IMG/VR virus record: IMGVR_UViG_3300007351_000002 | Strand: one strand, 5' to 3' | Length of the DNA: 64,000 nucleotides | Source of the DNA: a virus | Shown: positions 1-64,000 of the stretch, one piece after another | Layout of the letters: each line of letters starts with the position of its first letter | Position numbering within the stretch: position 1 is the stretch's first letter | Program-made: the position numbers and the translations under genes | The notes under the pieces: model-generated | What the model was told of the DNA's origin: nothing | The model's input: only the letters and a program-made list of their open reading frames with translations | Databases searched by the model: none

Positions 1-127
1 TGAACTGGAAAACGGTATTAATATCTACACACGGATCTCGTTGAAGACCATGCCACGAATTTGCGATTCTGGCAATTCCAGACAGCAATACGAAAAGTTT
101 GACTATAAAGAACATAGAATTTTCCTT

Positions 128-313
128 TCAAAAGCCAGCACGACGTAGAAAGTCGGCACATTCAGAACAAAAATATTCCATTGACTTTTCAGCAAAAGCA
201 AAGTTGGGATATTTGGAGAATTGGAAATCCCCTTTGTATAAAGAACACTGCCAAGGTTCGGAATCGTCGTGGGGGTATTCTATATCATCGTCGTATGGAG
301 GATATGGAAGCAT
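128..313 (-). CDS. hypothetical small protein (61 aa)
   Basis: ORF in the GC-rich island. AAGGAG (rc of 320-325) lies 6 nt upstream of the ATG. Preferred over the overlapping + ORF 99-392, which has a TTG start and no SD. Confidence 0.4.
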   Translation of the reverse strand: MLPYPPYDDDIEYPHDDSEPWQCSLYKGDFQFSKYPNFAFAEKSMEYFCSECADFLRRAGF

Positions 314-388
314 TTTTGACTCCTTATTTTTGAGGTTTATGCGTTATTTTAGTCAACAGTATGCGCATCCCACTGCAAGGAGGATCGA

Positions 389-529
389 CTAATCCTGTTC
401 CGGAATTTCGAGAAGCAATTTGGGAACATAGATTCCCCTGTTGGTGCGGACCCAATCCGGTCCCTCAGAGATGACGCGGAGAACTTCCCCCTTGAGGTAG
501 GGGCCATAATTTTCATGCATGATGTACAT
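389..529 (-). CDS. hypothetical small protein (46 aa, MYIMHENYGPYLKGEVLRV...)
   Basis: Hand-translated ORF, below the track cutoff. AAGGAG (rc of 535-540) lies 5 nt upstream of the ATG. Same strand and operon as 128-313. Confidence 0.4.
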   Translation of the reverse strand: MYIMHENYGPYLKGEVLRVISEGPDWVRTNRGIYVPKLLLEIPEQD

Positions 530-663
530 ATAGTCTCCTTTCAAGAGTTTTATGGGGAGGTTTGCGTGTTTTTGGTCGGTATGCGCAACCCACCGAATGG
601 GGGAATGGGTTTACTCGTATTTGAACATAATTTTCTATAACAAGTTGTGTATAATACTTTCGA

Positions 664-1185
664 ATGAAAGTCAAATGTACAAAGTGCAATAAAGAAGTTG
701 ATAGATATCTGTCTGTAGTGAAGAAGTCCGCGAACCATTTTTGTTCTAGGTCTTGCTCAAATTCGTATCATAATAGCACGAGACCCAAAAGAATTAAATC
801 CGGTATATGTAAATTGTGCCAGTCGCCAATTTTGTCACGTTTTTATTATTGTCAAATATGTAGAGAAAAAAGAAAATTAGAAATAAATAAAACAACAATT
901 AAACAGTATAAAGACAGAACGAAAGATATGAATCGTTATAGGTATATTCGGGAACATGCCAAAAGAAAAACAAAAAATAGGACACAGATTTGTTTTAACT
1001 GTGGTTATACCAAACATGTAGAAGTTTGTCATATTGTGGCCATAGAATCTTTTTCAGATGACACACAAATTATCATAGTAAACGACGACAAAAATTTGGT
1101 TTTGTTATGTAGGAATTGTCATTGGGAACTTGATAATGGATTACTGGGCCTGGAGGGATTCGAACCCCCGACCAAGCGATTATGA
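664..1185 (+). CDS. HNH endonuclease (free-standing, homing-type)
   Basis: N-terminal Cys-rich CxxC pairs and a C-terminal HNH motif (CHIVAIESF...NLVLLCRNCHWELDNG). AT-rich cassette inside the GC-rich island. The last 41 nt run antisense into the tRNA. Confidence 0.75.
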   Translation: MKVKCTKCNKEVDRYLSVVKKSANHFCSRSCSNSYHNSTRPKRIKSGICKLCQSPILSRFYYCQICREKRKLEINKTTIKQYKDRTKDMNRYRYIREHAKRKTKNRTQICFNCGYTKHVEVCHIVAIESFSDDTQIIIVNDDKNLVLLCRNCHWELDNGLLGLEGFEPPTKRL

Positions 1186-1217
1186 GTCGCCTGCTCTAAC
1201 CGCTGAGCTACAAGCCC
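1145..1217 (-). tRNA. tRNA with CAU anticodon (elongator Met, or Ile2 if lysidine-modified)
   Basis: Hand-folded 73-nt cloverleaf: acceptor GGGCTTG/CAGGCCC, D arm GCTC-AGCGGTTA-GAGC, anticodon arm GGCGA-CTCATAA-TCGCT, T arm GGGGG-TTCGAAT-CCCTC, discriminator A. The 1:72 pair is G:C, so it is not an initiator. No encoded CCA. Confidence 0.9.
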
Positions 1218-1223
1218 ATTCTC

Positions 1224-1664
1224 TTAATTTCTGCCATACTTGGATTTGCGGTTTCGATTTTTTGCCCGTTTCGCCTTTTCGTGTGACTTTTCACGTTCTT
1301 GACGAACGACAGGATCGAGTGATGCCAGATGAACTTCTGCTTTGGTAGCCAGTAAACATGGCATTTTTCGTGGACGAGTTGCAGTTGCCCTGGCCTTTTT
1401 CAGACCCGTTCCGTCTAACGTTTTGACGAATTTTGCGTCATCTCGTCGAGGCCTCTTGGTGGAAAATCCGAAATTGCCATCCCCAGCTTTCATTGAAAGA
1501 GGATCGGTCTTTCTTGCTTTTCGCACACCGACGGCGCGAATTGTGTACTCTCCTACAGACAATCCCCTCATGACGGCGAACTTGCGCTCATCCCCCTGAA
1601 GAACATTGAAAGGGCGCAGGCGCATATTCCTACGTTCCTCTTCTGTCAAATACGTTTTGTCCAT
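1224..1664 (-). CDS. hypothetical basic protein (146 aa, Lys/Arg-rich C-terminus)
   Basis: AGGAG (rc of 1671-1675) lies 6 nt upstream of the ATG. Translationally coupled to the upstream 51-aa ORF. The overlapping + ORFs lack an SD. Confidence 0.55.
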   Translation of the reverse strand: MDKTYLTEEERRNMRLRPFNVLQGDERKFAVMRGLSVGEYTIRAVGVRKARKTDPLSMKAGDGNFGFSTKRPRRDDAKFVKTLDGTGLKKARATATRPRKMPCLLATKAEVHLASLDPVVRQEREKSHEKAKRAKNRNRKSKYGRN

Positions 1665-1673
1665 ACCAATCTC

Positions 1674-1829
1674 CTAAATTCTGTGTCTAATAACTTCGTA
1701 GACTTCAGAGTTTTCGAGTTTCTTCGCCCGCTCTTGGGCTTTGTCTTCTTCATCGGATCTGAAAACGGTGTCGAGGGCATATCTACCGTCTTTCATAACT
1801 TCCCACACTTCGATTTCTCTTTCTATCAT
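1674..1829 (-). CDS. hypothetical small protein (51 aa, MIEREIEVWEVMKDGRYALD...)
   Basis: Hand-translated ORF. AAGGAG (rc of 1836-1841) lies 6 nt upstream. Its stop overlaps the SD of the next gene. Confidence 0.45.
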   Translation of the reverse strand: MIEREIEVWEVMKDGRYALDTVFRSDEEDKAQERAKKLENSEVYEVIRHRI

Positions 1830-1846
1830 ATAACTCTCCTTTCAAT

Positions 1847-1948
1847 AACCTATTTCGGGAGTCGAACCCGAACCTTCGCCGCTTATAAAAACAAACTTTC
1901 GTTTGTCTACAGAGGCAAGCGATATGCCCAACTTCACACCTCACAGGT
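1847..1948 (-). ncRNA. tRNA-like element with an expanded anticodon arm (degenerate or insert-containing tRNA, or a tRNA-like ncRNA)
   Basis: Canonical T arm TCGGG-TTCGACT-CCCGA. Acceptor ACCTGTG/AATAGGT pairs at 6 of 7 positions. D arm TGTG-AAGTTGGG-CATA. The 5-bp stem CGCTT/AAGCG encloses 32 nt, including an ACAAAC-GAAA-GTTTGT hairpin, where a 7-nt loop is expected. Confidence 0.3.
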
Positions 1949-3021
1949 TAAGCGCTATTTTAGGGCGCTACTCTAGAACTATGGCACTAACGATCCCTTT
2001 TGCTGGACCGAATAGTGTCAATATCAAGGTTCATTAAAGACAGAGCATCCCGAAAGATAAACATGACTTGAGCATAGCAAGCCGAAACACACAAAGCGAA
2101 TCCATAAAACTATCGGACTCGCAGTGCGAACTCGGACCATATCTATCTTTGCTGTCCCGCGCTACATTTATCGTACCAGCACTTCAAGACCCAATAACCA
2201 CCAGGATTATTGAACCTTGACGCCGCATCCCCAGCCCATAATAACCAATTCCGCTATCGAAGAATAACGACCAAGCTACGACTGATAAGATCGTAGCCGA
2301 CCCGATAAGAACATTCCTCGAATTGTGGCGCAATAGTTTAATTGTGGACTATTGGAGATGGAATATCACTCGCGCGATTTTCGGCCCGACTAGAGACAAA
2401 TAAGGTCGCATAATAACCGTGGAACTACCGACGAATCGGCGTTTAGCCACATTATGCAACCATCATTATGACTCTCAGATTATAAGACTTCCTTACACTC
2501 TTTCCCGATTAGGTTTTTTCTTGATTACATTCTTGACTCCCTATCAAGGCGCTATCCAAGACGTAACCAAGACCGATAATCGGTATTAGCGCACTTCGTC
2601 CCATAATCAAAGACGGTCGATAACCTAACGTACTGATAGGCATGAAGTGGGACTTCAGACCGATAACCTTGACTGACCCTCAGACCCTGAGCGCGATCCC
2701 CGCGCCCAACCAGACCCTACATACGGATCAGGAGCATTATTGGACCTACCCTCTCTTCAGCGGTCAGCCCGATAACTAATCGGACACCCGCTACTCGGAC
2801 GTTGAGCCCTTCCAGACACCGACAGGGACTAGCTTATGGTAGCCCTATAATTCCAGAAGTTATCTGGACTCTCGATGTAAGGCGAGACACGTCCTATAAC
2901 CCAGAGGTTTAGGCATACGTACCTATCCAATATAGGACGCATCTCGGCTGACACCGATAAGGAGATAACGGTTATTCAAGCGATACCGTAAAACGCTATA
3001 AGACTAAGCGCCATGATCGGA

Positions 3022-3336
3022 CTACGCGATCTTCGCAAACTTCGACCGAATACTCGCGGTCGATGCACGCTGTCCGAGAACCGCCAACGCGATGGTAGCC
3101 GCGTTATCGGAACCGAAATCGAGATTCGACGGAGGGGTATAACCCTCGCCGTGCGCGGCCAGCAACTTGAGACTGTCGATGACCTCTTGCGCGTCCAACA
3201 TCGCCTGTTGAGGATTCTTGACCGACAGGATAGCCTCGACGAACTTCCTGTTCGCCTTGTACCGAGGGCCTGTCCGCAAGAACAACTCCTGGACGTTGAC
3301 CGATCCCGACTTCGGCTGGGTGGTGGTGGTGCTCAT
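3022..3336 (-). CDS. hypothetical protein (104 aa)
   Basis: AGGAG (rc of 3343-3347) lies 6 nt upstream of the ATG. GC-rich. Two overlapping + ORFs lack an SD. Confidence 0.55.
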   Translation of the reverse strand: MSTTTTQPKSGSVNVQELFLRTGPRYKANRKFVEAILSVKNPQQAMLDAQEVIDSLKLLAAHGEGYTPPSNLDFGSDNAATIALAVLGQRASTASIRSKFAKIA

Positions 3337-4038
3337 AGGAGACTCCTATAGTAGAACCTACACCATCCCGACCACAGGACCATCCTATAATCAGGATGGC
3401 GCTTGCAAGTCGTTATGTCTGATAACTTCCGCCTTTACGGGTATCGCATTGCACGATAGGATACCTTGAATTGACTATCTAAGTATACTGCGCTTTTCGC
3501 GGGAAGTCAAGCGATTTTTTCGCTTTTTTCTTTTTTTCCCCGCGATACACTGATTCTAGGCGCGTATCAAGGTGAAGTCAACCTATTGACCAAGTTTTTT
3601 TTATTATTGGTATCATCCTATAATATTAGATCTGGTTGTGATTAAAATAAGATATTATTGGCATTGTCCTATAAAAACAAAGTCCTATAGTAATTTTCTT
3701 TTTGGTCCGGTAATAATAAAAAGTGCGCAGGGTTCGCCCGCTCGCAGTGCCTTATCGGAACCTGCCCGCGTCGTCCTACTTTTTTGATTGTCTGATATAT
3801 TCTATGATAGAAAACCAGGATTGTCAAGCCCTATAATAAAAATTTTTTCACGTCCTATAAACTCAATAATTCAACGTCCGATAACCGCAGTGCTGTAGTG
3901 TGTAAAATTATCGGACGTTTTTCAGTCCGATAATTCTTCATGTTATCGGCAGTGCCTGGTCCGATAATGTGTCGCCGGCGCAAAAATTATAGGACGAAGG
4001 CAGCGCTTCCCTCCGTCCCATAATCTTTTTGTTATCGG

Positions 4039-4359
4039 CTATTCCCAGGATTGTCTGATAACCTCAGCCGCTCGAACGTCCGAATTTGGCATTTTTCTTG
4101 CCGCGATTTTATCGGAATCCTGCTCGTCAGCGTCCGAAAACGTGATCCCACCCAACCAACCGTCCGATAAAAGAGTCTCTTTCAATCTCTCTACCGCTCT
4201 TGTATCGGACATTGCCATCGCCGTAGTCCCATAAAACCTATGGTGGAATGGTCCGATAATGGTTGCAACCCACATTTTACCGGACCTGCTCAAGCCATAC
4301 TTCAATGTTGACCGTTTTTTCAATTTGTTCATCATAGCTTGACGGAAAGAAAGGGCCAT
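4039..4359 (-). CDS. hypothetical protein (106 aa)
   Basis: AAGGAGG (rc of 4366-4372) lies 6 nt upstream of the ATG. Contains several copies of the island motif in different frames. Confidence 0.55.
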   Translation of the reverse strand: MALSFRQAMMNKLKKRSTLKYGLSRSGKMWVATIIGPFHHRFYGTTAMAMSDTRAVERLKETLLSDGWLGGITFSDADEQDSDKIAARKMPNSDVRAAEVIRQSWE

Positions 4360-4422
4360 AACTAACCTCCTTATAAGACGTACCCCAGTTTAGTTACCGG
4401 AACGCCCGATAACTTTGTCTCG

Positions 4423-4728
4423 TTACCTTCCGAGAAAGTCCAATAAAACCATCATTTCGTCGAGGTTCGATAACTTGTCATTGTCCCATCGCGTCCGATA
4501 ATCGCCGTCAAGTGTCTCTTCAATTATCATACCATCATGGTAGACTTTGGTTATCGTACCGTCATCGTTATAAGACGCACACACGAACACGTCCGATATA
4601 TTGATTATCGTTGTATGGCCCGATAAGTCACAGAACCCCAACACCTCATTATCGGACACAACCTGCAAGACCCGATAACTGTCTGTACTGCCGAAGAGTC
4701 CCATAACGTCTCCCTCTTTAACCAGCAT
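4423..4728 (-). CDS. hypothetical protein (101 aa)
   Basis: ORF with a purine-rich AAAGGGG stretch about 8 nt upstream. Same operon orientation as 4039-4359. Confidence 0.5.
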   Translation of the reverse strand: MLVKEGDVMGLFGSTDSYRVLQVVSDNEVLGFCDLSGHTTIINISDVFVCASYNDDGTITKVYHDGMIIEETLDGDYRTRWDNDKLSNLDEMMVLLDFLGR

Positions 4729-4740
4729 TGAAGCACCCCT

Positions 4741-4818
4741 TTAGTCCGATAGTATCCACCATAATTGGGCGGCTCCGATAACCACCATGAGGATACTTAG
4801 TCCGATAAGTGCGATCAT
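4741..4818 (-). CDS. possible 25-aa hydrophobic peptide (MIALIGLSILMVVIGAAQLWWILSD)
   Basis: Hand-translated. GGAG lies 8 nt upstream. Three motif copies lie inside it, so the open frame could be incidental. Confidence 0.25.
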   Translation of the reverse strand: MIALIGLSILMVVIGAAQLWWILSD

Positions 4819-4828
4819 CCGATAACTC

Positions 4829-4960
4829 CTATCGTCGGCTTCGTCCGATATGTTTGCGGCCATAGCTATTTCCAGCGACCGATAATGCGTTATTAAACAT
4901 TGCGATTGCGAGCCCGATAATCACCAAAGCACCGATTGTCAAGGTCGTTTCCATTTTCAT
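4829..4960 (-). CDS. small single-pass membrane protein (about 41-43 aa, METTLTIGALVIIGLAIAMF...)
   Basis: Internal ATGs at 4960 and 4954 follow GGGAG (rc of 4964-4968). Hydrophobic helix followed by a basic tail. The track ORF start at 5014 has no SD. Confidence 0.4.
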   Translation of the reverse strand: MKMETTLTIGALVIIGLAIAMFNNALSVAGNSYGRKHIGRSRR

Positions 4961-5455
4961 TATCTCCCATTTGATACCCAAAGTATAGGATAGGTCGGAT
5001 GGAAAAGCAAACAAAAAAGAAAAATATTTTATTAGTCCTATAAGTAATGCCAGGTTGCGTATGTATGGTCTGATAAGTTATGGTCCGATAGCCTTTGGCG
5101 TCAAGCCAAAGAATAGTCCTATAATTAGTTAAAGTGTTAATGTAATGTGTTAGTCCGATAAATGGATATGGTTATAAGATCATTGAAAGTCCGATAAGGG
5201 TATGGCGGTTTTATACCGATAATGTTTTAGTTATAGGACCGTCCGAAAAACGCTGGGGGTTAACGCGCACCAAGACTCTAAAATGCATCCGAAGTTGGAA
5301 TCAAAGAATACTGATCTTGGGCGTCATGCATCGTTCCGCTTTGCGGAACAAACGTATGGGGTGCCGGTATTTTATAAACGAAAAAATGAAGTGCTTGCTG
5401 ATCTATAAAATGTTACCAAAAAAATCTGGTACTTAATGTATATTTAATTAACAAA

Positions 5456-5465
5456 TGGGTATAAT
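5456..5465 (+). promoter_or_regulatory. candidate -10 element TGGGTATAAT
   Basis: TATAAT at 5460-5465, about 50 nt upstream of the strong SD and ATG of 5515. The identical 10-mer recurs at 47135-47144 ahead of the lipoprotein moron. Confidence 0.4.
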
Positions 5466-5514
5466 AGAATAGTCGGATTTGTTTTAAGTAAACAACTTTT
5501 AAAGGAGAAAAATT

Positions 5515-5904
5515 ATGGGTTTTGGTCCAGTAACGTTCGCAACAGCACAAAGCGTAGATGAGGTAGCTCCGGGTTCGCCAGCTTTTAATAGCGTAACACA
5601 ACCGCCCGGTCAAGATGAAAAGTACGTATGCTCCCTTACACTTCCTACGACAGATTCTGACGGTACATCACTAACCGGACTAACAAAGCTTGCCGTATTT
5701 ACTACCGTTAAAGAGGGCGATGTAAATCCATATGAAGGTCTTTCTATGGATCAAATTATAGCTCTAAATAACGAACAAAATGGTGTAATTCTAACCCTTG
5801 ATCTTACGGTGAACACACCGGGATCGGTCGTTGAAGTAGAACTACCAATTGTACTACTTGGTTCAACACAACAGTTTGCTGCTGCTTGTTCGGATGAAGC
5901 ATAA
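5515..5904 (+). CDS. hypothetical protein (129 aa), possible Ig/FN3-like beta-sandwich; moron-like unit
   Basis: Strong SD (AAAGGAG), its own -10 element and a strong terminator. GC is higher than in the neighbouring early genes. The fold assignment is only an impression from the sequence pattern. Confidence 0.6.
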   Translation: MGFGPVTFATAQSVDEVAPGSPAFNSVTQPPGQDEKYVCSLTLPTTDSDGTSLTGLTKLAVFTTVKEGDVNPYEGLSMDQIIALNNEQNGVILTLDLTVNTPGSVVEVELPIVLLGSTQQFAAACSDEA

Positions 5905-6103
5905 TGTATAGTAGAACTTCAATGACAACAGCAACATCTAGACCCAAAAGCGGTTTATTAGGTAAGATTTACAGTCTATTAGTAATTTTTGAAAGGATCG
6001 TGATCTTTCTAGCAAATCTCAGAAAGAAGTTCAGTTGTTACTGTAAATGTGCGTACATTCGCATGTTCATGTAACAATCACCCATAAGAACTTTACTGTC
6101 AAG

Positions 6104-6141
6104 CCCCGCTCCTCGAAAAGAGCGGGGTTTGTCTTTTTTTT
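6104..6141 (+). terminator. rho-independent terminator
   Basis: CCCCGCTC / GAGCGGGG 8-bp GC stem followed by TTTGTCTTTTTTTT. Confidence 0.8.
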
Positions 6142-6183
6142 GAATTTAAAGAACAAATCGGTCAAAATCGCGTATAATATTAT

Positions 6184-6384
6184 ATGAGAATCAAAAAAAT
6201 GAACGCCAACGAATACGACACCCTTAAAGAGATGGTCTTTAAATATGGTCCAGAAGTAGTGATGGGCGTTGTGTTAGATTCTATAGGAATTATTTTACAA
6301 ACAACAGCATATAAAAAGAAATGGAATTCTATTTATAAAGTTATAAGAAAAAGTATAAATAAGATTGTTAAATATGAAATATAA
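6184..6384 (+). CDS. hypothetical early protein (66 aa)
   Basis: ORF. TATAAT at 6173-6178 lies only 5 nt before the ATG and there is no SD, so this is a possible leaderless transcript. Confidence 0.45.
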   Translation: MRIKKMNANEYDTLKEMVFKYGPEVVMGVVLDSIGIILQTTAYKKKWNSIYKVIRKSINKIVKYEI

Positions 6385-6542
6385 AAGATTTATTACATCT
6401 ATTTTATGTTGGATAGGAATTCATGGAGAATCTAGGCTTGTAAGTATATTTAATTTGTCTAATAAAGGGCGTTTTAGATGTTCCATATGTAAAAGGATTT
6501 TTAAGAGAAAATTATATTTAAAATAAAAGGAAGTATAAAATT

Positions 6543-6749
6543 ATGATGTTCAAAATTTATAAAGATCCAAATGGCGGGATGTATTATTTGGGAGAAGAAA
6601 ATGATACAGCTATAGGTCTCGCCGGATTACCAACCGTAAACGATACATTGGTCCAAATAGGTATGGAAATAAAACGCCGCGATATCAAAATCGCAACCAT
6701 TTATTTAGAAGGAGAAATACTCACAAAATTAGAATGGTTGGATAGATAA
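6543..6749 (+). CDS. hypothetical protein (68 aa)
   Basis: ORF with an AAGGAAG SD upstream. Confidence 0.5.
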   Translation: MMFKIYKDPNGGMYYLGEENDTAIGLAGLPTVNDTLVQIGMEIKRRDIKIATIYLEGEILTKLEWLDR

Positions 6750-7015
6750 GTCATATGCTCAAACGCACAATAATACTAGGCTGTCTTGCTTTAGCAACCG
6801 TAGGTTGCGAAATTATATCCCGTTTTCGTTCCGGCTAAGAAAATAAATTAATGACAGACAATAAGAAAAGTTTATTTTTAATATTGTTTATTGTATTAAT
6901 AGGCGTTTTATCTATTTTTGATCAAGCAAAAAGAAGTAGAAAAATAGATGCAGAATTAATTAAATTAGAATTAAACTGTAAAGAATTAGAAAAACTTGTG
7001 AAGGGTTTAAAGTAA

Positions 7016-7417
7016 ATGAAACTTAATTTAGGTCCGTTTAATAGGTGTGTAGATTATCTTCCAACACACATTGGCCAATTTGATTATACAAGAGCGAAAA
7101 AATGTTTTATGGTCAATTATGATTTTACAAATCTACAGGGTATACATTTGATTGAACAGGAACCAAATCCAGATGGCATTATCACATGTCAAATGTTTGC
7201 ATCTGCATCAACAGATATGAAATCAGAAGAAAATCTCAAATCAAAACTAGAACTTAGAATAATAAATCTTATATTGGATGCTCATCGTATCTTAAACAAA
7301 GAGGTAAATTTAGAAAAAATACAAATTCCATTTAGTCAAGATATAGAAATAAAAGAAGATAAAATAGGTGGAGGATTTTATGGTTGGTGCGAATTAGGAA
7401 TACTAATAGATAATTAG
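7016..7417 (+). CDS. hypothetical protein (133 aa)
   Basis: ORF in the co-oriented early block, with a weak GAAGGG SD. Confidence 0.5.
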   Translation: MKLNLGPFNRCVDYLPTHIGQFDYTRAKKCFMVNYDFTNLQGIHLIEQEPNPDGIITCQMFASASTDMKSEENLKSKLELRIINLILDAHRILNKEVNLEKIQIPFSQDIEIKEDKIGGGFYGWCELGILIDN

Positions 7418-7446
7418 CTTGTCTGGAAATTATATTAGGAGTAATA

Positions 7447-7647
7447 ATGATACACTGTTGGGATAATAAACCTCTGCGAGACTTGGAATATATTATAGAC
7501 TTGTTTGAATTTTATTTAACAGAACATTATAGATGTGTATTTTGCCATGAACAAAAATTCGATGGTGGACGGTTGCAACACAAGGAATCTTGCCAAATAA
7601 CTAAAGCTAGAAATATTATTTCGAGTTTAGAGTGCGGGGATGATTAA
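7447..7647 (+). CDS. hypothetical protein (66 aa)
   Basis: ORF with an AGGAG SD. Stop/start overlap (TAATG) with the next gene. Confidence 0.5.
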   Translation: MIHCWDNKPLRDLEYIIDLFEFYLTEHYRCVFCHEQKFDGGRLQHKESCQITKARNIISSLECGDD

Positions 7648-8081
7648 TGTTTAAATTTTTAAAGAAAAAAATTAAACTTGTAAAACAAAGAAATAGATAC
7701 GAATGTTCTGTAGCATGTTTATCTATGATAACCGGATGTGAATATTATAAAATATTAAATGCTATTAAAGAAATCTCTGGAAAAAATTGTGGCGAAGGAG
7801 AATTGGGATTACATGTAGGATATTTACCCCAAATACTAAAAGATAAATTTAATATAAAAAGTGAACAAATAAAATTTGAATCATTTAAAAAAATAAAGCA
7901 TTCATGCATATTATCGTTATGTCCAAGAGAATTGTCTATATACAGTAATTTTCATGGTGTTGTATATGATAGAAATAATAAAGTAATATTAGATCCATTA
8001 ATAGACGAACCTATTAAAGATATAAAAAAGTATATGAAAAATTATAATATAATAAACTGTTTGGAGGTTATTAATGTGTGA
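7647..8081 (+). CDS. putative papain-like cysteine peptidase (C39-like)
   Basis: A 'YECSVACLSMITG' Cys motif near the N-terminus and a later 'FHGVVYD' His motif resemble the C39 peptidase layout. This is pattern recognition only. Confidence 0.35.
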   Translation: MFKFLKKKIKLVKQRNRYECSVACLSMITGCEYYKILNAIKEISGKNCGEGELGLHVGYLPQILKDKFNIKSEQIKFESFKKIKHSCILSLCPRELSIYSNFHGVVYDRNNKVILDPLIDEPIKDIKKYMKNYNIINCLEVINV

Positions 8082-8472
8082 ATGCGGTTGTTCATCTTGC
8101 GGTGAATTCTGGAAACTACCGGGACCAAAGGGAATTTTTTATATAATCCAAAAATATCCCGGATGTAAAGGATGTTCCGCGCCTTGTGGAATTGACATAC
8201 AGAAAATAGGCAAAGAAAATCCCGATTATGATTTTCACAATGAAACTAAAGAACTTAAATTTTATGGAGATAAATATTTCCAATCTGCTGCAATAGGATT
8301 CTTCTCTCGTGATGATCTACATATTAAACTTAAAAAATATCTTACAAACTACTTTAAAACCAAAGATTGTTCAAAAATAGAAGATGAAGAATGTAATCTA
8401 CAACATTTGGATTATATTGACGCCGATATTATAGCAGATGAATTTTCGGACGAGTTTTTCGATGGAAAATAG
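8074..8472 (+). CDS. hypothetical Cys-rich protein (132 aa)
   Basis: ORF with a GGAGG SD. Confidence 0.5.
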   Translation: MCECGCSSCGEFWKLPGPKGIFYIIQKYPGCKGCSAPCGIDIQKIGKENPDYDFHNETKELKFYGDKYFQSAAIGFFSRDDLHIKLKKYLTNYFKTKDCSKIEDEECNLQHLDYIDADIIADEFSDEFFDGK

Positions 8473-8668
8473 AAAGAATATAGAATTGAATAAATTTAAA
8501 ATTGCTGTTAGACAAGCCTTGGCTGATTATATTTCGTCAGAAGGTTGTTCATGTTGTCAAAATATAGATAAACATAATGAGGCACAAGCTAAACTAGCGG
8601 AACTTTTAAATGTACCACCTTATGGCGACGAAAGTGGATACGATTTTGTTAGGTTTAAAACCAGTTAA
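8462..8668 (+). CDS. hypothetical protein (about 68 aa)
   Basis: ORF. The internal ATG at 8462 is chosen to minimise overlap with 8074-8472. Confidence 0.4.
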   Translation: MENRKNIELNKFKIAVRQALADYISSEGCSCCQNIDKHNEAQAKLAELLNVPPYGDESGYDFVRFKTS

Positions 8669-8688
8669 TCTGTCTGGCATGATATATT

Positions 8689-8862
8689 ATGGAAAATGAC
8701 AATTTAAGATTAGATCAAATATTTGACGATAACCATCCACTTTGTGATTTTTATAATCATTGTGATGAATGTCGCAAATATTGGAACCGTATGGTTTATG
8801 AAGAAATGTGGGAACCTTATAAGGGATGGACGGATAAGGCTATTATGGAATTTTTGATATAA
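8689..8862 (+). CDS. hypothetical protein (57 aa, MENDNLRLDQIFDD...)
   Basis: Hand-translated ORF, below the track cutoff. Its stop overlaps the next start (TAATG). Confidence 0.4.
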   Translation: MENDNLRLDQIFDDNHPLCDFYNHCDECRKYWNRMVYEEMWEPYKGWTDKAIMEFLI

Positions 8863-9083
8863 TGATTTGTAAATATTGCAAAGATACTGGAGAAGTAATT
8901 TTACTGAACGGATCTAAACCCTGTCTAGATTGTTACAATAGATATAAAGATATAAAATGCAAGGTTCATCCAGATATTAATTGTGAAATAATATTAACAG
9001 GTGATCACAAAGATAATCAAGATCATACGTATACAAAATTTTATTTTTCATGCGGCAATTATGTTATTAGATATACAAGTTAA
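8862..9083 (+). CDS. hypothetical Cys-rich protein (73 aa)
   Basis: ORF, translationally coupled to the upstream ORF. Confidence 0.45.
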   Translation: MICKYCKDTGEVILLNGSKPCLDCYNRYKDIKCKVHPDINCEIILTGDHKDNQDHTYTKFYFSCGNYVIRYTS

Positions 9084-9249
9084 TTTAGAGTTAAGAGAAG
9101 ATTTTTATAATTTCTTTAGTAATAAAGATTATTTAAAACAGGCTATTATTAAAATATTTGACGATACAATAAAAGAACGTCTTAAACAGGAAATAAATGA
9201 CATGACCATTAAAGCAGGAGATTTTTATGAAAATATTAGTTCCACATAA
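9061..9249 (+). CDS. hypothetical protein (about 62 aa)
   Basis: ORF. The internal ATG at 9061 is chosen to limit overlap. Confidence 0.35.
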   Translation: MLLDIQVNLELREDFYNFFSNKDYLKQAIIKIFDDTIKERLKQEINDMTIKAGDFYENISST

Positions 9250-9646
9250 ACATAATGATATAATGATTCAAGATCTAAAAAGAGGCGAATGCTTTTGGAG
9301 TAACAATAGATTATACATGAAAGTAGAGATTCATGGTGGACCATACGATAATGATAAATGCCGTATTTTAGATTTAGCACAAGGAGTTATTTTTATACTT
9401 AATAATGATGTTTTGGTGACACAAGACAATAATATATGTATAACAGAATTACAATCTGAAGAGAAAATGAATAGAGAAATTTCTATAGAAAATTCTGCAA
9501 GAAAATTGTGCAAAAAACTTAATGAAATAAATGAAAGCGAAGAATACAAATCTGTTTGGGAATACTTATCTGTTCATGGTATAAAATATGATGGTCCGGT
9601 TTATGCAAAAGAATTGAAAAATTTAGAAAGCGTTTTAGGAGAATAA
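9227..9646 (+). CDS. hypothetical protein (139 aa)
   Basis: ORF with an AGGAG SD. Confidence 0.5.
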   Translation: MKILVPHKHNDIMIQDLKRGECFWSNNRLYMKVEIHGGPYDNDKCRILDLAQGVIFILNNDVLVTQDNNICITELQSEEKMNREISIENSARKLCKKLNEINESEEYKSVWEYLSVHGIKYDGPVYAKELKNLESVLGE

Positions 9647-9760
9647 TATGGATTTTATAGGTTTGGTATTTAAAAAGATTCAAATGTTTATTGCTTTTGT
9701 GGCTGCACTTTTAATATATTTCGGATATTTTATAGCAAGCTTCTTTAGGAGAAAATAATA

Positions 9761-10117
9761 ATGAATTGGTATAGAATAACTTTAACAGATGGTTCAACAT
9801 GTTTCTATGAGATTAATCTTGATGTTGACGGTCTTATATCAGAAATGCACGAGAATCATCCGTTGAAAATTGAAAGAACAATTGTTTTGATTCCTCATAA
9901 TCAAAATAACAAACAGGGGTTGATTGCTGTAGAGCCGAAAAAAATCAATCCTATGTTTATGGGCTGCGACGATAAGAAAGAATATATTTGCGCGAACAAA
10001 ATAGTATCGTTCGGCGTAATAGATGTAGATAGTGAAGCTTGGACAAAAATTTATGAAAGCGTTTATCAAGAATCTAATTTGGTTAAACCAAATATGAGAC
10101 TAGTGTTACCAGAATGA
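9761..10117 (+). CDS. hypothetical protein (118 aa)
   Basis: ORF with an AGGAG SD. Confidence 0.5.
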   Translation: MNWYRITLTDGSTCFYEINLDVDGLISEMHENHPLKIERTIVLIPHNQNNKQGLIAVEPKKINPMFMGCDDKKEYICANKIVSFGVIDVDSEAWTKIYESVYQESNLVKPNMRLVLPE

Positions 10118-10195
10118 TAAATGCGGCTTTAACAATTTTATGTGTTATTTGTTTAATAATTTTAATCTTGATAGCTATAATTTATAAGGAATAAG

Positions 10196-10429
10196 ATGGC
10201 TAAACTAAAAGCACCAATTTATAAAGAAGCAAATGTACAATCGTGTAATGATTTGCTGGAAGAATTATTGGCAACTTGTCAAGAATTAGATTTTGTATGC
10301 AGGGCTAATGTTCCAATTTCAAAAAGTGGAATAAGAGTAGGTTATGGTGTTAGTGAATCTAAGAAAGCCATAGTTTGTGATACTGTTGTAAGTATAGTAA
10401 AAGAAATAAAGAAGATTAAAGGATGGTAG
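10196..10429 (+). CDS. hypothetical protein (77 aa)
   Basis: ORF with an AAGGA SD. Confidence 0.45.
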   Translation: MAKLKAPIYKEANVQSCNDLLEELLATCQELDFVCRANVPISKSGIRVGYGVSESKKAIVCDTVVSIVKEIKKIKGW

Positions 10430-10522
10430 ATATTTTAATTAATTTTGTATTGCAGTCGATTATCGTATTATCTTATTTTTTTGGATTGTTTAATTAACTT
10501 TTGTTTTTAAAAGGAAAAGAAA

Positions 10523-10741
10523 ATGGTTAAAGGCGATTCGGTATCGGTCGTTAGTTGTCCAGAATGCGAAATTCTTCAAGGTAAAGTAGGGGTAGTAAAA
10601 GAAGTCAATGAATCCGGCGATAAGGTTCGTATTAGTTTTGGCAAGGGTCGCCCACAAAAGGGTCGCCCAGAATGGTTTGAGATTTCTGGCCTACAACCAT
10701 CTACTCAAAATTCTGTAAGTATGCAGGTTAACGGAAAATAA
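10523..10741 (+). CDS. hypothetical protein (72 aa)
   Basis: ORF with an AAAGGAAAAG SD. Confidence 0.45.
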   Translation: MVKGDSVSVVSCPECEILQGKVGVVKEVNESGDKVRISFGKGRPQKGRPEWFEISGLQPSTQNSVSMQVNGK

Positions 10742-10896
10742 TATGGAAACACAAACTAAATGCGATTTATTGCGTGGAGCATTAGATCAACTCGTAGCCG
10801 CTTCAAAGATTTGTATTGAAAACGGGTTTAATAATCAGTCATTACTTAAAAGATATTGTGATCAAGCTGAAGAGATACTTAAGAAGGTAGAATTAG

Positions 10897-11196
10897 ATGC
10901 AAGATAGAAGTCATCAACCAGAATTTCTTTTTAATTTAACCTACGTGCCAAGAGATAATTTTTGGCTATCATTCAATGATATATTGCATAATATATCTTG
11001 TTTGTCTATGGCGTTAAATAATAAAGAAGATCCGTTGTTTATAAAAAAGATAGTTGAGAATACAAAGTATAGACTGGAAGAAGCACAAAGATTGTATAGT
11101 CAAGGTAGCCAAGCTAGACCAGAAAAGAAGGTTATGGCTCCGTATGATGGTATAAAGGGTATTTCTATGGATGGATTTGTAAAGGATGAAATATGA
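10897..11196 (+). CDS. hypothetical protein (99 aa)
   Basis: ORF with a GAAGG SD. Confidence 0.45.
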   Translation: MQDRSHQPEFLFNLTYVPRDNFWLSFNDILHNISCLSMALNNKEDPLFIKKIVENTKYRLEEAQRLYSQGSQARPEKKVMAPYDGIKGISMDGFVKDEI

Positions 11197-11447
11197 ATTA
11201 TATAACAGATAGTGATAGAATAGAATTTCTTGAAAGACAAAATGCTAAAGCGGTATATACTGGAAAATGTCTATTCAGACAGTCTTCAACTGGTCGTGGC
11301 TGGAGACTTCATGAATCTAGTGGTGGTCCTAGGTCTGAAAAGGTTCACGATACGGTTAGACAAGCTATTGATCATGCTATGAGACTAGAATCACAGAATA
11401 GCAAACAAAGAACAAATGAACATCAAATGGATGGTCATAATGCATAA
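11193..11447 (+). CDS. hypothetical protein (84 aa)
   Basis: ORF. 4-nt overlap with the upstream gene and an AAGGA SD. Confidence 0.45.
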   Translation: MNYITDSDRIEFLERQNAKAVYTGKCLFRQSSTGRGWRLHESSGGPRSEKVHDTVRQAIDHAMRLESQNSKQRTNEHQMDGHNA

Positions 11448-11883
11448 ATTGGAACCATGTCTAAGATGGATAGAATCGTGGCGTAAAGATAAAAGCGATA
11501 GATGTAAAATGCTTTATTGGAAAAGTAGAGCTAGATATGCTGAAACAATTTTAAAAATATGTTTTAGAAATAAAACTAAAAATAGAGCCGAGCATATCAG
11601 GGGTTTAGAATTAAAAATAGAAAATCAAGCACAACAGATAAAAGACATGCAAGACACACTAGAACTTAGAAATATTGAAAGAAAGGCTTTAAATATTTTG
11701 GTTGGTTGCGATGGTCCATGCAATAGACCATACATGGAAGATCCATCTAGTGTAACGTCAGAAGTTATAAGAATGGTAGATTGGCATTATAAACGTTTTA
11801 TGAATTGGTGCAATAGAGGAGGATTTGATGCTTATCAAAAATATAGAGATGAATATAAAGGAACTAGATATGGACCTAAATAG
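11416..11883 (+). CDS. hypothetical protein (155 aa)
   Basis: ORF in the co-oriented block. The start is uncertain. Confidence 0.45.
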   Translation: MNIKWMVIMHKLEPCLRWIESWRKDKSDRCKMLYWKSRARYAETILKICFRNKTKNRAEHIRGLELKIENQAQQIKDMQDTLELRNIERKALNILVGCDGPCNRPYMEDPSSVTSEVIRMVDWHYKRFMNWCNRGGFDAYQKYRDEYKGTRYGPK

Positions 11884-12133
11884 TTCTTTTACTGTTCTTC
11901 AAAATAAAGTGGATAGAAAATATTTAAAATTAAAACACAAAATATTTAGAAAAATTTGTAAATGCATTAAAAGCGGAAAAACACATCATGCTGTTAAACA
12001 ACCAATATTTATGAGATCTAGTGTTTATAATAGAATTATGGCAAAAATAATAATAGATTTCAGAAAATTAAGTATCCATCATCATATAATATATGGTTCA
12101 GTAGTTTTTTCTTGGGATTGGAAAATAGTATGA
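11825..12133 (+). CDS. hypothetical protein (102 aa)
   Basis: ORF. The start is uncertain because of a 59-nt overlap with the upstream ORF. Confidence 0.35.
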   Translation: MMLIKNIEMNIKELDMDLNSSFTVLQNKVDRKYLKLKHKIFRKICKCIKSGKTHHAVKQPIFMRSSVYNRIMAKIIIDFRKLSIHHHIIYGSVVFSWDWKIV

Positions 12134-12399
12134 AACTCAAATTTAATATCAGCAAACCGGGGCAGAAACACCTGTACTTTTCTGTCGAGCAAGAAAAAAA
12201 AGAACCTTTTATTTATTCTATTAATGGCAAAATGTTAAGTTGTATTCAACAATCTGAATTAGAATATTTAATCAATGAGGGTAAATATTTTGCTGTACTT
12301 TATTATTTACAGAATTTGTGTAATGAAATTTTAGATCATGATAAGATATTTGAATTATGTAATTTCATATTAAAGACATTTATAATGGAGAAAGTTTAA
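12130..12399 (+). CDS. hypothetical protein (about 89 aa)
   Basis: ORF. The internal ATG at 12130 (MKLKFNISK) is chosen. Confidence 0.4.
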   Translation: MKLKFNISKPGQKHLYFSVEQEKKEPFIYSINGKMLSCIQQSELEYLINEGKYFAVLYYLQNLCNEILDHDKIFELCNFILKTFIMEKV

Positions 12400-12692
12400 T
12401 GCCATATATAAAGATAGATAGTAGAAAATATTTGGACGAACAAATAGATCAATTAGCTGCAAAATTTATTGATAAGATTACTTCTAACGATATTCTTTGT
12501 GGTGAATTAAATTATACTATATTTAGAATTGTAGATATGTTGACTAATCCAAAATTTGTTGGTGCAGAAAGACGATATGCAAGATTTAATGCTATTATTG
12601 GCGCATTAGAGTGTTGCAAGCAAGAAATATATAGAAGGATGGTTGGACCGTATGAGGATTCTAAGATTATTGAAAATGGTGATGTAATATGA
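12399..12692 (+). CDS. hypothetical protein (97 aa)
   Basis: ORF with a GGAG SD. Overlapping stop/start. Confidence 0.5.
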   Translation: MPYIKIDSRKYLDEQIDQLAAKFIDKITSNDILCGELNYTIFRIVDMLTNPKFVGAERRYARFNAIIGALECCKQEIYRRMVGPYEDSKIIENGDVI

Positions 12693-13909
12693 GAATAATT
12701 AGTCTTGAAGCAGAAAATGTAAAATGCCTTAAAGCTATTTCTATTAAATTTGACGAAGCTGTATTAGTAATAGGCGGCGACAACGAGCAGGGTAAGTCTA
12801 CTATTCTAGATTGTATAGAATACGCTATGTGCGGTTCAAAGAAAATTCCACCGAAACCTATTCGTAATGGTCAAGATAAAGCAAGAATAGTTTTAGAATT
12901 AGACGATATAATAGTTACTCGAACATTCACTAAAAATGGAACAAATCTTGTAGTAAAAAATAAAGATGGTGCAACGTTTCCTAGTCCACAGGCTCTTTTA
13001 GACAAACTTATTGGAAACTTATCTTTTGATCCATTAGCGTTTTCTAAAATGGATTCAAAGAAACAAATAGAAACATTAAAAAAGATTACTGGTTTAGATT
13101 TTGATTCTTTAAATAAAGACTATAAAAAGTTTTTCGATGAAAGAACAGAAGTAAATAGGAAGGGGAAAGAACTAAAGGCACAATTTGACGCCATAACATT
13201 CACCAAAGATCTGCAAGACAAAGAGGTGTCTGTATCCGATCTATCCAAGGAGTTAACTGATGCGTTGGAGCAGAATCAAAAAATTGATGAACTAGAAAAA
13301 GGCATTACTAAAAAGACGATTAGGATCAAAGAAATAGAAGTTTTAATAAAATCCCTCGAAGAAGAAAAGTCTAATCTGCGAAAAGAATTAAAGTCAGATA
13401 ATGAAAAACTAGAATCTTTTGACATTTGCGATATAAATATTATAAAGAATAAACTGTCTTCAATAGAGGATACAAACAAAAAAATAAGAGAAAATCAAAA
13501 GAAAAAAGCATTAGAAAAAGAATTAGAAAAACTTAGAGAAAAATCTCAATTATTATCAGAAAAATTACTAACTATAAACGAAACCAAAAAAGAACTTTTA
13601 TCTAATGCTAAATTTCCAGTAGAAGGATTATCTTTTGAAGAAGTTGGTGACGAAACTATTCTAATTTTTGAAGGCTTACCATTTAGTCAGTGTTCTACGG
13701 CAAGACAGATTAGGATATCGGTTGGGATGGGGCTTGCATTAAATCCTAGTCTTAAGTTGTTATTTATTAGGGAGGGCTCTTTGTTAGATCCCAGTAATCT
13801 TAAGATAATATCTGAAATGGCAGAGGAAGCAAAGGCACAAATTTTAATAGAGAGAGTTTCACAGGGCAAAGAATGTTCTATTGTGATAGAGGATGGTGAA
13901 CTTGTTTAA
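12689..13909 (+). CDS. SMC/Rad50/SbcC-like ATPase with a coiled-coil insert
   Basis: N-terminal Walker A (GGDNEQGKST), a long Lys/Glu-rich coiled-coil middle, and a C-terminal Walker B-like LLFIREGSLLD. This is the typical ABC-ATPase head split by a coil. Confidence 0.65.
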   Translation: MRIISLEAENVKCLKAISIKFDEAVLVIGGDNEQGKSTILDCIEYAMCGSKKIPPKPIRNGQDKARIVLELDDIIVTRTFTKNGTNLVVKNKDGATFPSPQALLDKLIGNLSFDPLAFSKMDSKKQIETLKKITGLDFDSLNKDYKKFFDERTEVNRKGKELKAQFDAITFTKDLQDKEVSVSDLSKELTDALEQNQKIDELEKGITKKTIRIKEIEVLIKSLEEEKSNLRKELKSDNEKLESFDICDINIIKNKLSSIEDTNKKIRENQKKKALEKELEKLREKSQLLSEKLLTINETKKELLSNAKFPVEGLSFEEVGDETILIFEGLPFSQCSTARQIRISVGMGLALNPSLKLLFIREGSLLDPSNLKIISEMAEEAKAQILIERVSQGKECSIVIEDGELV

Positions 13910-14375
13910 AGTATTTTGTGAAGATATGAGGTTGGTTTTTGTAACTATATTTCCCTTTTTAGAAAGAAAGTATGACATATATCTGGCTGGCTCAATGTCT
14001 GGTATGCCAGAACATAATTATCCTGCATTTATGCATTACGCGAAAAAACTAAGAGAACTAGGATATTCTGTGTGGAATCCGGCAGAATTTAATAATGTAG
14101 AAAAGTCCCCACAGAAATGTATGAAAGATGACATTAATGCCATAATTAACAAATGCGATATGATAGCGATTCTTCCCGGAAATAAATGGCGGTCGTCAAT
14201 AGGAGTTAATGTAGAGGTAAATGTTGCTCATGTATGTGGTAAAAAAGTTTTTCAAGTTATAGACGCCGATGGTGTTATTGGTTTAAAAAGATTTTACACA
14301 AGAGATACTAGACCATATTGTTATACAAAAGATAGGTATAGGAATGATTCTAGATACCGTTCTTTCTTGAATTAA
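13893..14375 (+). CDS. DUF4406 / nucleoside 2-deoxyribosyltransferase-like protein
   Basis: The 'IYLAGSMSGMPEHNYPAF...LGYSVWNPAE' pattern matches the DUF4406 family as I recall it. The start may be the ATG at 13926. Confidence 0.5.
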   Translation: MVNLFKVFCEDMRLVFVTIFPFLERKYDIYLAGSMSGMPEHNYPAFMHYAKKLRELGYSVWNPAEFNNVEKSPQKCMKDDINAIINKCDMIAILPGNKWRSSIGVNVEVNVAHVCGKKVFQVIDADGVIGLKRFYTRDTRPYCYTKDRYRNDSRYRSFLN

Positions 14376-14403
14376 TAATAGTTTATAATACAAGAACTAT
14401 TTT

Positions 14404-15006
14404 ATGAAAAAGATCGTAGATATTATAGGAAAAAAATTCGGAAGATATATTGTAATATCTCGTGCCAATAACGGAAATGATGGAAGATCTATGTGGTTTT
14501 GTCGATGTGAATGCGGTGGAGAAAAAATAGTTTCTGGAAAACATCTTAAATCTGGCAGGATTAAAAGCTGCGGTTGTTATAAAAAGGAAATTTCTACAAA
14601 ACACGGTTTTTGTGGCACTAAAATATATAGAATATGGAAAAATATGATTCAAAGATGTATAAATCCAAGAGTTATTAATTATAAAAATTACGGGGGGAGG
14701 GGAATTGTAGTTTGTGAAAGATGGATGAAATTTGAAAATTTCCTTAAGGATATGGGTTCCCTACCAACAAGTAAGCATCAAATAGATAGAATAAATAATG
14801 ATTTAGGATATTACAAAGAAAATTGTAGATGGTCAACATCTAAACAAAATAATAGAAACAGAAGAAATAATCATTTATTAGAATTAAATGATAAAACTGA
14901 ATGTCTATCTGAATGGGAAGAAGAAACTGGCATAAAGCAAGAAACAATAAGAGATAGAATAAAAAGAGGCTGGTCAAATAAAGATGCATTAACCATTAAT
15001 CCTTGA
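14404..15006 (+). CDS. HNH-like homing-endonuclease family protein (paralog A)
   Basis: CxCxCG...CGC zinc motif, YGGRGIVVCERW, and an HNH_3-like IDRINNDLGYYKENCRWSTSKQNNRN. Paralogous to 22016-22657 and 49039-49659. Confidence 0.6.
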   Translation: MKKIVDIIGKKFGRYIVISRANNGNDGRSMWFCRCECGGEKIVSGKHLKSGRIKSCGCYKKEISTKHGFCGTKIYRIWKNMIQRCINPRVINYKNYGGRGIVVCERWMKFENFLKDMGSLPTSKHQIDRINNDLGYYKENCRWSTSKQNNRNRRNNHLLELNDKTECLSEWEEETGIKQETIRDRIKRGWSNKDALTINP

Positions 15007-15586
15007 GTCCCAAATAGTTTTAAATTCTTTTGAATTTGCTATATCGTCGGCTAATACAATATATTTACCCCTTCTTTTAATTGGTATTATAATTTTGTTA
15101 TAACAACAATATATTAATTCTGTACAACTCATTCTGTTCGAATCATTAAAATTAAATACAAAATCATATTCTTGATTAATGAATGTTTTTGCTAAAGCTA
15201 ATGCTTTTTGTATATATTTTTGATCTGGTCTCAATATGATTATGTTGTCTGTTCTCAAAAAATTTATAACATCTTCTATTATAACGCCATCACTAGTGGC
15301 ATGTATAACTCGTTCTTGATCTCCACCAAAAAAAAAAGCCAGCGTGAGTCCAGTATCCGGGTATTAAATATGTACTTAAATAATGATCCGATCTTGAAAG
15401 TAGAACGTCACCCGGCTTTATTACTTTAGAAATTGCCCTGTAATGTTCTCCTTTTATTTTATCGTTTGGTATGTTTATAATAAAGAATAGTGGATGTTTT
15501 ATTCCGTAAAATTTAATATCGCCAATAAATGTTAAAAATTTAGACCATAAGTTATAAAATGATTTTATCACATTAGATTTATACAC
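14989..15586 (-). pseudogene. YiiX/permuted-papain (NlpC/P60-superfamily) amidase-like gene split by a frameshift in an A10/T10 tract
   Basis: ORFs 15293-15586 and 14989-15258 join into one protein (..YWTHAGFFFGGDQERVIHATSDGVIIEDVINFLRTDNIIIL..) if the T10 run (rc of 15328-15337) is read as T9. The His-containing N-part and the Cys-containing C-part (MSCTELIYCCY) fit the permuted papain fold. Confidence 0.6.
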
Positions 15587-15897
15587 TTTTTTATTTTATT
15601 TATTTGTAATAAATTATATTCAGAATATATTTCAAATAGACTTTCAAAATCTAACTGAATACTATCGTCATAAGGATTTAATTTACCACGAAGCTCTTGA
15701 CAATTCTCTTCTATTTTATTTCTTATTATAGATATACATTTTATTGAATCAAATAAAGTTGATATAGGTTTTTCTGGTGGTTGTACCCTTCTTTTTTTTG
15801 CGATTTCACATTGTTTATGATATATCAACTGAGTTGCAGAATCATTTATTAACATTGTCCATTTTGTTAATAATAATCTAATAAGTTGTTTATTCAT
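15568..15897 (-). CDS. hypothetical protein (109 aa)
   Basis: ORF in the co-oriented minus-strand cassette, overlapping its neighbours by a few nt. Confidence 0.5.
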   Translation of the reverse strand: MNKQLIRLLLTKWTMLINDSATQLIYHKQCEIAKKRRVQPPEKPISTLFDSIKCISIIRNKIEENCQELRGKLNPYDDSIQLDFESLFEIYSEYNLLQINKIKKCINLM

Positions 15898-16163
15898 ATT
15901 TTTTTCTTCATAGATTTTATTATTTCTTCTGCTGATTTTTCTGCCAATTCAACAATATTATCTTCAAACTTTTTAATTATATCAGACGAATATCTTCTTC
16001 TTACAGCGAACGGTTTTTTGCCTAATGGATCGTCGGCCAATACATTTATAAACAAAAAATATTTTTCATACTTGCATTGAACGATCCATTCTTTTGGTAT
16101 ATTAACCCAAAGATAATTCACGAATGTATTAATTATTTCTGGAAATTTTTCTTTCATTTTCAT
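15894..16163 (-). CDS. hypothetical protein (89 aa)
   Basis: ORF in the minus-strand cassette. Confidence 0.5.
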   Translation of the reverse strand: MKMKEKFPEIINTFVNYLWVNIPKEWIVQCKYEKYFLFINVLADDPLGKKPFAVRRRYSSDIIKKFEDNIVELAEKSAEEIIKSMKKKI

Positions 16164-16171
16164 TCAATAGT

Positions 16172-16615
16172 TTATACACTATTTGGATTAAACAAAGTAA
16201 TATCGCATTCGAGATACTTTAATTTTTCTACAATAGTATATTTAACCCTGTTCCAGTCTAGTCCACCATTTCCACAACCTAATGGCGGAATGCCGACCGA
16301 TATATTGCCGAACCCCGACAAGTACGTTCTAAGCTTTTCCAAACCATCGTCTATGTAAGAGTATTTAGACGGGAATCTCCAATGATCTTTTGTGGCAAAG
16401 TTCACAACCCATTCATCGTCACGCTTCCATACCCATATGTCTCCGGGCCTAATTTCGTTCTTTAGACATACTTTTCTATATTCCCTGAACATCTTTGGAT
16501 AACGTTTTTTGAATTCTAAGGCTACGCCCTTTCCCATCACTCCCGCACAATTTATAGTATTCACTATAATATCATATTTGTTATCGAATAGATTCCCGTC
16601 TACAAATCTAATCAT
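16172..16615 (-). CDS. macro domain protein (ADP-ribose binding/hydrolase family)
   Basis: The VNTINCAGVMGKGVALEFKKRYP and GIPPLGCGNGGLDW motifs are typical of macro domains. Confidence 0.75.
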   Translation of the reverse strand: MIRFVDGNLFDNKYDIIVNTINCAGVMGKGVALEFKKRYPKMFREYRKVCLKNEIRPGDIWVWKRDDEWVVNFATKDHWRFPSKYSYIDDGLEKLRTYLSGFGNISVGIPPLGCGNGGLDWNRVKYTIVEKLKYLECDITLFNPNSV

Positions 16616-17160
16616 TACCGATTATCTCCAGAACCGCCAAGAACATTTCTATTTTTTCTATCTAGAAGTTTTGCTATATTAGTATCTAGAACTTGTTCCA
16701 TATTTATATTCATTTTATTGAGAAATCTTTTAAGTTCTTCTATTAATCCGTAAATATCGTGATTGATGAAACCTCTCGAATGTATGTCGTCACCATGTAT
16801 TATTTCTTTACAATGTGAAACTACATCATTTATAGAATTATTTAAAAGTAATATAGAATCATATATTCCGTAATTATCTATAATGAATTTAAGACTATCA
16901 AAATTATTGTATTGTAATTCTATTTTTAATTCACTACATATTGCACTTATATACCAAAAAATATCTCCAGCTTCTTTTATAATATCATTTCTTTTTGTTT
17001 CTGTAATCTCATAATTATCATCCCTTATTGCTTTTTTAAGTTTTTCTGAAAGTTCTCCAAATTCTCCAATCAATCCTAGAGTTGGATATGTTAAATTTTC
17101 ACCAATATTAGGATATACTGCCGTACTTCTTGCTGCTTTTTGATACTCCTTAATATTCAT
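16615..17160 (-). CDS. mazG: MazG-like nucleoside triphosphate pyrophosphohydrolase
   Basis: YQKAARSTAVYP...GLIGEFGELSEKLKK...EAGDIFWYI motifs (EExxE/D-type MazG core). Confidence 0.75.
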   Translation of the reverse strand: MNIKEYQKAARSTAVYPNIGENLTYPTLGLIGEFGELSEKLKKAIRDDNYEITETKRNDIIKEAGDIFWYISAICSELKIELQYNNFDSLKFIIDNYGIYDSILLLNNSINDVVSHCKEIIHGDDIHSRGFINHDIYGLIEELKRFLNKMNINMEQVLDTNIAKLLDRKNRNVLGGSGDNR

Positions 17161-17163
17161 TAT

Positions 17164-17781
17164 TTATTCCTTTATATATTTCATAATGTCATCTAAAACT
17201 TCATCTGCCAAACCTATTTTAACAACTTCTTCTGCCGTATATATTTTATCTATAGTACAAAGCTTCTCTATTTGAGAAGTAGTTATTTTTGGATTTTTTA
17301 TTTTCATTTTTTCTCTATAGATGTTATACATTGTCAATCTGTCCATTTCAGATCTTTTTGCCCACACTTCGACATTTTTAGCATGACCAGAAAGATTCGT
17401 TGATCCGTCGTGTATAACAAATTCGCAATTTTGTGATATAACTCTTAAATCTGCTGCCTGTATTATTATAGACGCCATACTTGAACAATTACCAACAGCC
17501 ACTATAGTTATATAACATTTTGATGATTTTATAGTGTCGAATATGGCCATTCCATGCGACCACTCTCCACCTATATTATTCATTATTATAGTTATTGGCT
17601 TTTCTGATATAGAATTAAGATATGTTATGCTTTTTATTATTTTTTCTGCCATAGAAAAATCTGTACCAGATTCACTACCGTCTTCTTCTTCGAATAGTGA
17701 ACCCATATAGACCATTCTTTTTGGGACGAATACGCCATAATCAAAATATCTATCTAAATCATCCTTTGAATAACGCGACAT
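17164..17781 (-). CDS. ClpP-like serine protease (S14 family)
   Basis: IIMNNIGGEWSHGMAIFDTI, GNCSSMASIIIQA (Ser) and FVIHDGS (His) match the ClpP core motifs. A role as prohead protease cannot be excluded. Confidence 0.7.
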   Translation of the reverse strand: MSRYSKDDLDRYFDYGVFVPKRMVYMGSLFEEEDGSESGTDFSMAEKIIKSITYLNSISEKPITIIMNNIGGEWSHGMAIFDTIKSSKCYITIVAVGNCSSMASIIIQAADLRVISQNCEFVIHDGSTNLSGHAKNVEVWAKRSEMDRLTMYNIYREKMKIKNPKITTSQIEKLCTIDKIYTAEEVVKIGLADEVLDDIMKYIKE

Positions 17782-17783
17782 AT

Positions 17784-18797
17784 TTAAATCTCATTTAAAT
17801 ATAGTATATCAGATAACATCTGTTCTTTATTATTATAGGTATAATCGCCAAATTTTATTCCGTGATTTTCTAAAAATTCTCTAATTAAATCATGTATTTT
17901 AATTGCTTCATCTTCTGTATTATATCTTATACCATTTTCTTTATATCGTACAAGATTTAAAAAGAATATTTGTTCATATTCATACAGTCCCTCTAAGCTT
18001 CTTTTATAAAGCTTGCTCAATAATATATTTTTGTCATTTATATCTATATCTTTAGATGTTAATAAGCCGTATACATAGGATAGAAATGTTGGAGAATCTG
18101 ATATAACCATATTGCATTTATCTAACGCATCTCTTTCTCTTGAATTTTGAGATTCCCATATCATATATTGATCATGTATATTTGGATACTTATCGTATTT
18201 CTGTATGAATGATGTAGCATATTCTATCGGACAAAATGCTATACCATGAAATTCCGTATTTATTTTATTTGTTAGCCATTGTGCTGTACTTGTTTTTCCG
18301 CTAGATGGAGCACCACAAATTGCTATCTTTCTTTTGAAATAATCCCACGCGGATAATGGGCAGGTTGCAAATTTCCTGCCTGTAAAAAAATCTTCAAGTG
18401 ATGGAAGTGTAATACCATCTAAAGATTCGACTTCAACAATTAATATATTGATTGGATGCGAAACAATATCTACAGTTACAATAAATTTGTTATTCTCTTT
18501 ATGAAGTATACGTCTTTTTTTATTTACAATAAGTTTAGTTTTATTTCTTAGAAGATTAAAAGAAGGCCAATCTATTTTTGTAGAAGTTTCCTCTCTGCCT
18601 TCTTCTTTTTTGTTATCTGATTTATTTTCTAAAAGATAATTATTTTCTAAATGTCTTAATCTCAGATTTTTATTTAAATAATAATCGTTTATATAAGTAG
18701 TAGTCATTTCATTACTAGAGTATGACGGAAATACTTTTGCTAAATTATCTATATCAATTGATCTAAACACATATGATCGTTCTTTTTCTATAAACAT
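17784..18797 (-). CDS. two-domain protein: uncertain N-domain (possibly CYTH-like) plus a P-loop NadR/ribosylnicotinamide-kinase-like ATPase
   Basis: Walker A ICGAPSSGKTSTAQWL with an AAA_28/NadR-like context. The N-terminal 'IEKER' and 'LIVEVE' strands only loosely resemble CYTH motifs. Confidence 0.5.
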   Translation of the reverse strand: MFIEKERSYVFRSIDIDNLAKVFPSYSSNEMTTTYINDYYLNKNLRLRHLENNYLLENKSDNKKEEGREETSTKIDWPSFNLLRNKTKLIVNKKRRILHKENNKFIVTVDIVSHPINILIVEVESLDGITLPSLEDFFTGRKFATCPLSAWDYFKRKIAICGAPSSGKTSTAQWLTNKINTEFHGIAFCPIEYATSFIQKYDKYPNIHDQYMIWESQNSRERDALDKCNMVISDSPTFLSYVYGLLTSKDIDINDKNILLSKLYKRSLEGLYEYEQIFFLNLVRYKENGIRYNTEDEAIKIHDLIREFLENHGIKFGDYTYNNKEQMLSDILYLNEI

Positions 18798-19009
18798 TTA
18801 ATTTCTTTCAAGAAAAGAGATAGATCGCACCATTCACATTTTTTGTTTTTATTAGAATCGCACATAGGGCAAATCCATTTGAAATTGTTTGTATATATGT
18901 ATATAGTTAATATTTTATAAATACAATCTTCACATATAAACATATTTCCACAAATTACTTTTCCGCAATTGTCATCTTTGTTATTTAGACATGTTACGCA
19001 ATTCTGCAT
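18788..19009 (-). CDS. Cys-rich zinc-binding protein (four CxxC pairs)
   Basis: CVTC, CEDC, CPMC and CEWC pairs within 73 aa. Confidence 0.5.
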   Translation of the reverse strand: MQNCVTCLNNKDDNCGKVICGNMFICEDCIYKILTIYIYTNNFKWICPMCDSNKNKKCEWCDLSLFLKEIKCL

Positions 19010-19343
19010 TTATAATCTTTCTTAATTTTTCTACAACGATCATATAATGGTTATGACATAATTCTATATAGTCTTTAACATTCCATTCTTCGTCTGTTAT
19101 TGCTGGTTCGCTTGATATTAATTCTGTCAAATCCGGTCTTAAATAATATAGTTTAAGTTGAATTTCTTTCTGTCTTTTTTCTGATGGATAATCAAATATT
19201 ACTCTTTTTCCATTATCAAATACTACCCTTCCATCTAATCCGTCTTTCATCTTAGAAGCATTTTTGATACTATCTTTAGCACATGTCTTTATTATTTCAA
19301 TCCAACAATCAAGCAATAGTTGAATCTCTTTAAAATTATCCAT
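18981..19343 (-). CDS. hypothetical protein (120 aa)
   Basis: ORF in the minus-strand cassette. Confidence 0.5.
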   Translation of the reverse strand: MDNFKEIQLLLDCWIEIIKTCAKDSIKNASKMKDGLDGRVVFDNGKRVIFDYPSEKRQKEIQLKLYYLRPDLTELISSEPAITDEEWNVKDYIELCHNHYMIVVEKLRKIINAELRNMSK

Positions 19344-20028
19344 TTATTATTTCCTCTATTTTATCTATATAATATTGACTACAATCTATTCCAGTACAAT
19401 TTCTGTTCAATCTTTTGCATACTATAGCTGTTGTGCCAGACCCGATGAATGGGTCTAGAACAGACGCACCCTCTTTAGAATGCCCTAGTATTATACGTTC
19501 CATAAGTGCCTCCGGATGTTGGGTGCAATGAAATTTTCTTTTTTCTTTAAAGGTTCCACATATTCTAGAAAAATCCCACACATTATCCGGCATTTTACCA
19601 CCACTAGCAGCCCTTTTGTCACCGTACTTTTCTTGTCTAGCAGATGGTATTTTAATATTTTCAGGATAAATTGTATCTTTATGTAACCAATATATTGGTC
19701 TAATAGAAGGAGTGTATCTTGTTTTATTTGCTTGACCGAAAGTATATCTCCAATAAAGTCTTTGTATTAAATTTACTTCTTCTTCTAATATTAAATTTTC
19801 AATAATTGGAGTCCATTTAGCGGCGAAACTTACAAAAACCGGACCATCACACATAGTACATGATTTTAATATCCAGTGTTTTAGTAATGTTATATATGCA
19901 CCATCTTTTAAGTTATCATTATAATTTTCGTATTTCCTTCCTTCGTTATCGGGTGGATCAAGAAATATTAAATCAAATCTTTGATACGTGATATATTCTT
20001 CGAATTTACTGCATATTAGATTAATCAA
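19336..20028 (-). CDS. DNA methyltransferase (N4/N6 MTase, beta-class motif order)
   Basis: Motif IV region FLDPPDN lies N-terminal and AdoMet motif I VLDPFIGSGTTAIV lies C-terminal. Motif IV reads DPPD rather than DPPY/F. Confidence 0.75.
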   Translation of the reverse strand: MINLICSKFEEYITYQRFDLIFLDPPDNEGRKYENYNDNLKDGAYITLLKHWILKSCTMCDGPVFVSFAAKWTPIIENLILEEEVNLIQRLYWRYTFGQANKTRYTPSIRPIYWLHKDTIYPENIKIPSARQEKYGDKRAASGGKMPDNVWDFSRICGTFKEKRKFHCTQHPEALMERIILGHSKEGASVLDPFIGSGTTAIVCKRLNRNCTGIDCSQYYIDKIEEIING

Positions 20029-20353
20029 GTATAATTTTCCTTTTTAAATTTTTACTTTTAATTTCGTGGCTATCTCCATCGGGATTTAAAATTCTTTTTT
20101 CTAGTTCATTTATCGGTTTTTTATTTTTATCTGTTAGTTTTCTTTTACTTATACTTTTTAAATATTCCATACCATGTGGGTGTACGCATTCAGAATACTT
20201 TGATTCAAAAAATATGAAAGCTAATTCTGCTTTTTTCTTAGTTTTATAATCTCCCATTACAAATTTTTCATTTGTACTGTAATCTATAAAAATTATTGAA
20301 TACGGCTGATAATATGGAAGTGAATTCTTTACTATTTCTAATTTTCCAGCCAT
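20021..20353 (-). CDS. hypothetical protein (110 aa), first gene of the minus-strand cassette
   Basis: ORF adjacent to the divergent intergenic region 20354-20452. Confidence 0.5.
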   Translation of the reverse strand: MAGKLEIVKNSLPYYQPYSIIFIDYSTNEKFVMGDYKTKKKAELAFIFFESKYSECVHPHGMEYLKSISKRKLTDKNKKPINELEKRILNPDGDSHEIKSKNLKRKIILD

Positions 20354-20564
20354 ACAATATTATAACTATTTTTATATTTTTTTTCTTTTTAAGAAAATAA
20401 ATACATTTGTCAGCTATAATAAGTTATGGGACTTAGTGTATAAAGCTTTATTATGAATATTAAATTTGGGTTAAAAATTAAAGAAACTGCTAGACTTTGT
20501 GCTAAGGCTATGAAAGATTTCGTTATGAAAGATCCAGAACGGGAAGATGCTATTGAGGAAATAA

Positions 20565-21125
20565 TTGCAAATGCGAAAAACAACGAAGGTATCGCAGGAA
20601 CTGATAGATCTGGCGACTCCAATAATAAATAAATTAGCCAAGCAAAGAAAGAATAAACATACTTTTGCATATTTTGAATCAGAAGATATATTTCAAGAAA
20701 TATGGCTTTTATGTTTAGATGCACTAGAAAGATATGATCCAAAATGTGGAAAATTGGAGAATTTTTTAAGCAAACATCTTTCGCATAGAATAACTAATTT
20801 AAAAAGAGATAAATATTTTAGACCAGAGAAAGATCCAGATTTATCCAAAAGAACATGGAATAGAATAAACATAATAAATGCAATTCCTATTGGACATAAT
20901 GACATATCTAATTCATCTAAATCAACATATAATTCACTTAATCAAAAAGATCCATTAGATGTATGCATAACTATAGAATTAAAAGAATTTATTATTAATA
21001 AATTACCAAAAGATATGATTAAAAATTTTGAATTGCTTATGAATGGAGAAAGATTAAAAAAAAGAATACTTACTCCATTAAGAGAAAAATTGCTTGAAAT
21101 AATAGACGAATACAATGTCAGTTAA
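20565..21125 (+). CDS. sigma-70-family-like (ECF/phage-type) transcription factor
   Basis: DIFQEIWLLCLDALERYDP...FLSKHLSHRITNLKRDKY resembles sigma region 2. At 186 aa, the size is typical of phage-encoded sigmas. Confidence 0.45.
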   Translation: MQMRKTTKVSQELIDLATPIINKLAKQRKNKHTFAYFESEDIFQEIWLLCLDALERYDPKCGKLENFLSKHLSHRITNLKRDKYFRPEKDPDLSKRTWNRINIINAIPIGHNDISNSSKSTYNSLNQKDPLDVCITIELKEFIINKLPKDMIKNFELLMNGERLKKRILTPLREKLLEIIDEYNVS

Positions 21126-22032
21126 AAGCAAACAACTTCCTAAAAATCCAGATGCTGTTAAGATATTGATAGAAATGTCAGATCAAGGATCTACATCTGA
21201 AAAAATAAGGGATAGATTAGAACAAGAATTTGGATATAAATGGAGTATAGAGACAATAAGGAGATGTAGACAAAAATTTACTTCTGATAAACAAATAAAT
21301 AAAGGAATTAAAAATAGCACCAACCCAACATTGTCTGTACCTCCACCGGGATTTGATGAGGTAGAAAAAGCACAATGGTTTAGAGATCAATTTAAAAAAA
21401 GTCATTTATTTAAAACTCTTAAAAATCAATTTACACAAGAAGAAATATCTGGATACCTAGAAGAATATGGAAATCTTTGTTGTCAATTCGAGGACATAGT
21501 ATTTAGTGAATTTTTTCAAATAGATGATTTTTTGAAACATCGCATTCTTATTAATAGACAATTAGATTTTATGAAAACTTTACAAGAAGATGTTACCGAA
21601 CTCACAAAGTGGTTCATTGATAATCCAGTTAAACCAGATGAATCTCAAGAAGCAAAAATGCAAAGAGCGTCAAGTTTTCAAAAAATAGATCAGGCCAGAA
21701 CCAGTTTAAATAAGGCTAGCGAAAGATACGATAAATTGGTAGCAGAAAGACAAAAGATATATCAAAATCTTGCTGCAACCAGAAAAGATAGAATAGAAGA
21801 ATTAAGAGGTGGAAAAGAATCTTTTTTTAGTTTAGTAGCGGCATTGCAATCGTCAGAAGCAGAAAGAGATAAACAGGGCAAATATGCGGTACTAACAAAA
21901 CTTGCGTCAGAAGATATTAAAAGGGTGTTTAGAGAAAAGGTAGAATTGGCAGACGGATCAAAGGAGCCCCTATTAATGGATAGTGAAACATTCCTGGACG
22001 AAAAAGAGGACGAAGATGAGCAAACTGAGTAA
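21115..22032 (+). CDS. putative terminase small subunit / DNA-binding packaging protein
   Basis: N-terminal HTH-like segment, a coiled-coil middle and an acidic tail. Lies upstream of TerL. Assignment is from position only. Confidence 0.35.
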   Translation: MSVKSKQLPKNPDAVKILIEMSDQGSTSEKIRDRLEQEFGYKWSIETIRRCRQKFTSDKQINKGIKNSTNPTLSVPPPGFDEVEKAQWFRDQFKKSHLFKTLKNQFTQEEISGYLEEYGNLCCQFEDIVFSEFFQIDDFLKHRILINRQLDFMKTLQEDVTELTKWFIDNPVKPDESQEAKMQRASSFQKIDQARTSLNKASERYDKLVAERQKIYQNLAATRKDRIEELRGGKESFFSLVAALQSSEAERDKQGKYAVLTKLASEDIKRVFREKVELADGSKEPLLMDSETFLDEKEDEDEQTE

Positions 22033-22657
22033 TTTAGTAGGACAAAAATTTAATAGATTAACTGTAATGAGATTTGAAGGCAAAAATAAAAATAGACAAT
22101 CAATATATTTATGTAAATGTGATTGTGGTAAAGAATTAATGGTCCTGGGTTATACTTTAAAAAATAATCACACAAAAAGTTGTGGTTGTCTTAAATTACA
22201 AAAATTAACTAGGCATGGTTATAGCAGATCAAAAATATATAATGTTTGGCACGACATTGTTCAACGGTGTAATAATAAAAATAATTGTAATTACAAGTAT
22301 TATGGTGGTCGCGGTGTTTCTGTTTGTGACCGATGGCTTAAGTTCGAAAATTTTCTTGAAGACATGGGAGAACCGCCAACGAACAAGCATGAAATAGATA
22401 GAATTGAAAATGACTTAGGATACCATAAAGAAAATTGTAGATGGGCGACTCGAAAAAATAACAATAGGAACAAAAGTAATAATAGATTAATTCATTTTCA
22501 AAATAAAGATTGGTGTTTTGCAGAATTAGCAGAAGTTTATAATATTTGTCCGAATACATTAAGACACAGGCTTAATAAGGGTTTATCAATAGAACAATCT
22601 ATTTTAATGAATTCGCAGCAAGGTAAAAGATTAAAAGAAGAGTCAAATAATGTCTAG
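22016..22657 (+). CDS. HNH-like homing-endonuclease family protein (paralog B)
   Basis: Same motifs as 14404-15006 (YGGRGVSVCDRW, IDRIENDLGYHKENCRWATRKNNNRN). Start moved to the ATG at 22016 by alignment with its paralogs. Inserted between the terS candidate and ERCC4/TerL. Confidence 0.6.
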   Translation: MSKLSNLVGQKFNRLTVMRFEGKNKNRQSIYLCKCDCGKELMVLGYTLKNNHTKSCGCLKLQKLTRHGYSRSKIYNVWHDIVQRCNNKNNCNYKYYGGRGVSVCDRWLKFENFLEDMGEPPTNKHEIDRIENDLGYHKENCRWATRKNNNRNKSNNRLIHFQNKDWCFAELAEVYNICPNTLRHRLNKGLSIEQSILMNSQQGKRLKEESNNV

Positions 22658-23153
22658 ATTAATATTGCCATCATATAGTGTGATCAGAGACAGTAGAGAG
22701 AAGGATGGTTTTGGCTGGATTTTTGAAAAGCAATTGGATACCAAGAAGCCTCCGAGATGTAATGGGACTATAGTTCAAAAATTGGATACGGGCGATTATA
22801 GTGTTGTTGGTTATGAAGATTTAATCTGCATAGAAAGAAAAGACGATTACGGAGAATTGTGGGTTAATTACAGTAATAGGGCTACATTCGAAGAAGAAAT
22901 GGAAAGAATGTCTAATATAAAGTATAGATACATTCTTATTGAATCAATTTTAACAAAAGATCATTTAGATCTATCTCCGTGTCAATTTACCAGAAGTGTT
23001 CCGGGAAAAGCCCTAATCTCATGGTTAGCCTCATTATCTATAAAATATGGAGTACATATAATACCAGTTGGTTCATGCGGTATGGCATATGCTCAACTTT
23101 TGTTTCAAAATATACTCAAGATAGAAAAAGATAGATGGGTATTGCAAAATTAA
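22650..23153 (+). CDS. ERCC4-type (XPF/Mus81-like) nuclease domain protein
   Basis: GDYSVVGYEDLICIERKDDYGEL matches the GDx(n)ERKx3D signature. Confidence 0.6.
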   Translation: MSRLILPSYSVIRDSREKDGFGWIFEKQLDTKKPPRCNGTIVQKLDTGDYSVVGYEDLICIERKDDYGELWVNYSNRATFEEEMERMSNIKYRYILIESILTKDHLDLSPCQFTRSVPGKALISWLASLSIKYGVHIIPVGSCGMAYAQLLFQNILKIEKDRWVLQN

Positions 23154-25249
23154 AAAATAAAGAATCGTCTTTGGCACTTCACGATATTCTTAACACCGAC
23201 GAAGGTTATTATGGTTATTTGTTTCCATACAGGAAAAAGGTGCCAAAAGTAACGAAACATATATTTACTGATCTAAAAATATCAAAGAAAAAAGTTGACC
23301 AATTTATAGTAGATAAAATGCTGGACATAGACTATATAGGGTGGACTGCAAAAGTTGTTCTTGGCTTAGATTTATTTCCAATACAGATAGCGGTTTTGCA
23401 AACTTTATGGAAAACTCCTTTTCCTTTATTTATAGCATCTCGTGGAGGAAGTAAAAGTTTTACGTTAGCCGTCTACGCTGTTTTAAAGGCTCTTTTAGAC
23501 CCCGGTGCTAAGATAGTTATTGTTGGTGCGGGTTTAAGACAGGCTAAATTAGTTTTTGCTTATATAGAAAATATATGGAATTCCGCTCCTGTATTGAGAA
23601 GTATAGTTGGCGGCGGGAAGAATGCTGGACCAAGACAAAATGTTGATTTGTGTTATTTTAAGATTGGTCCATCAATTATACAGGCTCTTCCAATGGGTGA
23701 TGGGTCAAAAATAAGAGGATTTAGAGCAACGTGCATTATTGCAGATGAATTTGCATCAATCCCAGAAGATATTTTTGATGTAGTTGTAAGAGGTTTTACG
23801 GCCACAACAAAAACTCCTGTAGATGAAGCAAGAAGACTTGCTATAGAAAAGAAAATAGAAGAACTTGGTATTCCTAATAATTTAAAAGGTGATTTTGTTA
23901 AAAAACCAAAAGGTAATCAGATTATATATTCTGGAACAGCTTATTATCAATTTAATCACTTTGCTAAAAAATTTGATATGTGGAAAGACATTATATCGAG
24001 CAAGGGAGATATGGATAAAATAGCAGAAATATTTGGTGGTAAAAATAATATTCCAGATAATTTTGATCCAAATGATTATGCATTAATAAGATTACCTAGC
24101 AATTATTTACCAGATGGATTGTTAGATAAAAGGCAATTGGCACATGCAAAAGCTACTTTACCCAAAAATATATATGATATGGAATACAATGCAATATTCA
24201 TAAAGGATTCGGATGGATATTTTCCAAGATCATTAATAGAATCATGCACAATTAAACCTTCTAGTTATATCGTTACACCAGACGGAGAAGTTTCTTTTAC
24301 TCCAATGATGAGGGGTATTAAAGGTAGAAGATATGTAATAGGGATAGATCCCGGTGCAGAAAGGGATAGATTGGCTATAACAATTTTAGAAGGGTGGAAA
24401 AATCATTATAGAGTAGTTTATTGTTGGTCAACTAATAAAGATGAATTTAATAAATGTAAAAAACAAGGATTTACTAAAGAACATGATTATTATGCCTATT
24501 GCTGTGCAAAAATAAGAGTATTAGTCAATTTGTTTAATCCTATTAGGATAGAGATGGATAGTCAAGGTGGGGGCTATCCTATTTCTGAAATGTTAAGAAC
24601 TAAAAAAGGATTAGATGGGGAAAAGGGAGAGTTTCCTATATATGAAGTTGTAGATCCAGAAAATATAAAAGAATTTGATGGCGAATCTGATGGTCCGCAT
24701 ATATTGAGTCTAGTTCAACAATCTAATGAATTTAACGCTTATGCTAATGGCATTCTTCATAAAAGTTTAGAAACACAAAGGCTTTTATTTCCAGCATTCG
24801 ATACTGTTATAATGCAAGCCGCACTTATTGCAGAAAAATCGTTAGATATTAATAGTGATACTTATGAAGAATGTGTCTATAACATAGAAGAACTTAAAAA
24901 TGAATTATGTACAATACAAAGAACCGAAACCACTACAGGCAAAGAAAGATTTGATACTCCTACAAGTGTAACTTCAGCTATAGTAGAAGGCAGATATAAA
25001 AAAGGAAGATTAAGAAAAGATAGATATACGAGTTTATTGTTGGCACACAAATATATATATTCAGTAGATGTTACTCCTGAAAGCGGCATTGATTATAATA
25101 ATGTTGCCGGTAATTTTAAGAAAGTAAAAAATCTCGATCCAAATATGGCACTATATCATGGTCCGGGTATAGCGGGTTTCACTAATGCCGAAGAATGGAT
25201 GCGTTCAACTAAAACAAAGAATGCATTACAAAATGGTGACATAATTTAA
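23135..25249 (+). CDS. terL: terminase large subunit
   Basis: Walker A (ASRGGSKSFT), Walker B (CIIADEFASI) and a C-terminal RNase H-like nuclease region (VIGIDPGAERD). Followed by the portal gene. Confidence 0.85.
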   Translation: MGIAKLKNKESSLALHDILNTDEGYYGYLFPYRKKVPKVTKHIFTDLKISKKKVDQFIVDKMLDIDYIGWTAKVVLGLDLFPIQIAVLQTLWKTPFPLFIASRGGSKSFTLAVYAVLKALLDPGAKIVIVGAGLRQAKLVFAYIENIWNSAPVLRSIVGGGKNAGPRQNVDLCYFKIGPSIIQALPMGDGSKIRGFRATCIIADEFASIPEDIFDVVVRGFTATTKTPVDEARRLAIEKKIEELGIPNNLKGDFVKKPKGNQIIYSGTAYYQFNHFAKKFDMWKDIISSKGDMDKIAEIFGGKNNIPDNFDPNDYALIRLPSNYLPDGLLDKRQLAHAKATLPKNIYDMEYNAIFIKDSDGYFPRSLIESCTIKPSSYIVTPDGEVSFTPMMRGIKGRRYVIGIDPGAERDRLAITILEGWKNHYRVVYCWSTNKDEFNKCKKQGFTKEHDYYAYCCAKIRVLVNLFNPIRIEMDSQGGGYPISEMLRTKKGLDGEKGEFPIYEVVDPENIKEFDGESDGPHILSLVQQSNEFNAYANGILHKSLETQRLLFPAFDTVIMQAALIAEKSLDINSDTYEECVYNIEELKNELCTIQRTETTTGKERFDTPTSVTSAIVEGRYKKGRLRKDRYTSLLLAHKYIYSVDVTPESGIDYNNVAGNFKKVKNLDPNMALYHGPGIAGFTNAEEWMRSTKTKNALQNGDII

Positions 25250-25252
25250 TAT

Positions 25253-25262
25253 TGTGTATAAA
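25253..25262 (+). promoter_or_regulatory. conserved TGTGTATAAA element (candidate phage middle/late promoter)
   Basis: Exact 10-mer in the intergenic region upstream of the portal gene. One of five exact intergenic + strand copies. Confidence 0.45.
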
Positions 25263-25288
25263 CAGTTGGATTATAATGCGATTACTAT

Positions 25289-27361
25289 ATGAATGAAGAA
25301 AATAAAATGTATATTAAAGCTACAGACCAAAATTTAAAAAAATACTCTATTCCAGATAATAATGTTTTAATGAATAATAAATCCATAGCCTCATCGTCTG
25401 ATCCAAGATTGATGAGTGGATTCAACAGATTTGATACAGATTTTCATAGGCCGGAAGATAGAATACCCACAAAACATCAGGATATAATACAATTATGTCA
25501 AAGTATTTATAAGAAAAATGGATTTATAAGAAACATTATTGATCTTATGGCAGATTTTGCTTCTGAAGGAATGGACATAAGATCACCAATAAAAAGTCAA
25601 GAAAAATTCTATAAAGAATGGGCAAAAAGAGTTAATCTTCAGGGTCGTGCTCATGATTTTATGAAATTAATGCTTCGTGACGCTAATGTTATAATAAGAA
25701 GAAAAACTGCCTATATTACAAAACCAGTTGTTAAAGAAATGAGTAGGGCATTTTATGATTTCACAATAGATAATGTTGATGAAAAGAAAGTAAGTGAAAA
25801 ACCAGATAAGATATTAAAAGATAAAACTAAAATTCTAAAAAACGAGATTCCTTGGGGTTATACTTTTATATCTCCTGTTATTGTTGAAAAAATAGGTGGT
25901 CCAGTAGGCAGATTCTTTGGTAGTTCAGCGCTTGGGATGAGAATAACTACCGAGTTGGCACAATCAATAAATAACCCAAAGACTGATGCGGAAAGAAAAT
26001 TCATTTCTAATTTACCATCAGAAGTTATTGCTGCTGCTAAAAACAATTCTAAAATAATAGCCCTTGATCAATCAAAAATGTATATAGATTATTACGAAAA
26101 GGATGACTGGGAAGATTGGGGTACACCATTTTTATATGGGGTTATAGAAGATCTTTTACTAAAAGACAAAATGAAACAGGCAGATAAATCCGCTTTGGAT
26201 GGAGTAATAAATACTATTCGTTTATGGAAACTTGGAAAATCTGATAGTAAAATTCTTCCTACTCCAGCGGCAGTCAATAAATTACTTACTATACTTCAGC
26301 ATAACGTTGGGGGTGGAAGCAAAGATATAGTATGGGATGATATGATTGATCTTCAAGTTGAATATCCTCCAACAGATAAGATACTTGGTTCTGATAAATA
26401 TAAGAGTGTTAATGCCGATATAATTAAAGGGCTTGGTATACCAGATTCTTTAGTTGGCGGAACTGATTTGGGAACAAGAAATGCGCAAACCGGCTTTATA
26501 CAACTAAAAACATTAGTAGAAAGATTAGAATATGTAAGAGAAAAATGTATAAATTGGATTCAACTCGAACTAAATATTTTATCTAAAGCTATGGGTTTTA
26601 AAAAAACACCAATTATAACATTTGAAAGCATGTCTCTTAGAGATGAAGCCGCAGAAAAACAATTGATGATACAATTACTTGATAGAGGTTTAATATCTGT
26701 GGAAACTGTTCATAAAACTTTTGGCAATGATTTTACATTAGAATTAGAGAATTTAAGAATCGAACAAAGTATACGAAATAAAGAACCAAATATTCTAGAA
26801 AAAGCAAATCCATATTATAGACCGTTAAGTACAATGCAATTTCAAAAAGACACACAGTTAGAATTAGAAAAACTTAAACAAGAAGGATCACTCGTTGGTG
26901 ATAATTTAGCTGGCGATCAACCTAGAAAAGAAGGTATAAATGGTCCCGGTAGACCACCTGGTAATAAAGACACAAAACCAAGGGATACAAGAACGCCAAA
27001 ATCATTGTCTGTACTTAAATCTGTTGGAGAAGAATTTCTGTCAGAAATAGATTGCATAATAGATCCAATATTTTTATCTAAAAATAATATTAAAAACATA
27101 AGATCTTTAACTAAAAAACAAAAAGAGGAACTCCAAAATATAAAGCATTTAATACTATCAGGAGTTAAAATTGATGATAAAATAACAATGGAACGAATAA
27201 AAAATATAGTATCAAATTCGTGTTCATCTAATATAAACGATTTCAATAGGATATTAAAAGATCTTATTAATGAATATAAAATAACTAATAATAAAGAAAT
27301 GTCAATAGCGGTGTATAAATCGCTTGCTAGTTCTGCATGGGCAATAATGCACGGAGATTAA
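25289..27361 (+). CDS. portal protein
   Basis: 690 aa, immediately downstream of TerL. Size and position are typical. No family motif was verified. Confidence 0.65.
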   Translation: MNEENKMYIKATDQNLKKYSIPDNNVLMNNKSIASSSDPRLMSGFNRFDTDFHRPEDRIPTKHQDIIQLCQSIYKKNGFIRNIIDLMADFASEGMDIRSPIKSQEKFYKEWAKRVNLQGRAHDFMKLMLRDANVIIRRKTAYITKPVVKEMSRAFYDFTIDNVDEKKVSEKPDKILKDKTKILKNEIPWGYTFISPVIVEKIGGPVGRFFGSSALGMRITTELAQSINNPKTDAERKFISNLPSEVIAAAKNNSKIIALDQSKMYIDYYEKDDWEDWGTPFLYGVIEDLLLKDKMKQADKSALDGVINTIRLWKLGKSDSKILPTPAAVNKLLTILQHNVGGGSKDIVWDDMIDLQVEYPPTDKILGSDKYKSVNADIIKGLGIPDSLVGGTDLGTRNAQTGFIQLKTLVERLEYVREKCINWIQLELNILSKAMGFKKTPIITFESMSLRDEAAEKQLMIQLLDRGLISVETVHKTFGNDFTLELENLRIEQSIRNKEPNILEKANPYYRPLSTMQFQKDTQLELEKLKQEGSLVGDNLAGDQPRKEGINGPGRPPGNKDTKPRDTRTPKSLSVLKSVGEEFLSEIDCIIDPIFLSKNNIKNIRSLTKKQKEELQNIKHLILSGVKIDDKITMERIKNIVSNSCSSNINDFNRILKDLINEYKITNNKEMSIAVYKSLASSAWAIMHGD

Positions 27362-27362
27362 T

Positions 27363-27911
27363 GTGTCTTTAAGTGATAAATATATAAAAATTATAGAAGA
27401 AGCCAAAAGCAAGTATTCAATTGGAGCATTTGGTGATTCGTCTTTTCCGGATGCAGCTTTTATTGTTGAAAGGGGTGCTGAAAAAGATGATTCTGGGAAA
27501 ACATTACAAAAATTCAGGCATTTACCACATCATAACAAAAATGTAACAGATCCCAATGATAATTCAAGTGTTGATATTCCACATCTTAGGAATGCACTCG
27601 CTCGTGCCAGTCAAGTTAAACCAATAAAAGAAGCAAAATCCGGCTATGTGTCAAGAGCGACAACACATCTTCGGCGTCATGCCAAAACTCTTTTAAAAAC
27701 AAGTAAAACTAATGCGGAATTAAAAGAAATTCAAGATCTTTGTAATGAATTTGAAATTCCATTTGATAATAAATCGGAAGCTGCTATAAAAGTAGTTAAA
27801 AATGGTGATGCAGAAATGCCTTATTGTGTTATGTCAAATGGTAAGAAAGTAAAATGTTATAATCGAATGAAGGATGCGCAGGACCACATAAATAAAATTA
27901 TGAAAGGGTAA
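27363..27911 (+). CDS. hypothetical head-module protein (182 aa)
   Basis: ORF tightly packed after the portal gene. Confidence 0.5.
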   Translation: MSLSDKYIKIIEEAKSKYSIGAFGDSSFPDAAFIVERGAEKDDSGKTLQKFRHLPHHNKNVTDPNDNSSVDIPHLRNALARASQVKPIKEAKSGYVSRATTHLRRHAKTLLKTSKTNAELKEIQDLCNEFEIPFDNKSEAAIKVVKNGDAEMPYCVMSNGKKVKCYNRMKDAQDHINKIMKG

Positions 27912-27914
27912 TTT

Positions 27915-28235
27915 ATGGCAATCGCGGTTATTTCTTTAGATATAGAAAAAAGAGTATGTACACTAACAATTGATGGCGTACTTGTACCATCAGACTCATT
28001 ATATTTTAATAAGAACAAGGATTATAATGGTAATGATTACCTGTCATTTGGCTATATGACAGTTACAAATGACAAAAATGGTATGAAACAGATGGTAGAA
28101 TATATTCTTCCTAGAGAAGAAAATGAAGATATGCATGAATATTCGGTACAGAAAAATGGTCTTGCCTGTAGAATAATAGATAAAACAAAAGAATTAATGA
28201 AAGACGTTGCTAATTTTTTAACTAAAAAGCCATAA
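27915..28235 (+). CDS. hypothetical protein (106 aa)
   Basis: ORF in the head module. Confidence 0.5.
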   Translation: MAIAVISLDIEKRVCTLTIDGVLVPSDSLYFNKNKDYNGNDYLSFGYMTVTNDKNGMKQMVEYILPREENEDMHEYSVQKNGLACRIIDKTKELMKDVANFLTKKP

Positions 28236-28262
28236 TTGAAAAGTATTTATTTAAATTTAATT

Positions 28263-28272
28263 TGTGTATAAA
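28263..28272 (+). promoter_or_regulatory. conserved TGTGTATAAA element
   Basis: Exact 10-mer ending 6 nt before the ATG at 28279. No SD is present, so this is a possible leaderless start. Confidence 0.4.
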
Positions 28273-28278
28273 AATTAC

Positions 28279-29649
28279 ATGAAGATATATAAAGCAGAAC
28301 AAAGTGATGGTTTATTAGATATTTTAAATAAAAGTTTTGCTAATATTCAGTGTAAATTTACAATTTCTAATAAAAATTCTTTTGAAGATCTTTTAAGGGA
28401 ATTATCTTTAGCAGAAAATATTAATTATGTTAAAGATTTAATAGGACAAGATCAACAAGATTTAGCTTTCATATCATCAATTCTTGTTAGTGCCGGATGG
28501 AATTTGAACGATGATATATTTATTCCAATAGAATTATGGAAGGCAAGATATACTCCTAAACACAAACCAATAAACAATGAACATAATGATACGGAAATAT
28601 TGGGTCATATAATAGAAAGCAGGGCTGTTGATAAGGGTGGTAAAGAAATAATACTTAGCGAATCAGATATTATTCCTGATGAATTTGATATAGAAGTTGC
28701 TGGTGTTTTATATAAATCATTACCTCAACTTAAAGATAAGATAACTAATATTATAGAAAAGGCTAATAAAGGCGAATTATTTGTTTCTATGGAATGTTGG
28801 TTTGATGATTTAGCTTATGGAATAGTGGATTCTTCTTCTGGTAAAACTACTGTAATAGAAAGAAAAGAAGAAACTGCATTTTTAACAAAACATTTAAAAG
28901 CTTATGGAGGGACTGGTGAATTCAAAGGATTTAAGGTGGGAAGGATTTTAAAGAATATTGTATTTGGTGGACAAGGATTGGTTAAGAATCCTGCTAATCC
29001 AGAATCCGTTATAAAAATTGCTGCTAACTTAGAAGGGGGTGCAAAAAAAATGGATGAAGCAACTAAAAAGCAATTAGATGAGGCTTTAGCTAATTCTGCA
29101 AATAAAGATAAGCAGATAGAAAGTCTTGCCAAAGATCTTGAAGCATCTAAGGCACAAACCAATATGTTTGAAACTAAAGTAAAAGAATATGATGCAGAGA
29201 TAAAGAAATTTCTTTCTCAATTATCTACTGCTGCCGAAGATATAAAGGGTTTAGAATCTGAAAAAGATGAATTAACCAAGAAATTAGAAGAAGTTACTGC
29301 TAACTTTAATAAAGTCAATGATGAGTTGGCTAAAATTACTAAGGCTAATGTAACTAAAGAAAGAATAGAAAAACTTTCTAAAGTTAAAGATCTTTCGGAA
29401 GCAGAAATAAAAGAAGTTGCCGAAATGTCTGATGACACATTCAATGCTGTTCTAAAATATGCAAGTATTAATACAGAAAAGAAAGAAACTAAAAAAGAAG
29501 AAGAAGTAACTGCTTCTGTAAAAGTAGAAACAAATGAAGAACCAGTTTTTCAGGGCGGGAATGATGACGTAGAAGATAAATCGGCAGAAATAGCTCAAGC
29601 TACTGCCAGATGTTTACTTGGTATAAATAAAGAAGAAGGGGGTGAATAG
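28279..29649 (+). CDS. scaffolding protein candidate (globular N-domain plus a long coiled-coil C-terminal half)
   Basis: The Lys/Glu/Ala-rich heptad-like C-terminal 200 aa and the position just before the decoration and capsid genes. The start is taken at the first ATG rather than the GTG at 28264. Confidence 0.5.
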   Translation: MKIYKAEQSDGLLDILNKSFANIQCKFTISNKNSFEDLLRELSLAENINYVKDLIGQDQQDLAFISSILVSAGWNLNDDIFIPIELWKARYTPKHKPINNEHNDTEILGHIIESRAVDKGGKEIILSESDIIPDEFDIEVAGVLYKSLPQLKDKITNIIEKANKGELFVSMECWFDDLAYGIVDSSSGKTTVIERKEETAFLTKHLKAYGGTGEFKGFKVGRILKNIVFGGQGLVKNPANPESVIKIAANLEGGAKKMDEATKKQLDEALANSANKDKQIESLAKDLEASKAQTNMFETKVKEYDAEIKKFLSQLSTAAEDIKGLESEKDELTKKLEEVTANFNKVNDELAKITKANVTKERIEKLSKVKDLSEAEIKEVAEMSDDTFNAVLKYASINTEKKETKKEEEVTASVKVETNEEPVFQGGNDDVEDKSAEIAQATARCLLGINKEEGGE

Positions 29650-29651
29650 TA

Positions 29652-30128
29652 ATGGCTCTAAGACCAGATCGTGATTACGCAGAAGTTACCGATATTTCGC
29701 AATATTGGTCAGAAGTAGCTGCTCAAAATACACAAGAAAAAGGTGGAATTGCTTGTGTAGAGACGCAGGGTTCTGGAGTAGCATTGGACGATATTACTAA
29801 CGTTGTTCAATATGCTGATAGTGCTTCTGGCGCTGTACCAAAAGGCATTTTGCTACAAGATGTTAATCCTCCAATGAGTGCAACGCGAGATTTCAAGAAC
29901 TTTGCAAATATGGAAGTTCGTCCGGGTGAAAAGGTAACATTGCTCCGTAAAGGGTGGCTTGTTACTGATATGTTTGTTAGTGGAATCAGTATATCTGTTG
30001 GTGGACCTGCTTATGTTGGCCCAAGTGGGCTAATTGCAGCTACATCGGGTACTGGTTCTTCTGTTATCGGAAGATTTGAAACCACGCTTGATGCTGATGG
30101 TTTCGCTAAAGTTTATGTTGATATTTAA
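29652..30128 (+). CDS. head decoration / DUF2190-like protein candidate
   Basis: 158 aa, Gly/Val-rich beta-type sequence directly upstream of the capsid gene. Confidence 0.4.
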   Translation: MALRPDRDYAEVTDISQYWSEVAAQNTQEKGGIACVETQGSGVALDDITNVVQYADSASGAVPKGILLQDVNPPMSATRDFKNFANMEVRPGEKVTLLRKGWLVTDMFVSGISISVGGPAYVGPSGLIAATSGTGSSVIGRFETTLDADGFAKVYVDI

Positions 30129-30147
30129 TAGAAGGGGGTGAAACAGA

Positions 30148-31179
30148 ATGAAGTCAAAGAATAAAATACAAAAACCTACACAAGAGATGATAGATCTCTT
30201 GAGAGACACTGGATCTAATGATCGAAGTGTTTCTGAAAAAGCTATGAGATCATTGGCTGCTGCTCTGCAAGAACCTCTTCGTGAAGGTTTGTTAAATGGA
30301 GATATTCTTAATGGAATTTTCTCTGTAGAACAATTGCAGCCAGGCGCTACTGCTGAATATTCTCTAGATTTATATCAGCAACATCAGGATGGGCAATATA
30401 CTGCCTATCAGGTTCCAAGTGAAGGTGCCATTCCACAAAGAACAGTTTCGTCCGATAGTATTACTGTTCAAACATTTACTATCGCCAATTCAATAGATTG
30501 GCCTCTAAAATATAGTCGTGATGCAAGATGGAATGTTGTTGCTCGTGCTATGGAAGTAATGAATAACGGATTTGTTCGTAAAATTAATACCGATGGTTGG
30601 CATGCACTCATAACCGCTGCCGCTGGTAGAACCGACTTTGCTGGTGGCGCACCTATGGTTTTTGATAGTGCTGCTGCTGTTGGTCAGTTTACAAAGAGAT
30701 TAGTAAGTCTAATGAAAACATCTATGGCTAGATTGGCTGGTGGTAATAGTGCCACTCCTAATCGTGGTCGTCTAACAGATCTCTATATCAGTCTAGAAGC
30801 ATTAGAAGATATCAGAAATTGGGATATAGATGACGTAGATGATTTCACTCGGCGAGAAATATTTGTAGCATCAGATAGCGGTGGTCCTCTAGCATCACTT
30901 TATGGTGTTCAATTACATCCTCTATTCGAACTTGGTGTAGGTCAAGAATATCAGACATTCTTCGAGACATTGGGTGTGAGTATGGGAACAAGCGACGAAG
31001 AAATTGTTGTGGGCCTTGATTTGAGCACAAATGATTCATTCGTTATGCCAGTACGTGAACCACTAACTATTACAGAAGATCCTGCTCTGCATCGCAGACA
31101 GAAACAAGGGTTCTATGGATGGCAGGAACATGGGTTCGCGGTGCTCGACCCACGGAGGGTTATATTGGGCTCATTATAG
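30148..31179 (+). CDS. major capsid protein candidate
   Basis: 343 aa with a GGGGG/GTGA-type SD, higher GC than its neighbours, followed by a strong terminator. It sits at the canonical position after the scaffold. Confidence 0.65.
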   Translation: MKSKNKIQKPTQEMIDLLRDTGSNDRSVSEKAMRSLAAALQEPLREGLLNGDILNGIFSVEQLQPGATAEYSLDLYQQHQDGQYTAYQVPSEGAIPQRTVSSDSITVQTFTIANSIDWPLKYSRDARWNVVARAMEVMNNGFVRKINTDGWHALITAAAGRTDFAGGAPMVFDSAAAVGQFTKRLVSLMKTSMARLAGGNSATPNRGRLTDLYISLEALEDIRNWDIDDVDDFTRREIFVASDSGGPLASLYGVQLHPLFELGVGQEYQTFFETLGVSMGTSDEEIVVGLDLSTNDSFVMPVREPLTITEDPALHRRQKQGFYGWQEHGFAVLDPRRVILGSL

Positions 31180-31203
31180 GAACCTTTTACTTTTAATGAA
31201 ATT

Positions 31204-31230
31204 TGGGGGATATTTTTCCCCCATTTTTCT
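31204..31230 (+). terminator. rho-independent terminator
   Basis: TGGGGGA-TATTTT-TCCCCCA hairpin followed by a T-run. Confidence 0.75.
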
Positions 31231-31313
31231 TATAAAAAAAGTAAAACATTACGAAAATTTATTCAATTAGTTGCTATAATACCATATAGGAAAAATGTTT
31301 TTTGGAGAAATAC

Positions 31314-32564
31314 ATGAAATTTGATTCGGAAGATGTTAAAAGGATCATAGATCTTTATGTGAATGAAAATAAATCGGCTACAGAATTATCTAAAATATTT
31401 AATTGCACAATTAAAACTATTACAACTTATTTAAGAAATAATAATATAAAAATTAAGAATAGTGGATATTGGCACAAAAAGGTAGAAATTGAACAAATAA
31501 AATATGACTATGAAGTATTAAAATTATCCACGACACAAATTGCTAAAAAATATGGAATGAGTAATTCGTCTATTTTTTGCAGATTAAAAGATAACGGTAT
31601 ACAAATCAGGACAAGAAAAGAAGCTGTAAATCGTCAAATTCCATTATCGGAACATGAAAAAATTTGCGATTTATACATTAATGATAAAACACAAAATTGC
31701 GGAAAGATAGCAAAATTATACAATGTTCATAAAACTACAATAGCTAATATACTTAGAAATAACGGAATAATATTAGAAAAATCTATAGGAGAAAGAAATC
31801 CATCTTTTAAAGGTGGAATAACTCCATTACATACAAGAATTCGTAATTGCGAAAAATCTGAATTTTGGAAAAAGGCTTGTTTAGAAAGAGATGAATATAA
31901 ATGCAAAATAACCGGAGAAACTAGAGATTTGCAGGTTCATCACTTCCCTAAAACATTTTCTGAAATATTCGAAGAATTTTTAAGGCTATATCCTAATTTA
32001 AGACCAATAGAAAATTCTGATAAACTATTTGAGTTAGCACAAAATTATGAACCGTTCTGGGAGATAAATAATGGATTAACTATTTGTGAGTCTGTTCATA
32101 AAAGATTGCATACGAAAAAGGGTGTAAAAGATGAAGAAATAATTGCTCTACATAATCAGGGGTGGTCGTGTGAAAAAATATCTAATCATTTTGGTAAATC
32201 AAAAGGATTTGCCAGATCAAGATTATTATCTTTAGGAATACAATTGAGGGATGTCGGATACTATAATGAACAAAGAGGATCTATAACAGAAGAAATAAGT
32301 AAAGAAGTATTAGAAGCCTATGTCAATAATGAAACTACAAGGAATATATGCAAAAAATATAGTATTAGTAATGGAACTTTATATAAAATATTAGAGGAAA
32401 ATAATATAGTGCCAGGGAAAAGAAGGCGTGACCAAAGAAGTGATGCCACAAAACAAGCCGAAAGAGTAATAAAATTAAATGCCGCAGGCGTAACTATCGA
32501 AGAAATAGCTAAAATATACGAAGTTAGCGAAACTACCATAAGGAATATTTTAAAAATCAATTAA
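31314..32564 (+). CDS. HNH homing endonuclease flanked by six HTH DNA-binding modules
   Basis: Central HNH (LQVHHFP...ICESVHKRLH). Three repeated HTH units of about 45-55 aa lie before it and three after. Start taken at the ATG at 31314, after GGAG. Confidence 0.7.
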   Translation: MKFDSEDVKRIIDLYVNENKSATELSKIFNCTIKTITTYLRNNNIKIKNSGYWHKKVEIEQIKYDYEVLKLSTTQIAKKYGMSNSSIFCRLKDNGIQIRTRKEAVNRQIPLSEHEKICDLYINDKTQNCGKIAKLYNVHKTTIANILRNNGIILEKSIGERNPSFKGGITPLHTRIRNCEKSEFWKKACLERDEYKCKITGETRDLQVHHFPKTFSEIFEEFLRLYPNLRPIENSDKLFELAQNYEPFWEINNGLTICESVHKRLHTKKGVKDEEIIALHNQGWSCEKISNHFGKSKGFARSRLLSLGIQLRDVGYYNEQRGSITEEISKEVLEAYVNNETTRNICKKYSISNGTLYKILEENNIVPGKRRRDQRSDATKQAERVIKLNAAGVTIEEIAKIYEVSETTIRNILKIN

Positions 32565-32622
32565 TTAACCCAATCCCACTAAACTTACATGTCTTGCTAA
32601 AAATCCAATTTCTTTTGACTTA

Positions 32623-32632
32623 TGTGTATAAA
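32623..32632 (+). promoter_or_regulatory. conserved TGTGTATAAA element
   Basis: Exact 10-mer in the intergenic region ahead of 32656 and the fibre operon. Confidence 0.4.
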
Positions 32633-32655
32633 CAATGTAATTGAACGGTATTTTT

Positions 32656-33036
32656 ATGCGCGATAGCAAAATACTAAATTTATATTTAAAACATAGGAAA
32701 AGCATAAGAGATATTTCAATTTTAGATGGAAGAAGCGAAAGTACAATTTATAAAATATTACTTGAAAACAATATTGAACTAAGAGATAAATCAGAAGCCA
32801 ATAAGATTGTACCTGATAAAATTCTTATTAAACTTTATAATTTGGGCCTATCATTTTCTCAAATAGGAACATTGATGAGAATAAATCCAACGACAGTATC
32901 AAAAAGATTCAACTCATTGGGATTCCCAACAAGATCTTCTTGTCTTGCTAAAAACATAAAATATTCTGATGATGAATTTAAAAAATATTTTTGCAATAAA
33001 AGATTTATAGACAAAATAAAACTTATTGAGAGTTAA
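32656..33036 (+). CDS. HTH-repeat protein related to the DNA-binding modules of 31314-32564 (nuclease-less remnant or regulator)
   Basis: Two HTH units (SESTIYKILLENNIELRDKSEA, SFSQIGTLMRINPTTVSKRFNSLG) resemble those of the upstream HNH protein. No HNH motif is present. Confidence 0.5.
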   Translation: MRDSKILNLYLKHRKSIRDISILDGRSESTIYKILLENNIELRDKSEANKIVPDKILIKLYNLGLSFSQIGTLMRINPTTVSKRFNSLGFPTRSSCLAKNIKYSDDEFKKYFCNKRFIDKIKLIES

Positions 33037-33039
33037 ATT

Positions 33040-34674
33040 ATGATAGATATTGGTCCATTTCAATTAGGCCAGATGGATATCGGCCCATTTCAATCAGAAA
33101 GTCAATTAGCTTCTGGAATTAATACATCTGGCAATTTATTTGTACATGGTTTTGACTTAATTAATGATAACATAGAAACTTTTGTTGGTGGACATATATC
33201 CTTTAATAAAAATACTATTTTGTCCGGACAATATATCTATTGGACAGATGTTTTTTCTACTGTTATAGAAAGAATTAAAATAGATGGTACTGATAGAACT
33301 ATTATTGTTAGCGGATTGTCTATATCACAGGGTATTTATGTAGACCAAGATAACAATTATCTTTATTGGATTGATCGCGGAACAGATAAAATTCAAAGAT
33401 CTAATCTCGACGGAACTAATGTTATAGATCTTGTTACTTCTGGACTTACAGATCCACAAGGCATTTTTGTTGATATAATAAACAATAAAATTTATTGGGT
33501 TGATTTTACACTTGGAAATATTAAAAGATGTGATACAAATGGATCTAATATAGAGATTTTTGCCTCTGGTTTATCTGGTCCAGAAGATGTATTTGTAGAT
33601 AATGTCAATGATAAAGTGTATTGGACAGAATCAACTAATCCAAATGATTCGGTTAAAAGAGCTAATTTAGACGGTTCTAATGTAGAAGTTATTGTTAGTG
33701 GTATAAATAATCCGGAAGGAATAGATTTAGATTTAACAAATAATAAAATATATTTCGCAGAATCTGATGGAAAGAAAATAAGAAGATGTAATCTTGATGG
33801 AACTTCGTTAGAAACATTGGTTGATACTATTGGAACACCCGTTGGTTTAGACATTGATGTAGACAACGATAAAATATATTGGGTAGAAATTACTCCCGAT
33901 ACAATACAAAAATCAAATTTGGATGGTAGCAATCAATCAACCATAATTTCTGGATTAGCTTCTAGACCGCAGCAACTAGATTTATATACATCTCCAGAAA
34001 TCATATTTACGAATTTATTTATACATGGAAATGAATCGTTAAACGATCAAATAAACCTTGTATTGCCTTATCCGAGTTTTATAACAGATACATTAAACGC
34101 CTTCTTAAAAGTTCCTGAATTTATTGATAATTCAATTGTATCTTTTATGAATGGACATATAGTTTCTACTAGCGGTGTAGATTTGTTTACAATCGGTAAT
34201 AGTTTATTAACAGATGAATTAACATTATTCCTAATGGTTCCAGAAACTATAAATAATGATGCCAATCTATTTATTAAAGGAACAGTTTCTGGTCTTCCGG
34301 TGTCTGAATTGGGTGATGATGATTTTGGTTTTAATTTAGATATAGTATTTGCTAGATCGGATTATAGTCCACAAATAATAGGAAGATTTATAACAGATCC
34401 AAATACAGTAAGTATTCAAATATATAATATTATAAGTGGTGTAAATACTTTGGTTTCGTTAATCAGTGATGAATGCTATCAAATAGGTGATACTGGAAGA
34501 TGGGCGTGGTCAACAAGTAATTTACCATCATTGCAAGAAACAGTGAATCAGTTTATTTTTGTAATGACCGGTGACAACTTAGAAACATTTAAAGGTAAAT
34601 TTATTATTAAAAATAGTGTTAATATAAATAGCGGCAAAATACCAAGAGATAATAGTCATATTAGGAGAGTGTAG
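33040..34674 (+). CDS. fibre-like protein: DLFIxG repeats plus a six-blade YWTD-type beta-propeller plus C-terminal domain A
   Basis: Six blades are marked by YIYWTD, YLYWID, KIYWVD, KVYWTE, KIYFAE and KIYWVE, each followed by an R/K-x-NLDG-(T/S)-N type motif. 14-aa LF-x-G repeats flank the propeller. Confidence 0.7.
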   Translation: MIDIGPFQLGQMDIGPFQSESQLASGINTSGNLFVHGFDLINDNIETFVGGHISFNKNTILSGQYIYWTDVFSTVIERIKIDGTDRTIIVSGLSISQGIYVDQDNNYLYWIDRGTDKIQRSNLDGTNVIDLVTSGLTDPQGIFVDIINNKIYWVDFTLGNIKRCDTNGSNIEIFASGLSGPEDVFVDNVNDKVYWTESTNPNDSVKRANLDGSNVEVIVSGINNPEGIDLDLTNNKIYFAESDGKKIRRCNLDGTSLETLVDTIGTPVGLDIDVDNDKIYWVEITPDTIQKSNLDGSNQSTIISGLASRPQQLDLYTSPEIIFTNLFIHGNESLNDQINLVLPYPSFITDTLNAFLKVPEFIDNSIVSFMNGHIVSTSGVDLFTIGNSLLTDELTLFLMVPETINNDANLFIKGTVSGLPVSELGDDDFGFNLDIVFARSDYSPQIIGRFITDPNTVSIQIYNIISGVNTLVSLISDECYQIGDTGRWAWSTSNLPSLQETVNQFIFVMTGDNLETFKGKFIIKNSVNINSGKIPRDNSHIRRV

Positions 34675-34676
34675 AA

Positions 34677-35933
34677 ATGTCTGTAACTATGTATGCTATA
34701 AGCGGTGTTGGTGATAATACTAATAGTGGATCTACAACCTCTTCCACTCCTAAAGCAAGTGGCACCGGTGCTTCTACTATTGTAGGAGCTACAGTGGATT
34801 TGAGCGTCGATACGCCAGATTTATCAACCGTTGTAATCGGTGATACTATACGACTTAATGCAAGAACAGATGGTAAAAATGGTAGTGATATATTTGAGAT
34901 TACTGCCGTTGATGACGGTCTTGACACCGTTAATGTTTCTCCTGCACCAAATTCCATAACTTCTGGTGTTACTTGGGCTATAGGTGGTGCATTTGCTACT
35001 TTAAGTAAATTAATATTCTCTGCAAGTGCCGGAGATGTGCTTTACTGTAAAGGAACATTTGACGAATCTATAGATATGGTTAATGCTGCTGCAAATGGTG
35101 CAATACTTGCAAATGGCGATTTAGCAAATGCATTTCCTAGATTAATAGGATATTCAACAACTCCCGGTGATAGCGGTATCGCTACATTGGATTCAAACAA
35201 CACAAAAAGCAATGCTATTGTATTAGTTAATAATAGTAATTATTGGGTTTATGAGAATATAAGAATAACAAGATATACTGGACAAGGATTTAGAACTGCT
35301 TTTGCGTCATTTCCTTCAATGTTCGTTCATTGCGAAGTAGATCATTGTGGAGGAACATTAGCATTTGGTGTTCCCAATTATTCTACTGTAATAGATTGTT
35401 ATTCTCATGATAATGCTGGAAATGGATTTGAAGCTACAGAAATGTCTTTCTTTGGAAATTGTATTTCTCTTGCTAATAGTGGCGTAGGATTTTATGGCGG
35501 TGGAGGAAATCATTATTTTAATTGTTTGTCTAAAGGCGATTTACTTGGTGGATTTAGACAAAATGACGATACTAATCACAAGAGTCTAATGATGTTTAAT
35601 TGTTTAGTTGACGGTTCTGGTATAACTCAAACTGGCATTCGCATATCAGATGATGCACAGGTTAGACAAGCGGTATTGATTAACAATACTGTTATAAATT
35701 GTATAAGCGGTATAGTAGCACAAAACGATAATGGTATATTTGGAAATGGTTACAATAACTTAGTTTATAATTGTGTTACTCCAAGAGTTAATTTTACTGA
35801 TGTTGTAGGTTCAATTTCTGGCGAACCATTATTTGCAAATTCGGGAATTTTAGATTATACTCCTGTTGCCGGTGGTTCGCAAATAGGTGCCGGATTTGAT
35901 TTAAGATTATCTTCTTGGATCAACTTTGTATAA
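34677..35933 (+). CDS. right-handed parallel beta-helix protein (tailspike/depolymerase-like)
   Basis: Repeated Gly/Asn-rich PbH1-like turns (NAGNGFEA, NSGVGFYGGGGN, NNTVINCISGIVAQNDNG). Confidence 0.5.
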   Translation: MSVTMYAISGVGDNTNSGSTTSSTPKASGTGASTIVGATVDLSVDTPDLSTVVIGDTIRLNARTDGKNGSDIFEITAVDDGLDTVNVSPAPNSITSGVTWAIGGAFATLSKLIFSASAGDVLYCKGTFDESIDMVNAAANGAILANGDLANAFPRLIGYSTTPGDSGIATLDSNNTKSNAIVLVNNSNYWVYENIRITRYTGQGFRTAFASFPSMFVHCEVDHCGGTLAFGVPNYSTVIDCYSHDNAGNGFEATEMSFFGNCISLANSGVGFYGGGGNHYFNCLSKGDLLGGFRQNDDTNHKSLMMFNCLVDGSGITQTGIRISDDAQVRQAVLINNTVINCISGIVAQNDNGIFGNGYNNLVYNCVTPRVNFTDVVGSISGEPLFANSGILDYTPVAGGSQIGAGFDLRLSSWINFV

Positions 35934-35942
35934 GGAGAAAAT

Positions 35943-36278
35943 ATGTTAATAGAATATGAATATTCTTTAGAAAATCCGGTATCAATAATAGGAGAATTTG
36001 ACACTGGCAGGACAGTAAATATTGAGTTGTGGGTTAGCGGCGTTTTGCAAACTAATATAACTACGAGTGGATGCAATGAGGTTGATTCTACTGGTGATTA
36101 TACTTGGTCAACAAGTAATATACCATATCTTTCTGCAAGTATGGTTCAATATCACTGGCGAATGTCATCGGATTTGGGAGATACTGTTGAGGGCGATTTT
36201 TTGCTGAAATCAATAGAAGGCGTAGACGGATTTATGCCAAGTATTAATAATAAAGATAGTTATATTCTTAGAATTTAA
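35943..36278 (+). CDS. stand-alone copy of fibre C-terminal domain A (111 aa)
   Basis: Aligns by eye with the C-terminus of 33040-34674 (..IIGEFDTG..VDSTGDYTWSTSNIPYL..GDFLLKS against ..IIGRFITD..IGDTGRWAWSTSNLPSL..GKFIIKN). Confidence 0.55.
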   Translation: MLIEYEYSLENPVSIIGEFDTGRTVNIELWVSGVLQTNITTSGCNEVDSTGDYTWSTSNIPYLSASMVQYHWRMSSDLGDTVEGDFLLKSIEGVDGFMPSINNKDSYILRI

Positions 36279-36286
36279 GGAGAAAC

Positions 36287-36832
36287 ATGGCTACTTGGAA
36301 TGTTGATCTTGTTTTAATGCTGAGGGTTTTGATAGGAGATATTAATTCTCCACAGAAGAATACTGATCTTTACTTACAAAGAATTTTAATAACGGCAGGC
36401 ATTATAGCACAAAATGAAATTGATTTACCAAATGATTATATTTTTGATATAGAAAATATTACAATAACACCAGATCCTGTTGCAATCAATGATGTAATTA
36501 CGCAAGCGCTTTTACCGTTAAAAGCTGCATGTATTTTAAATCAAGCACAATTTCAAGTTGCTCTTGGACAAGGCATTAAAGTCAGAGATGGCGATTCGGC
36601 TATAGACACAAGTGTAGGATTTAGAGGATACAGAGATATACTTCAATATGGCCCATGTGCTGCTTATGCCGCTCTTTTATGGCAGTTGCAATCATCTAAT
36701 AGTGCTAACATAGGAGGTGCTGTTCTTAGTCCATATAGGGGTCCAAATGATTCGCCAATAGATACCGTATCTTGGTTTTATGAAAATGTTGTATCGTATT
36801 TAGATACTTGTCGCTACAATAGAAGGTTTTAA
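36287..36832 (+). CDS. hypothetical structural protein (181 aa)
   Basis: ORF in the structural operon with a GGAG SD. Confidence 0.5.
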   Translation: MATWNVDLVLMLRVLIGDINSPQKNTDLYLQRILITAGIIAQNEIDLPNDYIFDIENITITPDPVAINDVITQALLPLKAACILNQAQFQVALGQGIKVRDGDSAIDTSVGFRGYRDILQYGPCAAYAALLWQLQSSNSANIGGAVLSPYRGPNDSPIDTVSWFYENVVSYLDTCRYNRRF

Positions 36833-36834
36833 AT

Positions 36835-37425
36835 GTGGCCATATTTAACGATAATATTGATTTTTCAATTAACGGCATTCAGACGCCACAGACACTTTCT
36901 TGTCCAGCACTCGATCCGTTAGCTACAATTCAAATCAGTCAAGAGTTAATAGAAATTTATCAAGGGAGAATAGATTCTTTGATAAATCAGTTGGGCAAAA
37001 ATGTTCTTTTGGAATTCGATCCAATAAAAGAACCATGTACAAATTGTGAATTTGATATAATTAAGAATAGATCAAATGGAATATATAAGATGGGGGGATC
37101 TATTCCGTTTACGAGAGGTTCTAAATGTCCGTACTGTAAGGGTTTGGGATTTTTAGAAATTAAAACAACAAAATGTATAAAATGTTTAATAAAATGGAGA
37201 CCAAAAGAACTCAAGAATTTTGGAATATCTGTAAATAAAAATTATAATATAGTAAGACTCAAAGGATTTTTAACCGATATAGACGATTTTATAAGAGCAA
37301 AAACCGCAATTGTTGATTATGATATACAAAATATTTTTAATCAGAGAGTTAGACTCATACGCGGTCCTACGCCGGTTGGCTTGAGGGAGGATAGATATAT
37401 GATAAGTTATTGGGAGTTAATTTAA
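36835..37425 (+). CDS. zinc-ribbon structural module B, stand-alone (196 aa)
   Basis: GTG start abutting the upstream stop. CTNC...CPYCKG zinc ribbon. About 60% identical by eye to the last 180 aa or so of the 1580-aa protein. Confidence 0.55.
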   Translation: MAIFNDNIDFSINGIQTPQTLSCPALDPLATIQISQELIEIYQGRIDSLINQLGKNVLLEFDPIKEPCTNCEFDIIKNRSNGIYKMGGSIPFTRGSKCPYCKGLGFLEIKTTKCIKCLIKWRPKELKNFGISVNKNYNIVRLKGFLTDIDDFIRAKTAIVDYDIQNIFNQRVRLIRGPTPVGLREDRYMISYWELI

Positions 37426-37742
37426 TGTCTATAACAAACGACCTTAAACTAAATTTAAACACTGGAACTAAAATGTCTGCTCATACACTTTCTTCTATTA
37501 TATATATGGTTGTTAATAATTTAATGACAATAGAAGATGCCAGAACAAAATTAAATCTTTCTGTAGATTCTAGTATAGATTTTGATAATATGATTGCTAG
37601 TTTTTCTCTTCTTTCTGAAAATGAAAAATTGGCAATTTATGGTAAAATGGAATCCTTGAATATAATGTTTCAAGATGGTTTTATAGACGAACAAACATAT
37701 AATTTAAATGTTGGTATTTCTGGTTCAGGAAAAGTAACATAA
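37425..37742 (+). CDS. hypothetical protein (about 105 aa)
   Basis: ORF. The ATG overlaps the upstream TAA (TAATG). Confidence 0.45.
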   Translation: MSITNDLKLNLNTGTKMSAHTLSSIIYMVVNNLMTIEDARTKLNLSVDSSIDFDNMIASFSLLSENEKLAIYGKMESLNIMFQDGFIDEQTYNLNVGISGSGKVT

Positions 37743-37743
37743 T

Positions 37744-40700
37744 ATGATAAAAGTCGCTTCAATAAGAACGGGAATACCAATTTCTGCGACACAACAAACT
37801 ATAACTATTCCAAACATAGGTAGCCCAAAAGCCGCAATGTTTATAATGAATAGATGTCCAAGTGGAAGCACTATAACCCCAAGTGTCGCATTCAATATAG
37901 GATTTACTAATGGTTCAGGTTCAAATCAATTAGTTTATGCAATAAACTGCGAAGATAATGTTGGAACGTCAGATACACATAGGATGTCTAGTGACGATCT
38001 ATGTATGATTATGCTTAATCCTACCGATGGAACCGAGGATTGTAGAGCAGCATTTGTTGAATGGGTTGAGGACGGGGTAACAATAGAGTGGTTAACTGCA
38101 CCGAGTGATGATTTTACATTAACTACAGTATTATTCGCTGGTGATGTAAGTGAATTAAATACATATATAGGAACGTTTACAACTCCTGATGTATTAAATT
38201 CTGGTATTGTTGTAAGTGGAATAGGTTTTGAACCAGATCAAGTGATAGGTATTGGTGGTGGTGGAACATTTGGATTTGATTTAACGACAAGGGGTAATGC
38301 CTGTCTTAGTTTTGGGTTTTGCGACAATGATAATGGAACTGTAAAACAGGGATCAGTAAATTATTGTAATTTAGATAATTTGGCCGATACATCCGTAAGA
38401 GCATTGGTATCACAAACTTATTTTGCTCGTGATTTTGCAGGAGACTTCGGTGCGGTAGAACTTGGCGATTTTAATTCTTCAGGATTTACTGCTACAACAA
38501 GAATTAGTGGCGCAGGAATGATAATGGGCTTTTTGGCCCTTAAATATAATGGAAATGTTAAACACGATCTTGGATTTATTAGTACACCGACTTTTGCTAC
38601 TGGTATTCAAACAATTAGTGGTATTGGATTTGGTCCACAATTTATAGCAGAATTACAAACAATGTGTGGTACATATGACACACAAATTACCGATTTTAAT
38701 GCCGGATCAATTGGAATAGCTACCTTTGGAAGTGGTATGGTAACACCATCGTCATTTCAGATGAATCATAATTTAAGATCTCAAACTGGTGCCGCTACCA
38801 GCAATGAAGATAGCAGAACTTTTGGTAATACTACATTTTTAAGAAGATCTGATGAAGCACTTACAGTTGGTATAACATCTACATTACAATCTGTATATTA
38901 TGATGGTTACAGTAAAAACTTTTCTTCAAATGTAGGAAATAAAAGATGGATTAATTTACTTATAAGTAATCCGATATCATCTAGTGGCATTAATTTTTAT
39001 ATTAATGGTATTGGCACTGAAACAGATAATCTTAATTTGTCTATAGTAGGACACGAGAATTTAATAGCTAGTACAGTTGATATCTATTTTTCTACTTTTT
39101 TTTCTAATGAAGTAAGAAGAACCGATCCAAACGGTAGTTATGAACATGTAGTATTTTCTGGTTCTCCTATTATAAGCGGATACGCACAAGCCATAGATAT
39201 AGATTCTATTAATAATAAACTTTATTTTACAGACGATCTCTCTAATGATGCTATAATGAAATCTGTTGATTTGGATACTCTTAATTATAATGATATAATA
39301 TCAAGTCCAAATATAGATTATGTTAGAGGATTTAGAGTATTAGATGCAAGCGGATTAATGTATTGGATAGATGTCAGCAATGAGGTGTCTGGTGGTTATG
39401 GCGAAATAAGTAGGGCAAATCTAGATGGTAGTAATCAACAATTAATTATAGCAGAAAGCGGATTGATACCACAGGATGTAGATATTGATCTTGTAGAAAA
39501 TAAATTATACTGGACAGCAAATAAAAGTCCACTTATTTCTGGTTCTGGAATAACTTGGTCTATTAGAAAATCTAATCTTGATGGATCTAATATAGAGATA
39601 ATAAGTTCTGGAATATCTAGATTTCATGGCGGTATAGCAATTGATTCTGTAAATAGAAAGGTTTATTGGGGTATTGTTAGCGAGTCTTATCCTGATGAAC
39701 CAACAATGTATATATCTAACTTAGATGGAAGCGATAGACAGATATTTATTCCCAGTGGATATAAAAGTCCATACGATATAGATATAGATGAAACAAGAGG
39801 AAAATTATATTGGACAGAAACTATTTTACCAACAAGAGGTTTATATAAAGTAAATCTAGATGGAACTAATATAGAGCAATTGCCGGTAGATATAACTGTA
39901 TGCGATGAGTTAGTCTGTGAAAATGATCAGGTGCTTTCCGTTAGTGTTGATGAAAGATATTATAGAAAACTTTTTATCTATGGATTTGAAGTAATAAATG
40001 ATAATGTCGATCTTGTTATTTTTGGACATGCAGAAGATTCTAATAATATAGAAATATTTATTTTTGGTAATGACTCTATTGTAAATAATATAGATTTATT
40101 CATCGAAGGTGGTGCTACTGCCGTAACCATAACAAATGAAATAGATTTATTTATAACTGGTAATGAAACAACAACTGATAATATAAATCTTTTTATTTAC
40201 GGAAAAGATAATCTAAATGATATTTGCGATTTTTTCATACATGGTTTCGATTCATTTAATAATAATATAGAACTTTTTGTTTTCGGTCATGATACCACAG
40301 AAAATAATAAATTATATACAGGAACATCCCATAGTATATCTCCACCGGGAATCTTAAGGAGATCTAATGAAGATGGTAGTAATCAGGTATCATTAGTTAG
40401 TTCGGAAAATATTTTACAAATATGTGCGGATCAATATGAAAATATTTTGTTCTGGAATACTGATTCTATAATAACAAAATCCGATCTTAACGGAAATAAT
40501 AAACAAATAATAAATAATGGAACGGCAAATTCTTTAGATGTTGATATTGTTAATAATAAAATATATGTCTCATCTGTTAGTGGAATACGAAGGTTTAATT
40601 ATGATGGAAGTTCTGTAGAATCAATTGTTACCGGAAACATAATTGCATTAGGAATAGATTATTTAAATACAACAAGTTTATATTTTTCACCCTTTGCATC

Positions 40701-42486
40701 CGGAAATCATATATTTAAATCTAACTTGGATGGATCAAACGTTCAATCCATATTTTCTCTATCTAGCGGTAATACTATAAGCCGATTAGATGTCAATGTA
40801 ATTGATTCTACTATATATTATTATACTACACAATCTAATACAATTAGAAAAATTGATACTAATGGTAACGATTTAGGAATCGTTGGTTCTGGATTTCCTC
40901 CAATATCTACTACAAATCAACTATCTGTAGAGCCATATACTGATAAAATTTTTATAGCAAATGATAATAATGGAATATTCGTTAGCGGAACCATTAATAA
41001 TTTTCAACAAATAAATATTAGTGGCTTTGCATTATCCATAATGATTTTGCCGTTAGATGCCATAACACTATTTTTAAATGGTGATGAATCAATAACTGAT
41101 AATATAGATTTATTTATACGCGGATATATTTTATTTAATAATAGTACGAATCTATTTATAAATGGGCATGAATTAAATTCACAAGATTTAGATTTATTTA
41201 TAAATGGTCATGAAATAATCGCTACAAATATAGATTTATTTACTTATGGAATTGATAGTAGTTTTAATTCATTAGACCTATTTGCACATGGGTATGACAC
41301 AGAAAATAGTGGATGTGATTTTTATACAAATGGTAGTCAAGGATTTAATAATAATATAGACTTGTTTGTTTCCGGAATAGGTCTAATAACTAATAATATT
41401 ACACTATTCATATCTTCTATGAATACATTTTCTAGTGGAATAGACTTATTCATTTATGGTATAGATTCCAATTTTAATAATATAGATTTTGTAATAGTTG
41501 GTAGCCAATCATTTAATGATGATTTAAGTTTAACAATATTCGGCAAAGATAATAATTTTGATGATTGTGATTTATTCACGCACGGCAAAAATACAGAATT
41601 AAATTCTATAGATTTATTTATTAACGGTTCTGCACAACATTCAAATTCTATAGATTTATATATAAGAGGAAAAGATAATAATAACAATAAAATAGATCTA
41701 TTCATAAGTGGTATACCATTGAGTGTACTCTTCGTAAGCAACATAGACTTGTTTATATCGGGTCTAGACACCGTAATAAACGATGTAGACCTTTTCTTGT
41801 CTGGCACAATTTTAATAACTAACAATATAGACTTATTTATATATGGCATAGCATCTATAAATAGTTCTATAGATCTATTTGTTAAACAAAATGATGAAAT
41901 AATTGATAATATCAACTTATTCATTCGTGGATTACGACAACCAGATAACCAAGCTTGTCCCGCTTTAGATCCAACACTACCAATCCAAATAAGTAATGAT
42001 TTAATCGAAATCTATCAATCTAGAATAGATTCATTAATAAATCAATTAGGGAAAAATGTATTACTTGAATTTAATCCAATAATTCAGCCATGTACAAACT
42101 GTGAATTCGATATTATTTCTGGCAAATCTAAAGGCATTTATAAGTCCGGTGGACCAATACCTTTTACCAAGGGCCAAAAATGTCCATATTGTAAGGGAAT
42201 CGGTTTTTTGGAACAACCAGTTTATAAGTGTATAAAATGTTTGATACAATGGAATCCTAAAGATGCAGAGAATTATGGAATATCTATAGACGATCCTGCG
42301 AGTATAGTAAGACTCAAGGGGTTTTTAACAGACGGGGATGATATGGTAAGAGCTAGGGCGGCAATAACAAATTATGATATACAAGATGTAATTAAATTAA
42401 AAGTTAAATTAATAAAGGGTCCAATAATTGTTGGATTAAGACAGAGCCGATATATTATTACTTTCTGGAAATTACTGGATTCATAA
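37744..42486 (+). CDS. giant modular fibre protein (1580 aa): N-domain C, YWTD propeller, 8 DLFIxG repeats, second propeller, about 21 DLFIxG repeats, zinc-ribbon module B'
   Basis: Uninterrupted ORF. Module boundaries were read from the translation: propellers at about 39075-39890 and 40305-40990, repeats at about 39967-40310 and 41055-41931, module B' at about 41940-42483. Confidence 0.8.
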   Translation: MIKVASIRTGIPISATQQTITIPNIGSPKAAMFIMNRCPSGSTITPSVAFNIGFTNGSGSNQLVYAINCEDNVGTSDTHRMSSDDLCMIMLNPTDGTEDCRAAFVEWVEDGVTIEWLTAPSDDFTLTTVLFAGDVSELNTYIGTFTTPDVLNSGIVVSGIGFEPDQVIGIGGGGTFGFDLTTRGNACLSFGFCDNDNGTVKQGSVNYCNLDNLADTSVRALVSQTYFARDFAGDFGAVELGDFNSSGFTATTRISGAGMIMGFLALKYNGNVKHDLGFISTPTFATGIQTISGIGFGPQFIAELQTMCGTYDTQITDFNAGSIGIATFGSGMVTPSSFQMNHNLRSQTGAATSNEDSRTFGNTTFLRRSDEALTVGITSTLQSVYYDGYSKNFSSNVGNKRWINLLISNPISSSGINFYINGIGTETDNLNLSIVGHENLIASTVDIYFSTFFSNEVRRTDPNGSYEHVVFSGSPIISGYAQAIDIDSINNKLYFTDDLSNDAIMKSVDLDTLNYNDIISSPNIDYVRGFRVLDASGLMYWIDVSNEVSGGYGEISRANLDGSNQQLIIAESGLIPQDVDIDLVENKLYWTANKSPLISGSGITWSIRKSNLDGSNIEIISSGISRFHGGIAIDSVNRKVYWGIVSESYPDEPTMYISNLDGSDRQIFIPSGYKSPYDIDIDETRGKLYWTETILPTRGLYKVNLDGTNIEQLPVDITVCDELVCENDQVLSVSVDERYYRKLFIYGFEVINDNVDLVIFGHAEDSNNIEIFIFGNDSIVNNIDLFIEGGATAVTITNEIDLFITGNETTTDNINLFIYGKDNLNDICDFFIHGFDSFNNNIELFVFGHDTTENNKLYTGTSHSISPPGILRRSNEDGSNQVSLVSSENILQICADQYENILFWNTDSIITKSDLNGNNKQIINNGTANSLDVDIVNNKIYVSSVSGIRRFNYDGSSVESIVTGNIIALGIDYLNTTSLYFSPFASGNHIFKSNLDGSNVQSIFSLSSGNTISRLDVNVIDSTIYYYTTQSNTIRKIDTNGNDLGIVGSGFPPISTTNQLSVEPYTDKIFIANDNNGIFVSGTINNFQQINISGFALSIMILPLDAITLFLNGDESITDNIDLFIRGYILFNNSTNLFINGHELNSQDLDLFINGHEIIATNIDLFTYGIDSSFNSLDLFAHGYDTENSGCDFYTNGSQGFNNNIDLFVSGIGLITNNITLFISSMNTFSSGIDLFIYGIDSNFNNIDFVIVGSQSFNDDLSLTIFGKDNNFDDCDLFTHGKNTELNSIDLFINGSAQHSNSIDLYIRGKDNNNNKIDLFISGIPLSVLFVSNIDLFISGLDTVINDVDLFLSGTILITNNIDLFIYGIASINSSIDLFVKQNDEIIDNINLFIRGLRQPDNQACPALDPTLPIQISNDLIEIYQSRIDSLINQLGKNVLLEFNPIIQPCTNCEFDIISGKSKGIYKSGGPIPFTKGQKCPYCKGIGFLEQPVYKCIKCLIQWNPKDAENYGISIDDPASIVRLKGFLTDGDDMVRARAAITNYDIQDVIKLKVKLIKGPIIVGLRQSRYIITFWKLLDS

Positions 42487-43163
42487 TGATAATCAAAATA
42501 AAACCAGCCACAGGATTCGATGAACAACTAAGAAAAGGTGTGTCTTCTAGAATGATTAAATCGCTAGATAATAGATTGGCAATAAATGCACAAAAGATAT
42601 TCGAAGATATAGGAGATTATATAGCTGGTGTTTTTGAAAAAACAGATGTTGTTAGATCTTTAAGGGGCAAGGGGAGTGTTGATCTTCCAGCACATTTTGG
42701 ATTATCTGATTCATCAGCTAACGAATTAGTAGATGGCATGGTAAATATAATAATAAATTCTGTATCATTAGGATCTATAATTAAGCCGAATGGCGGATCT
42801 TTGACCATAAAAGCGGTTAAAACAGATTGGGAAAGCTATCTATCTCTTCCTGGAGCGCAATATATTTCTAAGCCATCCAATGCCACCATTCCTGTTCTTG
42901 CATGGATGCTTATTGATCCTACTATAGATATAGGACAAGCCGCGTATCAAATTGTTTTTGAAGGTTCACCAGGATTTAATGTAAAAGTATCTAGAAGCGG
43001 CAGGGCGATAATGAAGTCGCTTGAGTCTCTTGGTGGTGGAGGTGGATACGTACTTCCAAGCATAATAAGTAAGTCTGGTGGAGAAAATTTCATTGAATTT
43101 GCAATAGGACAACCAAATGTAGCTCAAAGAGCAGCAGAAATATTAATAGAGAGGATAATATAA
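42486..43163 (+). CDS. hypothetical structural protein (225 aa)
   Basis: ORF with stop/start overlap to both neighbours. Confidence 0.55.
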   Translation: MIIKIKPATGFDEQLRKGVSSRMIKSLDNRLAINAQKIFEDIGDYIAGVFEKTDVVRSLRGKGSVDLPAHFGLSDSSANELVDGMVNIIINSVSLGSIIKPNGGSLTIKAVKTDWESYLSLPGAQYISKPSNATIPVLAWMLIDPTIDIGQAAYQIVFEGSPGFNVKVSRSGRAIMKSLESLGGGGGYVLPSIISKSGGENFIEFAIGQPNVAQRAAEILIERII

Positions 43164-44095
43164 TGTCACTTACTTTAAAAGGAATTGGTGTTGGTGGTTA
43201 TGGCGGTTACGAATTAACTGATCAATTATTATATAATATAAAAGCATGGATAGATTGGGGATTACTTCATCATGGTGGATATAATTTGTATTTATATGAT
43301 CAGGATAGTTATTTTGCTGAAAATGAATCCAAACTTTATCCGGTTGTAGATGAAAGATATCCTATAAACTGTGTATGGAATGGTGTTGGTAGAGAATGGG
43401 TTTGGGAATCTGGCGTAACACCAATGAGTGGTGGGATTGTTCCATTCAGGGTATCCGGCGTGTATGTTAATGGAACTTTTATCCCATCCTCTGATGTAGG
43501 ACAGTATAGACATCATACAGATTATAGACATGGAAGAATTATATTTGAAGAAAGTCAAAATCCCGACGATGATATTAGGACTGAATATACATCTAGATCT
43601 GTTTATGTTGGATTTGCCGATTCTGAAGAATTTCAAACTCTTATGTTGAATTCGGTTGAAGAATTTCTAACAGATACCGTTCCATCGGGTACACCATCAA
43701 AAGATCATCAAATATGGCTTCCATCAATTTTTATATCAGTTGATTCTGGTGATGGTCGTGGATTACAGCTTGGTGGTGGTCAAATAAAAACAAGAATAAT
43801 AACATTACATATTTTTGCTGATAATTCTTATGATAGAAATCTTTTAATGGATTGGTTAGATTATAATAATCGTTCTGCTTTTATAATGTTTGATCTTAAT
43901 AATATTCAATTACCATTTGACCAATATGGCGATATTGTATTGGGAGCAACCAATTGGATTGATTTGATGGATCAGTATCCTTATAAAAAATTAAGAATAC
44001 TTGAGGGGTCGTGTAAAAAATTGAATTCCTTAAATACAAAGCTTTTTAGGGCTATTGTAAAATATAAAGTAGAAATTGATTTTGGAGGCATATAA
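43163..44095 (+). CDS. hypothetical structural protein (310 aa)
   Basis: ORF, translationally coupled. Confidence 0.55.
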   Translation: MSLTLKGIGVGGYGGYELTDQLLYNIKAWIDWGLLHHGGYNLYLYDQDSYFAENESKLYPVVDERYPINCVWNGVGREWVWESGVTPMSGGIVPFRVSGVYVNGTFIPSSDVGQYRHHTDYRHGRIIFEESQNPDDDIRTEYTSRSVYVGFADSEEFQTLMLNSVEEFLTDTVPSGTPSKDHQIWLPSIFISVDSGDGRGLQLGGGQIKTRIITLHIFADNSYDRNLLMDWLDYNNRSAFIMFDLNNIQLPFDQYGDIVLGATNWIDLMDQYPYKKLRILEGSCKKLNSLNTKLFRAIVKYKVEIDFGGI

Positions 44096-44109
44096 ATACC
44101 GTATAATTT

Positions 44110-44119
44110 TGTGTATAAA
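44110..44119 (+). promoter_or_regulatory. conserved TGTGTATAAA element
   Basis: Exact 10-mer in the intergenic region, 47 nt upstream of 44166. Confidence 0.45.
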
Positions 44120-44165
44120 TTATATTGGATAAGGTATTTTACGGTAAATTTAATGGAGTTAAATA

Positions 44166-45197
44166 ATGGCAAATAATCGCATATTTTACGCAATTCAAGG
44201 TTTGGGTATAGCACCGCATGATGTTTCGGCTTCTGGAGGCGCTCCTTCTGGTTTTAATACCGTTCATGGTGTTCAGAGTGTAAGTATAAATACTACATTC
44301 AATTTGGAACAGGTATTCGAACTTGGTCAATTGGAACTTTACGAGAATATAGAAGGTATTCCCGCTATAGAACTTACAGCGCAAAAGGTTCTTGACGGGT
44401 ATCCTTTGCTATATCATCTTGCTACGCCTTTGGCTGTATCACCAACTCTTGTTGGACGTTCAAATGAACGATGCTATGTAGCATTAAACATTTATCCCGA
44501 TACTTTCGATAACGCTTCCGGTACACCATTGCAAATGGTTGGTATGTCCGGTATGTATGTTTCGTCTTTAACATACACACTTAATATAGATGGAAACTGC
44601 ACCGAAGATATTACATTAGTTGGTAATGATAAAGTATGGTATGCAAGTGGTAATGGATTTACACCAGTAGGATTTGATGGTACAGATTCTCCGTTCGCTG
44701 CTAGTGGTGTTCAAAGACGAGAAGACGTTATAATGGGTTCTGGAGCTAGTGGAAGTATTTGGCCGCTAGATATTCCTGGTATTGATCCAAGCGGATTTAA
44801 TCTTGATGTAAATGGTGTATTCAATGCACATATTCAAACGGTAACTATTTCTACAGATTTGGGTAGAGATGAATTATTTGAGTTGGGTCGTCGTGGGCCA
44901 TATCATAGGTTTGTTACCTTCCCGGTTGAAGTTACTTGTGCTATAAACGTTACATCAAGCGAAGGCGATTTAGTAGATGCTTTAGCTGATCCGCCAGGAG
45001 GAACTAATCTTACCGATCAACAAATAGTAATTTATCTAAACGATAGTACAAAATTTAATCTTGGAACAAGAAATAAGTTATCAAGTGTAACTTATGGTGG
45101 TGGAGATGCGACGGGCGGCAATGTTCAAGTTTCTTACAATTATTCAAACTTTAATTCTTTAACTGTCACTCAAGATCAAGACCCCGCAGGTCTGTAA
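44166..45197 (+). CDS. major tail (tube) protein candidate
   Basis: 343 aa with its own promoter motif, a GGAG SD and a strong terminator. GC is higher than background, which suggests high expression. No sheath-like gene was seen. Functional assignment is from context only. Confidence 0.4.
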   Translation: MANNRIFYAIQGLGIAPHDVSASGGAPSGFNTVHGVQSVSINTTFNLEQVFELGQLELYENIEGIPAIELTAQKVLDGYPLLYHLATPLAVSPTLVGRSNERCYVALNIYPDTFDNASGTPLQMVGMSGMYVSSLTYTLNIDGNCTEDITLVGNDKVWYASGNGFTPVGFDGTDSPFAASGVQRREDVIMGSGASGSIWPLDIPGIDPSGFNLDVNGVFNAHIQTVTISTDLGRDELFELGRRGPYHRFVTFPVEVTCAINVTSSEGDLVDALADPPGGTNLTDQQIVIYLNDSTKFNLGTRNKLSSVTYGGGDATGGNVQVSYNYSNFNSLTVTQDQDPAGL

Positions 45198-45226
45198 AAT
45201 ATAAAGTAAAACATAATAAATAAGGA

Positions 45227-45253
45227 AAGCTAAGAGAAATCTTAGCTTTTTTT
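45227..45253 (+). terminator. rho-independent terminator
   Basis: AAGCTAAGA-GAAA-TCTTAGCTT hairpin followed by T-run. Confidence 0.8.
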
Positions 45254-45305
45254 ATTTTAATTGGAACAAAACTAAACTTCTATAGTATAATAAAGCGGTG
45301 ATGCT

Positions 45306-46061
45306 ATGAAAAAAGAAACTATAGAAGCAAGAAGATTGGCTGGTCTTTGTATTAGATGCGGAGTTAAAGTTGTAGAAGGAAGAAGCTTATGTCAATATCA
45401 TTTAGATAAATCTAAAACTAAAAGCGAAAAAAGAAGAGAAAAATTAAGAAATAATAATTCATGTTTACGTTGCGGAAAACCAGCAAGAGACGGTATGAAA
45501 AGTTGTGAATTTTGTGGTAAAAAAGCTGCCCAATATTCTAATAAATACAACAAATCTTTATATACAGAAAGGCAAGAATCAAACATTTGCGTAAGGTGTG
45601 GCGGCTCTAAAGAAACGGATTCTGTGCATTGTAATGAATGTCAAAAATATATGAAGTCCAAAGATAAGAAAAAATATGATGAATTAAAAATTTTAAATTT
45701 ATGCACTCATTGTGGTAGTGAAAAAGATATAGATGGGACTCTATGTTCTGTATGTAAAGATATCAATAGTAAAAATGGTTATAAATCAAGAAGATCACAA
45801 AAAGAAAGAGTTATAAACCATTATGGTGGAAAATGCTTTTGTTGTGGTGAAACAAAAATTAAATTCTTAACAATTGATCATATAAATAATGATGGCTATA
45901 AACATAGAAAAGATATTAACAAAGAAATATGTAGATGGATAATAAATAATAATTTTCCAGAAAACATGTTTCAAGTAGCCTGCTATAATTGTAACTGCGG
46001 TCGTGCTAAAAATAACGGAATCTGTCCTCATCAAGAACAAAAATTAGAGCCGAACGTATAA
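45306..46061 (+). CDS. HNH endonuclease with four N-terminal zinc-ribbon repeats
   Basis: Repeats of the form C(I/L/V/T)(R/H)CG...C..C, then CFCCGE...LTIDHINNDGYKHRKD...ACYNCNCGRAKNNG. Confidence 0.75.
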   Translation: MKKETIEARRLAGLCIRCGVKVVEGRSLCQYHLDKSKTKSEKRREKLRNNNSCLRCGKPARDGMKSCEFCGKKAAQYSNKYNKSLYTERQESNICVRCGGSKETDSVHCNECQKYMKSKDKKKYDELKILNLCTHCGSEKDIDGTLCSVCKDINSKNGYKSRRSQKERVINHYGGKCFCCGETKIKFLTIDHINNDGYKHRKDINKEICRWIINNNFPENMFQVACYNCNCGRAKNNGICPHQEQKLEPNV

Positions 46062-46151
46062 TATGTATGGGGCTACTGAGCAGATAAAAATCACCTCCTT
46101 TCTAGTCGTGAATCTAAAACCGCCTTTAGCCCTATTTTTTTTGGAGATTTT

Positions 46152-46517
46152 ATGAAATATTGTGAAGAACAATTTTGTCCAATATGTATTGTTACTATGT
46201 TTTTTAGCAAACTTAAAAAATTATTTAGAGAATTAAACTTTAGACGAAAATATGGATTTAAAAGTATAGATATTTTTAATCTTGATTATACTATGGCTAA
46301 ATTTATATTACCAAGATTGAAACTTTTTAAAGAAACTACTTTTTGCCACCCTCATGGTTTAACTATGCAAAAATGGAAAAATATATTGGATCATATGATT
46401 TATGCATTTGACTGCGAAGTAAGGCAATGGGATGAAGATATTCAGGAGATAGATTATAAAAGAGTTCAAAAAGGTTTTAATTTATTTGGTAAATATTTTA
46501 AAGATTTGTGGATATAG
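46152..46517 (+). CDS. hypothetical protein (121 aa)
   Basis: ORF with a GGAG SD. Confidence 0.5.
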   Translation: MKYCEEQFCPICIVTMFFSKLKKLFRELNFRRKYGFKSIDIFNLDYTMAKFILPRLKLFKETTFCHPHGLTMQKWKNILDHMIYAFDCEVRQWDEDIQEIDYKRVQKGFNLFGKYFKDLWI

Positions 46518-46527
46518 GAAACGATTT

Positions 46528-46734
46528 ATGGTATATGATACTTTATATTTAACAAAAGAACAAATAGAAAAATTACAAAATGGTGAATCTATAATTGCAG
46601 AATTTAGATCTTTAGAAGATTATGGTTATGTTTCTAAGCATGACATAGAAATATTTCCTATTGTAGAGAATGTTAAAAAAGACAATTGTTATACAGATAA
46701 TGTTTTAAACGCCGATAAAAGAGGTATGAAGTAA
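46528..46734 (+). CDS. hypothetical protein (about 68 aa)
   Basis: ORF. The ATG at 46528, after AGGAAA, is chosen over the overlapping upstream start. Confidence 0.45.
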   Translation: MVYDTLYLTKEQIEKLQNGESIIAEFRSLEDYGYVSKHDIEIFPIVENVKKDNCYTDNVLNADKRGMK

Positions 46735-46836
46735 TGGATGTTATATTATGTTTTTCTCCATTTATAATAGCATTTGTTGGTTGTATGGTTTGGTTTTATA
46801 TAGAAGATGTAAATATACGACGGAACGGGTGTAAAC

Positions 46837-47130
46837 ATGAAAACAACTGTAGTAAACCTTAAGAAAGAACCGTATGATGTATATTGCGGTCGTGCCGGTC
46901 ATGGTAAAGATGGGTATTTCGGGAACCCATTTCGTATAATAAACGGAATACGAGGGTCTGCTATAGAACCTTATAGAGAATATTTTTATAAAAGATTAGA
47001 GACTGATCCGGATTTCAAAGAAAGAATTTTAGCTTTAAAAGGTAAAGTGTTGGGTTGTTTTTGTAAGCCCAAAGCTTGTCATTGTGACATTATTGCAAAT
47101 TATTTAAATAATTTAGAAACAAAATCGTAA
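46837..47130 (+). CDS. DUF4326 family protein
   Basis: YCGRAGHGKDGYFGNPF...YREYF...LKGKVLGCFCKPKACHCDIIANYL matches the DUF4326 pattern as I recall it. Confidence 0.6.
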   Translation: MKTTVVNLKKEPYDVYCGRAGHGKDGYFGNPFRIINGIRGSAIEPYREYFYKRLETDPDFKERILALKGKVLGCFCKPKACHCDIIANYLNNLETKS

Positions 47131-47134
47131 AAAT

Positions 47135-47144
47135 TGGGTATAAT
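47135..47144 (+). promoter_or_regulatory. candidate -10 element TGGGTATAAT
   Basis: The same 10-mer as at 5456-5465. Lies 34 nt upstream of the lipoprotein ATG. Confidence 0.4.
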
Positions 47145-47177
47145 ATGGTGGAAACTTTAACTTTTAGGAGAAACAAA

Positions 47178-47456
47178 ATGAATCGTATCGTTAGTATTTT
47201 GGGCGTTGGTCTAATCCTTTCGTGTATAGCTGGTTGTGCTTCAATTACTACGGCTAAGGTTGGTCGTGGCAGACTAGATGTGAGAACAGAAGCGCATGCA
47301 TATCGTGGTTTTTCTGTTAATCCAGAAAATGGTCATCGTTCAGTAACCCTTGGCGTTGTAACATTGGGTGGCGATGCACGTTTAGAAGATCGTCAACCAA
47401 GAGTTTTTGATTTTGGATTTGGCGTTGATGTTCCGTCACAAACGCAACCCGAATAA
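47178..47456 (+). CDS. small secreted lipoprotein (moron)
   Basis: Signal peptide with a lipobox (LILSCIAGC|AS) and an AGGAG SD. Visibly higher GC than its surroundings, with its own -10 element and terminator. Confidence 0.7.
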   Translation: MNRIVSILGVGLILSCIAGCASITTAKVGRGRLDVRTEAHAYRGFSVNPENGHRSVTLGVVTLGGDARLEDRQPRVFDFGFGVDVPSQTQPE

Positions 47457-47486
47457 TTAAAAGAAACAAAAGTAACCACAGAGATG

Positions 47487-47515
47487 GCCCACCGAAAGGT
47501 GGGCTATTTCTGATT
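47487..47515 (+). terminator. rho-independent terminator
   Basis: GCCCACC-GAAA-GGTGGGC hairpin followed by TATTTCTGATTT. Confidence 0.7.
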
Positions 47516-47528
47516 TAAGGAGTGATGT

Positions 47529-47738
47529 ATGAGATGCGTTGATTGCGACAAAGTTATATATAAAAATCAAGAAAGGGACATGCAAGATTCTGCTTGGAAT
47601 GAACTATTTTTTTATTTCCATTTTCAAATGAATCAAGGATATATAACTGGTGAAACTTTTGAACAATTATTTCAATGTTTGGTTAGATTAGATAGGAAAT
47701 ATCATACATGCTCAACGAATTGTGGTCTGACAGAATAA
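47529..47738 (+). CDS. hypothetical Cys-containing protein (69 aa)
   Basis: ORF with a GGAG SD. Overlaps the hpt start by 31 nt. Confidence 0.4.
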   Translation: MRCVDCDKVIYKNQERDMQDSAWNELFFYFHFQMNQGYITGETFEQLFQCLVRLDRKYHTCSTNCGLTE

Positions 47739-48241
47739 AACCATTGATATCTATAGAAGAAATAGATAACAGGATAAAGGAAATAGGAAAAGAAATTTCT
47801 GACAAATATACGTCGGATTTGAATAGATTAGTATTAATAGGTGTGATGGATGGGGCTGGCCCATTTCTATTCGATCTAATAAAGAATATTGAAACCAAGT
47901 TAGAAATATTTACTGTCAAAATAAAGACTTATGACGGAGTGTATAAATCTAGGTCTATTAGTAGTCCGTTAAAAGAGTTATCATCATGTAATATAAAGAA
48001 TGCCAATGTAATAGTGGTAGATGATATTCTTGATACTGGTAATACAATTAATATGATAGAAAAAACAATAATGGCTTTAGGACCAGCTAATTTAGAATTT
48101 GCACTTTTATTGAATAAAAATAAAACCGATATAAAACCAGATTATATCGGGTTTAATATACCGGATGAATTTGTAATTGGCTATGGTTTAGATTATAAAG
48201 GATTTTATCGCAACTTACAGGGGGTATTTACATATGCCTAA
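47708..48241 (+). CDS. hpt: hypoxanthine(-guanine) phosphoribosyltransferase
   Basis: PRPP-binding motif VIVVDDILDTGNTI and C-terminal FVIGYGLDYKGFYRNL, both typical of HPRT. 177 aa. Confidence 0.85.
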   Translation: MLNELWSDRIKPLISIEEIDNRIKEIGKEISDKYTSDLNRLVLIGVMDGAGPFLFDLIKNIETKLEIFTVKIKTYDGVYKSRSISSPLKELSSCNIKNANVIVVDDILDTGNTINMIEKTIMALGPANLEFALLLNKNKTDIKPDYIGFNIPDEFVIGYGLDYKGFYRNLQGVFTYA

Positions 48242-48566
48242 ATTCTATTGCACCACCGCAAGCTTTAATAATATTGTTGATGCAGAAGATTTTTTTGAAG
48301 CTGCAAAAAAAACATTATCAAAGGCTATAGAGAATGGTATAGATACGAGTCTGTTAATATCAATAAACGAAAGAGGCTTTTCATCCGATGAAACATTAAT
48401 AACCCCTGTCATTCCTGTATTAAAAAAGATGGGGTATGATGATAAAACATCTGGTGAATGGATTGATATCGTTTGTCAATCATTAAATTTGAGTTTTGAA
48501 GATATTAATCCTAAACATTTAAAATGGCTTGTTACAGGAATTATGGAGGAAGGAAATGGCAATTAG
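48234..48566 (+). CDS. hypothetical protein (110 aa)
   Basis: ORF overlapping the hpt stop. Confidence 0.5.
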   Translation: MPKFYCTTASFNNIVDAEDFFEAAKKTLSKAIENGIDTSLLISINERGFSSDETLITPVIPVLKKMGYDDKTSGEWIDIVCQSLNLSFEDINPKHLKWLVTGIMEEGNGN

Positions 48567-48861
48567 ATTCGAATACAATAATGAAAAAGTAGAAATAGTA
48601 TTTTTTTACGATACCGTATCAGAAGAAGATATGCTTTTTGAAGGATTCAAAATACATGACGAATATGGTAGAAGGTGTACTGCGGCAAAAATAATTAGAA
48701 ATGATAATGAAGTATCTATAGGGGTGTCTGTATGTAGACCCCCAGATAATTTTAGTAAATCTACCGGAAGAAAAATGGCGCTAAGAGATGCTTTATCATT
48801 TATTTCTGATAAAGAATTTAGAAAAGAAGTTTGGAGAAATTATAGAGAGAATTGTAAATGA
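48556..48861 (+). CDS. hypothetical protein (about 101 aa)
   Basis: ORF. The ATG at 48556, after GGAGGAAGG, is chosen. Confidence 0.5.
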   Translation: MAIRFEYNNEKVEIVFFYDTVSEEDMLFEGFKIHDEYGRRCTAAKIIRNDNEVSIGVSVCRPPDNFSKSTGRKMALRDALSFISDKEFRKEVWRNYRENCK

Positions 48862-49037
48862 AAAAGAAAACTAAAATAGACAAAAATATATTAGAATCAA
48901 TAAATTCGCCAAATCCTTGGAGTCCAGAATCTGAAGATAAATGGTTAAGGCAATTAGGAAAACTATCAAAAAGAGAAATTTATGAACAATTTCCTCCGAT
49001 GAAAAAACCGCCACATATATCGAAAATAGCCACTTGA
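48858..49037 (+). CDS. hypothetical protein (59 aa, MKKKTKIDKNILESINSPNPW...)
   Basis: Hand-translated ORF. ATGA start/stop overlap with the upstream gene. Confidence 0.4.
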   Translation: MKKKTKIDKNILESINSPNPWSPESEDKWLRQLGKLSKREIYEQFPPMKKPPHISKIAT

Positions 49038-49038
49038 C

Positions 49039-49659
49039 ATGTTAAACTTAACAGGACAAAGATTTAGTAGATTAACGCCCATAGAACGAATAAATAATAA
49101 TAGAGTAAAATGGTTATGTAAATGCGATTGTGGAAATTACATTTTGGTTAGGCAAGATAGTCTTAGAAATGGCCATACTAAAAGCTGTGGATGTCTAAAC
49201 ACCGAAACTAGAATTAACAATTGCAAGATAAACTTTACAACTCACGGACATTCAAAGACTAATATTAATAATATTTGGTATACTATGATTCAAAGATGCA
49301 CAAATCAGAACAATAAAGATTATAAAAATTATGGAGGAAGAGGAATCAAAGTTTGCGAACGATGGCTAAAATTTGAAAATTTTCTTAAAGATATTGGTAT
49401 CCCTAAAAACGGAATGACTCTAGAAAGAATAAACAATGACGGTAATTATGAATTGAATAATTGTAAATGGGCTACTAGAGTTGAACAAGCAAGAAATACT
49501 AGACATAATAGATTAATATGTTACAATGGTAGAATACAATGTTTATCAGCTTGGGCAGAAGAGTATAATATAAGTCCAAAAATTTTATGGTTAAGATTAT
49601 CTAAATTAAATTGGAGTATAGAAAAATCTTTGACTAAACCGATTAAAAGGAAAAGATAG
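49039..49659 (+). CDS. HNH-like homing-endonuclease family protein (paralog C)
   Basis: Same motif set as the other paralogs (CKCDCGN...CGC, YGGRGIKVCERW, LERINNDGNYELNNCKWATRVEQARN). Confidence 0.6.
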   Translation: MLNLTGQRFSRLTPIERINNNRVKWLCKCDCGNYILVRQDSLRNGHTKSCGCLNTETRINNCKINFTTHGHSKTNINNIWYTMIQRCTNQNNKDYKNYGGRGIKVCERWLKFENFLKDIGIPKNGMTLERINNDGNYELNNCKWATRVEQARNTRHNRLICYNGRIQCLSAWAEEYNISPKILWLRLSKLNWSIEKSLTKPIKRKR

Positions 49660-49962
49660 ATGAAAAAAACTTTATGGAATAACGATTGGTTTTGTATAAT
49701 ATGCGGTAAGCGGTTAATAAATATTTGTTTATGTTCTGACGATGATAAGTATGATAATTCAGGGGTGCATCCAAATATAGAGGGTGGGACAGCGGAAATA
49801 GGTTTTGGATATGGCTCAAGATATGATCAAATAGAGAATCTTCTTGATCATGAAAATTATAAATACATAGCCTGTATTTGTGACGATTGTTTCGAGGAAA
49901 AATTATCATTAATTAAAAAGGTTGAAATAATAAATAAAAAAGAATATAAAATAATAGAATAA
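49660..49962 (+). CDS. hypothetical Cys-rich protein (100 aa)
   Basis: ORF starting immediately after the upstream stop. Confidence 0.45.
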   Translation: MKKTLWNNDWFCIICGKRLINICLCSDDDKYDNSGVHPNIEGGTAEIGFGYGSRYDQIENLLDHENYKYIACICDDCFEEKLSLIKKVEIINKKEYKIIE

Positions 49963-50052
49963 TAACATATTGTATATAAAAAGTCAGTAGACCCTCCGAG
50001 CCTCTATCTTAGACCACCTAAGATAAGCTAAAATAACGGGGGGTATTTTAAT

Positions 50053-50062
50053 TGTGTATAAA
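50053..50062 (+). promoter_or_regulatory. conserved TGTGTATAAA element
   Basis: Exact 10-mer in the intergenic region upstream of 50118 and the tail operon. A near copy, TGTATATAAA, lies at 49971-49980. Confidence 0.45.
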
Positions 50063-50117
50063 TCTAAATAGGATAGCTTTAGGATTTTCGGCACTTTTAT
50101 TGTGTTGGGAATAAAAT

Positions 50118-51197
50118 ATGGATTCATTTCAAGTAGAAAGAATGATTTATAAAATATCTTGTGGTAAAATACTTACAGAACAAAAATTAATAGATAATTC
50201 TATAATTAAATTACTACTTTATCCACCAACCGATATAAATAAAGCCAACTCTACTTTTATTTATGAAAACGAATATAATAATGCTATTATAATGGATATT
50301 CTAACCGAAAAGGAATTGATGTGTTGGCTCGTGGAAACTGGCCAATGGTCTGTAGAAAATAATATAAAAATAGAATCCATAAAAGATGATATACATAAGA
50401 TAACGAAGGGATTACTTGATTTCATATTAAATAACAAAAAACTTGAACAAGCAAGACTTATGCTTAGAAAAGCGGAAAAAACACTTTATAAGTTAATAGA
50501 CGAAAAAAATAAGTTAATGATAAATAGTGCAGAAAATTACAGTATAATGCAACAACAAAGATATCTAATATCTAAAATAGTTTATACGTTAGACGATAAA
50601 CCATTATGGCAAAATGATTTTGATTTTGAAAATTATCAAGATTTGTCGTTAATAAATAGGTTGTGTAGATTATTTTTTGAAGAATCAAGAATTGGTTCTA
50701 AAACATTGAGGTTCTTAGCAAGATCTAATTATTGGAAAATGATATGGACAACAAGTAAAGAAATGAATATATTTGATATACCGCCAATGCAGTGGACAGA
50801 CAATCAGAGGGGTTTGGTATATTGGTCTAAAGTTTATGATAATATATCAGAATCATCAGATAGACCATCAAACAAAATAATAGACGACGACGACCTATTG
50901 GATTCTTGGTTTATTAGACAATCAGATAAAATGGAGGCTCAATCTAATAAAAATAATATAAATAATATTATTAATGACAATAATAAGCCGGGAAGAAAAG
51001 AAACATTTATTGTTACAGACAACGCATCTTCCAAAGATGTATATAGTATGAACGATGCATCTTCTAGAATAAAAATAAAAGCAAAACAAAAAATATTAAC
51101 AGAAAAAGGTGAAATAAAAGAACAGGATACCCCAGAAGGTAAAGAAGAAATCAGGATACAATTTAGTAAGCAATCTATTGCGAAAGGAAAAAAATAA
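50118..51197 (+). CDS. hypothetical protein (359 aa)
   Basis: ORF, the first gene of the operon leading to the tape measure. Confidence 0.55.
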   Translation: MDSFQVERMIYKISCGKILTEQKLIDNSIIKLLLYPPTDINKANSTFIYENEYNNAIIMDILTEKELMCWLVETGQWSVENNIKIESIKDDIHKITKGLLDFILNNKKLEQARLMLRKAEKTLYKLIDEKNKLMINSAENYSIMQQQRYLISKIVYTLDDKPLWQNDFDFENYQDLSLINRLCRLFFEESRIGSKTLRFLARSNYWKMIWTTSKEMNIFDIPPMQWTDNQRGLVYWSKVYDNISESSDRPSNKIIDDDDLLDSWFIRQSDKMEAQSNKNNINNIINDNNKPGRKETFIVTDNASSKDVYSMNDASSRIKIKAKQKILTEKGEIKEQDTPEGKEEIRIQFSKQSIAKGKK

Positions 51198-51586
51198 TGG
51201 TAGAGGAAAATAATTCTGCTGAAAAATTATATAATCTTAAGAAAATACAAAAAAGAGAATCAGAAATAAAATTTTTAGAATATATAAAAAATAGACTTAA
51301 ATCTATAGCAAAGAAAAAGTTTACTACATGTTTTATTTTTGCTATATCAGAATTTGAAAAGGTTTGGGGTCAAGAATTGTGGGGTCATGGATTGCCAGAC
51401 GAAAAATTAACAGATGTGCAGAGGGCTAATAGAGTAAGATGGGAACAGGTAAGAAGAGATATTCTAGATAAAGGAAATAATCAATTAAGGGGTTTTGAAT
51501 CTGAAATTGATTTGCATAATATTGATTTTAAAGGATATACTATAACTTTCGTCGGAAATAAAGGAGATAAAAATGGAACAAATTAA
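51197..51586 (+). CDS. hypothetical protein (129 aa)
   Basis: ORF with stop/start overlap. Confidence 0.5.
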   Translation: MVEENNSAEKLYNLKKIQKRESEIKFLEYIKNRLKSIAKKKFTTCFIFAISEFEKVWGQELWGHGLPDEKLTDVQRANRVRWEQVRRDILDKGNNQLRGFESEIDLHNIDFKGYTITFVGNKGDKNGTN

Positions 51587-52397
51587 GGAAAAATTTTCTT
51601 GTAATGATAATGGTAACGATATATGTCTTGTTGTAATGTATCCAAATCATAAGATTATACAAGACGCCAATCTCCAATATAATTATAAAATGTCATCATT
51701 AATTAGACAAGCTATGAAAACAGATGAAAGATTATTGATGAGATCAGAATTAGAATCTCATTTGAATAAATTGGGCATATGGACAAAAGATGATGCACTC
51801 ACTATGGAAAAATTAGGTCTTGAAATTAGGGCGTGTGAATTGATGCTTAAAAAAGGGGGATTAAAAAAATCAGAAGGTAAACAATTGGCAATAAAAATGT
51901 CAGAATTAAGAAACAATATGATTAAATTATATAATAAGAGACAGCAATATGATTCTTTGACCGTAGAATCTGTTGCAGAAAATCATAGATTTAATTTTCT
52001 TGCAAGTAAATGTATATTAATAGATCCTACCAATGAACCATATTTTAAAAGTTTGGATGATTATATTGATAAAAGTTCGGAACCCGCTGCTATAGGTGGC
52101 GCAACAATACTTGCTAAAATGTTGTATGGATTACAAGATGATATAAAGTCTAATTTATTTGAAATTCAATGGTTGAAAAAAGCAGGATTTGTTGACGATA
52201 TGGGAAGATATATAAATAGCAAAGGCGAGTTCACCGACAAGGATGGCCGTAGAATTAATGAAGAAAATAGATATATAAATGAAAATGGTGATTTAATAGA
52301 TAAAAATGGTAATTTGATAGATAAAAATGGTGACTTTTATATTATTGAACCAAAACCATTTATAGATGATGAAACCGGCGAACAAATAGAAATTTAG
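51573..52397 (+). CDS. hypothetical protein (274 aa); a tail assembly chaperone role is possible from position
   Basis: ORF directly upstream of the tape measure. The C-terminus has short repeats (INENGDLIDKNGNLIDKNGDF). Confidence 0.5.
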   Translation: MEQIKEKFSCNDNGNDICLVVMYPNHKIIQDANLQYNYKMSSLIRQAMKTDERLLMRSELESHLNKLGIWTKDDALTMEKLGLEIRACELMLKKGGLKKSEGKQLAIKMSELRNNMIKLYNKRQQYDSLTVESVAENHRFNFLASKCILIDPTNEPYFKSLDDYIDKSSEPAAIGGATILAKMLYGLQDDIKSNLFEIQWLKKAGFVDDMGRYINSKGEFTDKDGRRINEENRYINENGDLIDKNGNLIDKNGDFYIIEPKPFIDDETGEQIEI

Positions 52398-52407
52398 AGG
52401 TATCGTT

Positions 52408-55400
52408 ATGGCACAACCATTTGTTCTTGATGTTAACTTACAAATACAGGAAATACTTGGTTTAAATAATGTTAAACAACAACTATCTTCAGTTGCCGGT
52501 TCTTCTGCACAGGTTAATGTTGGAGCACAGGGTGTTAACCAAACAAATGCTGCATTAGGTTCTACAGCAAAAGCTGCCGCAACCGCCGCAGTAGCATTAA
52601 ATAATGTCAGTTCTGCACAAATAAAATCAGTAGCCACAACTACTGCTAGCAATGCTGCTATTCGTAGTGGTGCTAGTTTATTCGACAACTACGCAAATAG
52701 AGTGGCATTAGCAGGTGCCAGATATTCTGCATTCGTTATAGCAACCGCTATTCCATTTGCTGGTCTTGCTGTTATAGGACAGGCTACACAATCTATCATA
52801 GAATTAGATGCGGCTATGATAAAATTGAGTCAAGTTTTAAGACAGCCGCAAGAAGATATAGATGCTCTTAGAAAAGAAATAATAAGATTGTCTGTAGATA
52901 CAGGAACATCTATAAAACAAATATCTGAATCGGCACTAACCTTAGCTCAAGCCGGTTTTCTTAGTGGACCACAAGATTTTGCTAAATTCTTAGAGCCATT
53001 ATCAAAAGTTCCATTACTGCCAACATTCAAAGATATAAATCAGGCTACAGAAGGTATAATAGCTTCATTAAGTCAATTTGGTAAAGCCGGATTAGAACCA
53101 ATAGATGTTCTTGATAAATTAACTAGAGTAGCAGATAGATTCGCCGTTGAATCTGCCGACTTAATTGAAGGTTTGAGACGTGCTGGTGGTACATTTTCTG
53201 CATTGGGTGGAGATCTTGATGAATTTTTGGCTATTTTTACTACAATAAGGGCTACTACCAGAGAAAGTGCTGAAGCTATTGCGACATCATTAAAGACTAT
53301 TAGTACAAGACTAGCACAACCAGCAACACTAACATTTTTAGAAAGTATAGGTGTGTCTGTTAGGGATCAAAAGGGTGAACTTCTTGGTCTTATAGATATA
53401 TTTAAAAATGTAGGAGAAGTATTTAATCAATCAAGTAAAGAACAACAGGCTGCAATAGGTACACAGTTAGGCGGCTTAAGAAATATAGGTAGAGTATTCG
53501 CAGGATTACAAAATCCAGATTTAACACAAAATGTTTTAGCGGTTTCTAGGGCGTCTGCTGGTGCCGTATCGGAGAGTGCTGCTAAAGGTCTAGAAAAAAT
53601 AAGTACACAGATAGATTTATTAGTTGCTAGATTTAATGAATTAGCACAGTCTTTAGCAGAACCAATTTTCGTACCATTTATAGAAGGTGCTTTAACATTA
53701 GGTAATGCATTAGTAACTGTATTAGATGCTATAAAACCAGTATTACCATTATTTGTTCAATTAATTAGTATTGCTGCTGGACTTAAAGTATTTGGAGTTG
53801 CTGCGTCTGCTGTTAAGGGATTGGCTACATCCTTATCTTCTATAAGTCTTGGTGGTCTTCCACAACTTGGCGGATTTTTTGGTAATGGCGCAAGATCTGT
53901 TGCTGGACCTGGACAAAATGTTATTCCAGTAGGAGGTGCTGGCGCAAGAACTGTTTCTGGTGCAGGAGCTATAATTGGTTCACAAATTGGTCAATTAGGA
54001 GCGTTGTTAGGATTAAATTTAATAGCTGGTAAATTATCTGATAGTTTTGAAAAAACAGACAACAGTATAGTAAAATTAGGATCTGGTGCTTTACAAACAG
54101 CAACAACACTTTTGGGTCTTGCATCAATTTTAACTGGTCAATCTATTACCGGATTATTTAAAGGTCTTGGTGCTTTAGGCGGAAAACTACTTGGTATCAG
54201 CGCATTAGGAATAGGTGCTGTTAATGCTATAACAAGTCAAACGTCTGTAAATATAGACGAATTAGTTTCTAAAGCAGAAAAAGAAATAAATTCATTAAAT
54301 GTAGATATACAATCTGGAGATAAATTCGGTTTAGAGAATGCTATTTCTAAAATAACCGGTCCACTAGCATCTACATTTTCTTCTATTGCTGATGAATTTG
54401 ATCCAAATACATTTAAGGGTGTCGCTAAAACATTTTCAGAAAGACTAAAATCAATTTTTACCGGAGATATATCCAAAGGTTTAGGATTAGATTTATCAAA
54501 TGAAATAAAAGGTAATGTTACTATAACAAATTCTGATGCAGATAAAATAATAAAACAAATAATAGGAGATAATCCAAAATTATTGTCCGATATAGTAAAA
54601 GAATCTATAACAGAATTTGGAACAAATTTTCAGTCCGGATTAGAAGGTAAAATAGAAAAAACTTTAGAGCCATTTAGTAATATAATAGATGTAAAGGCTT
54701 TATCTGTTAAAATAAGAGAAAGAATTATACAATCTATTGGTGGATTTAAGGTAATACCGGATCTGAGACTGCAAGCCGAAAGAGATGCTGCCGAAAAATT
54801 AATTGTAGATTCAACAAAAAGAATAGCCGAAAATTTAAGAAGTATAATATTGCCACAAGCATTGGGGTCAGAATTAACAAGATTATCAAATGTTATTAGT
54901 AAAACAGTAGAATCAATAGATTCATCAATATCTTCTTTTGATAGTTTAACTTCAACAATAGGAAAAATAGAAACACCACAAATATCTACTACGGTTACTC
55001 CAGAAGCTGTTAGGAGATCTATAGAATCTGGTAATTTGGATTTGGGTACAGGATTTGATACATTAGATACGGCAACACAAAAAATTCTTGTAACCCAAAG
55101 GGCTATATCGGATTTCACAAATTCTTTAATAATTTCTTTAGGCGATATAGAAAAACAAGTTGGTATAGGTGGAATTTCTGCTTCTGATATAATAAATAAT
55201 TTTGTTAATGAATTCTTATCTAAATCAGAAGGTTTACCGCCAGAGGCACAGGATGCCATAAGATCGTCTGCTGGTTTAATATCATCGGAAATAGAACAAT
55301 CCTTAATAAACAGTCAAATTGGTATAGATCCAGATAAATTAAAGAATATTATAAAAAATGCACTTGGTGGATTTGGTGATGTTAGTAATCAAGTTGTAGA

Positions 55401-57168
55401 ACAGGTTCAGGGTTTAATAGAAGCACAATTAAGATTATCCAATGCACAAAACAAAGCAAGAGATTTAGAAGCACAAATAATAACATCTGAATCTGTTAGA
55501 CCGGCAACTATATTGCAATCATTAAGTGATACGTTAGAGGGGTTGGGAATAACTGGACTAAGGGTGTCTGATAATATAGATGAAGCACAAGATGCTATAA
55601 GCAGAATAGATCAGGGCTTAGTTATTTCTAAATTACTTTTTCAAGAATTAGCTCCGGCAATTGAAGAAAGAAATAAATTAGAAGCAGAATTAAGACAAGC
55701 CACTAAAGAAAATGCATCTAATATTGGCCAATTAACAGATCAATTTACAGAAGCGTCTATTAAAGTAAGAGAAATTAAAAAGGCATTTGCAGAAGTTGGA
55801 AAAATATCTGATATAGCTGCTTCAAAAATAGGAGGGGATGATGTAGATACACTTCAGGCCAAACAGGTTAAAGATCAATTAGATACAATAAAAGAAATAT
55901 CTGGTGTTGCAGCAAAGCTAACAGAATTAGATGCAGCGACAGAATCAAGTAGGATATTTGAATCAGCTAATGTAAAATTTAGTAAAAGTGTCGATAAATT
56001 TGAAGCCACTATAATAAAGGGTTTCAGCAACTTACAACAAAATGAATCAAATATTAGGTTTTTACCACAAACTAATACAACAGAATCCAATTTATTGAAA
56101 AATGAAGTTCAAGATATTTTCCAAAGTCAATTAGAAAATCAAAGAAATTTTTCTCAAAATATAGTCGATGCAGGAACTGCAATAGGATTATTTTCAAAAT
56201 TTGTATCTGATTCTATTTTGGGAACACAATTTTTAGATGATGCAGCCAATGTATCTAGAGCACCATTTGATCAGGGCCAATTTACCGAAGCTATAAAAAA
56301 TACAATAGCTCAAATAGCAGTAAATAATGTTAATAATCCAAATATAGCAACAAATCCGTTGGCTTTTCTTGGAACTTCAGTAGAAGATATTCAAAAAAAT
56401 CTTAAATTAACATTAGATCAAGAGACACAATCGAAATTAATTATTAATTTGTCTCCAGAAGCAAAACAATTTTTATCACCAATTAATAATACTCCACAAA
56501 TTCCGTTGAATCCGGTGGAACAATTGGGACAACCATTAGATATTACAAATTTACAGTCATCTGCTATAAACTTAGATTCGGCCTCTGCTTCGTTGATTAC
56601 TTTTTCTGATTTATTTGGTTCTGTAATAACTAATTTGCAATCATTTATTGATCAGTCAAAAGTTTCGCCAGACAACATAGGTAATGCTGTGGTACAGGCC
56701 ACTCAAGATGTTCCGTCCAGTGATTTTATAAAAACTATAAGCGAAAAAATATCAGAATTAGTTGCTGCTGTTCAAACGCAAACAGAAAACCAAGAACAGA
56801 TAGTTTCAAAAGATAAGACGCAAGAAGTGAAAATAGATGGACTTAATGATGTGCAAGAAGCAACAAATAAGAATTCTGAAGTATTAGCAGATGCAAATAC
56901 CAATATTTCTAATCTTTCTAATCAATTATCTAAAACAGAAGATGCTTTGGCAAAAGGTGTTAATTTAACTTTGGATGCGGTTCAACAAGTTAATGTAAAT
57001 ATCACTGGTATTCCAGATGAAATAGATGGTATAGGCGATAGACTTCAGGTTGTTGCAAGAGATATAGCTAAAAGTGTTATATTTGATGTTTTGAGTGAAT
57101 TAGAAAGATCGGCAGGAAGTACGGACGCCGCTCTTGCATTCAGTAATGCTAAGAATGCTTTGGGGTAA
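52408..57168 (+). CDS. tail tape measure protein (1586 aa)
   Basis: The length, a TP901-type core pattern (..AMIKLSQVL..LSVDTGTSIKQISESALTLAQAGF..), Gly/Ala-rich hydrophobic segments and long coiled-coil regions. Confidence 0.85.
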   Translation: MAQPFVLDVNLQIQEILGLNNVKQQLSSVAGSSAQVNVGAQGVNQTNAALGSTAKAAATAAVALNNVSSAQIKSVATTTASNAAIRSGASLFDNYANRVALAGARYSAFVIATAIPFAGLAVIGQATQSIIELDAAMIKLSQVLRQPQEDIDALRKEIIRLSVDTGTSIKQISESALTLAQAGFLSGPQDFAKFLEPLSKVPLLPTFKDINQATEGIIASLSQFGKAGLEPIDVLDKLTRVADRFAVESADLIEGLRRAGGTFSALGGDLDEFLAIFTTIRATTRESAEAIATSLKTISTRLAQPATLTFLESIGVSVRDQKGELLGLIDIFKNVGEVFNQSSKEQQAAIGTQLGGLRNIGRVFAGLQNPDLTQNVLAVSRASAGAVSESAAKGLEKISTQIDLLVARFNELAQSLAEPIFVPFIEGALTLGNALVTVLDAIKPVLPLFVQLISIAAGLKVFGVAASAVKGLATSLSSISLGGLPQLGGFFGNGARSVAGPGQNVIPVGGAGARTVSGAGAIIGSQIGQLGALLGLNLIAGKLSDSFEKTDNSIVKLGSGALQTATTLLGLASILTGQSITGLFKGLGALGGKLLGISALGIGAVNAITSQTSVNIDELVSKAEKEINSLNVDIQSGDKFGLENAISKITGPLASTFSSIADEFDPNTFKGVAKTFSERLKSIFTGDISKGLGLDLSNEIKGNVTITNSDADKIIKQIIGDNPKLLSDIVKESITEFGTNFQSGLEGKIEKTLEPFSNIIDVKALSVKIRERIIQSIGGFKVIPDLRLQAERDAAEKLIVDSTKRIAENLRSIILPQALGSELTRLSNVISKTVESIDSSISSFDSLTSTIGKIETPQISTTVTPEAVRRSIESGNLDLGTGFDTLDTATQKILVTQRAISDFTNSLIISLGDIEKQVGIGGISASDIINNFVNEFLSKSEGLPPEAQDAIRSSAGLISSEIEQSLINSQIGIDPDKLKNIIKNALGGFGDVSNQVVEQVQGLIEAQLRLSNAQNKARDLEAQIITSESVRPATILQSLSDTLEGLGITGLRVSDNIDEAQDAISRIDQGLVISKLLFQELAPAIEERNKLEAELRQATKENASNIGQLTDQFTEASIKVREIKKAFAEVGKISDIAASKIGGDDVDTLQAKQVKDQLDTIKEISGVAAKLTELDAATESSRIFESANVKFSKSVDKFEATIIKGFSNLQQNESNIRFLPQTNTTESNLLKNEVQDIFQSQLENQRNFSQNIVDAGTAIGLFSKFVSDSILGTQFLDDAANVSRAPFDQGQFTEAIKNTIAQIAVNNVNNPNIATNPLAFLGTSVEDIQKNLKLTLDQETQSKLIINLSPEAKQFLSPINNTPQIPLNPVEQLGQPLDITNLQSSAINLDSASASLITFSDLFGSVITNLQSFIDQSKVSPDNIGNAVVQATQDVPSSDFIKTISEKISELVAAVQTQTENQEQIVSKDKTQEVKIDGLNDVQEATNKNSEVLADANTNISNLSNQLSKTEDALAKGVNLTLDAVQQVNVNITGIPDEIDGIGDRLQVVARDIAKSVIFDVLSELERSAGSTDAALAFSNAKNALG

Positions 57169-57176
57169 GGTGATAT

Positions 57177-57794
57177 ATGGCAGATACAAAAATAAGTAAT
57201 TTAACTTTAACGGCCTCTGGTATTGGATCGCAAGAATTTGCTATAAACGATGGTGGTACATCCAAAAAAATTACATTAGATCAGATATCCCAATTTACCA
57301 ATATAAGTGGTGTTCATATTTCACTTTCAAATGATGCTGTTGCAAATGGACTAACAACTCCTGTAAGAGTATCTGGCATGGATGTAACTGTTGGATCTGG
57401 CATATATGTTTTTGAATATTATATAAGAGCACAATTTGCAGAAGCGAGCAATAGTCCTAAATTTGCCGTAAATCATACAGGAACTACAACTAGTTTTATG
57501 TATAATTTATTTTTTCCGGATGCTGGTGTAACTGCATCTACTGGTGCTATAGATCAAGAAGCAAATACTACTACTGGTCAAATATGGGCATTTCAAGCAA
57601 CAAGAACAGTCAATACATTACTTGGACCAGAAGTAAGTGTAGATAGTATTAATGCAGATATAATGTTTAGAATAACGGGATTGGCTGTTGTTACAGTAGC
57701 TGGCACGCTAGAATTGTATCAGGCGTCTGAAGTTGCCGGAAATCTAATAACGATAAAACAAGGAACGTGTTTAATTCTTACTAAGGTGGGATAA
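57177..57794 (+). CDS. distal tail / receptor-binding candidate, tandem paralog 1 (205 aa)
   Basis: About 45% identical by eye to the next gene. Beta-rich sequence directly after the tape measure. Confidence 0.55.
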   Translation: MADTKISNLTLTASGIGSQEFAINDGGTSKKITLDQISQFTNISGVHISLSNDAVANGLTTPVRVSGMDVTVGSGIYVFEYYIRAQFAEASNSPKFAVNHTGTTTSFMYNLFFPDAGVTASTGAIDQEANTTTGQIWAFQATRTVNTLLGPEVSVDSINADIMFRITGLAVVTVAGTLELYQASEVAGNLITIKQGTCLILTKVG

Positions 57795-57795
57795 T

Positions 57796-58416
57796 ATGGC
57801 TGGTCCAACAATTAGTTCTTTGGATTTAGTACCTTCTGGTATTTCTTTAGATGAATTTGCTATAGAATCATCCGGAATATCGGAAAAGATAACTCTTTCA
57901 CAAATATCAATATTTACAAATACTAGTGGTATATTAGTTTCATTATCAAACGATGAATCACCAACTTCAAGTACGTCTATGGTAAGAGTATCCGGAATGG
58001 ATGTAATAATTCCATCCGGAATGTATACATTTGAATATTATGTCCGTGCTCAGTTTGCCAATACAACACAAAGTATAAAACTTGCCGTAAATCATACTGG
58101 TACTACAACTATGTTCATTTATAATATGTTTCATCCGGGAAGTTTAAATACTCAGGCTAATTCATCGTCAGACCAAGAAAGAAGTGGGGCTGCCGGTGCC
58201 ATATATTGTGTTAATACCACAAGAACAAAAAATACCACTTTAGGTCCACAAGCTAGTGTTGATACTATAAATTCTGATTTATTATATAGAATAAGTGGAA
58301 CAGCAATCATAACGGATTTAGGAACTTTGCAATTATTTGTTGGCGCAGAAAGTGCTGCAAATGGTAATATTACAATAAAATCTGGTACATGCCTAATTGT
58401 TAAAAAGGTTGGTTAA
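57796..58416 (+). CDS. distal tail / receptor-binding candidate, tandem paralog 2 (206 aa)
   Basis: Paralog of 57177-57794, with a shared block VRVSGMDV..G.Y.FEYY.RAQFA......AVNHTGTTT. Confidence 0.55.
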   Translation: MAGPTISSLDLVPSGISLDEFAIESSGISEKITLSQISIFTNTSGILVSLSNDESPTSSTSMVRVSGMDVIIPSGMYTFEYYVRAQFANTTQSIKLAVNHTGTTTMFIYNMFHPGSLNTQANSSSDQERSGAAGAIYCVNTTRTKNTTLGPQASVDTINSDLLYRISGTAIITDLGTLQLFVGAESAANGNITIKSGTCLIVKKVG

Positions 58417-60803
58417 TGATAGGCAAATATTTATTAGGTAATAGTTCAGTAGACGGATATCTGTTAGAAGATGGTAGTAATAGACTATTTCTAGAATTTA
58501 ATACTTTTAGTGGATCTATAAATTTAGCAATTAGTGGCGCTTCATTTCCGTCTATAACTGGAAATTTAGATTTATTTATTCGTGGTAGAGAGATTTTAAC
58601 AGATAATGTAAATCTATTTACAAATGGTTATGATATCGTAGTAAATGACACAGATTTATTTATTTCTGGAAAAGAATTAATATCCGATGATATAACACTA
58701 TTTATAACAACTATAAACGTTTTTGCTAATAACTCAAATCTATTTATAAATGGTAATGATACGATAGTAAATAGCATAGATCTTTTTATATTTAATTTAC
58801 AGACTATAAATGACAATAAAGATTTATTTATTAATGGTTTCAGTCCAATATCAAATTCGATAGATCTTTTTGTGTCTGGCCCACTTAATATATCTTCAGA
58901 TATAGATTTATTTACTAGCGCACCGATGCCAATTTCTAGTAATGTAAAAGTTGATATTACGCAAGTTCAATCTGCTTCATCCGGAATGCAAGATATAACA
59001 ATACCAGATTTTGGTGATGTTAAAGCTGCCATATTAATTATTGGAAATGCAACGGTTAATGGCGTTGATATTAGTGGAATAAATTATGGTATAGGTATAA
59101 CTGACGGCCTATCTTCTAGATCAATTGGTTTTTCATCTGAAGAAAATGTTGCTAATACAAATACGCATTCTATAGGAGGAAATCATTTAATATATTTACC
59201 GGATAGAAGTACGAGTACGGTTATAGCATCTGCAACATTTGATTCTTTAATAACAGATGGTATTAGAATAAATTGGGATATGGCACCGCCAGAAAATTAT
59301 CTTATTACAGCAATATTTTTTGGGGGCGAATCTTTTCAGGCAATTCTTGGTACATTTACATCATCGGGAACTGTAGGACAATCTGTTGATGTAAACACTG
59401 GATTTGAACCAGATCAATTGGTAACATTATCTAATGGATTTAGTTTTGCATTAGACGATACCGTTCAAGATTTGGGAACGTTTTGTATAGGATTTGCAGA
59501 TAATGGCAATACATTATCGCAGGGGTTGGTTACTTATAGGAATTCTGATAATGCATCTATAGGAAGTCCATCCCTTGTAATATATAGTGGATTAATCGCA
59601 AGTAGAATAACATTAAGCAGCATAGTTAATTCTGTGTCTGTATCTGGATTTACTCCTTCTGGATTTGTAGCAAATACTGTTATAAGTAATGGTTCAACAT
59701 CAGTAAGTTATTTAGCATTTAAATATGCTGATAATAGAAAACATTATGTAGGCATAATAGATTCTCCTACGATATCTGGAATTAATTCTTTTAATAATCC
59801 TTTGTTTAAACCATTATTTGTGATGCAGTTATTAACACAAGTTTCTGGTATAAATATATTGGAAGATTTTGATGAAGCTGGTGCCTATGGTTTATCTGTT
59901 TTTACTAATAATAAAGAATACTGTCATAGTATATCTGAAAGATCATCGACGATAACCGATAATAGAATATTATTCGATAATCAGGCGATAAATTTTCCTA
60001 ATCATAGTGGTTTGCCATCATTCGAAGCTGTTTTTGATAGTATGACATCGGATGGATGGATTTTGAATTTTACATCCGTCGAACCAACTGGTAAGAAATG
60101 GCTTGTATTTGGAATAGAAGATTCTTCTGGATCTACAAGCGGATCTATTGATCTATTTATATCTGGACAAGGCGATTTTGATTATTGGAATTTATTTTTA
60201 AATGGTGAAGATAATGATTTAGCCACAAGTAGAATATTATTTATATACGGTTCTCCTAGTGGTATAAATCTATCATATACTGGTAATGACTTAGATTTAT
60301 TCATTAAAAGTTCTATATTAGATAGTGATTATCCACCATTTGATAATAATTATTATTCATTATTTTTGAAAACCGAACAAGGAAATATTTCCAATAATGG
60401 ATACTGGACATTATTTTTAAATTCTAATACTATAAAAAATAATGATATAGATTTATATATAACCACTATTGATCCGTCTATTAATGATTCTATAAATTTA
60501 TTTATAGAAAGAATTCCTGATTTTCCAGGACAAATTGATGCAGTTCCTATAAATGATTATTGGACTTTATTCTTAAGAGTTCCGGATGGTTCTACCAATA
60601 ATATAGATCTTTTTATAAATGGTAATTTTGCTTCTATAATTAGTGATTGCAATTTGTTTGTAGAAGGAATTTTCGTAATTAATGATAGTTTGAATCTAAT
60701 ATTATATGGAATTATAGATATAATAAATAACAGTATAAATTTATTTACTGATGGCATAGGTTTCAGTGAAGTTGATTTTAATTTATTTATTAGAGGGTTT
60801 TAA
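58416..60803 (+). CDS. fibre protein: 9 DLFIxG repeats, domain C', then further DLFIxG-type repeats (795 aa)
   Basis: Repeats at about 58562-58925 and 60144-60800. The middle domain (about 58930-60140) is paralogous to the N-domain of the 1580-aa protein (shared GFEPDQ, ITIP..G..KAA blocks). Confidence 0.7.
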   Translation: MIGKYLLGNSSVDGYLLEDGSNRLFLEFNTFSGSINLAISGASFPSITGNLDLFIRGREILTDNVNLFTNGYDIVVNDTDLFISGKELISDDITLFITTINVFANNSNLFINGNDTIVNSIDLFIFNLQTINDNKDLFINGFSPISNSIDLFVSGPLNISSDIDLFTSAPMPISSNVKVDITQVQSASSGMQDITIPDFGDVKAAILIIGNATVNGVDISGINYGIGITDGLSSRSIGFSSEENVANTNTHSIGGNHLIYLPDRSTSTVIASATFDSLITDGIRINWDMAPPENYLITAIFFGGESFQAILGTFTSSGTVGQSVDVNTGFEPDQLVTLSNGFSFALDDTVQDLGTFCIGFADNGNTLSQGLVTYRNSDNASIGSPSLVIYSGLIASRITLSSIVNSVSVSGFTPSGFVANTVISNGSTSVSYLAFKYADNRKHYVGIIDSPTISGINSFNNPLFKPLFVMQLLTQVSGINILEDFDEAGAYGLSVFTNNKEYCHSISERSSTITDNRILFDNQAINFPNHSGLPSFEAVFDSMTSDGWILNFTSVEPTGKKWLVFGIEDSSGSTSGSIDLFISGQGDFDYWNLFLNGEDNDLATSRILFIYGSPSGINLSYTGNDLDLFIKSSILDSDYPPFDNNYYSLFLKTEQGNISNNGYWTLFLNSNTIKNNDIDLYITTIDPSINDSINLFIERIPDFPGQIDAVPINDYWTLFLRVPDGSTNNIDLFINGNFASIISDCNLFVEGIFVINDSLNLILYGIIDIINNSINLFTDGIGFSEVDFNLFIRGF

Positions 60804-60815
60804 TAAGAGGTACGT

Positions 60816-62540
60816 ATGGCTAGAGTAATATATGATTCAAAAGCTATAATTCCAGCACCTCTTGTCTCCATTAACAAGAATTATACTAATACCGGAGATG
60901 GAACAAAAGTTGGTGTTGTTTATAATTTAACATTAACCGGTACCCTTCTACCTTTTAGGGGTTCTCCTAGTGGAACATTCGTATCACCAGAAGATGCTTT
61001 TTGGATACTATCTGGTGAACCGCCAGATGAAACTTTTGGCGATAATGATACTGCATTTTCGCATCTTATTAAAAAAGAAGAGGCTATTCGCAATCTTTTT
61101 AGCACGAACGGAAAATTGCTAGAAATATATGCCGGTGGTTCTCCTGCCATTATAAGATGTAACCCAAGAATTGTTTCTGTAAATTTTACAGAAGGTCAAT
61201 GGGTAGACAGAAAAGAATATACAATAACATTAGAGGCAGATTGGATTTTTATAGCCGGATTATCGCAAGACGTAGAAGATGATCTTGAGGTTGAACTTAT
61301 AAGGTCTGGACAAGAACAATGGAGTTTCGAAGAAAAATTGGGTCAAAGCGGTGTCGTATATGATGTTTCTCATACCGTGTCTGCACAAGGTATATTAGGA
61401 TATGATGAAACTGGAATTCCATTTTCGGGCGTAGGAGAAACTTCTGGCGGCGAATCTTGGAAACATGCAAAAAGATGGTGCGACAATAGAGTGGTTGGTG
61501 CTGTTAATCCAGACGTTATGTTTTCCGTTATAGGTGTAAGCGGATTAATAGGTGGTTCTTATGTTAAAAATACTAATTTAACAAATTATAATGGTGATTA
61601 TTCTATAACAGAAAGATGGATATTATCACCAAGTAATTATTTTATAGAAAAATCATTTTCTATAAATAAGAATACTGCCGGTACAATAGATGTAAGTTAT
61701 CAGGGTAAAATAACCGGACTATCAGATGGAGAAAGTACCGGTGGAATATTAGCCATTACTAATGCCAAGAATGCTGTTCCAACAAACTCTCAGGCAAAAC
61801 TAGAAACAGAAACTATATTGGGTTCTTTATTAGAAGATTTCATATTAGGATCAACTCCATCTCAAAAGAATGTATCAATAAATAATACCGATGCAACAAT
61901 TAATTTCTCTTTTAACTGGACAACCGACGAGTTCGGCCAAGAATTGTTCACAAGAACTTGTGAAGCAAATCTATCCCTTGATACATCAAACGGTCTATAC
62001 AATCTTTCTTTGTCATGCGATATAAGGGGTAACGGTGAAACTAGTGCTGAAAAATTAACAAATGCTAGATCGGCAATATTGAGTGAATCTGATGCTAGAT
62101 TGAAAGCTATAGAATTGGTTGGAAGCGGACTTCCATCTGGGATTCAAATATCAGATGAATTTTCATCTAAATCTATATCTGTTAATGAAATTCAAGGAAG
62201 CGTTAGATTTAGTTATTCATGGAAGAATATAACTGATGGTTTTGATAAATTTGAAATATCAATAGATATACAATATCCACATCAAATAATTGCAATAATA
62301 CCTATTCCGGGAAGAATTGGTGGTCCAATTATTCAGGATATGGAAACTACAACCCAACAAATAGTGACAGCCACATTGACAAGTGTAAACAATGATATTA
62401 AGCCGGATAATACTACGGTTGTATCAATAATAGAAAATGCCATAGGCTTTCTGTCTACTTGGATATTACAGGATGATAAAGAAAATTATTCTCCAACAAA
62501 TAAAAAATATACTAGAACTAGATCGTATATTATTGATTAG
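60816..62540 (+). CDS. hypothetical tail/baseplate-region protein (574 aa)
   Basis: ORF with an AGAGG SD in the distal tail operon. Confidence 0.55.
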   Translation: MARVIYDSKAIIPAPLVSINKNYTNTGDGTKVGVVYNLTLTGTLLPFRGSPSGTFVSPEDAFWILSGEPPDETFGDNDTAFSHLIKKEEAIRNLFSTNGKLLEIYAGGSPAIIRCNPRIVSVNFTEGQWVDRKEYTITLEADWIFIAGLSQDVEDDLEVELIRSGQEQWSFEEKLGQSGVVYDVSHTVSAQGILGYDETGIPFSGVGETSGGESWKHAKRWCDNRVVGAVNPDVMFSVIGVSGLIGGSYVKNTNLTNYNGDYSITERWILSPSNYFIEKSFSINKNTAGTIDVSYQGKITGLSDGESTGGILAITNAKNAVPTNSQAKLETETILGSLLEDFILGSTPSQKNVSINNTDATINFSFNWTTDEFGQELFTRTCEANLSLDTSNGLYNLSLSCDIRGNGETSAEKLTNARSAILSESDARLKAIELVGSGLPSGIQISDEFSSKSISVNEIQGSVRFSYSWKNITDGFDKFEISIDIQYPHQIIAIIPIPGRIGGPIIQDMETTTQQIVTATLTSVNNDIKPDNTTVVSIIENAIGFLSTWILQDDKENYSPTNKKYTRTRSYIID

Positions 62541-62548
62541 GAGATGGT

Positions 62549-64000
62549 ATGGCTACTGCATTAAGTGATATTGTTCCGTCTGGTCAAAGAACCGTTTTCG
62601 GATTAACTATAAAAAGTTTAAGTTTGGATTTAGACGACAAGGAAGTAAAATATACATTAACGTTAATTCAAGATTCTGGCCAAATTTTTGAATTAAGAAA
62701 TCTTGATTTTACTAATGGCGTTGCTCCACTAACCAATTTACATTTTGGTGAATTGAATATAATAGCCTCAGTAGTTTCTTGGGAAGAAACGCTTATTGAT
62801 ATAAATGGTAATTCTATATTCACAGTTGTATTAACTTCGAATGGTAGTATATTTTTGAACTCGTTTAAAATAGTAGAAGCTTCATATGTAGATTCACCAC
62901 AATTAATAAATAATAACATATTAGTTCCAACACAAATAATAAATGGCAAAACATTTGGTCCATCTATTCAAAGTATTTTTAGATTATTTGACGATCAAAT
63001 TTTTCAAATGGCGGAAAATACCATATTTTTTAACTTCGATGGATTAGATCCAGATATAAATGAGGAAAGATTCGTAGAGGTTCGTTCTGGTGAAACTACA
63101 TTATTAGATGCAATAGAAGACTTCACTAGGTCAAATAATTTCGATTATTCATTAGATTTTTCTTTATTGAATGGTAATATAGGTATTTCATTTGTTAAAA
63201 CTGGATTAATTGAAGAATCAAGTAGTTTATCTAGTGCTTTTGATAATATATTGGATGCCATTGCTGATGCCGATAACGATAAAATAATAAGTTATAGAAA
63301 GGGTTATACGATAACAGAAAATTTCGTTCAGCAACATGGAGATGGAATACCAAAAACAGATTTTCTTACACAAAAAATTATACACGTAGTTAAAGGTGGT
63401 TATACATCTAATCTTCTTAATTTTACATCTAGTGACATAAGACAATTTTGGGGATTCGATTCTGACGGATCTTTATTAGGAACACCAGAGAAATTTTCTA
63501 AAATGGTGCAAATATTAAACGATGAAAATATTGTAGACGAGGATATAGAACTTCGTAAATTTATGAATTTATGGGGTAGACAATATATAGTAAATGCAGA
63601 TACTTATACAGAAATTGCAGAATATACACAAGAACAATTGCAAGATATTGCCAATGAACAACAGGCAATGACGGACTTTTGCGAAGCTTTATTGATATAT
63701 TTTAATTCATTACCGGAAAGACAATTGGGCGATCCGTACAGAGACCCAGGAACATTATTTAGAAATTTTGTTTCTGATTATTTTATTATACATACAGAAC
63801 TAACTGATAGTGAAGAAAATAGAATTATTGAAGATGCTGGTGCTAGTCTAAATCAAATTTCAGATCCACTTGCTGGCGATACATTATTAGATTTGATAGA
63901 CGAAGCATTGAATGGTATCGGTGGACAAAATTATCCTTCTATTGATGAAATTCAATTAGAAATAGGTACTCAAATATCTTTAGAAACATCAAATTTGGAT
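62549..64000 (+). CDS. hypothetical tail-region protein, 3'-truncated by the window end (at least 484 aa)
   Basis: Not in the ORF track because it has no stop. Hand-translated as open from the ATG at 62549 (AGGAG 6 nt upstream) to the last base. The minus-strand ORFs 62668-62949 and 63227-63445 are antisense artefacts. Confidence 0.65.
   Translation, partial: MATALSDIVPSGQRTVFGLTIKSLSLDLDDKEVKYTLTLIQDSGQIFELRNLDFTNGVAPLTNLHFGELNIIASVVSWEETLIDINGNSIFTVVLTSNGSIFLNSFKIVEASYVDSPQLINNNILVPTQIINGKTFGPSIQSIFRLFDDQIFQMAENTIFFNFDGLDPDINEERFVEVRSGETTLLDAIEDFTRSNNFDYSLDFSLLNGNIGISFVKTGLIEESSSLSSAFDNILDAIADADNDKIISYRKGYTITENFVQQHGDGIPKTDFLTQKIIHVVKGGYTSNLLNFTSSDIRQFWGFDSDGSLLGTPEKFSKMVQILNDENIVDEDIELRKFMNLWGRQYIVNADTYTEIAEYTQEQLQDIANEQQAMTDFCEALLIYFNSLPERQLGDPYRDPGTLFRNFVSDYFIIHTELTDSEENRIIEDAGASLNQISDPLAGDTLLDLIDEALNGIGGQNYPSIDEIQLEIGTQISLETSNLD

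Follow-up and report, generated by a model that had tools for sequence, protein, structure and literature searches.

A dense, oriented array of a short DNA word and a probable large structured RNA gene form a cassette widespread among uncultured phages

The stoperators of cluster A mycobacteriophages (the gp71 sites of L5) are short, asymmetric sites that occur in many copies, lie within transcription units, and keep one preferred orientation relative to transcription. In L5, ~20–35 of them, bound by a monomeric repressor, are distributed over the 50-kb genome, mostly in short intergenic gaps. Escherichia coli datA, P1 incA, the pSM19035 omega heptads, and R1 parC also rely on one short site in direct and inverted orientation with spacing constraints, having 5–15 contiguous copies in non-coding DNA beside the gene of the binder. 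As for large phage RNAs, GOLLD and ROOL are non-coding, ~0.6–1.1 kb long, rich in helices, and often located beside tRNA genes; we know of no association of either with a motif array. The locus presented here belongs to a viral DNA stretch of 64,000 nucleotides (IMG/VR record IMGVR_UViG_3300007351_000002), the whole of which is referred to as the window. Like stoperators, the sites of its motif array are short and asymmetric, occur in many copies within predicted transcription units, and keep one preferred orientation relative to transcription, but the array is ~50-fold denser and confined to one cassette, with no genome-wide intergenic dispersal. In comparison with datA and similar systems, its copies are irregularly placed and an order of magnitude more numerous. 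Across the related cassettes, 40–120 sites are found within 2–5 kb of mostly coding DNA, in all frames. To our knowledge, there is no precedent for a single word used in this way, and motif, PHROG, and phage-DNA searches returned none for such an array.

The 9-mer GTCCGATAA occurs 11 times in the window, at the positions listed in a preliminary description of the region, versus 0.30 occurrences expected, and none of 100 shuffles reaches this number. With at most 1 mismatch, 68 copies are found versus 12.1 ± 3.2 expected. Of these, 55 fall within 2110–5250, and the other 13, in the remaining 59 kb, correspond to the chance level, which agrees with the earlier remark that matches elsewhere are sporadic. 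The strand bias of ~3:1 described earlier holds for the whole region (40:15 among copies with at most 1 mismatch) and for the array proper, but not for positions 1900–3021, where motif-like words are oriented 5:5. The density is less even than the one copy per 20–50 bp previously given, with 3.0 copies per 100 bp in 5015–5280, ~2.5 in the ORFs, and 0.9 in 1900–3021. The region between 1900 and 5250 is composed of two elements, the array (3337–5250) and what is most likely a structured RNA gene (~1900–3021, minus strand). The probable RNA gene in the left third, the wide spread of the cassette, and the occurrence of the word, differently arranged, in unrelated phages had all been overlooked. 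The features of the cassette are as follows.

5015–5280, no strand: non-coding head of the array, its densest part, with 8 copies, 7 of them in the main orientation
3337–5250, plus strand: oriented motif array proper, 43 copies with at most 1 mismatch (34 in the main orientation, 9 inverted)
4829–5014, minus strand: first small ORF, 61 aa, hydrophobic, with 86–93% identity to the relative in two aligned segments
4741–4863: ORF of 40 aa, overlapping the 61-aa ORF
4423–4728, minus strand: ORF of 101 aa, 56% identical in the relative
4039–4359, minus strand: 106-aa protein of a conserved family, present in 10 of 12 cassettes compared and in 176 metagenomic clusters
3827–3799, minus strand: predicted sigma-70-type promoter, TTGACA-17-TAGAAT, by consensus match only
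3581–3553, minus strand: predicted sigma-70-type promoter, TTGACT-17-TAGAAT, by consensus match only
3510–3482, minus strand: predicted sigma-70-type promoter, TTGACT-17-TATACT, by consensus match only
3022–3336, minus strand: 104-aa protein, marking the array end in 12 of 12 related viral loci and present in 356 metagenomic clusters
1900–3021, minus strand: large conserved non-coding element, most likely a structured RNA of ~1.1 kb, as judged from covariation and a syntenic covariance-model match
1674–1829: ORF of 51 aa between the RNA and the 146-aa gene
1224–1664, minus strand: 146-aa protein, very basic, immediately downstream of the RNA, its family present in 5 of 12 cassettes compared
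1144–1218, minus strand: tRNA-Met at the cassette's downstream edge

The G+C content is 45–47% in the block 1220–5280 and 26–36% in most of the remaining window. This jump (46% to ~30%) is the only observation in favor of the block being an assembly chimera or a contaminant, a concern raised earlier. An independent 46.7-kb contig is collinear with the window across both block borders at 80–88% identity (~85%), and the same cassette is carried by 12 of 12 related viral contigs, which leaves a negligible chance of an artifact. In all 12 of these loci, which are those found with the 104-aa protein as the query, the array is located directly upstream of the 104-aa gene, followed by ~1 kb of conserved non-coding RNA. 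The word does not change with the clade of the 104-aa protein, all clades having the same one. The orientation bias is 3–5:1 in the 12 cassettes and flips inside the 104-aa gene, which in the relatives forms a G+C peak and carries inverted motif copies; the main orientation always corresponds to the coding strand. Divergent junctions resembling that of the window are found in 9–10 of the 12 cassettes. Downstream of the RNA, tRNA genes are present in 8 of these loci (7 plus L249) but absent from the closest relative. Cassettes from contigs with 39–52% G+C share one consensus, degenerate fifth base included. BLAST of 1200–5400 against 50,697 phage records gave no match. The cassette is widespread among uncultured phages and previously undescribed.

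On the plus strand, the array consensus reads A(C/G)GTCC(G>T>C)ATAA(C/T). Copies in the main orientation are GTCCGATAA on this strand and therefore TTATCGGAC on the coding (minus) strand, pointing the same way as the local genes. In ORFs 4039–4359, 4423–4728, and 4741–5014, copies occur in every reading frame, which supports the view that the motif ignores coding boundaries. In an alignment with the relative, identity amounts to 90% within the motif versus 80% elsewhere, and the relative keeps 48 of the 55 sites; judging by this comparison, the sites are under purifying selection at the nucleic-acid level, as had been supposed.

Spacing was evaluated for 859 sites. No neighbors are <13 bp apart, center-to-center distances peak at 15–18, 23–27, and 33–36 bp (near 17, 25, and 34) with troughs between the peaks, and a codon (mod 3) effect is absent. 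The back-to-back pair TTATNGGAC-N1-2-GTCCNATAA is favored. Exclusion distance, quantized spacing, and this preferred pair point to protein binding on DNA, and the motif is most likely a protein-binding site. In unrelated phages, the same word forms tandem arrays with periods of 14, 15, 28, and 29 bp, as well as convergent intergenic clusters, and such varied arrangements are the behavior expected of protein sites. The idea that the copies are decoy −10 hexamers finds no support, and conservation within the word reaches well past GATAAT.

The second element, 1900–3021 on the minus strand, is most likely a structured RNA gene of ~1.1 kb, as suggested by 76 compensatory pairs across 6 sequences, by 54 such pairs in a separate comparison within the window's own clade, and by a syntenic match of a covariance model with 184 positions to 2631–2793 on the minus strand (E = 0.096). 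Motif-like words in this part are paired halves of helices in the conserved structured RNA. The inverted pairs listed in the preliminary description do exist, and the one at 3908–3933 also scores as a hairpin, but CGTCCTATA-N32-TATAGGACG at 2890–2939 is one helix of the RNA. An ORF with recoded stop codons in 1850–3021 was considered and rejected, as none appears under recoding. In Rfam, only tRNA reaches the gathering score in the window and 9 related loci, and nothing is reported at E ≤ 1 in 1100–5500. The RNA differs from GOLLD and ROOL in sequence and helices and matches no Rfam covariance model.

The RNA contains conserved GUCCGAUA(A/G) and UUAUCGG words, which bears on a quite unlikely reading in which the array acts in RNA. 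A long early transcript with ~35–90 UUAUCGGAC elements would then be a sponge or scaffold. It would pair with the inverted copies or with complementary GUCCGAUA words in the large RNA, or would be bound by a protein with affinity for RNA, for which the dsRBD-like 106-aa product would be an example. It would fit the main orientation always lying on the coding strand, the hairpins formed by some inverted pairs, and the predicted alpha-beta-beta-beta-alpha fold of the 106-aa protein, which resembles dsRBD, HicB, and uL18; these matches, however, are weak (TM ~0.4). In the large RNA, however, these words are base-paired to one another rather than free, the densest part of the array lies upstream of the first predicted promoter, and the convergent intergenic clusters and short-period tandem arrays of other phages do not fit. 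In addition, C is the commonest fifth base in the coding-strand reading, followed by A and then G, whereas U, the wobble-compatible base, is the rarest. This order is wrong for pairing with a fixed G and counts against an RNA-pairing role.

A replication, packaging, or DNA-entry signal (origin initiator boxes, terminase sites, or a T5-like injection pause) appears improbable. The cumulative G+C skew has its minimum at ~5000, at the array head, in line with an origin; this is, however, also the strand switch between the cassette on the minus strand and plus-strand genes from 5515. The DnaA box is a 9-mer with a TTAT-N start and a degenerate fifth position, as is the word (TTATNCACA versus TTATNGGAC), but the two share TTATN alone, the specific half of the word being GGAC rather than CACA. 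Iteron origins have regular direct repeats of 17–22 bp that adjoin A+T-rich unwinding DNA and the gene of the initiator, whereas the array has sites of 10–11 bp with irregular though quantized spacing and no initiator gene. Short convergent clusters in two other phages (L043 and L118) do adjoin A+T-rich TTTGAA repeats, like box clusters beside an unwinding element, and T7-like contigs carry 2–6 copies in short loci that also contain the terminase gene; in L042, the one case measured, the copies are ~4 kb downstream of that gene. Nevertheless, 50–120 copies over coding DNA resemble no origin or pac site, and neither an initiator nor a terminase gene adjoins the array. As for DNA entry, the first-step-transfer region of T5 likewise combines small early genes, strong host-type promoters, and ~1 kb of repeat-rich non-coding DNA. 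It shares no sequence or proteins with the cassette, however, and contains other repeats, only in its non-coding part, without a copy of the word, and the T5 analogy proposed earlier is not supported; unlike in T5, the non-coding part here is most likely a structured RNA, with covariation. Related cassettes also sit at very different positions within their contigs, and a link to the termini therefore cannot be drawn.

We tentatively favor a different explanation, in which the array is a very dense, stoperator-like set of putative binding sites controlling the cassette. A single sequence-specific DNA-binding protein would recognize these oriented sites, about one monomer per 10–11-bp site, which would overlie the promoter region and coding DNA of an early-type cassette driven by host RNA polymerase. 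When present, the protein would coat 2–5 kb of DNA, ahead of the first promoter as well as within the transcription unit. Such a coat might act as the switch of the cassette, in that transcription passing from the small genes to the 104-aa gene, the large RNA, and the tRNAs would be blocked or modulated in some other way. The asymmetric stoperators of cluster A mycobacteriophages act in this manner. Among the four ideas put forward earlier, a binding-site array for a small protein encoded in the island fits best. The stoperator-like reading is supported by the enrichment and confinement of the sites, their constant company with the same cassette layout, and one consensus everywhere. Copies are also found upstream of the first promoter in L060 and L051, reaching into apparently untranscribed DNA, and the motif variant TTATAGGGC adjoins the −35 hexamer of the 3827–3799 promoter match; in L060, two of the TTGACT-17-TATAAT matches have the motif next to the −35 hexamer. 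Counted against it is that 50–120 sites far exceed the need of any known operator system.

The candidate binder encoded in the cassette is the 104-aa protein, being the sole gene common to every cassette compared and having a most conserved stretch that is helix-turn-helix-like by sequence pattern alone; the alternative is a conserved host protein. The 104-aa protein is predicted to be all-alpha with five helices (pLDDT 88.8). It has no match in Pfam (HTH families included), PHROGs, PDB, or BFVD, and no structural neighbor by Foldseek, which also counts against the operator explanation. No cassette protein has an HTH match, and no family could be assigned to the 101-aa product. Overall, Pfam, PHROGs, PDB sequence, and Foldseek (PDB, BFVD) searches yield for the cassette proteins only the weak topology of the 106-aa one. 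The multi-HTH 420-aa protein of the window showed no relatives in a co-occurrence test with the word. Phages having the word in other arrangements contain no 104-aa relative within ~7 kb, and there the binder differs, or is encoded elsewhere, or is a host protein.

The preliminary description had found no known signal behind the word. For CRISPR arrays, as for the DnaA box, this is correct, since CRISPR repeats are identical, 24–48 bp long, and regularly placed between unique spacers, versus a 9–11-bp word spaced by a variable 15–50 bp inside conserved genes. The similarity to Xer-type sites, however, was missed. The XerC-side dif arms are ACGTCCGATAAT in Anaeromyxobacter, AGGTCCGATAAC in Myxococcus, GTCCCATAA in Geobacter and Desulfovibrio, and GTCCTATAA in Syntrophus (PMC2731167), and the array consensus A(C/G)GTCC(G/T/C)ATAA(Y) equals this deltaproteobacterial arm, with the same bases tolerated at position 5. 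This table was the sole useful match in a literature search for the 9-mer, almost all others being primers. In a Poribacteria MAG (locus L178), a perfect GTCCGATAA-CTATCC-TTATCGGAC and two further copies immediately precede the gene of a 301-aa Phage_integrase/SAM_1 recombinase. This is the only informative locus in a bacterial genome scan for motif pairs. The scan gave no host signal, its other matches being chance pairs, coding 9-bp tandem repeats (e.g., SDKSDK, MSDK), and, in L171, a REP-like repeat next to a transposase of the IS200-like type.

These matches suggest an unlikely alternative, in which the array acts as a decoy, or sponge, for a tyrosine recombinase of the Xer type encoded by the host. 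The word would be the recombinase arm, and tens to >100 non-recombinogenic half-sites would capture the host enzyme, or a related recombinase of a competing mobile element, early in infection. A host factor would account for one word common to unrelated phage types, and inward arms with a 3–8 bp spacer are absent among ~1,200 phage sites, as expected from a decoy that avoids recombination-competent pairs. The depletion, however, covers all close spacings, the recombinogenic one included, and the favored back-to-back pair reverses the geometry of Xer sites. While dif is a single site with two inverted 11-bp arms around a 6–8-bp spacer, the arrays have many copies without XerD arm or arm-spacer-arm geometry, and no convincing full dif site was found inside them. 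Moreover, XerC binds isolated half-sites poorly, a sponge has no need of orientation bias, a phage with 30% G+C is an odd fit for these lineages, and the benefit for a lytic phage is not evident. No integrase genes were found beside the short clusters in L043 and L118. As the XerC arm of one species or another is fairly likely to match any 9-mer with ATAA at its end, arm identity is a lead rather than a test.

The word is conserved over hundreds of uncultured phage lineages with very different base composition. A rather doubtful broader possibility is that the cassette represents a hitherto undescribed type of phage device, self-contained and horizontally mobile, in which up to ~120 recombinase-arm-like half-sites and a new giant structured RNA partly made of the same word jointly capture or re-target a conserved host DNA enzyme (e.g., an Xer-type recombinase) in the first minutes of infection. 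If true, this would be a host-takeover or anti-defense mechanism based on nucleic acid, not on protein. The ~1-kb RNA, with abundant covariation and without an Rfam family, is a candidate for a new class of giant phage RNA, and its defined genetic context (promoters, partner proteins, and tRNAs) makes it experimentally approachable. As for the array, a word imposed on coding DNA implies strong selection at the DNA level that overrides protein coding, and some factor, of phage or host, must read it. The identity of this factor would probably reveal a new mechanism of early-infection control or host takeover in a large group of environmental phages.

The window holds 11 exact copies of the word GTCCGATAA, all within 3876-5197, compared with 0.30 expected and a maximum of 3 among 100 dinucleotide-preserving shuffles, which bears out the enrichment claimed in the preliminary description. 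With at most one mismatch, 68 copies are found against 12.1 ± 3.2 expected; 55 of them fall in 2110-5250, and the other 13 correspond to chance level. The full consensus is some 11 bases long: A(C/G)GTCC(G>T>C, almost never A)ATAA(C/T). The surrounding block (1220-5280) has a G+C content of 45-47%, while most of the remaining window has 26-36%. The window as a whole belongs to a tailed phage (large terminase at 23135-25249, tape measure at 52408-57168). The motif-saturated stretch originally described as a single unit (2005-5250) comprises two different elements, separated by a gene:

3337-5250: oriented motif array, 34 copies in one orientation and 9 inverted
3022-3336, minus strand: gene of a 104-aa protein
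4039-4359, minus strand: gene of a 106-aa protein, inside the array
about 1900-3021, minus strand: conserved non-coding element, candidate RNA, based on DNA conservation and compensatory changes

Only the first is an array; word-like copies in about 1900-3021 (0.9 per 100 bp, orientation 5:5) are sides of RNA hairpins. In the array's main orientation the gene-carrying strand bears TTATCGGAC; per 100 bp, the non-coding head (5015-5280) has 3.0 copies and the ORFs about 2.5. Within the ORFs, the coding-strand copies fall in each of the three frames (as Leu-Ser-Asp, Ile-Gly-Pro/x, or Tyr-Arg-Thr), and the motif indeed ignores coding boundaries.

The close relative L120/L243, an independent 46.7-kb JGI contig, is collinear with window positions 120-11819 and spans both block borders at a block identity of 80-88%, which dispels the worry about an assembly chimera or contaminant; an artefact, whose probability is negligible, is refuted. 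Aligned globally, the two sequences agree at 90% of motif positions versus 80% of the other positions of 2000-5260, and 48 of the 55 sites stay within one mismatch of the word, several substitutions going towards the consensus. The array is real and under selection.

Scanning viral contigs for pairs of exact copies spaced 10-40 bp gave >119 loci, several with 40-80 copies, and the densest share the 104-aa and 106-aa ORFs with the window. A search of viral contigs with the 104-aa family alignment yielded 12 loci (contigs of 40-181 kb, locus G+C 39-52%). The array, which the preliminary description had proposed to seek in related phages, is present in all 12, as 2-5 kb immediately upstream of the 104-aa gene and with a 3-5:1 orientation bias favouring the coding strand. 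The 104-aa gene itself bears inverted copies and a local G+C peak (53-59%) in every locus, tRNA genes lie 1-6.5 kb downstream in 8 of 12, and a divergent strand switch marks the array start in 9-10. Since several further small protein families, membrane-type among them, recur within the arrays, the ORFs there are real genes. In a metagenomic protein collection the 104-aa and 106-aa families have 356 and 176 clusters, respectively, all unannotated. The array forms part of a phage cassette that is both widespread and undescribed.

Some 870-1100 nt that follow the 104-aa gene show conservation as DNA, with identity of 77-88% among the window, L243, and L121, and 69-80% among six further relatives (L246, L247, L250, L251, L253, and L254). 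The element was located as follows:

L246 8375-9275; L247 8326-9226; L243 8316-9440; L121 747-1783

No long ORF was found in it under TAG, TGA, or TAA recoding, and DNA this conserved without any ORF matches the expectation for an RNA gene. RNAalifold predicts 209 pairs for six sequences, 76 with double compensatory changes, and 334 pairs for the three sequences of the window's own clade, 54 of them compensatory. A 184-position covariance model built from the six sequences has full-length, syntenic matches on the correct strand in L121 (E=0.0023), L249, L243, the window (2631-2793, minus strand, E=0.096), and L252, which are individually weak and consistent in position and strand. The inverted pair previously noticed at 2890-2939, and the one at 2767-2785, are accounted for by hairpins of this element. 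Rfam 15 contains no matching family. The element resembles GOLLD and ROOL, large phage-associated RNAs, in its length and in being carried by phages beside tRNAs (PMC12286853), but matches neither by model test. A candidate for a new giant RNA of phages, it always follows the 104-aa gene and often precedes tRNAs.

Several further features lie near the element. At 1839-1880 (minus strand) there is a T-arm-like sequence, TCGGG TTCGACT CCCGA, 92% conserved in the close relative; ARAGORN calls no tRNA there, and the sequence may be either what is left of a tRNA or a tRNA-like terminus of the large RNA. Directly after the RNA lies the gene of a very basic 146-aa protein (1224-1664, minus strand), a candidate RNA-binding partner; of the 12 cassettes compared, 5 have a member of its family, which shares a conserved RK(M/R)P(C/S)RL stretch. 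An HNH endonuclease ORF (664-1185, plus strand) overlaps a tRNA-Met gene (1144-1218, minus strand); the close relative has about 330 bp without a tRNA in place of the window's about 880 bp, and 664-1218 looks like an inserted homing endonuclease plus tRNA.

Site spacing was analyzed for 859 sites pooled from 11 cassettes. Same-orientation neighbours are almost never <13 bp apart centre to centre, their distances peak at 15-18, 23-27 (mode 25), and 33-36 bp and dip clearly at 19-21 and 29-32, and no period-3 signal is seen. Close spacings are excluded in every orientation but back-to-back TTATNGGAC-N1-2-GTCCNATAA (13 in cassettes, 10 in other phages). Exclusion, peaks, and the favoured pair together point to a footprint in which one dimer arrangement is preferred. 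Action of the word at the RNA level appears quite unlikely: the variable fifth base on the coding strand follows the order C > A > G, with U rarest, which is wrong for pairing with a fixed G of an RNA partner. Judged from these patterns, binding of a protein to the DNA is the better-supported reading.

The same word in other arrangements in unrelated phages also supports such binding. Regular tandem arrays have periods of 14, 15, 28, or 29 bp, T7-like contigs carry 2-6 copies, and two 500-bp intergenic regions hold about 7 TTATCGGAC followed by about 7 GTCCGATAA, converging on the centre:

tandem arrays: L096 1-560; L085 780-900; L083 3487-3640; L036 8277-8450
convergent clusters: L043 5040-5500; L118 3840-4290

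The convergent clusters are adjoined by A+T-rich TTTGAA repeats, have BCS1-like AAA ATPase and DUF7178 genes nearby, and contain near the centre ACATAA-N6-TTAT(C/A)GGAC, possibly a full recombinase-type site. A REP-like repeated unit, GGGGTCAGTCCGATAATTTGACAAT, flanks an IS200-like (Y1_Tnp) transposase gene in a Kiritimatiellota MAG (L171, 5100-7300) and has the word in it by happenstance.

The main rival, although unlikely, is a decoy made of recombinase-arm sites for a host Xer-type enzyme. The word equals the XerC-side dif arm of Anaeromyxobacter, Myxococcus, Geobacter, Desulfovibrio, and Syntrophus (PMC2731167), including flanks and fifth-base variants. In a Poribacteria MAG (L178), a perfect palindrome, GTCCGATAA-CTATCC-TTATCGGAC, immediately precedes the gene of a 301-aa Xer-like tyrosine recombinase:

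L178 4638-4760: this site and two more word copies
L178 4773-5678: recombinase gene

Phage arrays have 0 inward pairs at 3-8 bp, and such absence of recombination geometry is compatible both with a decoy that has to avoid recombination and with a binder that has nothing to do with Xer. The decoy ranks below the best explanation because some XerC arm can by chance match a word that ends in ATAA, the preferred back-to-back pair is the opposite of Xer geometry, and the arms compared come from the named bacteria, which may or may not be the phage hosts.

As for the binder, the 104-aa gene is the only one present in every cassette. Its AlphaFold model is confident (five helices, pLDDT 88.8), with no structural neighbour in PDB or BFVD and no Pfam match, and the invariant C-terminal stretch GFGS(D/E)NAxxIAxx(L/I)GxRxS/TxxxxRxxF looks, by its pattern, like a helix-turn-helix. 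For the 106-aa protein an alpha-beta-beta-beta-alpha fold is predicted, which weakly matches dsRBD, HicB, and uL18. The suggested co-variation of the word with a small ORF was not seen for 104-aa clades and is uninformative there, as all use the same word. No relatives of either protein were found in the searched locus DNA of phages with other arrangements. Elsewhere in the window, the structural genes have among them one for a 420-aa protein (31302-32564, plus strand) composed of several tandem HTH domains (HTH_23, HTH_28, HTH_7, IS630-type, psq). A local rise in G+C at 30-31 kb lies just upstream of this gene, and viral contigs yielded no relatives of the protein.

Near-consensus sigma-70-type promoter matches lie on the coding strand at 3827, 3581, and 3510 in the window, and TTGACT-17-TATAAT occurs twice in L060, another cassette; three of these matches, across the two, have a motif variant directly next to the -35 hexamer. 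Sites are densest in the non-coding head, which in the window, L060, and L051 precedes the first predicted promoter; this, too, agrees with binding to DNA. A conserved palindrome, CTTGCATGACATGCAAG, lies amid motif copies in the array heads of L060 (~455-475) and L051 (~3800-3820), upstream of the first promoter, and may be a second operator.

An origin, packaging, or entry signal is very unlikely, and the probability left beyond the listed readings goes to none of these. The best explanation, tentatively held, sees in the array a very dense and oriented set of operators or stoperator-like sites, which would control an early cassette with the giant RNA at its end. Arrays of protein sites are already known as a kind; what is new here is how dense the sites are, their overlay on coding DNA, their conservation, and the RNA linked to them.

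Follow-up and report, generated by a model that had tools for sequence, protein, structure and literature searches.

A conserved leftward gene block with a DarG-type macro domain and a CYTH-kinase fusion in uncultivated phages of about 170 kb

AdfM (gp104) of PhiKZ, a phage macro domain protein, has been demonstrated to remove from DNA the ADP-ribose added by DarT2 (PMC13309987). ClpP, MazG and CYTH genes have already been noted as patchy in jumbo phages, in which MazG and CYTH triphosphatases were proposed to clear unmodified NTPs (PMC7824862). In addition, NAD+ reconstitution or NAD salvage sets (NadV/NadM/NadR; PMC9503650) resemble the locus studied here solely in the name of a NadR-like kinase family, and homologues of NadV/Nampt, NMNAT, Adps and Namat were not detected in the cassette with Pfam, PHROG or NCBIfam.

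Here we analyzed a minus-strand gene block within a window of 64,000 nucleotides, the whole stretch taken from IMG/VR virus record IMGVR_UViG_3300007351_000002, in which a preliminary description had seen a candidate counter-defence island. A DarG-type macro domain related to AdfM supports part of that proposal, but the genes are not demonstrable as a single system. Our analyses suggested that the block is probably a conserved leftward accessory operon of an uncultivated phage clade, with variable genes swapped into a backbone.

Organization and control regions of the block

The block comprises 11 abutting or overlapping genes on the minus strand (14989-20353). It had been delimited at 15568-20353, and its ORFs indeed sit there on the minus strand as described, but it continues for ~580 bp to 14989 with an additional gene of the Peptidase_C92 type. 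Counted from 20353 toward 14989, the first six junctions are overlaps of 8, 8, 29, and 10 nt and gaps of 2 and 3 nt, and the remaining ones are an overlap of 1 nt, a gap of 8 nt and overlaps of 4 and 19 nt. Recombination and replication genes lie on one side, and sigma-like, terminase and head genes on the other. The sign of both GC and AT skew switches only within 16-20 kb, inside the portion of the window with ~30% GC. The block had been called the only long opposite-strand block, which is correct for 6-64 kb but not for the first 6 kb, where the composition is odd, the GC skew is negative and minus-strand ORFs occur too. For every block gene, related phage contigs encode a conserved protein, which indicates that these ORFs are genuine and did not arise by chance.

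An alignment with seven relatives revealed conserved elements in the divergent intergenic region (20354-20452). A TATAAT (20364-20359, minus strand) lies 5 nt ahead of the first ATG of the block, and the other side carries a conserved TATACAC(T/A)A. Furthermore, GTGTATAA, a start-proximal motif recurring throughout the window, is found at 20436-20443 (plus strand), 9 nt upstream of a rightward gene for 59 amino acids. A generic promoter scan returned 35 sites vs. 47.6 expected. The block is real, is probably an operon and is common to a group of uncultivated ~170-kb phages. Its co-transcription as one unit from the divergent region, as first proposed, is likely in view of the packing and the conserved TATAAT, but not certain; copies of GTGTATAA also stand inside the block, before 15894-16163 (at 16179-16172) and before the C92 gene. 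Tight packing and a conserved promoter-like element would also be expected of a true multi-component system, and to that extent they count against an accessory operon.

Gene content and turnover within the clade

The related contigs, from uncultivated phages and reaching about 160-180 kb, have identical flanks and gene order, and their terminases are 58-86% identical. Among 32 clade loci, the methyltransferase gene was present in 32, MazG in about 28, helical protein A in 28, the 89-aa protein in 27, the Cys protein in 23, the C92 amidase in 22, helical protein B in 11, the kinase in 10, the 110-aa first gene in nine and the macro gene in five. The methyltransferase, helical A, the protein with four CxxC pairs, ClpP, MazG, the 89-aa protein, helical B and the C92 amidase form the conserved backbone, with the 110-aa protein as its least constant member, whereas macro and CYTH-kinase are variable inserts. 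In relatives, a Nudix hydrolase gene occupies the macro slot and an RlaP nucleotidyltransferase the distal slot (RlaP lies within the cassette of L014, L016, and L019), which fits a variable accessory locus; homing HNH genes are another variable element in these relatives. The macro gene is relocated in L017, and the kinase gene in L016 and L019. The Cys protein directly precedes ClpP in kinase-less relatives and adjoins it in L016, L019 and most clade loci.

The co-localization of these genes is synteny inside one phage clade, whose members share the flanking genes. Joint travel of macro, MazG, ClpP and kinase genes was not supported beyond this clade, and neither was their interpretation as a functional unit: outside the clade the kinase and ClpP genes occur in unrelated neighborhoods, and within it macro and kinase are the least constant members. 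Nevertheless, in L020, an unrelated contig, genes for a macro domain and a stand-alone AAA_28 kinase lie close together, along with Thg1 and a SLOG protein, and in L072 the macro gene immediately follows a ClpP homologue; these classes may thus be functionally coupled to some extent.

All five domain assignments made in the preliminary description were confirmed by Pfam, and its theme of enzymes acting on nucleotides or nucleotide-derived modifications was upheld by them. The macro protein (16172-16615, minus strand) matches Pfam Macro at 4.8e-12, NCBIfam antitoxin_DarG at 6.9e-62 (model positions 1-150 of 338), PADLOC DarG at 1.8e-62 and the DarG macro domains in PDB (5m3i and 5m31) at 3e-36. 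It shares 35% identity and the catalytic Asn and Lys with PhiKZ AdfM and has more than 1300 relatives, mostly of 143-180 aa among the matches listed. No DarT-family match was found by Pfam and PADLOC among the 10 block ORFs scanned. With strong homology support, the protein is predicted to be a DNA ADP-ribosylglycohydrolase of the described anti-DarTG2 class, and by sequence it appears to be the only block gene with a well-supported anti-defence role.

The CYTH-kinase (17784-18797, minus strand) bears out the earlier guess of a CYTH-like/NadR-like fusion. Its AF2 model (pLDDT 92.9) has a CYTH/TTM (triphosphate tunnel) fold in the N-domain (Foldseek, 7ns9 at 8e-7), and its C-half, an NadR/RNK-like P-loop kinase, matches Pfam AAA_28 above cutoff (8.7e-13). 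Foldseek also matched NadR (6gzo, 4.5e-6), the TTM protein 1yem, thymidylate/dTMP and deoxynucleoside kinases, AtTTM1 (7z67) and the vaccinia capping-enzyme TTM, while at the sequence level NadR is matched only marginally (E about 1e-3). In PHROG the kinase half falls under "thymidylate kinase" (3.4e-13), and a weak KTI12/PSTK-like Pfam match was obtained (1.1e-5). Across the family the acidic and basic residues of the tunnel are invariant, and Walker A is present. The family is small, with about 45-50 full-length clusters at 50% identity among 1.84 billion representatives, and was seen here in phage-like contexts only; no such fusion was found in GTDB genomes, and no description of it was found in the literature. 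In two megaphage-like contigs of 480-520 kb (L007 and L008) the gene lies between split DnaE halves with no cassette partner.

The methyltransferase (19336-20028, minus strand) is a beta-class N6/N4 DNA methyltransferase homologue, which matches Pfam N6_N4_Mtase at 2.5e-39 and NCBIfam PRK11524 at 4e-30, below that model's cutoff, and is called MTase_II by PADLOC. Its motif IV is DPPD, aligned to DPPY in PDB 9c3u; each of the 45 aligned clade copies, which include duplicates of some loci, carries DPPD[N/C], and the Lak-like L008 has DPPF. No partner nuclease was recognized. The MazG-like all-alpha NTP pyrophosphohydrolase (16615-17160, minus strand) matches Pfam MazG above cutoff (1.5e-6) and PHROG_229 (2e-32); no solved relative was found by sequence. 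The ClpP-family serine protease homologue (17164-17781, minus strand) matches Pfam CLP_protease at 6.5e-26 and PDB ClpPs at about 1e-12, with the Ser-His-Asp triad aligned and retained. No phage-encoded unfoldase was seen; a ~420-aa neighbor in relatives was considered as ClpX and rejected, being DNA ligase.

The other genes, all on the minus strand, code for smaller proteins and the C92 amidase. The first operon gene (20021-20353) encodes the 110-aa protein, for which no Pfam, PHROG, NCBIfam, PADLOC or PDB profile match was obtained; tblastn detected it at 32-82% identity in its nine clade loci; it has therefore either diverged or is frequently missing, and the same applies to helical B, also counted by tblastn. 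Helical A (120 aa; 18981-19343) and helical B (109 aa; 15568-15897) are full-length paralogues (hhalign probability 95%, E 3e-8). The AF2 model of helical A is a helical bundle (pLDDT 88.6), and neither PDB nor BFVD contained a matching fold; no PDB profile match was obtained either. Among its 70 homologues the long contigs are of ~115-181 kb, and one homologue is encoded in a Heimdallarchaeota MAG (4.9-Mb record). Helical B has no family match in Pfam or PHROG. The 73-aa protein (18788-19009) contains, as first noticed, four CxxC pairs (4/7, 26/29, 47/50, and 58/61), which are conserved in relatives and predict a two-zinc module; a RING-like Pfam match is weak (E 0.002) and below cutoff. Neither the helical pair nor the Cys protein matched Pfam, PHROG, NCBIfam or PADLOC above curated cutoffs, and together they might make up the core of a machine that has not been described. 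The 89-aa protein (15894-16163) has no match to a Pfam or PHROG family or in PDB. Finally, the Peptidase_C92 amidase gene (YiiX/YaeF-type permuted papain-like; 14989-15586) is broken by a +1 frameshift within a T10 run (15328-15337), as indicated by a two-frame tblastn match to the intact homologue in L006; the corrected protein matches Pfam at 6e-18, and the gene is intact in L001 as well.

Possible roles of the block

We favor, with some reserve, the view that the genes of this accessory operon share regulation and a genomic "accessory slot" and not a demonstrated common pathway. The macro protein would remove ADP-ribose put by host DarT2 on thymidines of phage ssDNA and thereby rescue replication. 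The methyltransferase may protect phage DNA from restriction by modifying it, with a substrate that the altered catalytic motif makes uncertain. MazG and CYTH-kinase may act on the nucleotide pool or on phosphorylated nucleoside derivatives and could thus support phage DNA synthesis or pool sanitizing, and the ClpP homologue may be an active serine protease, host-directed or engaged in head maturation. For this last gene, it is a tentative but quite possible alternative that it encodes the prohead protease, in which case the block mixes morphogenesis with accessory genes and ClpP adds nothing to counter-defence. Its best PHROG matches are head maturation proteases (7e-25), and the NCBIfam head-maturation model scores 73 bits, near the 76 bits of ClpP, both below cutoff. 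The gene was present in 9/9 clade members retrieved via the kinase gene and is conserved to the same degree as core genes (44-96% identity among clade members). No library recognized a protease in the head module (25289-31179); however, the scaffold-like 28279-29649 product has a highly conserved N-terminal 250 aa with invariant His and Ser, and its motif GRVLKNIvFGGQGLVxxPANPES resembles the C-terminal motif of HK97 gp4, although not significantly (hhalign probability 3.5%). The 76 IMG/VR loci of the ClpP family comprise at least three kinds of neighborhood: in about five (including L044, L049, L067, and L095) the gene lies two positions after portal, as a prohead protease gene might, whereas in 17 it stands after helicase-primase and before DNA ligase. 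A full-length ClpP architecture, including N-terminal and handle regions, and the location of the gene on the opposite strand, where it shares an operon with methyltransferase, MazG and macro genes, also speak against head maturation.

Broader readings concern the block as a whole. MazG, CYTH-kinase, the methyltransferase and a DUF4406/Nuc_deoxyrib_tr gene directly beside the cassette (13893-14375), which is deoxyribosyltransferase-like, might condition dNTP pools or modify DNA, a reading that we regard as rather doubtful; it is equally doubtful that anti-defence would be at most a side effect. The "thymidylate kinase" label, the Foldseek matches to dTMP and deoxynucleoside kinases, the kinase between DnaE halves and the role proposed for jumbo-phage MazG and CYTH triphosphatases are consistent with it. 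However, no thymidylate-synthase-like or base-modifying enzyme was seen in the cassette and flanking ORFs scanned, and the DarG-type macro, ClpP and the C92 amidase are left unexplained. It is unlikely that macro, MazG, CYTH-kinase, ClpP and methyltransferase work together against immunity in a single NAD/ADP-ribose/nucleotide-signal-handling system. Probable co-transcription, the DarG-type macro, the alternation in one slot of macro and Nudix, both of which process ADP-ribose, and the independent neighborhoods of L020 and L072 would agree with such cooperation, but the clade-limited synteny, the inconstancy of kinase and macro, the kinase alone in replication modules and ClpP in replication and portal contexts argue against it, and no known NAD-reconstitution or signal-degrading families were detected in the cassette with Pfam, PHROG, NCBIfam or PADLOC. 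We consider RNA repair very improbable: here the kinase would heal RNA ends, CYTH would act on 5'-triphosphates, macro would clear ADP-ribose-phosphate by-products, and RlaP or Thg1 would restore nucleotides lost to a host anticodon nuclease. RlaP in three cassettes, the Thg1 grouping in L020, the KTI12/PSTK-like match and the vaccinia capping-enzyme TTM point in this direction; however, neither the cassette nor the scanned flanking ORFs yielded an RNA ligase, the macro is specifically of a DNA de-ADP-ribosylase class, and the best kinase fold matches are nucleoside/nucleotide kinases and not polynucleotide kinases.

Comparison with described systems

The methyltransferase resembles orphan phage beta-class adenine methyltransferases (CcrM/YhdJ/M.RsrI-like) in its N6_N4_Mtase domain, its motif I (DPFIGSGTT) and the lack of a recognized endonuclease, but DPPD(N/C) replaces their usual aromatic DPP(Y/F/W), so its activity or substrate may differ. 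The MazG domain and the ExxE...ExxD acidic motif are shared with phage MazG-like NTP-PPases (PHROG 229; cyanophage MazG; all-alpha superfamily), although the protein has an insert or extension of roughly 70 aa relative to the Pfam core. Full-length homology and the catalytic triad relate the protease to ClpP (MEROPS S14) and to phage head maturation proteases (NCBIfam NF045542); unlike both, it has its own conserved ESGTD insert, and unlike the latter, its gene adjoins no portal or capsid gene in this phage.

The CYTH-kinase shares the AAA_28 P-loop kinase and the RNK fold with the ribosylnicotinamide kinase domain of NadR (6gzo, 1lw7); it was ruled out as NadR itself, having neither the NMN adenylyltransferase nor the HTH domain. 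As in plant TTM1/TTM2 (7z67), kinase and TTM domains share one chain, but the order in AtTTM1 is the reverse of the CYTH-then-kinase order here, its kinase is uridine-kinase-like, and the present fusion has Ser in place of the Lys in the CYTH ExExK signature.

The macro protein stands closest to AdfM and to the DarG2 macro domains of T. aquaticus and M. tuberculosis. AdfM is imported into the PhiKZ nucleus, and the present phage gives no sign of a phage nucleus; in contrast to true DarG, the protein has no C-terminal DarT-binding domain. Like AdfM, it is a stand-alone macro domain of ~150 aa, phage-encoded without a darT partner (PMC13309987), and it shares with DarG and AdfM the Asn of the xxN motif, the Lys matching K80 of TaqDarG and the GNGG loop.

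Organization and setting of the gene block

The minus-strand block at 14989-20353 comprises 11 ORFs, each of which overlaps its neighbor or lies at most 8 nt away, and the signs of both GC and AT skew flip over it, inside the part of the window that has ~30% GC. Five domain assignments of the preliminary description were confirmed by Pfam with concordant PHROGs, all on the minus strand: Macro (16172-16615, E = 4.8e-12), MazG (16615-17160, E = 1.5e-6), CLP_protease (17164-17781, E = 6.5e-26), AAA_28 in the C-terminal half of 17784-18797 (E = 8.7e-13) and N6_N4_Mtase (19336-20028, E = 2.5e-39). The block delineated there is real, but the end placed at 15568 has to be moved, as the block extends to 14989 through a gene for a Peptidase_C92 amidase of the YiiX type (YiiX/YaeF; 14989-15586, minus strand). 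In the assembled window the C92 reading frame is shifted, the T10 run at 15328-15337 being one T too long, and its Pfam match (6e-18) was obtained after one T had been taken out of this run. The gene is unbroken in relatives, and the frameshift may reflect a sequencing error or a pseudogene.

The surrounding genes identify the window as a tailed-phage genome. An SbcC-like ATPase, a DUF4406 protein and an HNH endonuclease are located upstream of the block, and a sigma-like protein, an ERCC4 nuclease and the large terminase downstream, followed by a putative portal of 690 aa, a coiled-coil scaffold-like protein, a cement-like protein and an HK97-fold capsid protein. The putative portal had no family match in the window; a related 684-aa protein of L049, one of the phage contig loci retrieved for comparison (L001-L095), matched portal PHROGs. 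A similarity search of the DNA at 15000-21000 against 50,697 phage records returned no match.

Two similar HNH endonuclease genes around the cassette region, 14404-15006 and 21983-22657 (both plus strand), look like mobile homing-type insertions. The C92 gene, frameshifted here, overlaps the former by 18 bp at its 3' end; the HNH gene is missing from this site in two related loci (L001 and L006), and a homologue lies inside the cassette of another (L013). In addition, the first 6000 nt of the window (1-6000) have 42-47% GC versus ~30% elsewhere, a negative GC skew and short ORFs only, and hold a tRNA-Met (1144-1218, minus strand) and an HNH_2 ORF (664-1185). Despite this odd composition the region seems to be part of the same genome, since the 8-mer GTGTATAA precedes the HNH_2 ORF as it does phage genes.

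This 8-mer occurs 14 times in the window versus 3.2 expected, a number reached by none of 100 shuffles, and 12 of the 14 copies are sense to local genes. A plausible start codon follows at 7-9 nt in about six cases, two of which depend on re-read rather than listed ORF starts; the 14 sites include 647-654, 20436-20443, 25254-25261, 28264-28271 and 32624-32631, as well as 16172-16179 and 15579-15586 on the minus strand. It looks like a -10-like element of leaderless or very short-leader transcripts. Inside the block it stands before the gene of an 89-aa protein (at 16179-16172) and before the C92 gene (at 15586-15579), so internal start points may exist there. Upstream of the first gene (20021-20353, 110 aa), TATAAT is located 5 nt from the ATG and is kept in relatives. 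A scan for sigma-70 promoter and terminator consensus sequences in this AT-rich DNA gave 35 sites versus 47.6 expected.

Enzymes and uncharacterized proteins of the block

The macro protein (147 aa) matched the DarG macro profile specifically, over generic macro domains. The NCBIfam antitoxin_DarG model, which has 338 positions, was hit at 6.9e-62 across its positions 1-150 (next family 9e-5) and the PADLOC DarG model at 1.8e-62, and the top PDB matches were the M. tuberculosis and T. aquaticus DarG macro domains (3e-36, versus 6e-10 for TARG1). AdfM, the gp104 protein of phage PhiKZ, strips DarT2-made ADP-ribose off DNA and shields PhiKZ against DarTG2 (PMC13309987). The window protein shows 35% identity to AdfM and keeps the active-site Asn that was mutated in AdfM, together with the Lys matching K80 of T. 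aquaticus DarG, a residue located by our own counting in that sequence; TK(D/K)HW and T(I/V)N are retained across the three-way alignment. We therefore regard it as a predicted DarG-type or AdfM-type DNA ADP-ribosylglycohydrolase, a member of the described anti-DarTG class. A true DarG carries a C-terminal DarT-binding domain that is lacking here, the score against the full DarG model is 209.7 bits with a cutoff of 250, and no DarT-family match was obtained with Pfam or PADLOC in any of the 10 ORFs scanned. Given the missing DarT-binding domain and the lack of a DarT match in these 10 ORFs, the protein is taken as an orphan antitoxin-like enzyme and not as part of a DarTG toxin-antitoxin system. 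Its closest relatives number more than 1300 proteins, mostly of 143-180 aa among the matches listed, which indicates that the class is common.

The protein encoded at 17784-18797 was modeled with AF2 from an alignment of 40 family members (pLDDT 92.9). Its N-terminal domain shows the eight-stranded tunnel fold of CYTH proteins, or triphosphate tunnel metalloenzymes (TTMs); Foldseek matched it with probability 1.00 to SaTTM (7ns9, 8e-7), 1yem and CyaB-type cyclases (2fjt), bearing out the earlier guess of a CYTH-like domain. The C-terminal domain matched NadR ribosylnicotinamide-kinase domains (6gzo, 4.5e-6) and thymidylate and deoxynucleoside kinases, and a plant tandem of kinase and TTM (7z67) was also among the matches. 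CYTH proteins are characterized by an N-terminal ExExK signature; in our alignment, E4 and E6 are almost invariant and Ser8 takes the place of the Lys, while the acidic and basic tunnel residues R46, R48, K59, K63, E70, K93, R95, D110, E122 and E124 and the Walker A motif are kept. AAA_28 scored 49.3 bits (cutoff 27), and the NCBIfam NadR models scored 18 bits against cutoffs of 201-341, with the match confined to the surroundings of the P-loop. Whereas NadR has an NMN adenylyltransferase domain, the phage protein has the CYTH domain instead, and identity with NadR was rejected because sequence similarity is marginal and the adenylyltransferase domain is absent.

Full-length CYTH-kinase fusions are rare, with ~45-50 clusters among 1.84 billion representatives, and stand-alone kinase homologues are numerous. 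All contexts of the fusion that were inspected are phage-like; two contigs of 480-520 kb (L007 and L008) appear megaphage-like by gene content, and in both the gene is placed within the replicative polymerase locus, between the two genes of a split DnaE, which encode a PHP/N-terminal part and a C-terminal part (L007 6655-10944; L008 5484-10936). No relative was detected with the kinase profile in 185,579 GTDB genomes, and an IMG/VR scan with the single kinase protein yielded no confirmed relative; the IMG/VR relatives were obtained by profile-based scans. The exact sequence of the window kinase was not on record, and a literature search on CYTH and NR kinase in phages found no description of the fusion.

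The MazG protein scored 28.8 bits with Pfam (cutoff 22) and 2e-32 with PHROG_229, and contains the acidic motif GEFGELSE...KEAGD; sequence searches found no solved relative. In the methyltransferase, motif I (FxGxG) is present as DPFIGSGTT. Its domain-level match is strong, but motif IV departs from the (D/S/N)PP(Y/F/W) pattern: residues 28-31 read DPPD(N/C) rather than DPP(Y/F/W) in all 45 aligned copies of the clade (the loci sharing the flanks of the window), a number that includes duplicate fetches of some loci. A methyltransferase of Lak-like phage type in L008 has DPPF. Since DPPD drops the usual aromatic residue of the motif, the label of an orphan Dam-like anti-restriction methylase is not safe.

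Five ORFs (15568-15897, 15894-16163, 18788-19009, 18981-19343 and 20021-20353) had no Pfam, PHROG, NCBIfam or PADLOC match above curated cutoffs; sub-cutoff Pfam matches to TRI5, RING-like zf-C3HC4_3 and AIB look like chance. PDB profile searches gave either nothing or no significant match for 15894-16163, 18981-19343 and 20021-20353. The proteins of 18981-19343 and 15568-15897 (helical proteins A and B) are paralogous over their full length (hhalign 95%, E = 3e-8). A confident AF2 model of the former matched no fold in the PDB or BFVD, and the predicted helical fold of the pair is one with no relative in either collection. The record of a Candidatus Heimdallarchaeota MAG, which may contain a phage contig, includes an annotated homologue of helical protein A (P0154), and one more family member carries the NCBI annotation 'marine sediment metagenome', which hints at habitat. 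The 73-aa protein at 18788-19009, previously described as having four CxxC pairs, does have them, and they are conserved in relatives; it is located directly before ClpP in loci that have no kinase gene.

The ClpP homologue and head maturation

Residues 37-198 of the ClpP homologue align to P. falciparum and bacterial ClpPs, with SSMAS/IHD/D opposite ASMAS/IHQ/D; the core of ClpP is retained in full, as is the Ser-His-Asp triad. The family bearing its ESGTD motif was found at 76 IMG/VR loci (L021-L095) in at least three kinds of neighborhood, on contigs many of which are 100-207 kb long and others short fragments. Outside the clade, ClpP follows a DnaB-helicase/primase gene at 17 loci and precedes a ~420-aa gene for a likely ATP-dependent DNA ligase, a call made from a KxDG motif read by eye; at a few loci ClpP is located two genes past the portal. 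Some phages (L051, L058, L067, L087 and L095) carry a second ClpP-like gene a short distance from the first. Neither the ORFs of the window nor the neighbors in relatives showed an unfoldase gene near ClpP. The ~420-aa gene was considered as ClpX and rejected on finding the motif (PKLDGYR), KxDG being typical of ATP-dependent DNA ligases. Likewise, the gene of 428 aa that follows ClpP in L049 encodes an SbcD/Mre11-like exonuclease and not a capsid protein, and the 182-aa gene after the portal was discarded as a conserved protease because it is missing from L009 and L011. A literature search found nothing specific on phage ClpP.

The preliminary description had named a prohead-protease role for ClpP as grounds for abandoning its own reading, and the points fall on both sides. 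PHROG head-maturation families match the protein, no library recognised a protease in the head module, and the NCBIfam scores for ClpP (76 bits, cutoff 228) and for the ClpP-related head protease NF045542 (73 bits, cutoff 120) are near-equal and both under cutoff. Moreover, the protein evolves slowly and was present in each of the nine clade loci fetched through the kinase, that is, independently of ClpP. Against this stand its strand and operon partners and its occurrence in replication-module contexts. In the window the gene does not lie between portal and capsid, the position expected of a prohead protease, while a few relatives have it near the portal. Furthermore, there is another candidate in the scaffold-like protein at 28279-29649 (plus strand, 461 aa), whose N-terminal 250 aa are strongly conserved with invariant His102, His110 and Ser170, and whose GRVLKNIvFGGQGLVxxPANPES resembles the C-terminal motif of HK97 gp4. 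This protein could be a protease-scaffold fusion, a suggestion from motifs that is not backed by statistics: searches with its N-terminal half for an S78 protease found no match in NCBIfam, the phage collection or the PDB, and comparison by hhalign with an alignment of nine S78 members yielded non-significant probabilities of 1.5% and 3.5%. Taken together, we consider head maturation a possible role of ClpP, somewhat on the doubtful side.

Gene content across the clade and comparison with known systems

Through the kinase and through ClpP, 32 distinct clade loci were retrieved, which share common flanks and have terminases 58-86% identical. The methyltransferase is present in all 32, as is ClpP, by which loci were retrieved. 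MazG was found in about 28, helical protein A in 28, the 89-aa protein in 27, the protein with four CxxC pairs in 23, the C92 amidase in 22, helical protein B in 11 and the first 110-aa gene in nine. The CYTH-kinase occurs in 10 of the 32 (at another position in L016 and L019) and the macro gene in five (once at another site, in L017). A Nudix hydrolase fills the macro position in loci that have no macro gene, and an RlaP nucleotidyltransferase turns up in the distal part of the cassette in relatives. From these counts and the slot swap, the two genes most responsible for the earlier nucleotide-signal reading, macro and CYTH-kinase, are variable insertions, whereas the backbone around them is conserved. 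Macro, MazG, ClpP and kinase, proposed as a set that might travel together, co-occurred within this one clade only. The counter-defence claim is supported for the macro protein, through its DarG/AdfM homology, and not for the cassette as one system; on sequence grounds, the macro protein is the only component for which such a role is well supported.

A functional link is still possible, as suggested by two arrangements. On an unrelated contig (L020 7697-10534), genes for a Thg1-like protein, a macro protein, an 89-aa ORF, a YAcAr/SLOG protein, a 145-aa ORF and a stand-alone AAA_28 kinase stand in a row, an independent association of the macro domain with this kinase family, and in L072 a macro gene directly follows ClpP. 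As a new counter-defence enzyme, the CYTH-kinase would break down or restore a phosphorylated molecule derived from a nucleoside and used in host immunity, beside the ADP-ribose-processing gene (DarG-type macro or Nudix) of the adjoining slot; its task could be the salvage of NAD+ precursors after NADase effectors or the inactivation of nucleotide signals. The conserved backbone of paralogous helical pair, four-CxxC protein and ClpP could likewise form a phage-encoded proteolysis device. That the kinase is a new counter-defence enzyme, and the related idea of a targeted-proteolysis device against host defence proteins, seem to us unlikely. On balance, the findings speak more for a mosaic accessory operon than for an integrated system.

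No new kind of system has emerged so far, and the methyltransferase, MazG, ClpP and CYTH classes were already noted as patchy accessory genes in large phages (PMC7824862). We found three features to be undescribed, namely the fusion of CYTH domain and kinase, the methyltransferase with DPPD and the set of uncharacterized backbone proteins, all with putative functions. Three items deserve bench work: the fusion of CYTH and P-loop kinase, seen here in phage-like contexts only; the methyltransferase family with its conserved DPPD catalytic motif; and the ClpP family of at least 76 large-phage loci, with head maturation or host proteolysis as candidate roles. In addition, the swap-prone macro/Nudix slot of a conserved operon offers a practical place to seek new anti-defence genes, and with the predicted macro enzyme the AdfM/orphan-DarG strategy, itself a recent discovery, reaches a lineage of large phages that is uncultivated.

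Follow-up and report, generated by a model that had tools for sequence, protein, structure and literature searches.

An apparently undescribed 14-residue repeat in proposed fibre proteins of uncultivated tailed phages

Three open reading frames (A, B and C; Table 1) in a 64,000-nucleotide stretch of viral DNA (IMG/VR record IMGVR_UViG_3300007351_000002, hereafter the window) share a short repeat with a 14-residue period. The locus raises the question of whether this repeat belongs to any described family, and what it does in three proteins that a sequence-only reading had labelled as fibre proteins.

Table 1. Positions of the repeat-bearing genes and their parts in the window
Feature	Position	Strand	Basis
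Gene C, 544 aa	33040-34674	+	translation; Pfam
C aa 30-57, 2 LF units	33127-33210	+	motif
C, YWTD propeller	about 33217-34005	+	Pfam Ldl_recept_b
C aa 323-420, ~4 LF units	34006-34299	+	motif
C, small C-terminal domain	34327-34671	+	translation
Stand-alone CT protein, 196 aa, GTG start	36835-37425	+	AlphaFold2; Foldseek PDB and BFVD
Gene A, 1580 aa, proposed neck fibre	37744-42486	+	translation
A aa 1-405, globular, homologue of B aa 188-563	37744-38958	+	BLASTP
A aa ~463-739, YWTD (LDL-receptor class B) beta-propeller	39130-39960	+	Pfam PF00058; boundaries inferred
A aa 740-854, LF run 1, 8 units, one 17-aa spacing	39961-40305	+	autocorrelation
A aa 855-1105, degenerate YWTD-like propeller region	40306-41058	+	by eye
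A aa 1106-1402, LF run 2, 21 units	41059-41949	+	autocorrelation
A aa 1403-1580, CT domain, Cys-rich, proposed virion anchor	41950-42483	+	alignments A3, A5, A6, A7; Foldseek
Gene B, 795 aa, proposed tail-tip/baseplate fibre	58416-60803	+	translation; gene position
B aa 50-175, LF run, 9 units, perfect 14-aa register	58563-58940	+	autocorrelation
B aa 188-563, globular insert in the shaft, paralogue of A aa 14-403	58977-60104	+	BLASTP
B aa 577-795, ~10 looser LF units	60144-60800	+	motif

The repeat and its periodicity

The core of the repeat, L-F/Y-I/V-x-G, lies within the consensus [S/N/D]-[I/L]-[D/N]-L-[F/Y]-[I/V]-x-G-[aromatic/His]-x-x-[aliphatic]-[S/N/T]-[G/N/D], and is referred to here as the LF repeat. 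About 55 copies are distributed over A, B and C, compared with about 50 in the sequence-only reading, whose separate counts and coordinates hold to within a few bases, including those for the copies flanking the propeller of C. A fourth ORF, encoding the stand-alone CT protein, opens with a single unit, NIDFSING (nt 36853-36876), and an ORF scan found the repeat absent from all remaining ORFs of the window. Over 1521 in-register units, the core positions L, F/Y, I/V/T and G are conserved at 94%, 94%, 93% and 88%, respectively, and positions 7 and 9-14 are highly variable.

Periodicity was evaluated by BLOSUM62 autocorrelation at lags 1-42 against the maximum over lags in 1000 shuffles. At lag 14, run 2 of A gives 1.32 compared with a shuffle maximum of -0.48 +/- 0.07, and run 1 gives 1.20 compared with 0.26. 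The N-terminal run of B is likewise above its shuffles, so that the strict period reported earlier stands far above the controls in all three runs. The register of run 2 consists of 16 units exactly 14 aa apart, one 17-aa step and then 5 units. In C, the autocorrelation of aa 323-425 peaks at lag 42. The C-terminal set of B, already described as looser, is not significantly periodic, with unit spacings of 13-37 aa and a top lag of 15 that falls inside the shuffle range.

At the DNA level, the 21 units of run 2 are 33-71% identical to one another (mean 50%), and Tandem Repeats Finder picks up just 2.1 copies, at 41153-41242. The copies are thus diverged, as had been noted from the letters, and are not the product of a recent expansion or of misassembly.

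Database searches and distribution of the family

No repeat match was found for the LF proteins of the window in Pfam at E<=0.1, with Adeno_shaft and Hep_Hag not among the listed families, and neither of these two families was matched by 48 LF-repeat relatives at E<=1e-3. The repeat also gave no match in PHROGs, none among PDB sequences by single sequence or profile, and none by tblastn in 50,697 GenBank phage records. These searches agree with the earlier failure to assign a known repeat family; judged from sequence, the LF repeat is real, ancient and outside any described family.

The profile search of metagenomic phage proteins suggested in the sequence-only reading was run against 1.84 billion representatives. 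It matched 841 protein clusters at E<=1e-3, 386 of them at E<=1e-10, giving hundreds of metagenomic phage proteins, and no family member comes from a cultured phage. The proteins carry from about 4 to 57 units, and 14 aa is the dominant spacing (1077 of the ~1590 gaps between neighbouring units that span no more than 30 aa). Pfam partners in the 48 repeat proteins are Ldl_recept_b (12), Laminin_G_3 (8), CBM96 (3), DUF2341 (3), RCC1 (1) and NEAT (1); by these sequence matches the partner domains are adhesin-like, comprising YWTD propellers, ConA-like lectins and CBM96. On the LF shaft, the N-terminal motif is one of two types and the C-terminus varies more, with at least four, and such swapping of end modules is typical of fibres. 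It should be mentioned that the last element of 75 of 171 family members is a truncated repeat, and that no obvious domain is seen on their distal or proximal side, which makes the polarity of the fibre uncertain.

The three genes and the CT domain

The three genes are flanked in the window by TerL, an MCP-like gene and a tape-measure gene. Two further loci, L001 and L065, are syntenic with the window, and a decoration-protein match (Phage_cement) falls on the syntenic L001 gene.

The product of gene A, identical to a protein (P0173) of a 172,525-bp JGI contig, is composed of an N-terminal adhesin-like domain, a YWTD propeller, LF run 1, a propeller-like region, LF run 2 and the CT domain. The N-terminal domain (aa 1-405) has no match in Pfam or PDB sequences, and its aa 14-403 are 28% identical to the globular domain of B (BLASTP, E=1e-35). 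Pfam places Ldl_recept_b (PF00058) at aa 537-578 of A (E=1.3e-7), and recurring YW.. and ..LDGSN blades can be read in the translation of this propeller. Between the LF runs, we infer a second propeller from a row of blades recognized by eye (five or six, each of ~42 aa, marked by ..DGSN..), as Pfam gives no match at aa 855-1105.

Counted from the tape-measure gene (52408-57168), gene B comes third, in a conserved slot. It encodes an N-terminal motif, MIGKYLLGNSSVDGYLLEDGS, followed by 9 LF units, the inserted globular domain and the loose units, the last of which is truncated (...NLFIRGF*). In L065, this slot is taken by an orthologue of 409 aa without the inserted domain, which is also missing from orthologues P0001-P0004; B therefore equals the 409-aa orthologue plus one inserted domain. 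The motif of the loose set is conserved in P0001-P0004. Gene C begins with a duplicated MxDIGPFQ motif and contains five Ldl_recept_b stretches (E=3.6e-29); its N- and C-terminal modules recur in P0007, P0008 and loci L009-L019.

The CT domain of A is 63% identical to the stand-alone CT protein, encoded just upstream of A between the capsid and tail genes, in which the single LF unit is followed by a linker and a neck-protein-like domain. Four cysteines (C-x-N-C ... C-P-x-C) are invariant and CxxCxGxG is nearly so. AlphaFold2 models the stand-alone protein with a pLDDT of 89.8. The best Foldseek matches of this model in the PDB are T4 gp13/gp14 neck complexes and the necks of phages 812 and phiCD508, at a weak level (E 6e-3 or worse, query TM 0.3-0.4). 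In BFVD, most named matches are head-completion, neck, head-closure or connector proteins (probability ~1.0, target TM 0.5-0.6); no sequence-family match backs the neck likeness. The model thus resembles the head-closure/neck-protein fold of the T4 gp13/gp14 and SPP1 type. The domain is present on 60 IMG/VR viral contigs, many of them 160-180 kb long, and in most of these loci it forms a stand-alone gene of 163-202 aa. Of 82 ORFs with the domain, 25 encode it as part of an LF fibre, with one to three fused copies per genome.

Since the stand-alone CT protein models confidently and resembles head-closure/neck proteins, A is most likely a neck-protein paralogue bearing a 1400-aa fibre. In size and fold (helix plus beta-sandwich) and in gene position, CT agrees with head-closure/stopper proteins such as SPP1 gp16 and T4 gp14. 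It differs from them by an inserted four-Cys zinc-ribbon, usually continuing into the CxxCxGxG motif, and by its duplication and fusion to long fibres. The T4 fibritin (wac) collar and whiskers likewise place fibres at the head-tail junction. However, fibritin is a coiled-coil trimer made as a protein of its own and attached to the neck by non-covalent contacts, whereas fibre A is covalently fused to its neck-protein paralogue and its stalk is probably rich in beta-strands.

Fold, alternatives and proposed role

AlphaFold2 prediction of a monomer over the LF repeats from a 10-sequence alignment gave irregular strands with a pLDDT of about 45 and no confident solenoid; the model is a meander with roughly one strand to each repeat. 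Such a low value is consistent with oligomer-dependent folding, or may simply reflect the small alignment. Covariation analysis gave local and in-register signals only. From the consensus, one face of a short strand would carry I2, L4 and I6 and the opposite face F/Y5, conserved at 94%, and a tight turn would form at G8. As both faces are hydrophobic, the unit most likely folds only with several chains or sheets packed together. A trimer would be the likeliest state, and the fold may be either beta-spiral-like or a 14-residue beta-roll like that of the YadA head.

Both folds are known from trimeric stalks or adhesins: triple beta-spirals form the shafts of adenovirus fibre, reovirus sigma1 and PRD1 P5 (Pfam Adeno_shaft PF00608), and the YadA-like head of trimeric autotransporter adhesins is a left-handed parallel beta-roll of 14-residue repeats (Hep_Hag PF05658). 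That the LF repeat is merely a divergent member of one of them, and structurally nothing new, seems to us possible but rather unlikely. The phi-x-phi-x-phi-x-G-x-phi pattern resembles the adenovirus shaft consensus, a short pseudo-repeat of alternating aliphatics before a conserved Gly/Pro turn. The spiral also forms a tandem stalk between anchor and globular binding domains of viral attachment fibres, and it tolerates occasional longer loops, as do the 17-aa variants here. The exact 14-residue period, shared with the YadA head together with the aliphatic-x-aliphatic-Gly core, the adhesin context and a second hydrophobic face needed to pack three rolls, presumably fits the beta-roll at least as well as the 15-16-residue spiral. 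However, three consecutive hydrophobics (L-F-I) are not known from either consensus, that of YadA reading NSVAIG against IDLFIxG, and the Pfam and PDB searches above matched neither family. In addition, YadA is a bacterial surface protein, in contrast to a phage protein, and the LF monomer was not modelled as a regular roll. A monomeric beta-hairpin or beta-solenoid binding module, comparable to choline-binding or other cell-wall-binding repeats, would instead make the repeat receptor-binding, its conserved aromatics contacting a repetitive host surface polymer. The aromatic at position 5 and the aromatic/His at position 9 would suit this, as would the predicted meander, low in confidence, the carbohydrate-binding partners, and several members that are little besides repeats (P0001-P0004, P0025-P0028). 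We nevertheless consider it improbable: L4, F5, I6 and G8, where conservation is highest, look more like a structural core than like a site for ligand binding, the surface positions are the variable ones, no confident monomer was obtained, and the wide range of unit numbers is as expected of spacers.

Virion membership of A, B and C is read from gene context, and the YWTD, lectin and CBM domains are also known from surface proteins of cells. The only records matched in a genome-collection scan were three MAGs (L002-L004), all labelled as cellular organisms. A, B and C could then be secreted or cell-surface proteins merely encoded in the late region, for example for superinfection exclusion or as biofilm adhesins. 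Such a function is very improbable, given that the translations show no signal-peptide-like N-termini, that the genes are embedded among capsid, neck-like and tail genes with one in the post-tape-measure slot, and that A is fused to a domain which is also a conserved stand-alone structural-module gene. The earlier fibre label is instead supported by context, namely the structural module, adhesin-like partners, modular anchors, neck-like domain and tape-measure slot.

We therefore favour, as the probable explanation overall, that the LF repeat, as a module rich in beta-strands, builds the stalks of virion fibres in a lineage of uncultivated tailed phages of ~165-175 kb. It most likely makes up the stalk in neck and tail fibres, where it would serve as a length-adjustable, insertion-tolerant spacer between anchors and ligand-binding ends made of YWTD propellers, lectin-like and globular domains. 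Fibre A, fused at its C-terminal end to a paralogue of the head-closure/neck protein that the phage itself would encode, is probably built into or beside the neck ring and would point its N-terminal adhesin domains away from it, as a whisker or neck fibre. Counting against this explanation, neck rings have 6- or 12-fold symmetry, which does not map simply onto trimeric shafts. Fibre B has a conserved N-terminal peptide and occupies the gene slot of the tail tip, and C may carry a third type of N-terminal anchor. The LF repeat itself is, by the searches above, a so far undescribed family, carried by uncultivated phages of ~170 kb.

Periodic repeats in three fibre-like proteins

The translations of three fibre-like genes of the window, A, B and C, carry the motif x-I-D-L-F-I-x-G at a constant spacing of 14 residues. 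Copies of this 14-residue unit, hereafter the LF repeat (conserved unit positions I2, D3, L4, F5, I6 and G8), were located by regular expression and by a unit HMM, and the resulting coordinates and copy counts agree within a few bases with those of the sequence-only reading in which the repeat was proposed. In the second run of A, the lag-14 BLOSUM62 autocorrelation is 1.32, compared with -0.48 +/- 0.07 for the best lag of the shuffled sequences (1000 shuffles). The first run of A and the N-terminal run of B behave alike, and the periodicity of these three runs is beyond chance. For the C-terminal set of B, periodicity is not significant by autocorrelation; the motif is nevertheless carried there.

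The DNA copies are old, in line with the divergence of the nucleotide repeats claimed earlier. The 21 units of the second run of A share 33-71% identity at the DNA level (mean 50%), and Tandem Repeats Finder recovers just 2.1 copies of a 42-nt period. It is noted that a 156-aa antisense ORF lies wholly within this run, most likely a by-product of repeat codon composition and no gene.

Features of the window, with LF units in residues of the protein (aa)
Feature	Position	Strand	Details
HNH endonuclease ORF	664-1185		adjoins GC-rich island
GC-rich island	1000-5300		GC 0.45-0.54 versus ~0.30 elsewhere; negative GC skew
tRNA-Met	1144-1218	-	adjoins GC-rich island
ClpP-family protease	17164-17781	-	upstream of packaging genes
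Sigma-70 region-2-like small protein	20565-21125	+	weak match (E=8e-5, below gathering cut-off); upstream of packaging genes
MCP-like protein	30148-31179		
Multi-HTH ORF	31302-32564		420 aa, TTG start; several helix-turn-helix domains and an ANT/KilAC-like stretch
C	33040-34674	+	544 aa ORF
C, LF units			2 + ~4 units, either side of propeller
Stand-alone CT	36835-37425	+	196 aa, GTG start; directly upstream of A
A	37744-42486	+	1580 aa ORF
A, LF run 1	aa 740-854		8 units
A, LF run 2	aa 1106-1402		21 units: 16 in perfect register, a 17-aa step, 5 more
Antisense ORF	41454-41924	-	156 aa
251-aa protein	45306-46061		zinc-ribbon Pfam matches (DZR_2, DZR, related), sub-threshold, E ~6e-4 or weaker
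Phosphoribosyltransferase (Pribosyltran)	47708-48241		E=3e-19; also in L001
Tape-measure protein	52408-57168		1586 aa
B	58416-60803	+	795 aa ORF
B, LF run	aa 50-175		9 units
B, loose LF set	aa 577-795		~10 looser units

A widespread family with modular ends

The true size of the family was revealed solely by exhaustive HMM searching, word-indexed searches being almost useless. The latter returned 31 metagenomic proteins only with run 2 of A, two matches with full-length A and one with the repeat profile. By contrast, an exhaustive search of 1.84 billion cluster representatives with A2, a 56-column in-register repeat profile, retrieved 841 proteins with E<=1e-3, of which 386 reach E<=1e-10 and 77 reach E<=1e-30. 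The best 150 of the 841 are 232-3835 aa long. Among the best 171 proteins, neighbouring units are spaced by exactly 14 aa in 1077 of ~1590 gaps of <=30 aa and by 28 aa, with one unit missed, in a further 162, the other spacings of 12-17 aa accounting for tens of cases only. From 1521 in-register units, the consensus is [S/N/D]-[I/L/G]-[D/N/T]-L(94%)-F/Y(94%)-I/V/T(93%)-x-G(88%)-[H/Y/F/P/L]-[D/E]-x-[I/V/..]-[S/N/T]-[G/N/D/S].

The earlier proposal that the repeat can be assigned to no known family is borne out by Pfam, PHROGs, PDB sequence and profile searches and tblastn against GenBank phages. Fibre-repeat families are absent from the Pfam results for A, B and C at E<=0.1, including Adeno_shaft (PF00608) and Hep_Hag (PF05658), and neither of these two matches any of 48 relatives at E<=1e-3. 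The sole Pfam matches are Ldl_recept_b (YWTD) propellers in A and C, with none in B; repeats of PF00058 exceed the gathering score in C (E=3.6e-29, 5 stretches) and in A (E=1.3e-7). PHROGs gave no match for A, B, C or seven adjacent genes. PDB chain sequences, those of fibres included, were matched neither by the 299-aa repeat segment nor by the A2 profile, and a PDB sequence search was likewise negative for the N-terminal domain of A and for the neighbouring proteins of 310 and 343 aa. No match was obtained by tblastn in 50,697 GenBank phage records for A, a distant family member or a distant CT protein, and no earlier description was found in the literature on phage beta-spiral repeats or YWTD domains in phage fibres. 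As a sequence family, the LF repeat is real, widely distributed and without annotation; viral fibre shaft repeats as a type of object are already known.

The domains that accompany the repeat are a ligand-binding repertoire. In the 48 repeat-bearing relatives, Ldl_recept_b occurs in 12, the ConA-like lectin domain Laminin_G_3 in eight, the further propeller models DUF5050 and SGL in seven each, Disaggr_repeat in four, CBM96 and DUF2341 in three each, and RCC1 and NEAT in one each. The ends of the proteins recur as well. Two N-terminal motifs are found repeatedly, M..KYLLENS.VDGYLLEDGSG (B type) and a duplicated M.DIGA.Q (C type). At the C-terminus, 75 of 171 family proteins have a truncated unit, ...L-F/Y-x-x-G-F/Y/W-stop (B type), 46 have a Cys-rich domain of ~177 aa, here called CT and present in A, and 13 have ...KWIHP....EYL; further types exist. 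B corresponds to its 409-aa orthologues (P0001-P0004) with a globular domain of ~380 aa inserted in the shaft, and this domain is a paralogue of the N-terminal domain of A (28% identity, E=1e-35). The gene slot of B, third after the tape-measure gene, is kept in the related locus L065, where it is occupied by the short form. Such variable repeat number, mix-and-match ends and in-line domain insertions are as expected for fibre stalks.

The C-terminal domain of A and the phage that encodes it

CT was present in 60 viral loci in a scan of IMG/VR. It is 45-87% identical within a close group and 26-34% identical to distant stand-alone CT proteins, with C-x-N-C ... C-P-x-C invariant and the x-G-x-G that follows nearly so. 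In the translated IMG/VR loci, CT is mostly a stand-alone protein of 163-202 aa, and LF repeats are found in 25 of 82 CT ORFs. In the ~165-kb group, a second, third or fourth CT copy is fused C-terminally to one to three adjacent fibre genes. The stand-alone CT of the window is 63% identical to that of A. Each stand-alone CT examined in the ~165-kb group opens with exactly one LF unit, M..GN.xFFINGxxPxPxxSCP (loci L005, L007, L008, L010-L012, L014, L017, L018, L021, L022 and L028).

CT has no Pfam, PHROG or PDB profile match, the search yielding zinc-finger-like noise only (DnaJ 1exk, E=0.36). AlphaFold2 modelled the stand-alone protein with a pLDDT of 89.8 from a 36-sequence alignment. The top Foldseek matches of this model in the PDB are the portal-neck of T4 (gp13/gp14) and the necks of phages 812 and phiCD508, at E 6e-3 to 0.1 and with a probability of 0.98 for the top match and only 0.13-0.80 for the following seven. 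Named matches in BFVD are mostly head-completion/neck, head-closure, head-to-tail connector and SPP1 gp15/16-type proteins, with a probability of ~1.0 and modest scores (target TM 0.5-0.6). The predicted fold thus appears similar to head-closure/neck proteins of the T4 gp13/gp14 and SPP1 gp15/gp16 type, at modest scores. The gene lies between the MCP-like and tape-measure genes, and the gene string CT-206-319-344 aa is conserved in the distant locus L043. Because neck and connector proteins top both Foldseek lists and the gene sits between capsid and tail genes, we read CT as a putative head-closure/neck protein into which a predicted zinc ribbon is inserted, and A as a probable neck-protein paralogue bearing a 1400-aa N-terminal fibre. 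This fibre would begin distally with a globular domain and a propeller, followed by 8 LF units, a second propeller-like region, a further 21 LF units and finally CT.

A JGI protein on a 172,525-bp contig has the same sequence as A. The window encodes TerL (closest cultured homologue only ~25% identical) together with the MCP-like and tape-measure proteins, and a 167.6-kb contig, L001, is syntenic with it over the stretch that begins with the scaffold and capsid genes and includes the fibre genes. The 158-aa gene that lies upstream of the MCP gene in the window has an L001 counterpart with a Phage_cement match.

The ClpP-family protease and the sigma-70 region-2-like protein point to a bacterial host. 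An Asgard-archaeal host was considered on account of a related locus, L003 (CP070695.1 41756-62280), in the 'Ca. Heimdallarchaeota archaeon bin6 chromosome'. L003 encodes two adjoining CT-bearing proteins, one of 1259 aa with LF repeats and an N-terminus identical to that of the homologue P0065, and one of 563 aa; the downstream gene string is the same as in the window. This locus represents either a provirus carried by an Asgard MAG or phage DNA that was wrongly binned, and the ClpP and sigma-70-like genes of the window favour a bacterial host. The other two hits are MAG contigs of Phycisphaerales and Balneolaceae. The lead was set aside; we consider it likelier that the host is bacterial and that contigs were mis-binned.

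Several other features of the window should be mentioned. The 420-aa multi-HTH ORF, between the major capsid and fibre genes, has a counterpart of 422 aa in the corresponding position of L001; its location is odd and might reflect a mobile or regulatory insertion. The phosphoribosyltransferase and the 251-aa protein are encoded inside the structural block, between the neck/fibre genes and the tape-measure gene. The GC-rich island is almost without ORFs >110 aa. The window has 19 occurrences of the 9-mer GTCCKATAA where 1.1 are expected; 18 of them lie between positions 2891 and 5239, most on the + strand. For the - strand of 2601-3500, RNA folding has a z of -6.4, and Rfam detects only the tRNA in the region. 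The island could represent an origin/iteron array, a cluster of promoters or an extensive structured RNA.

Fold of the proposed stalk and its significance

We consider it rather likely that the LF repeat forms an oligomeric beta-stalk of virion fibres. Judging from the consensus, I2, L4 and I6 would alternate with D3 and F5 along a short strand ending at the G8 turn. Both faces of this strand would be hydrophobic, F/Y5 being conserved at 94%, and in a lone two-sheet coil of LF units the Phe ladder would be exposed, which argues for the packing of several chains or sheets. The AlphaFold2 monomer model of aa 1095-1580 of A, with a pLDDT of ~45 over the repeats and 55-80 over CT, has irregular strands of 8-28 residues and no regular solenoid, at low confidence. 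As the earlier proposal envisaged models of trimers, this monomer result does not refute it. A Foldseek search with the low-confidence first model (pLDDT 50) returned no match at E<=1e-3. In an MI-APC covariation analysis of 1091 pairs of adjacent units, the only signals were between sequence-local positions and between in-register positions (2-2', 14-14'); tandem duplication and subfamily structure confound the in-register signals.

Two described geometries could both accommodate the LF unit. The triple beta-spiral of adenovirus and reovirus fibres has a phi-x-phi-x-phi-x-G pattern with a period of 15-16 residues; the LF pattern is similar, but its period, by autocorrelation and by the spacings in the family, is 14. 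The left-handed beta-roll of the YadA head is trimeric with exactly 14 residues per turn; here the period is identical, whereas the consensus x-I-D-L-F-I-x-G differs from the NSVAIG type. Neither comparison is accompanied by a profile match. Each unit would be expected to add about 4.4 Å of rod length in a beta-roll and about 13 Å in a beta-spiral. A more far-reaching reading combines a new LF fold unlike solved structures, a universal plug-and-play stalk for the lineage, neck-ring subunits swapped for fibre-bearing paralogues and a single N-terminal LF unit for docking or priming. The LF unit of the stand-alone neck protein would then serve LF shafts, including the numerous members with a truncated last unit, ...L-Y-x-H-G-F-COOH. 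Taken jointly, these propositions strike us as unlikely. Docking via a terminal LF unit, proposed for the CT-less fibres just upstream of stand-alone neck genes, is unsupported by their C-termini: almost every fibre checked terminates in the C-type domain ...KWIHP....DYLV, the exceptions being two with other endings and one ORF cut by the locus end. An oligomeric beta-stalk is the reading that we favor.

Few viral structures are made of simple sequence repeats. Fibre shafts belong to these, and to our knowledge the folds described for them number only a handful (triple beta-spiral, triple beta-helix, coiled coil and collagen). The LF family comprises at least several hundred protein clusters, has a very clean 14-residue signature without structural or database annotation, and is so far restricted to uncultivated large phages. 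Solving its structure would reveal a new fibre fold or else bring a known one, the beta-spiral or the YadA beta-roll, to phages. Regular and tolerant of domain insertions, the repeat is also a candidate scaffold for fibre engineering. With the repeat profile, fibre and adhesin genes become recognisable in that part of the phage "dark matter" for which neither Pfam nor PHROGs gives a match. Being covalently fused to a duplicated neck-protein domain, the fibres seem to decorate the head-tail junction in an unusual manner, and the fusion offers a testable Rosetta-stone link from shaft to neck.
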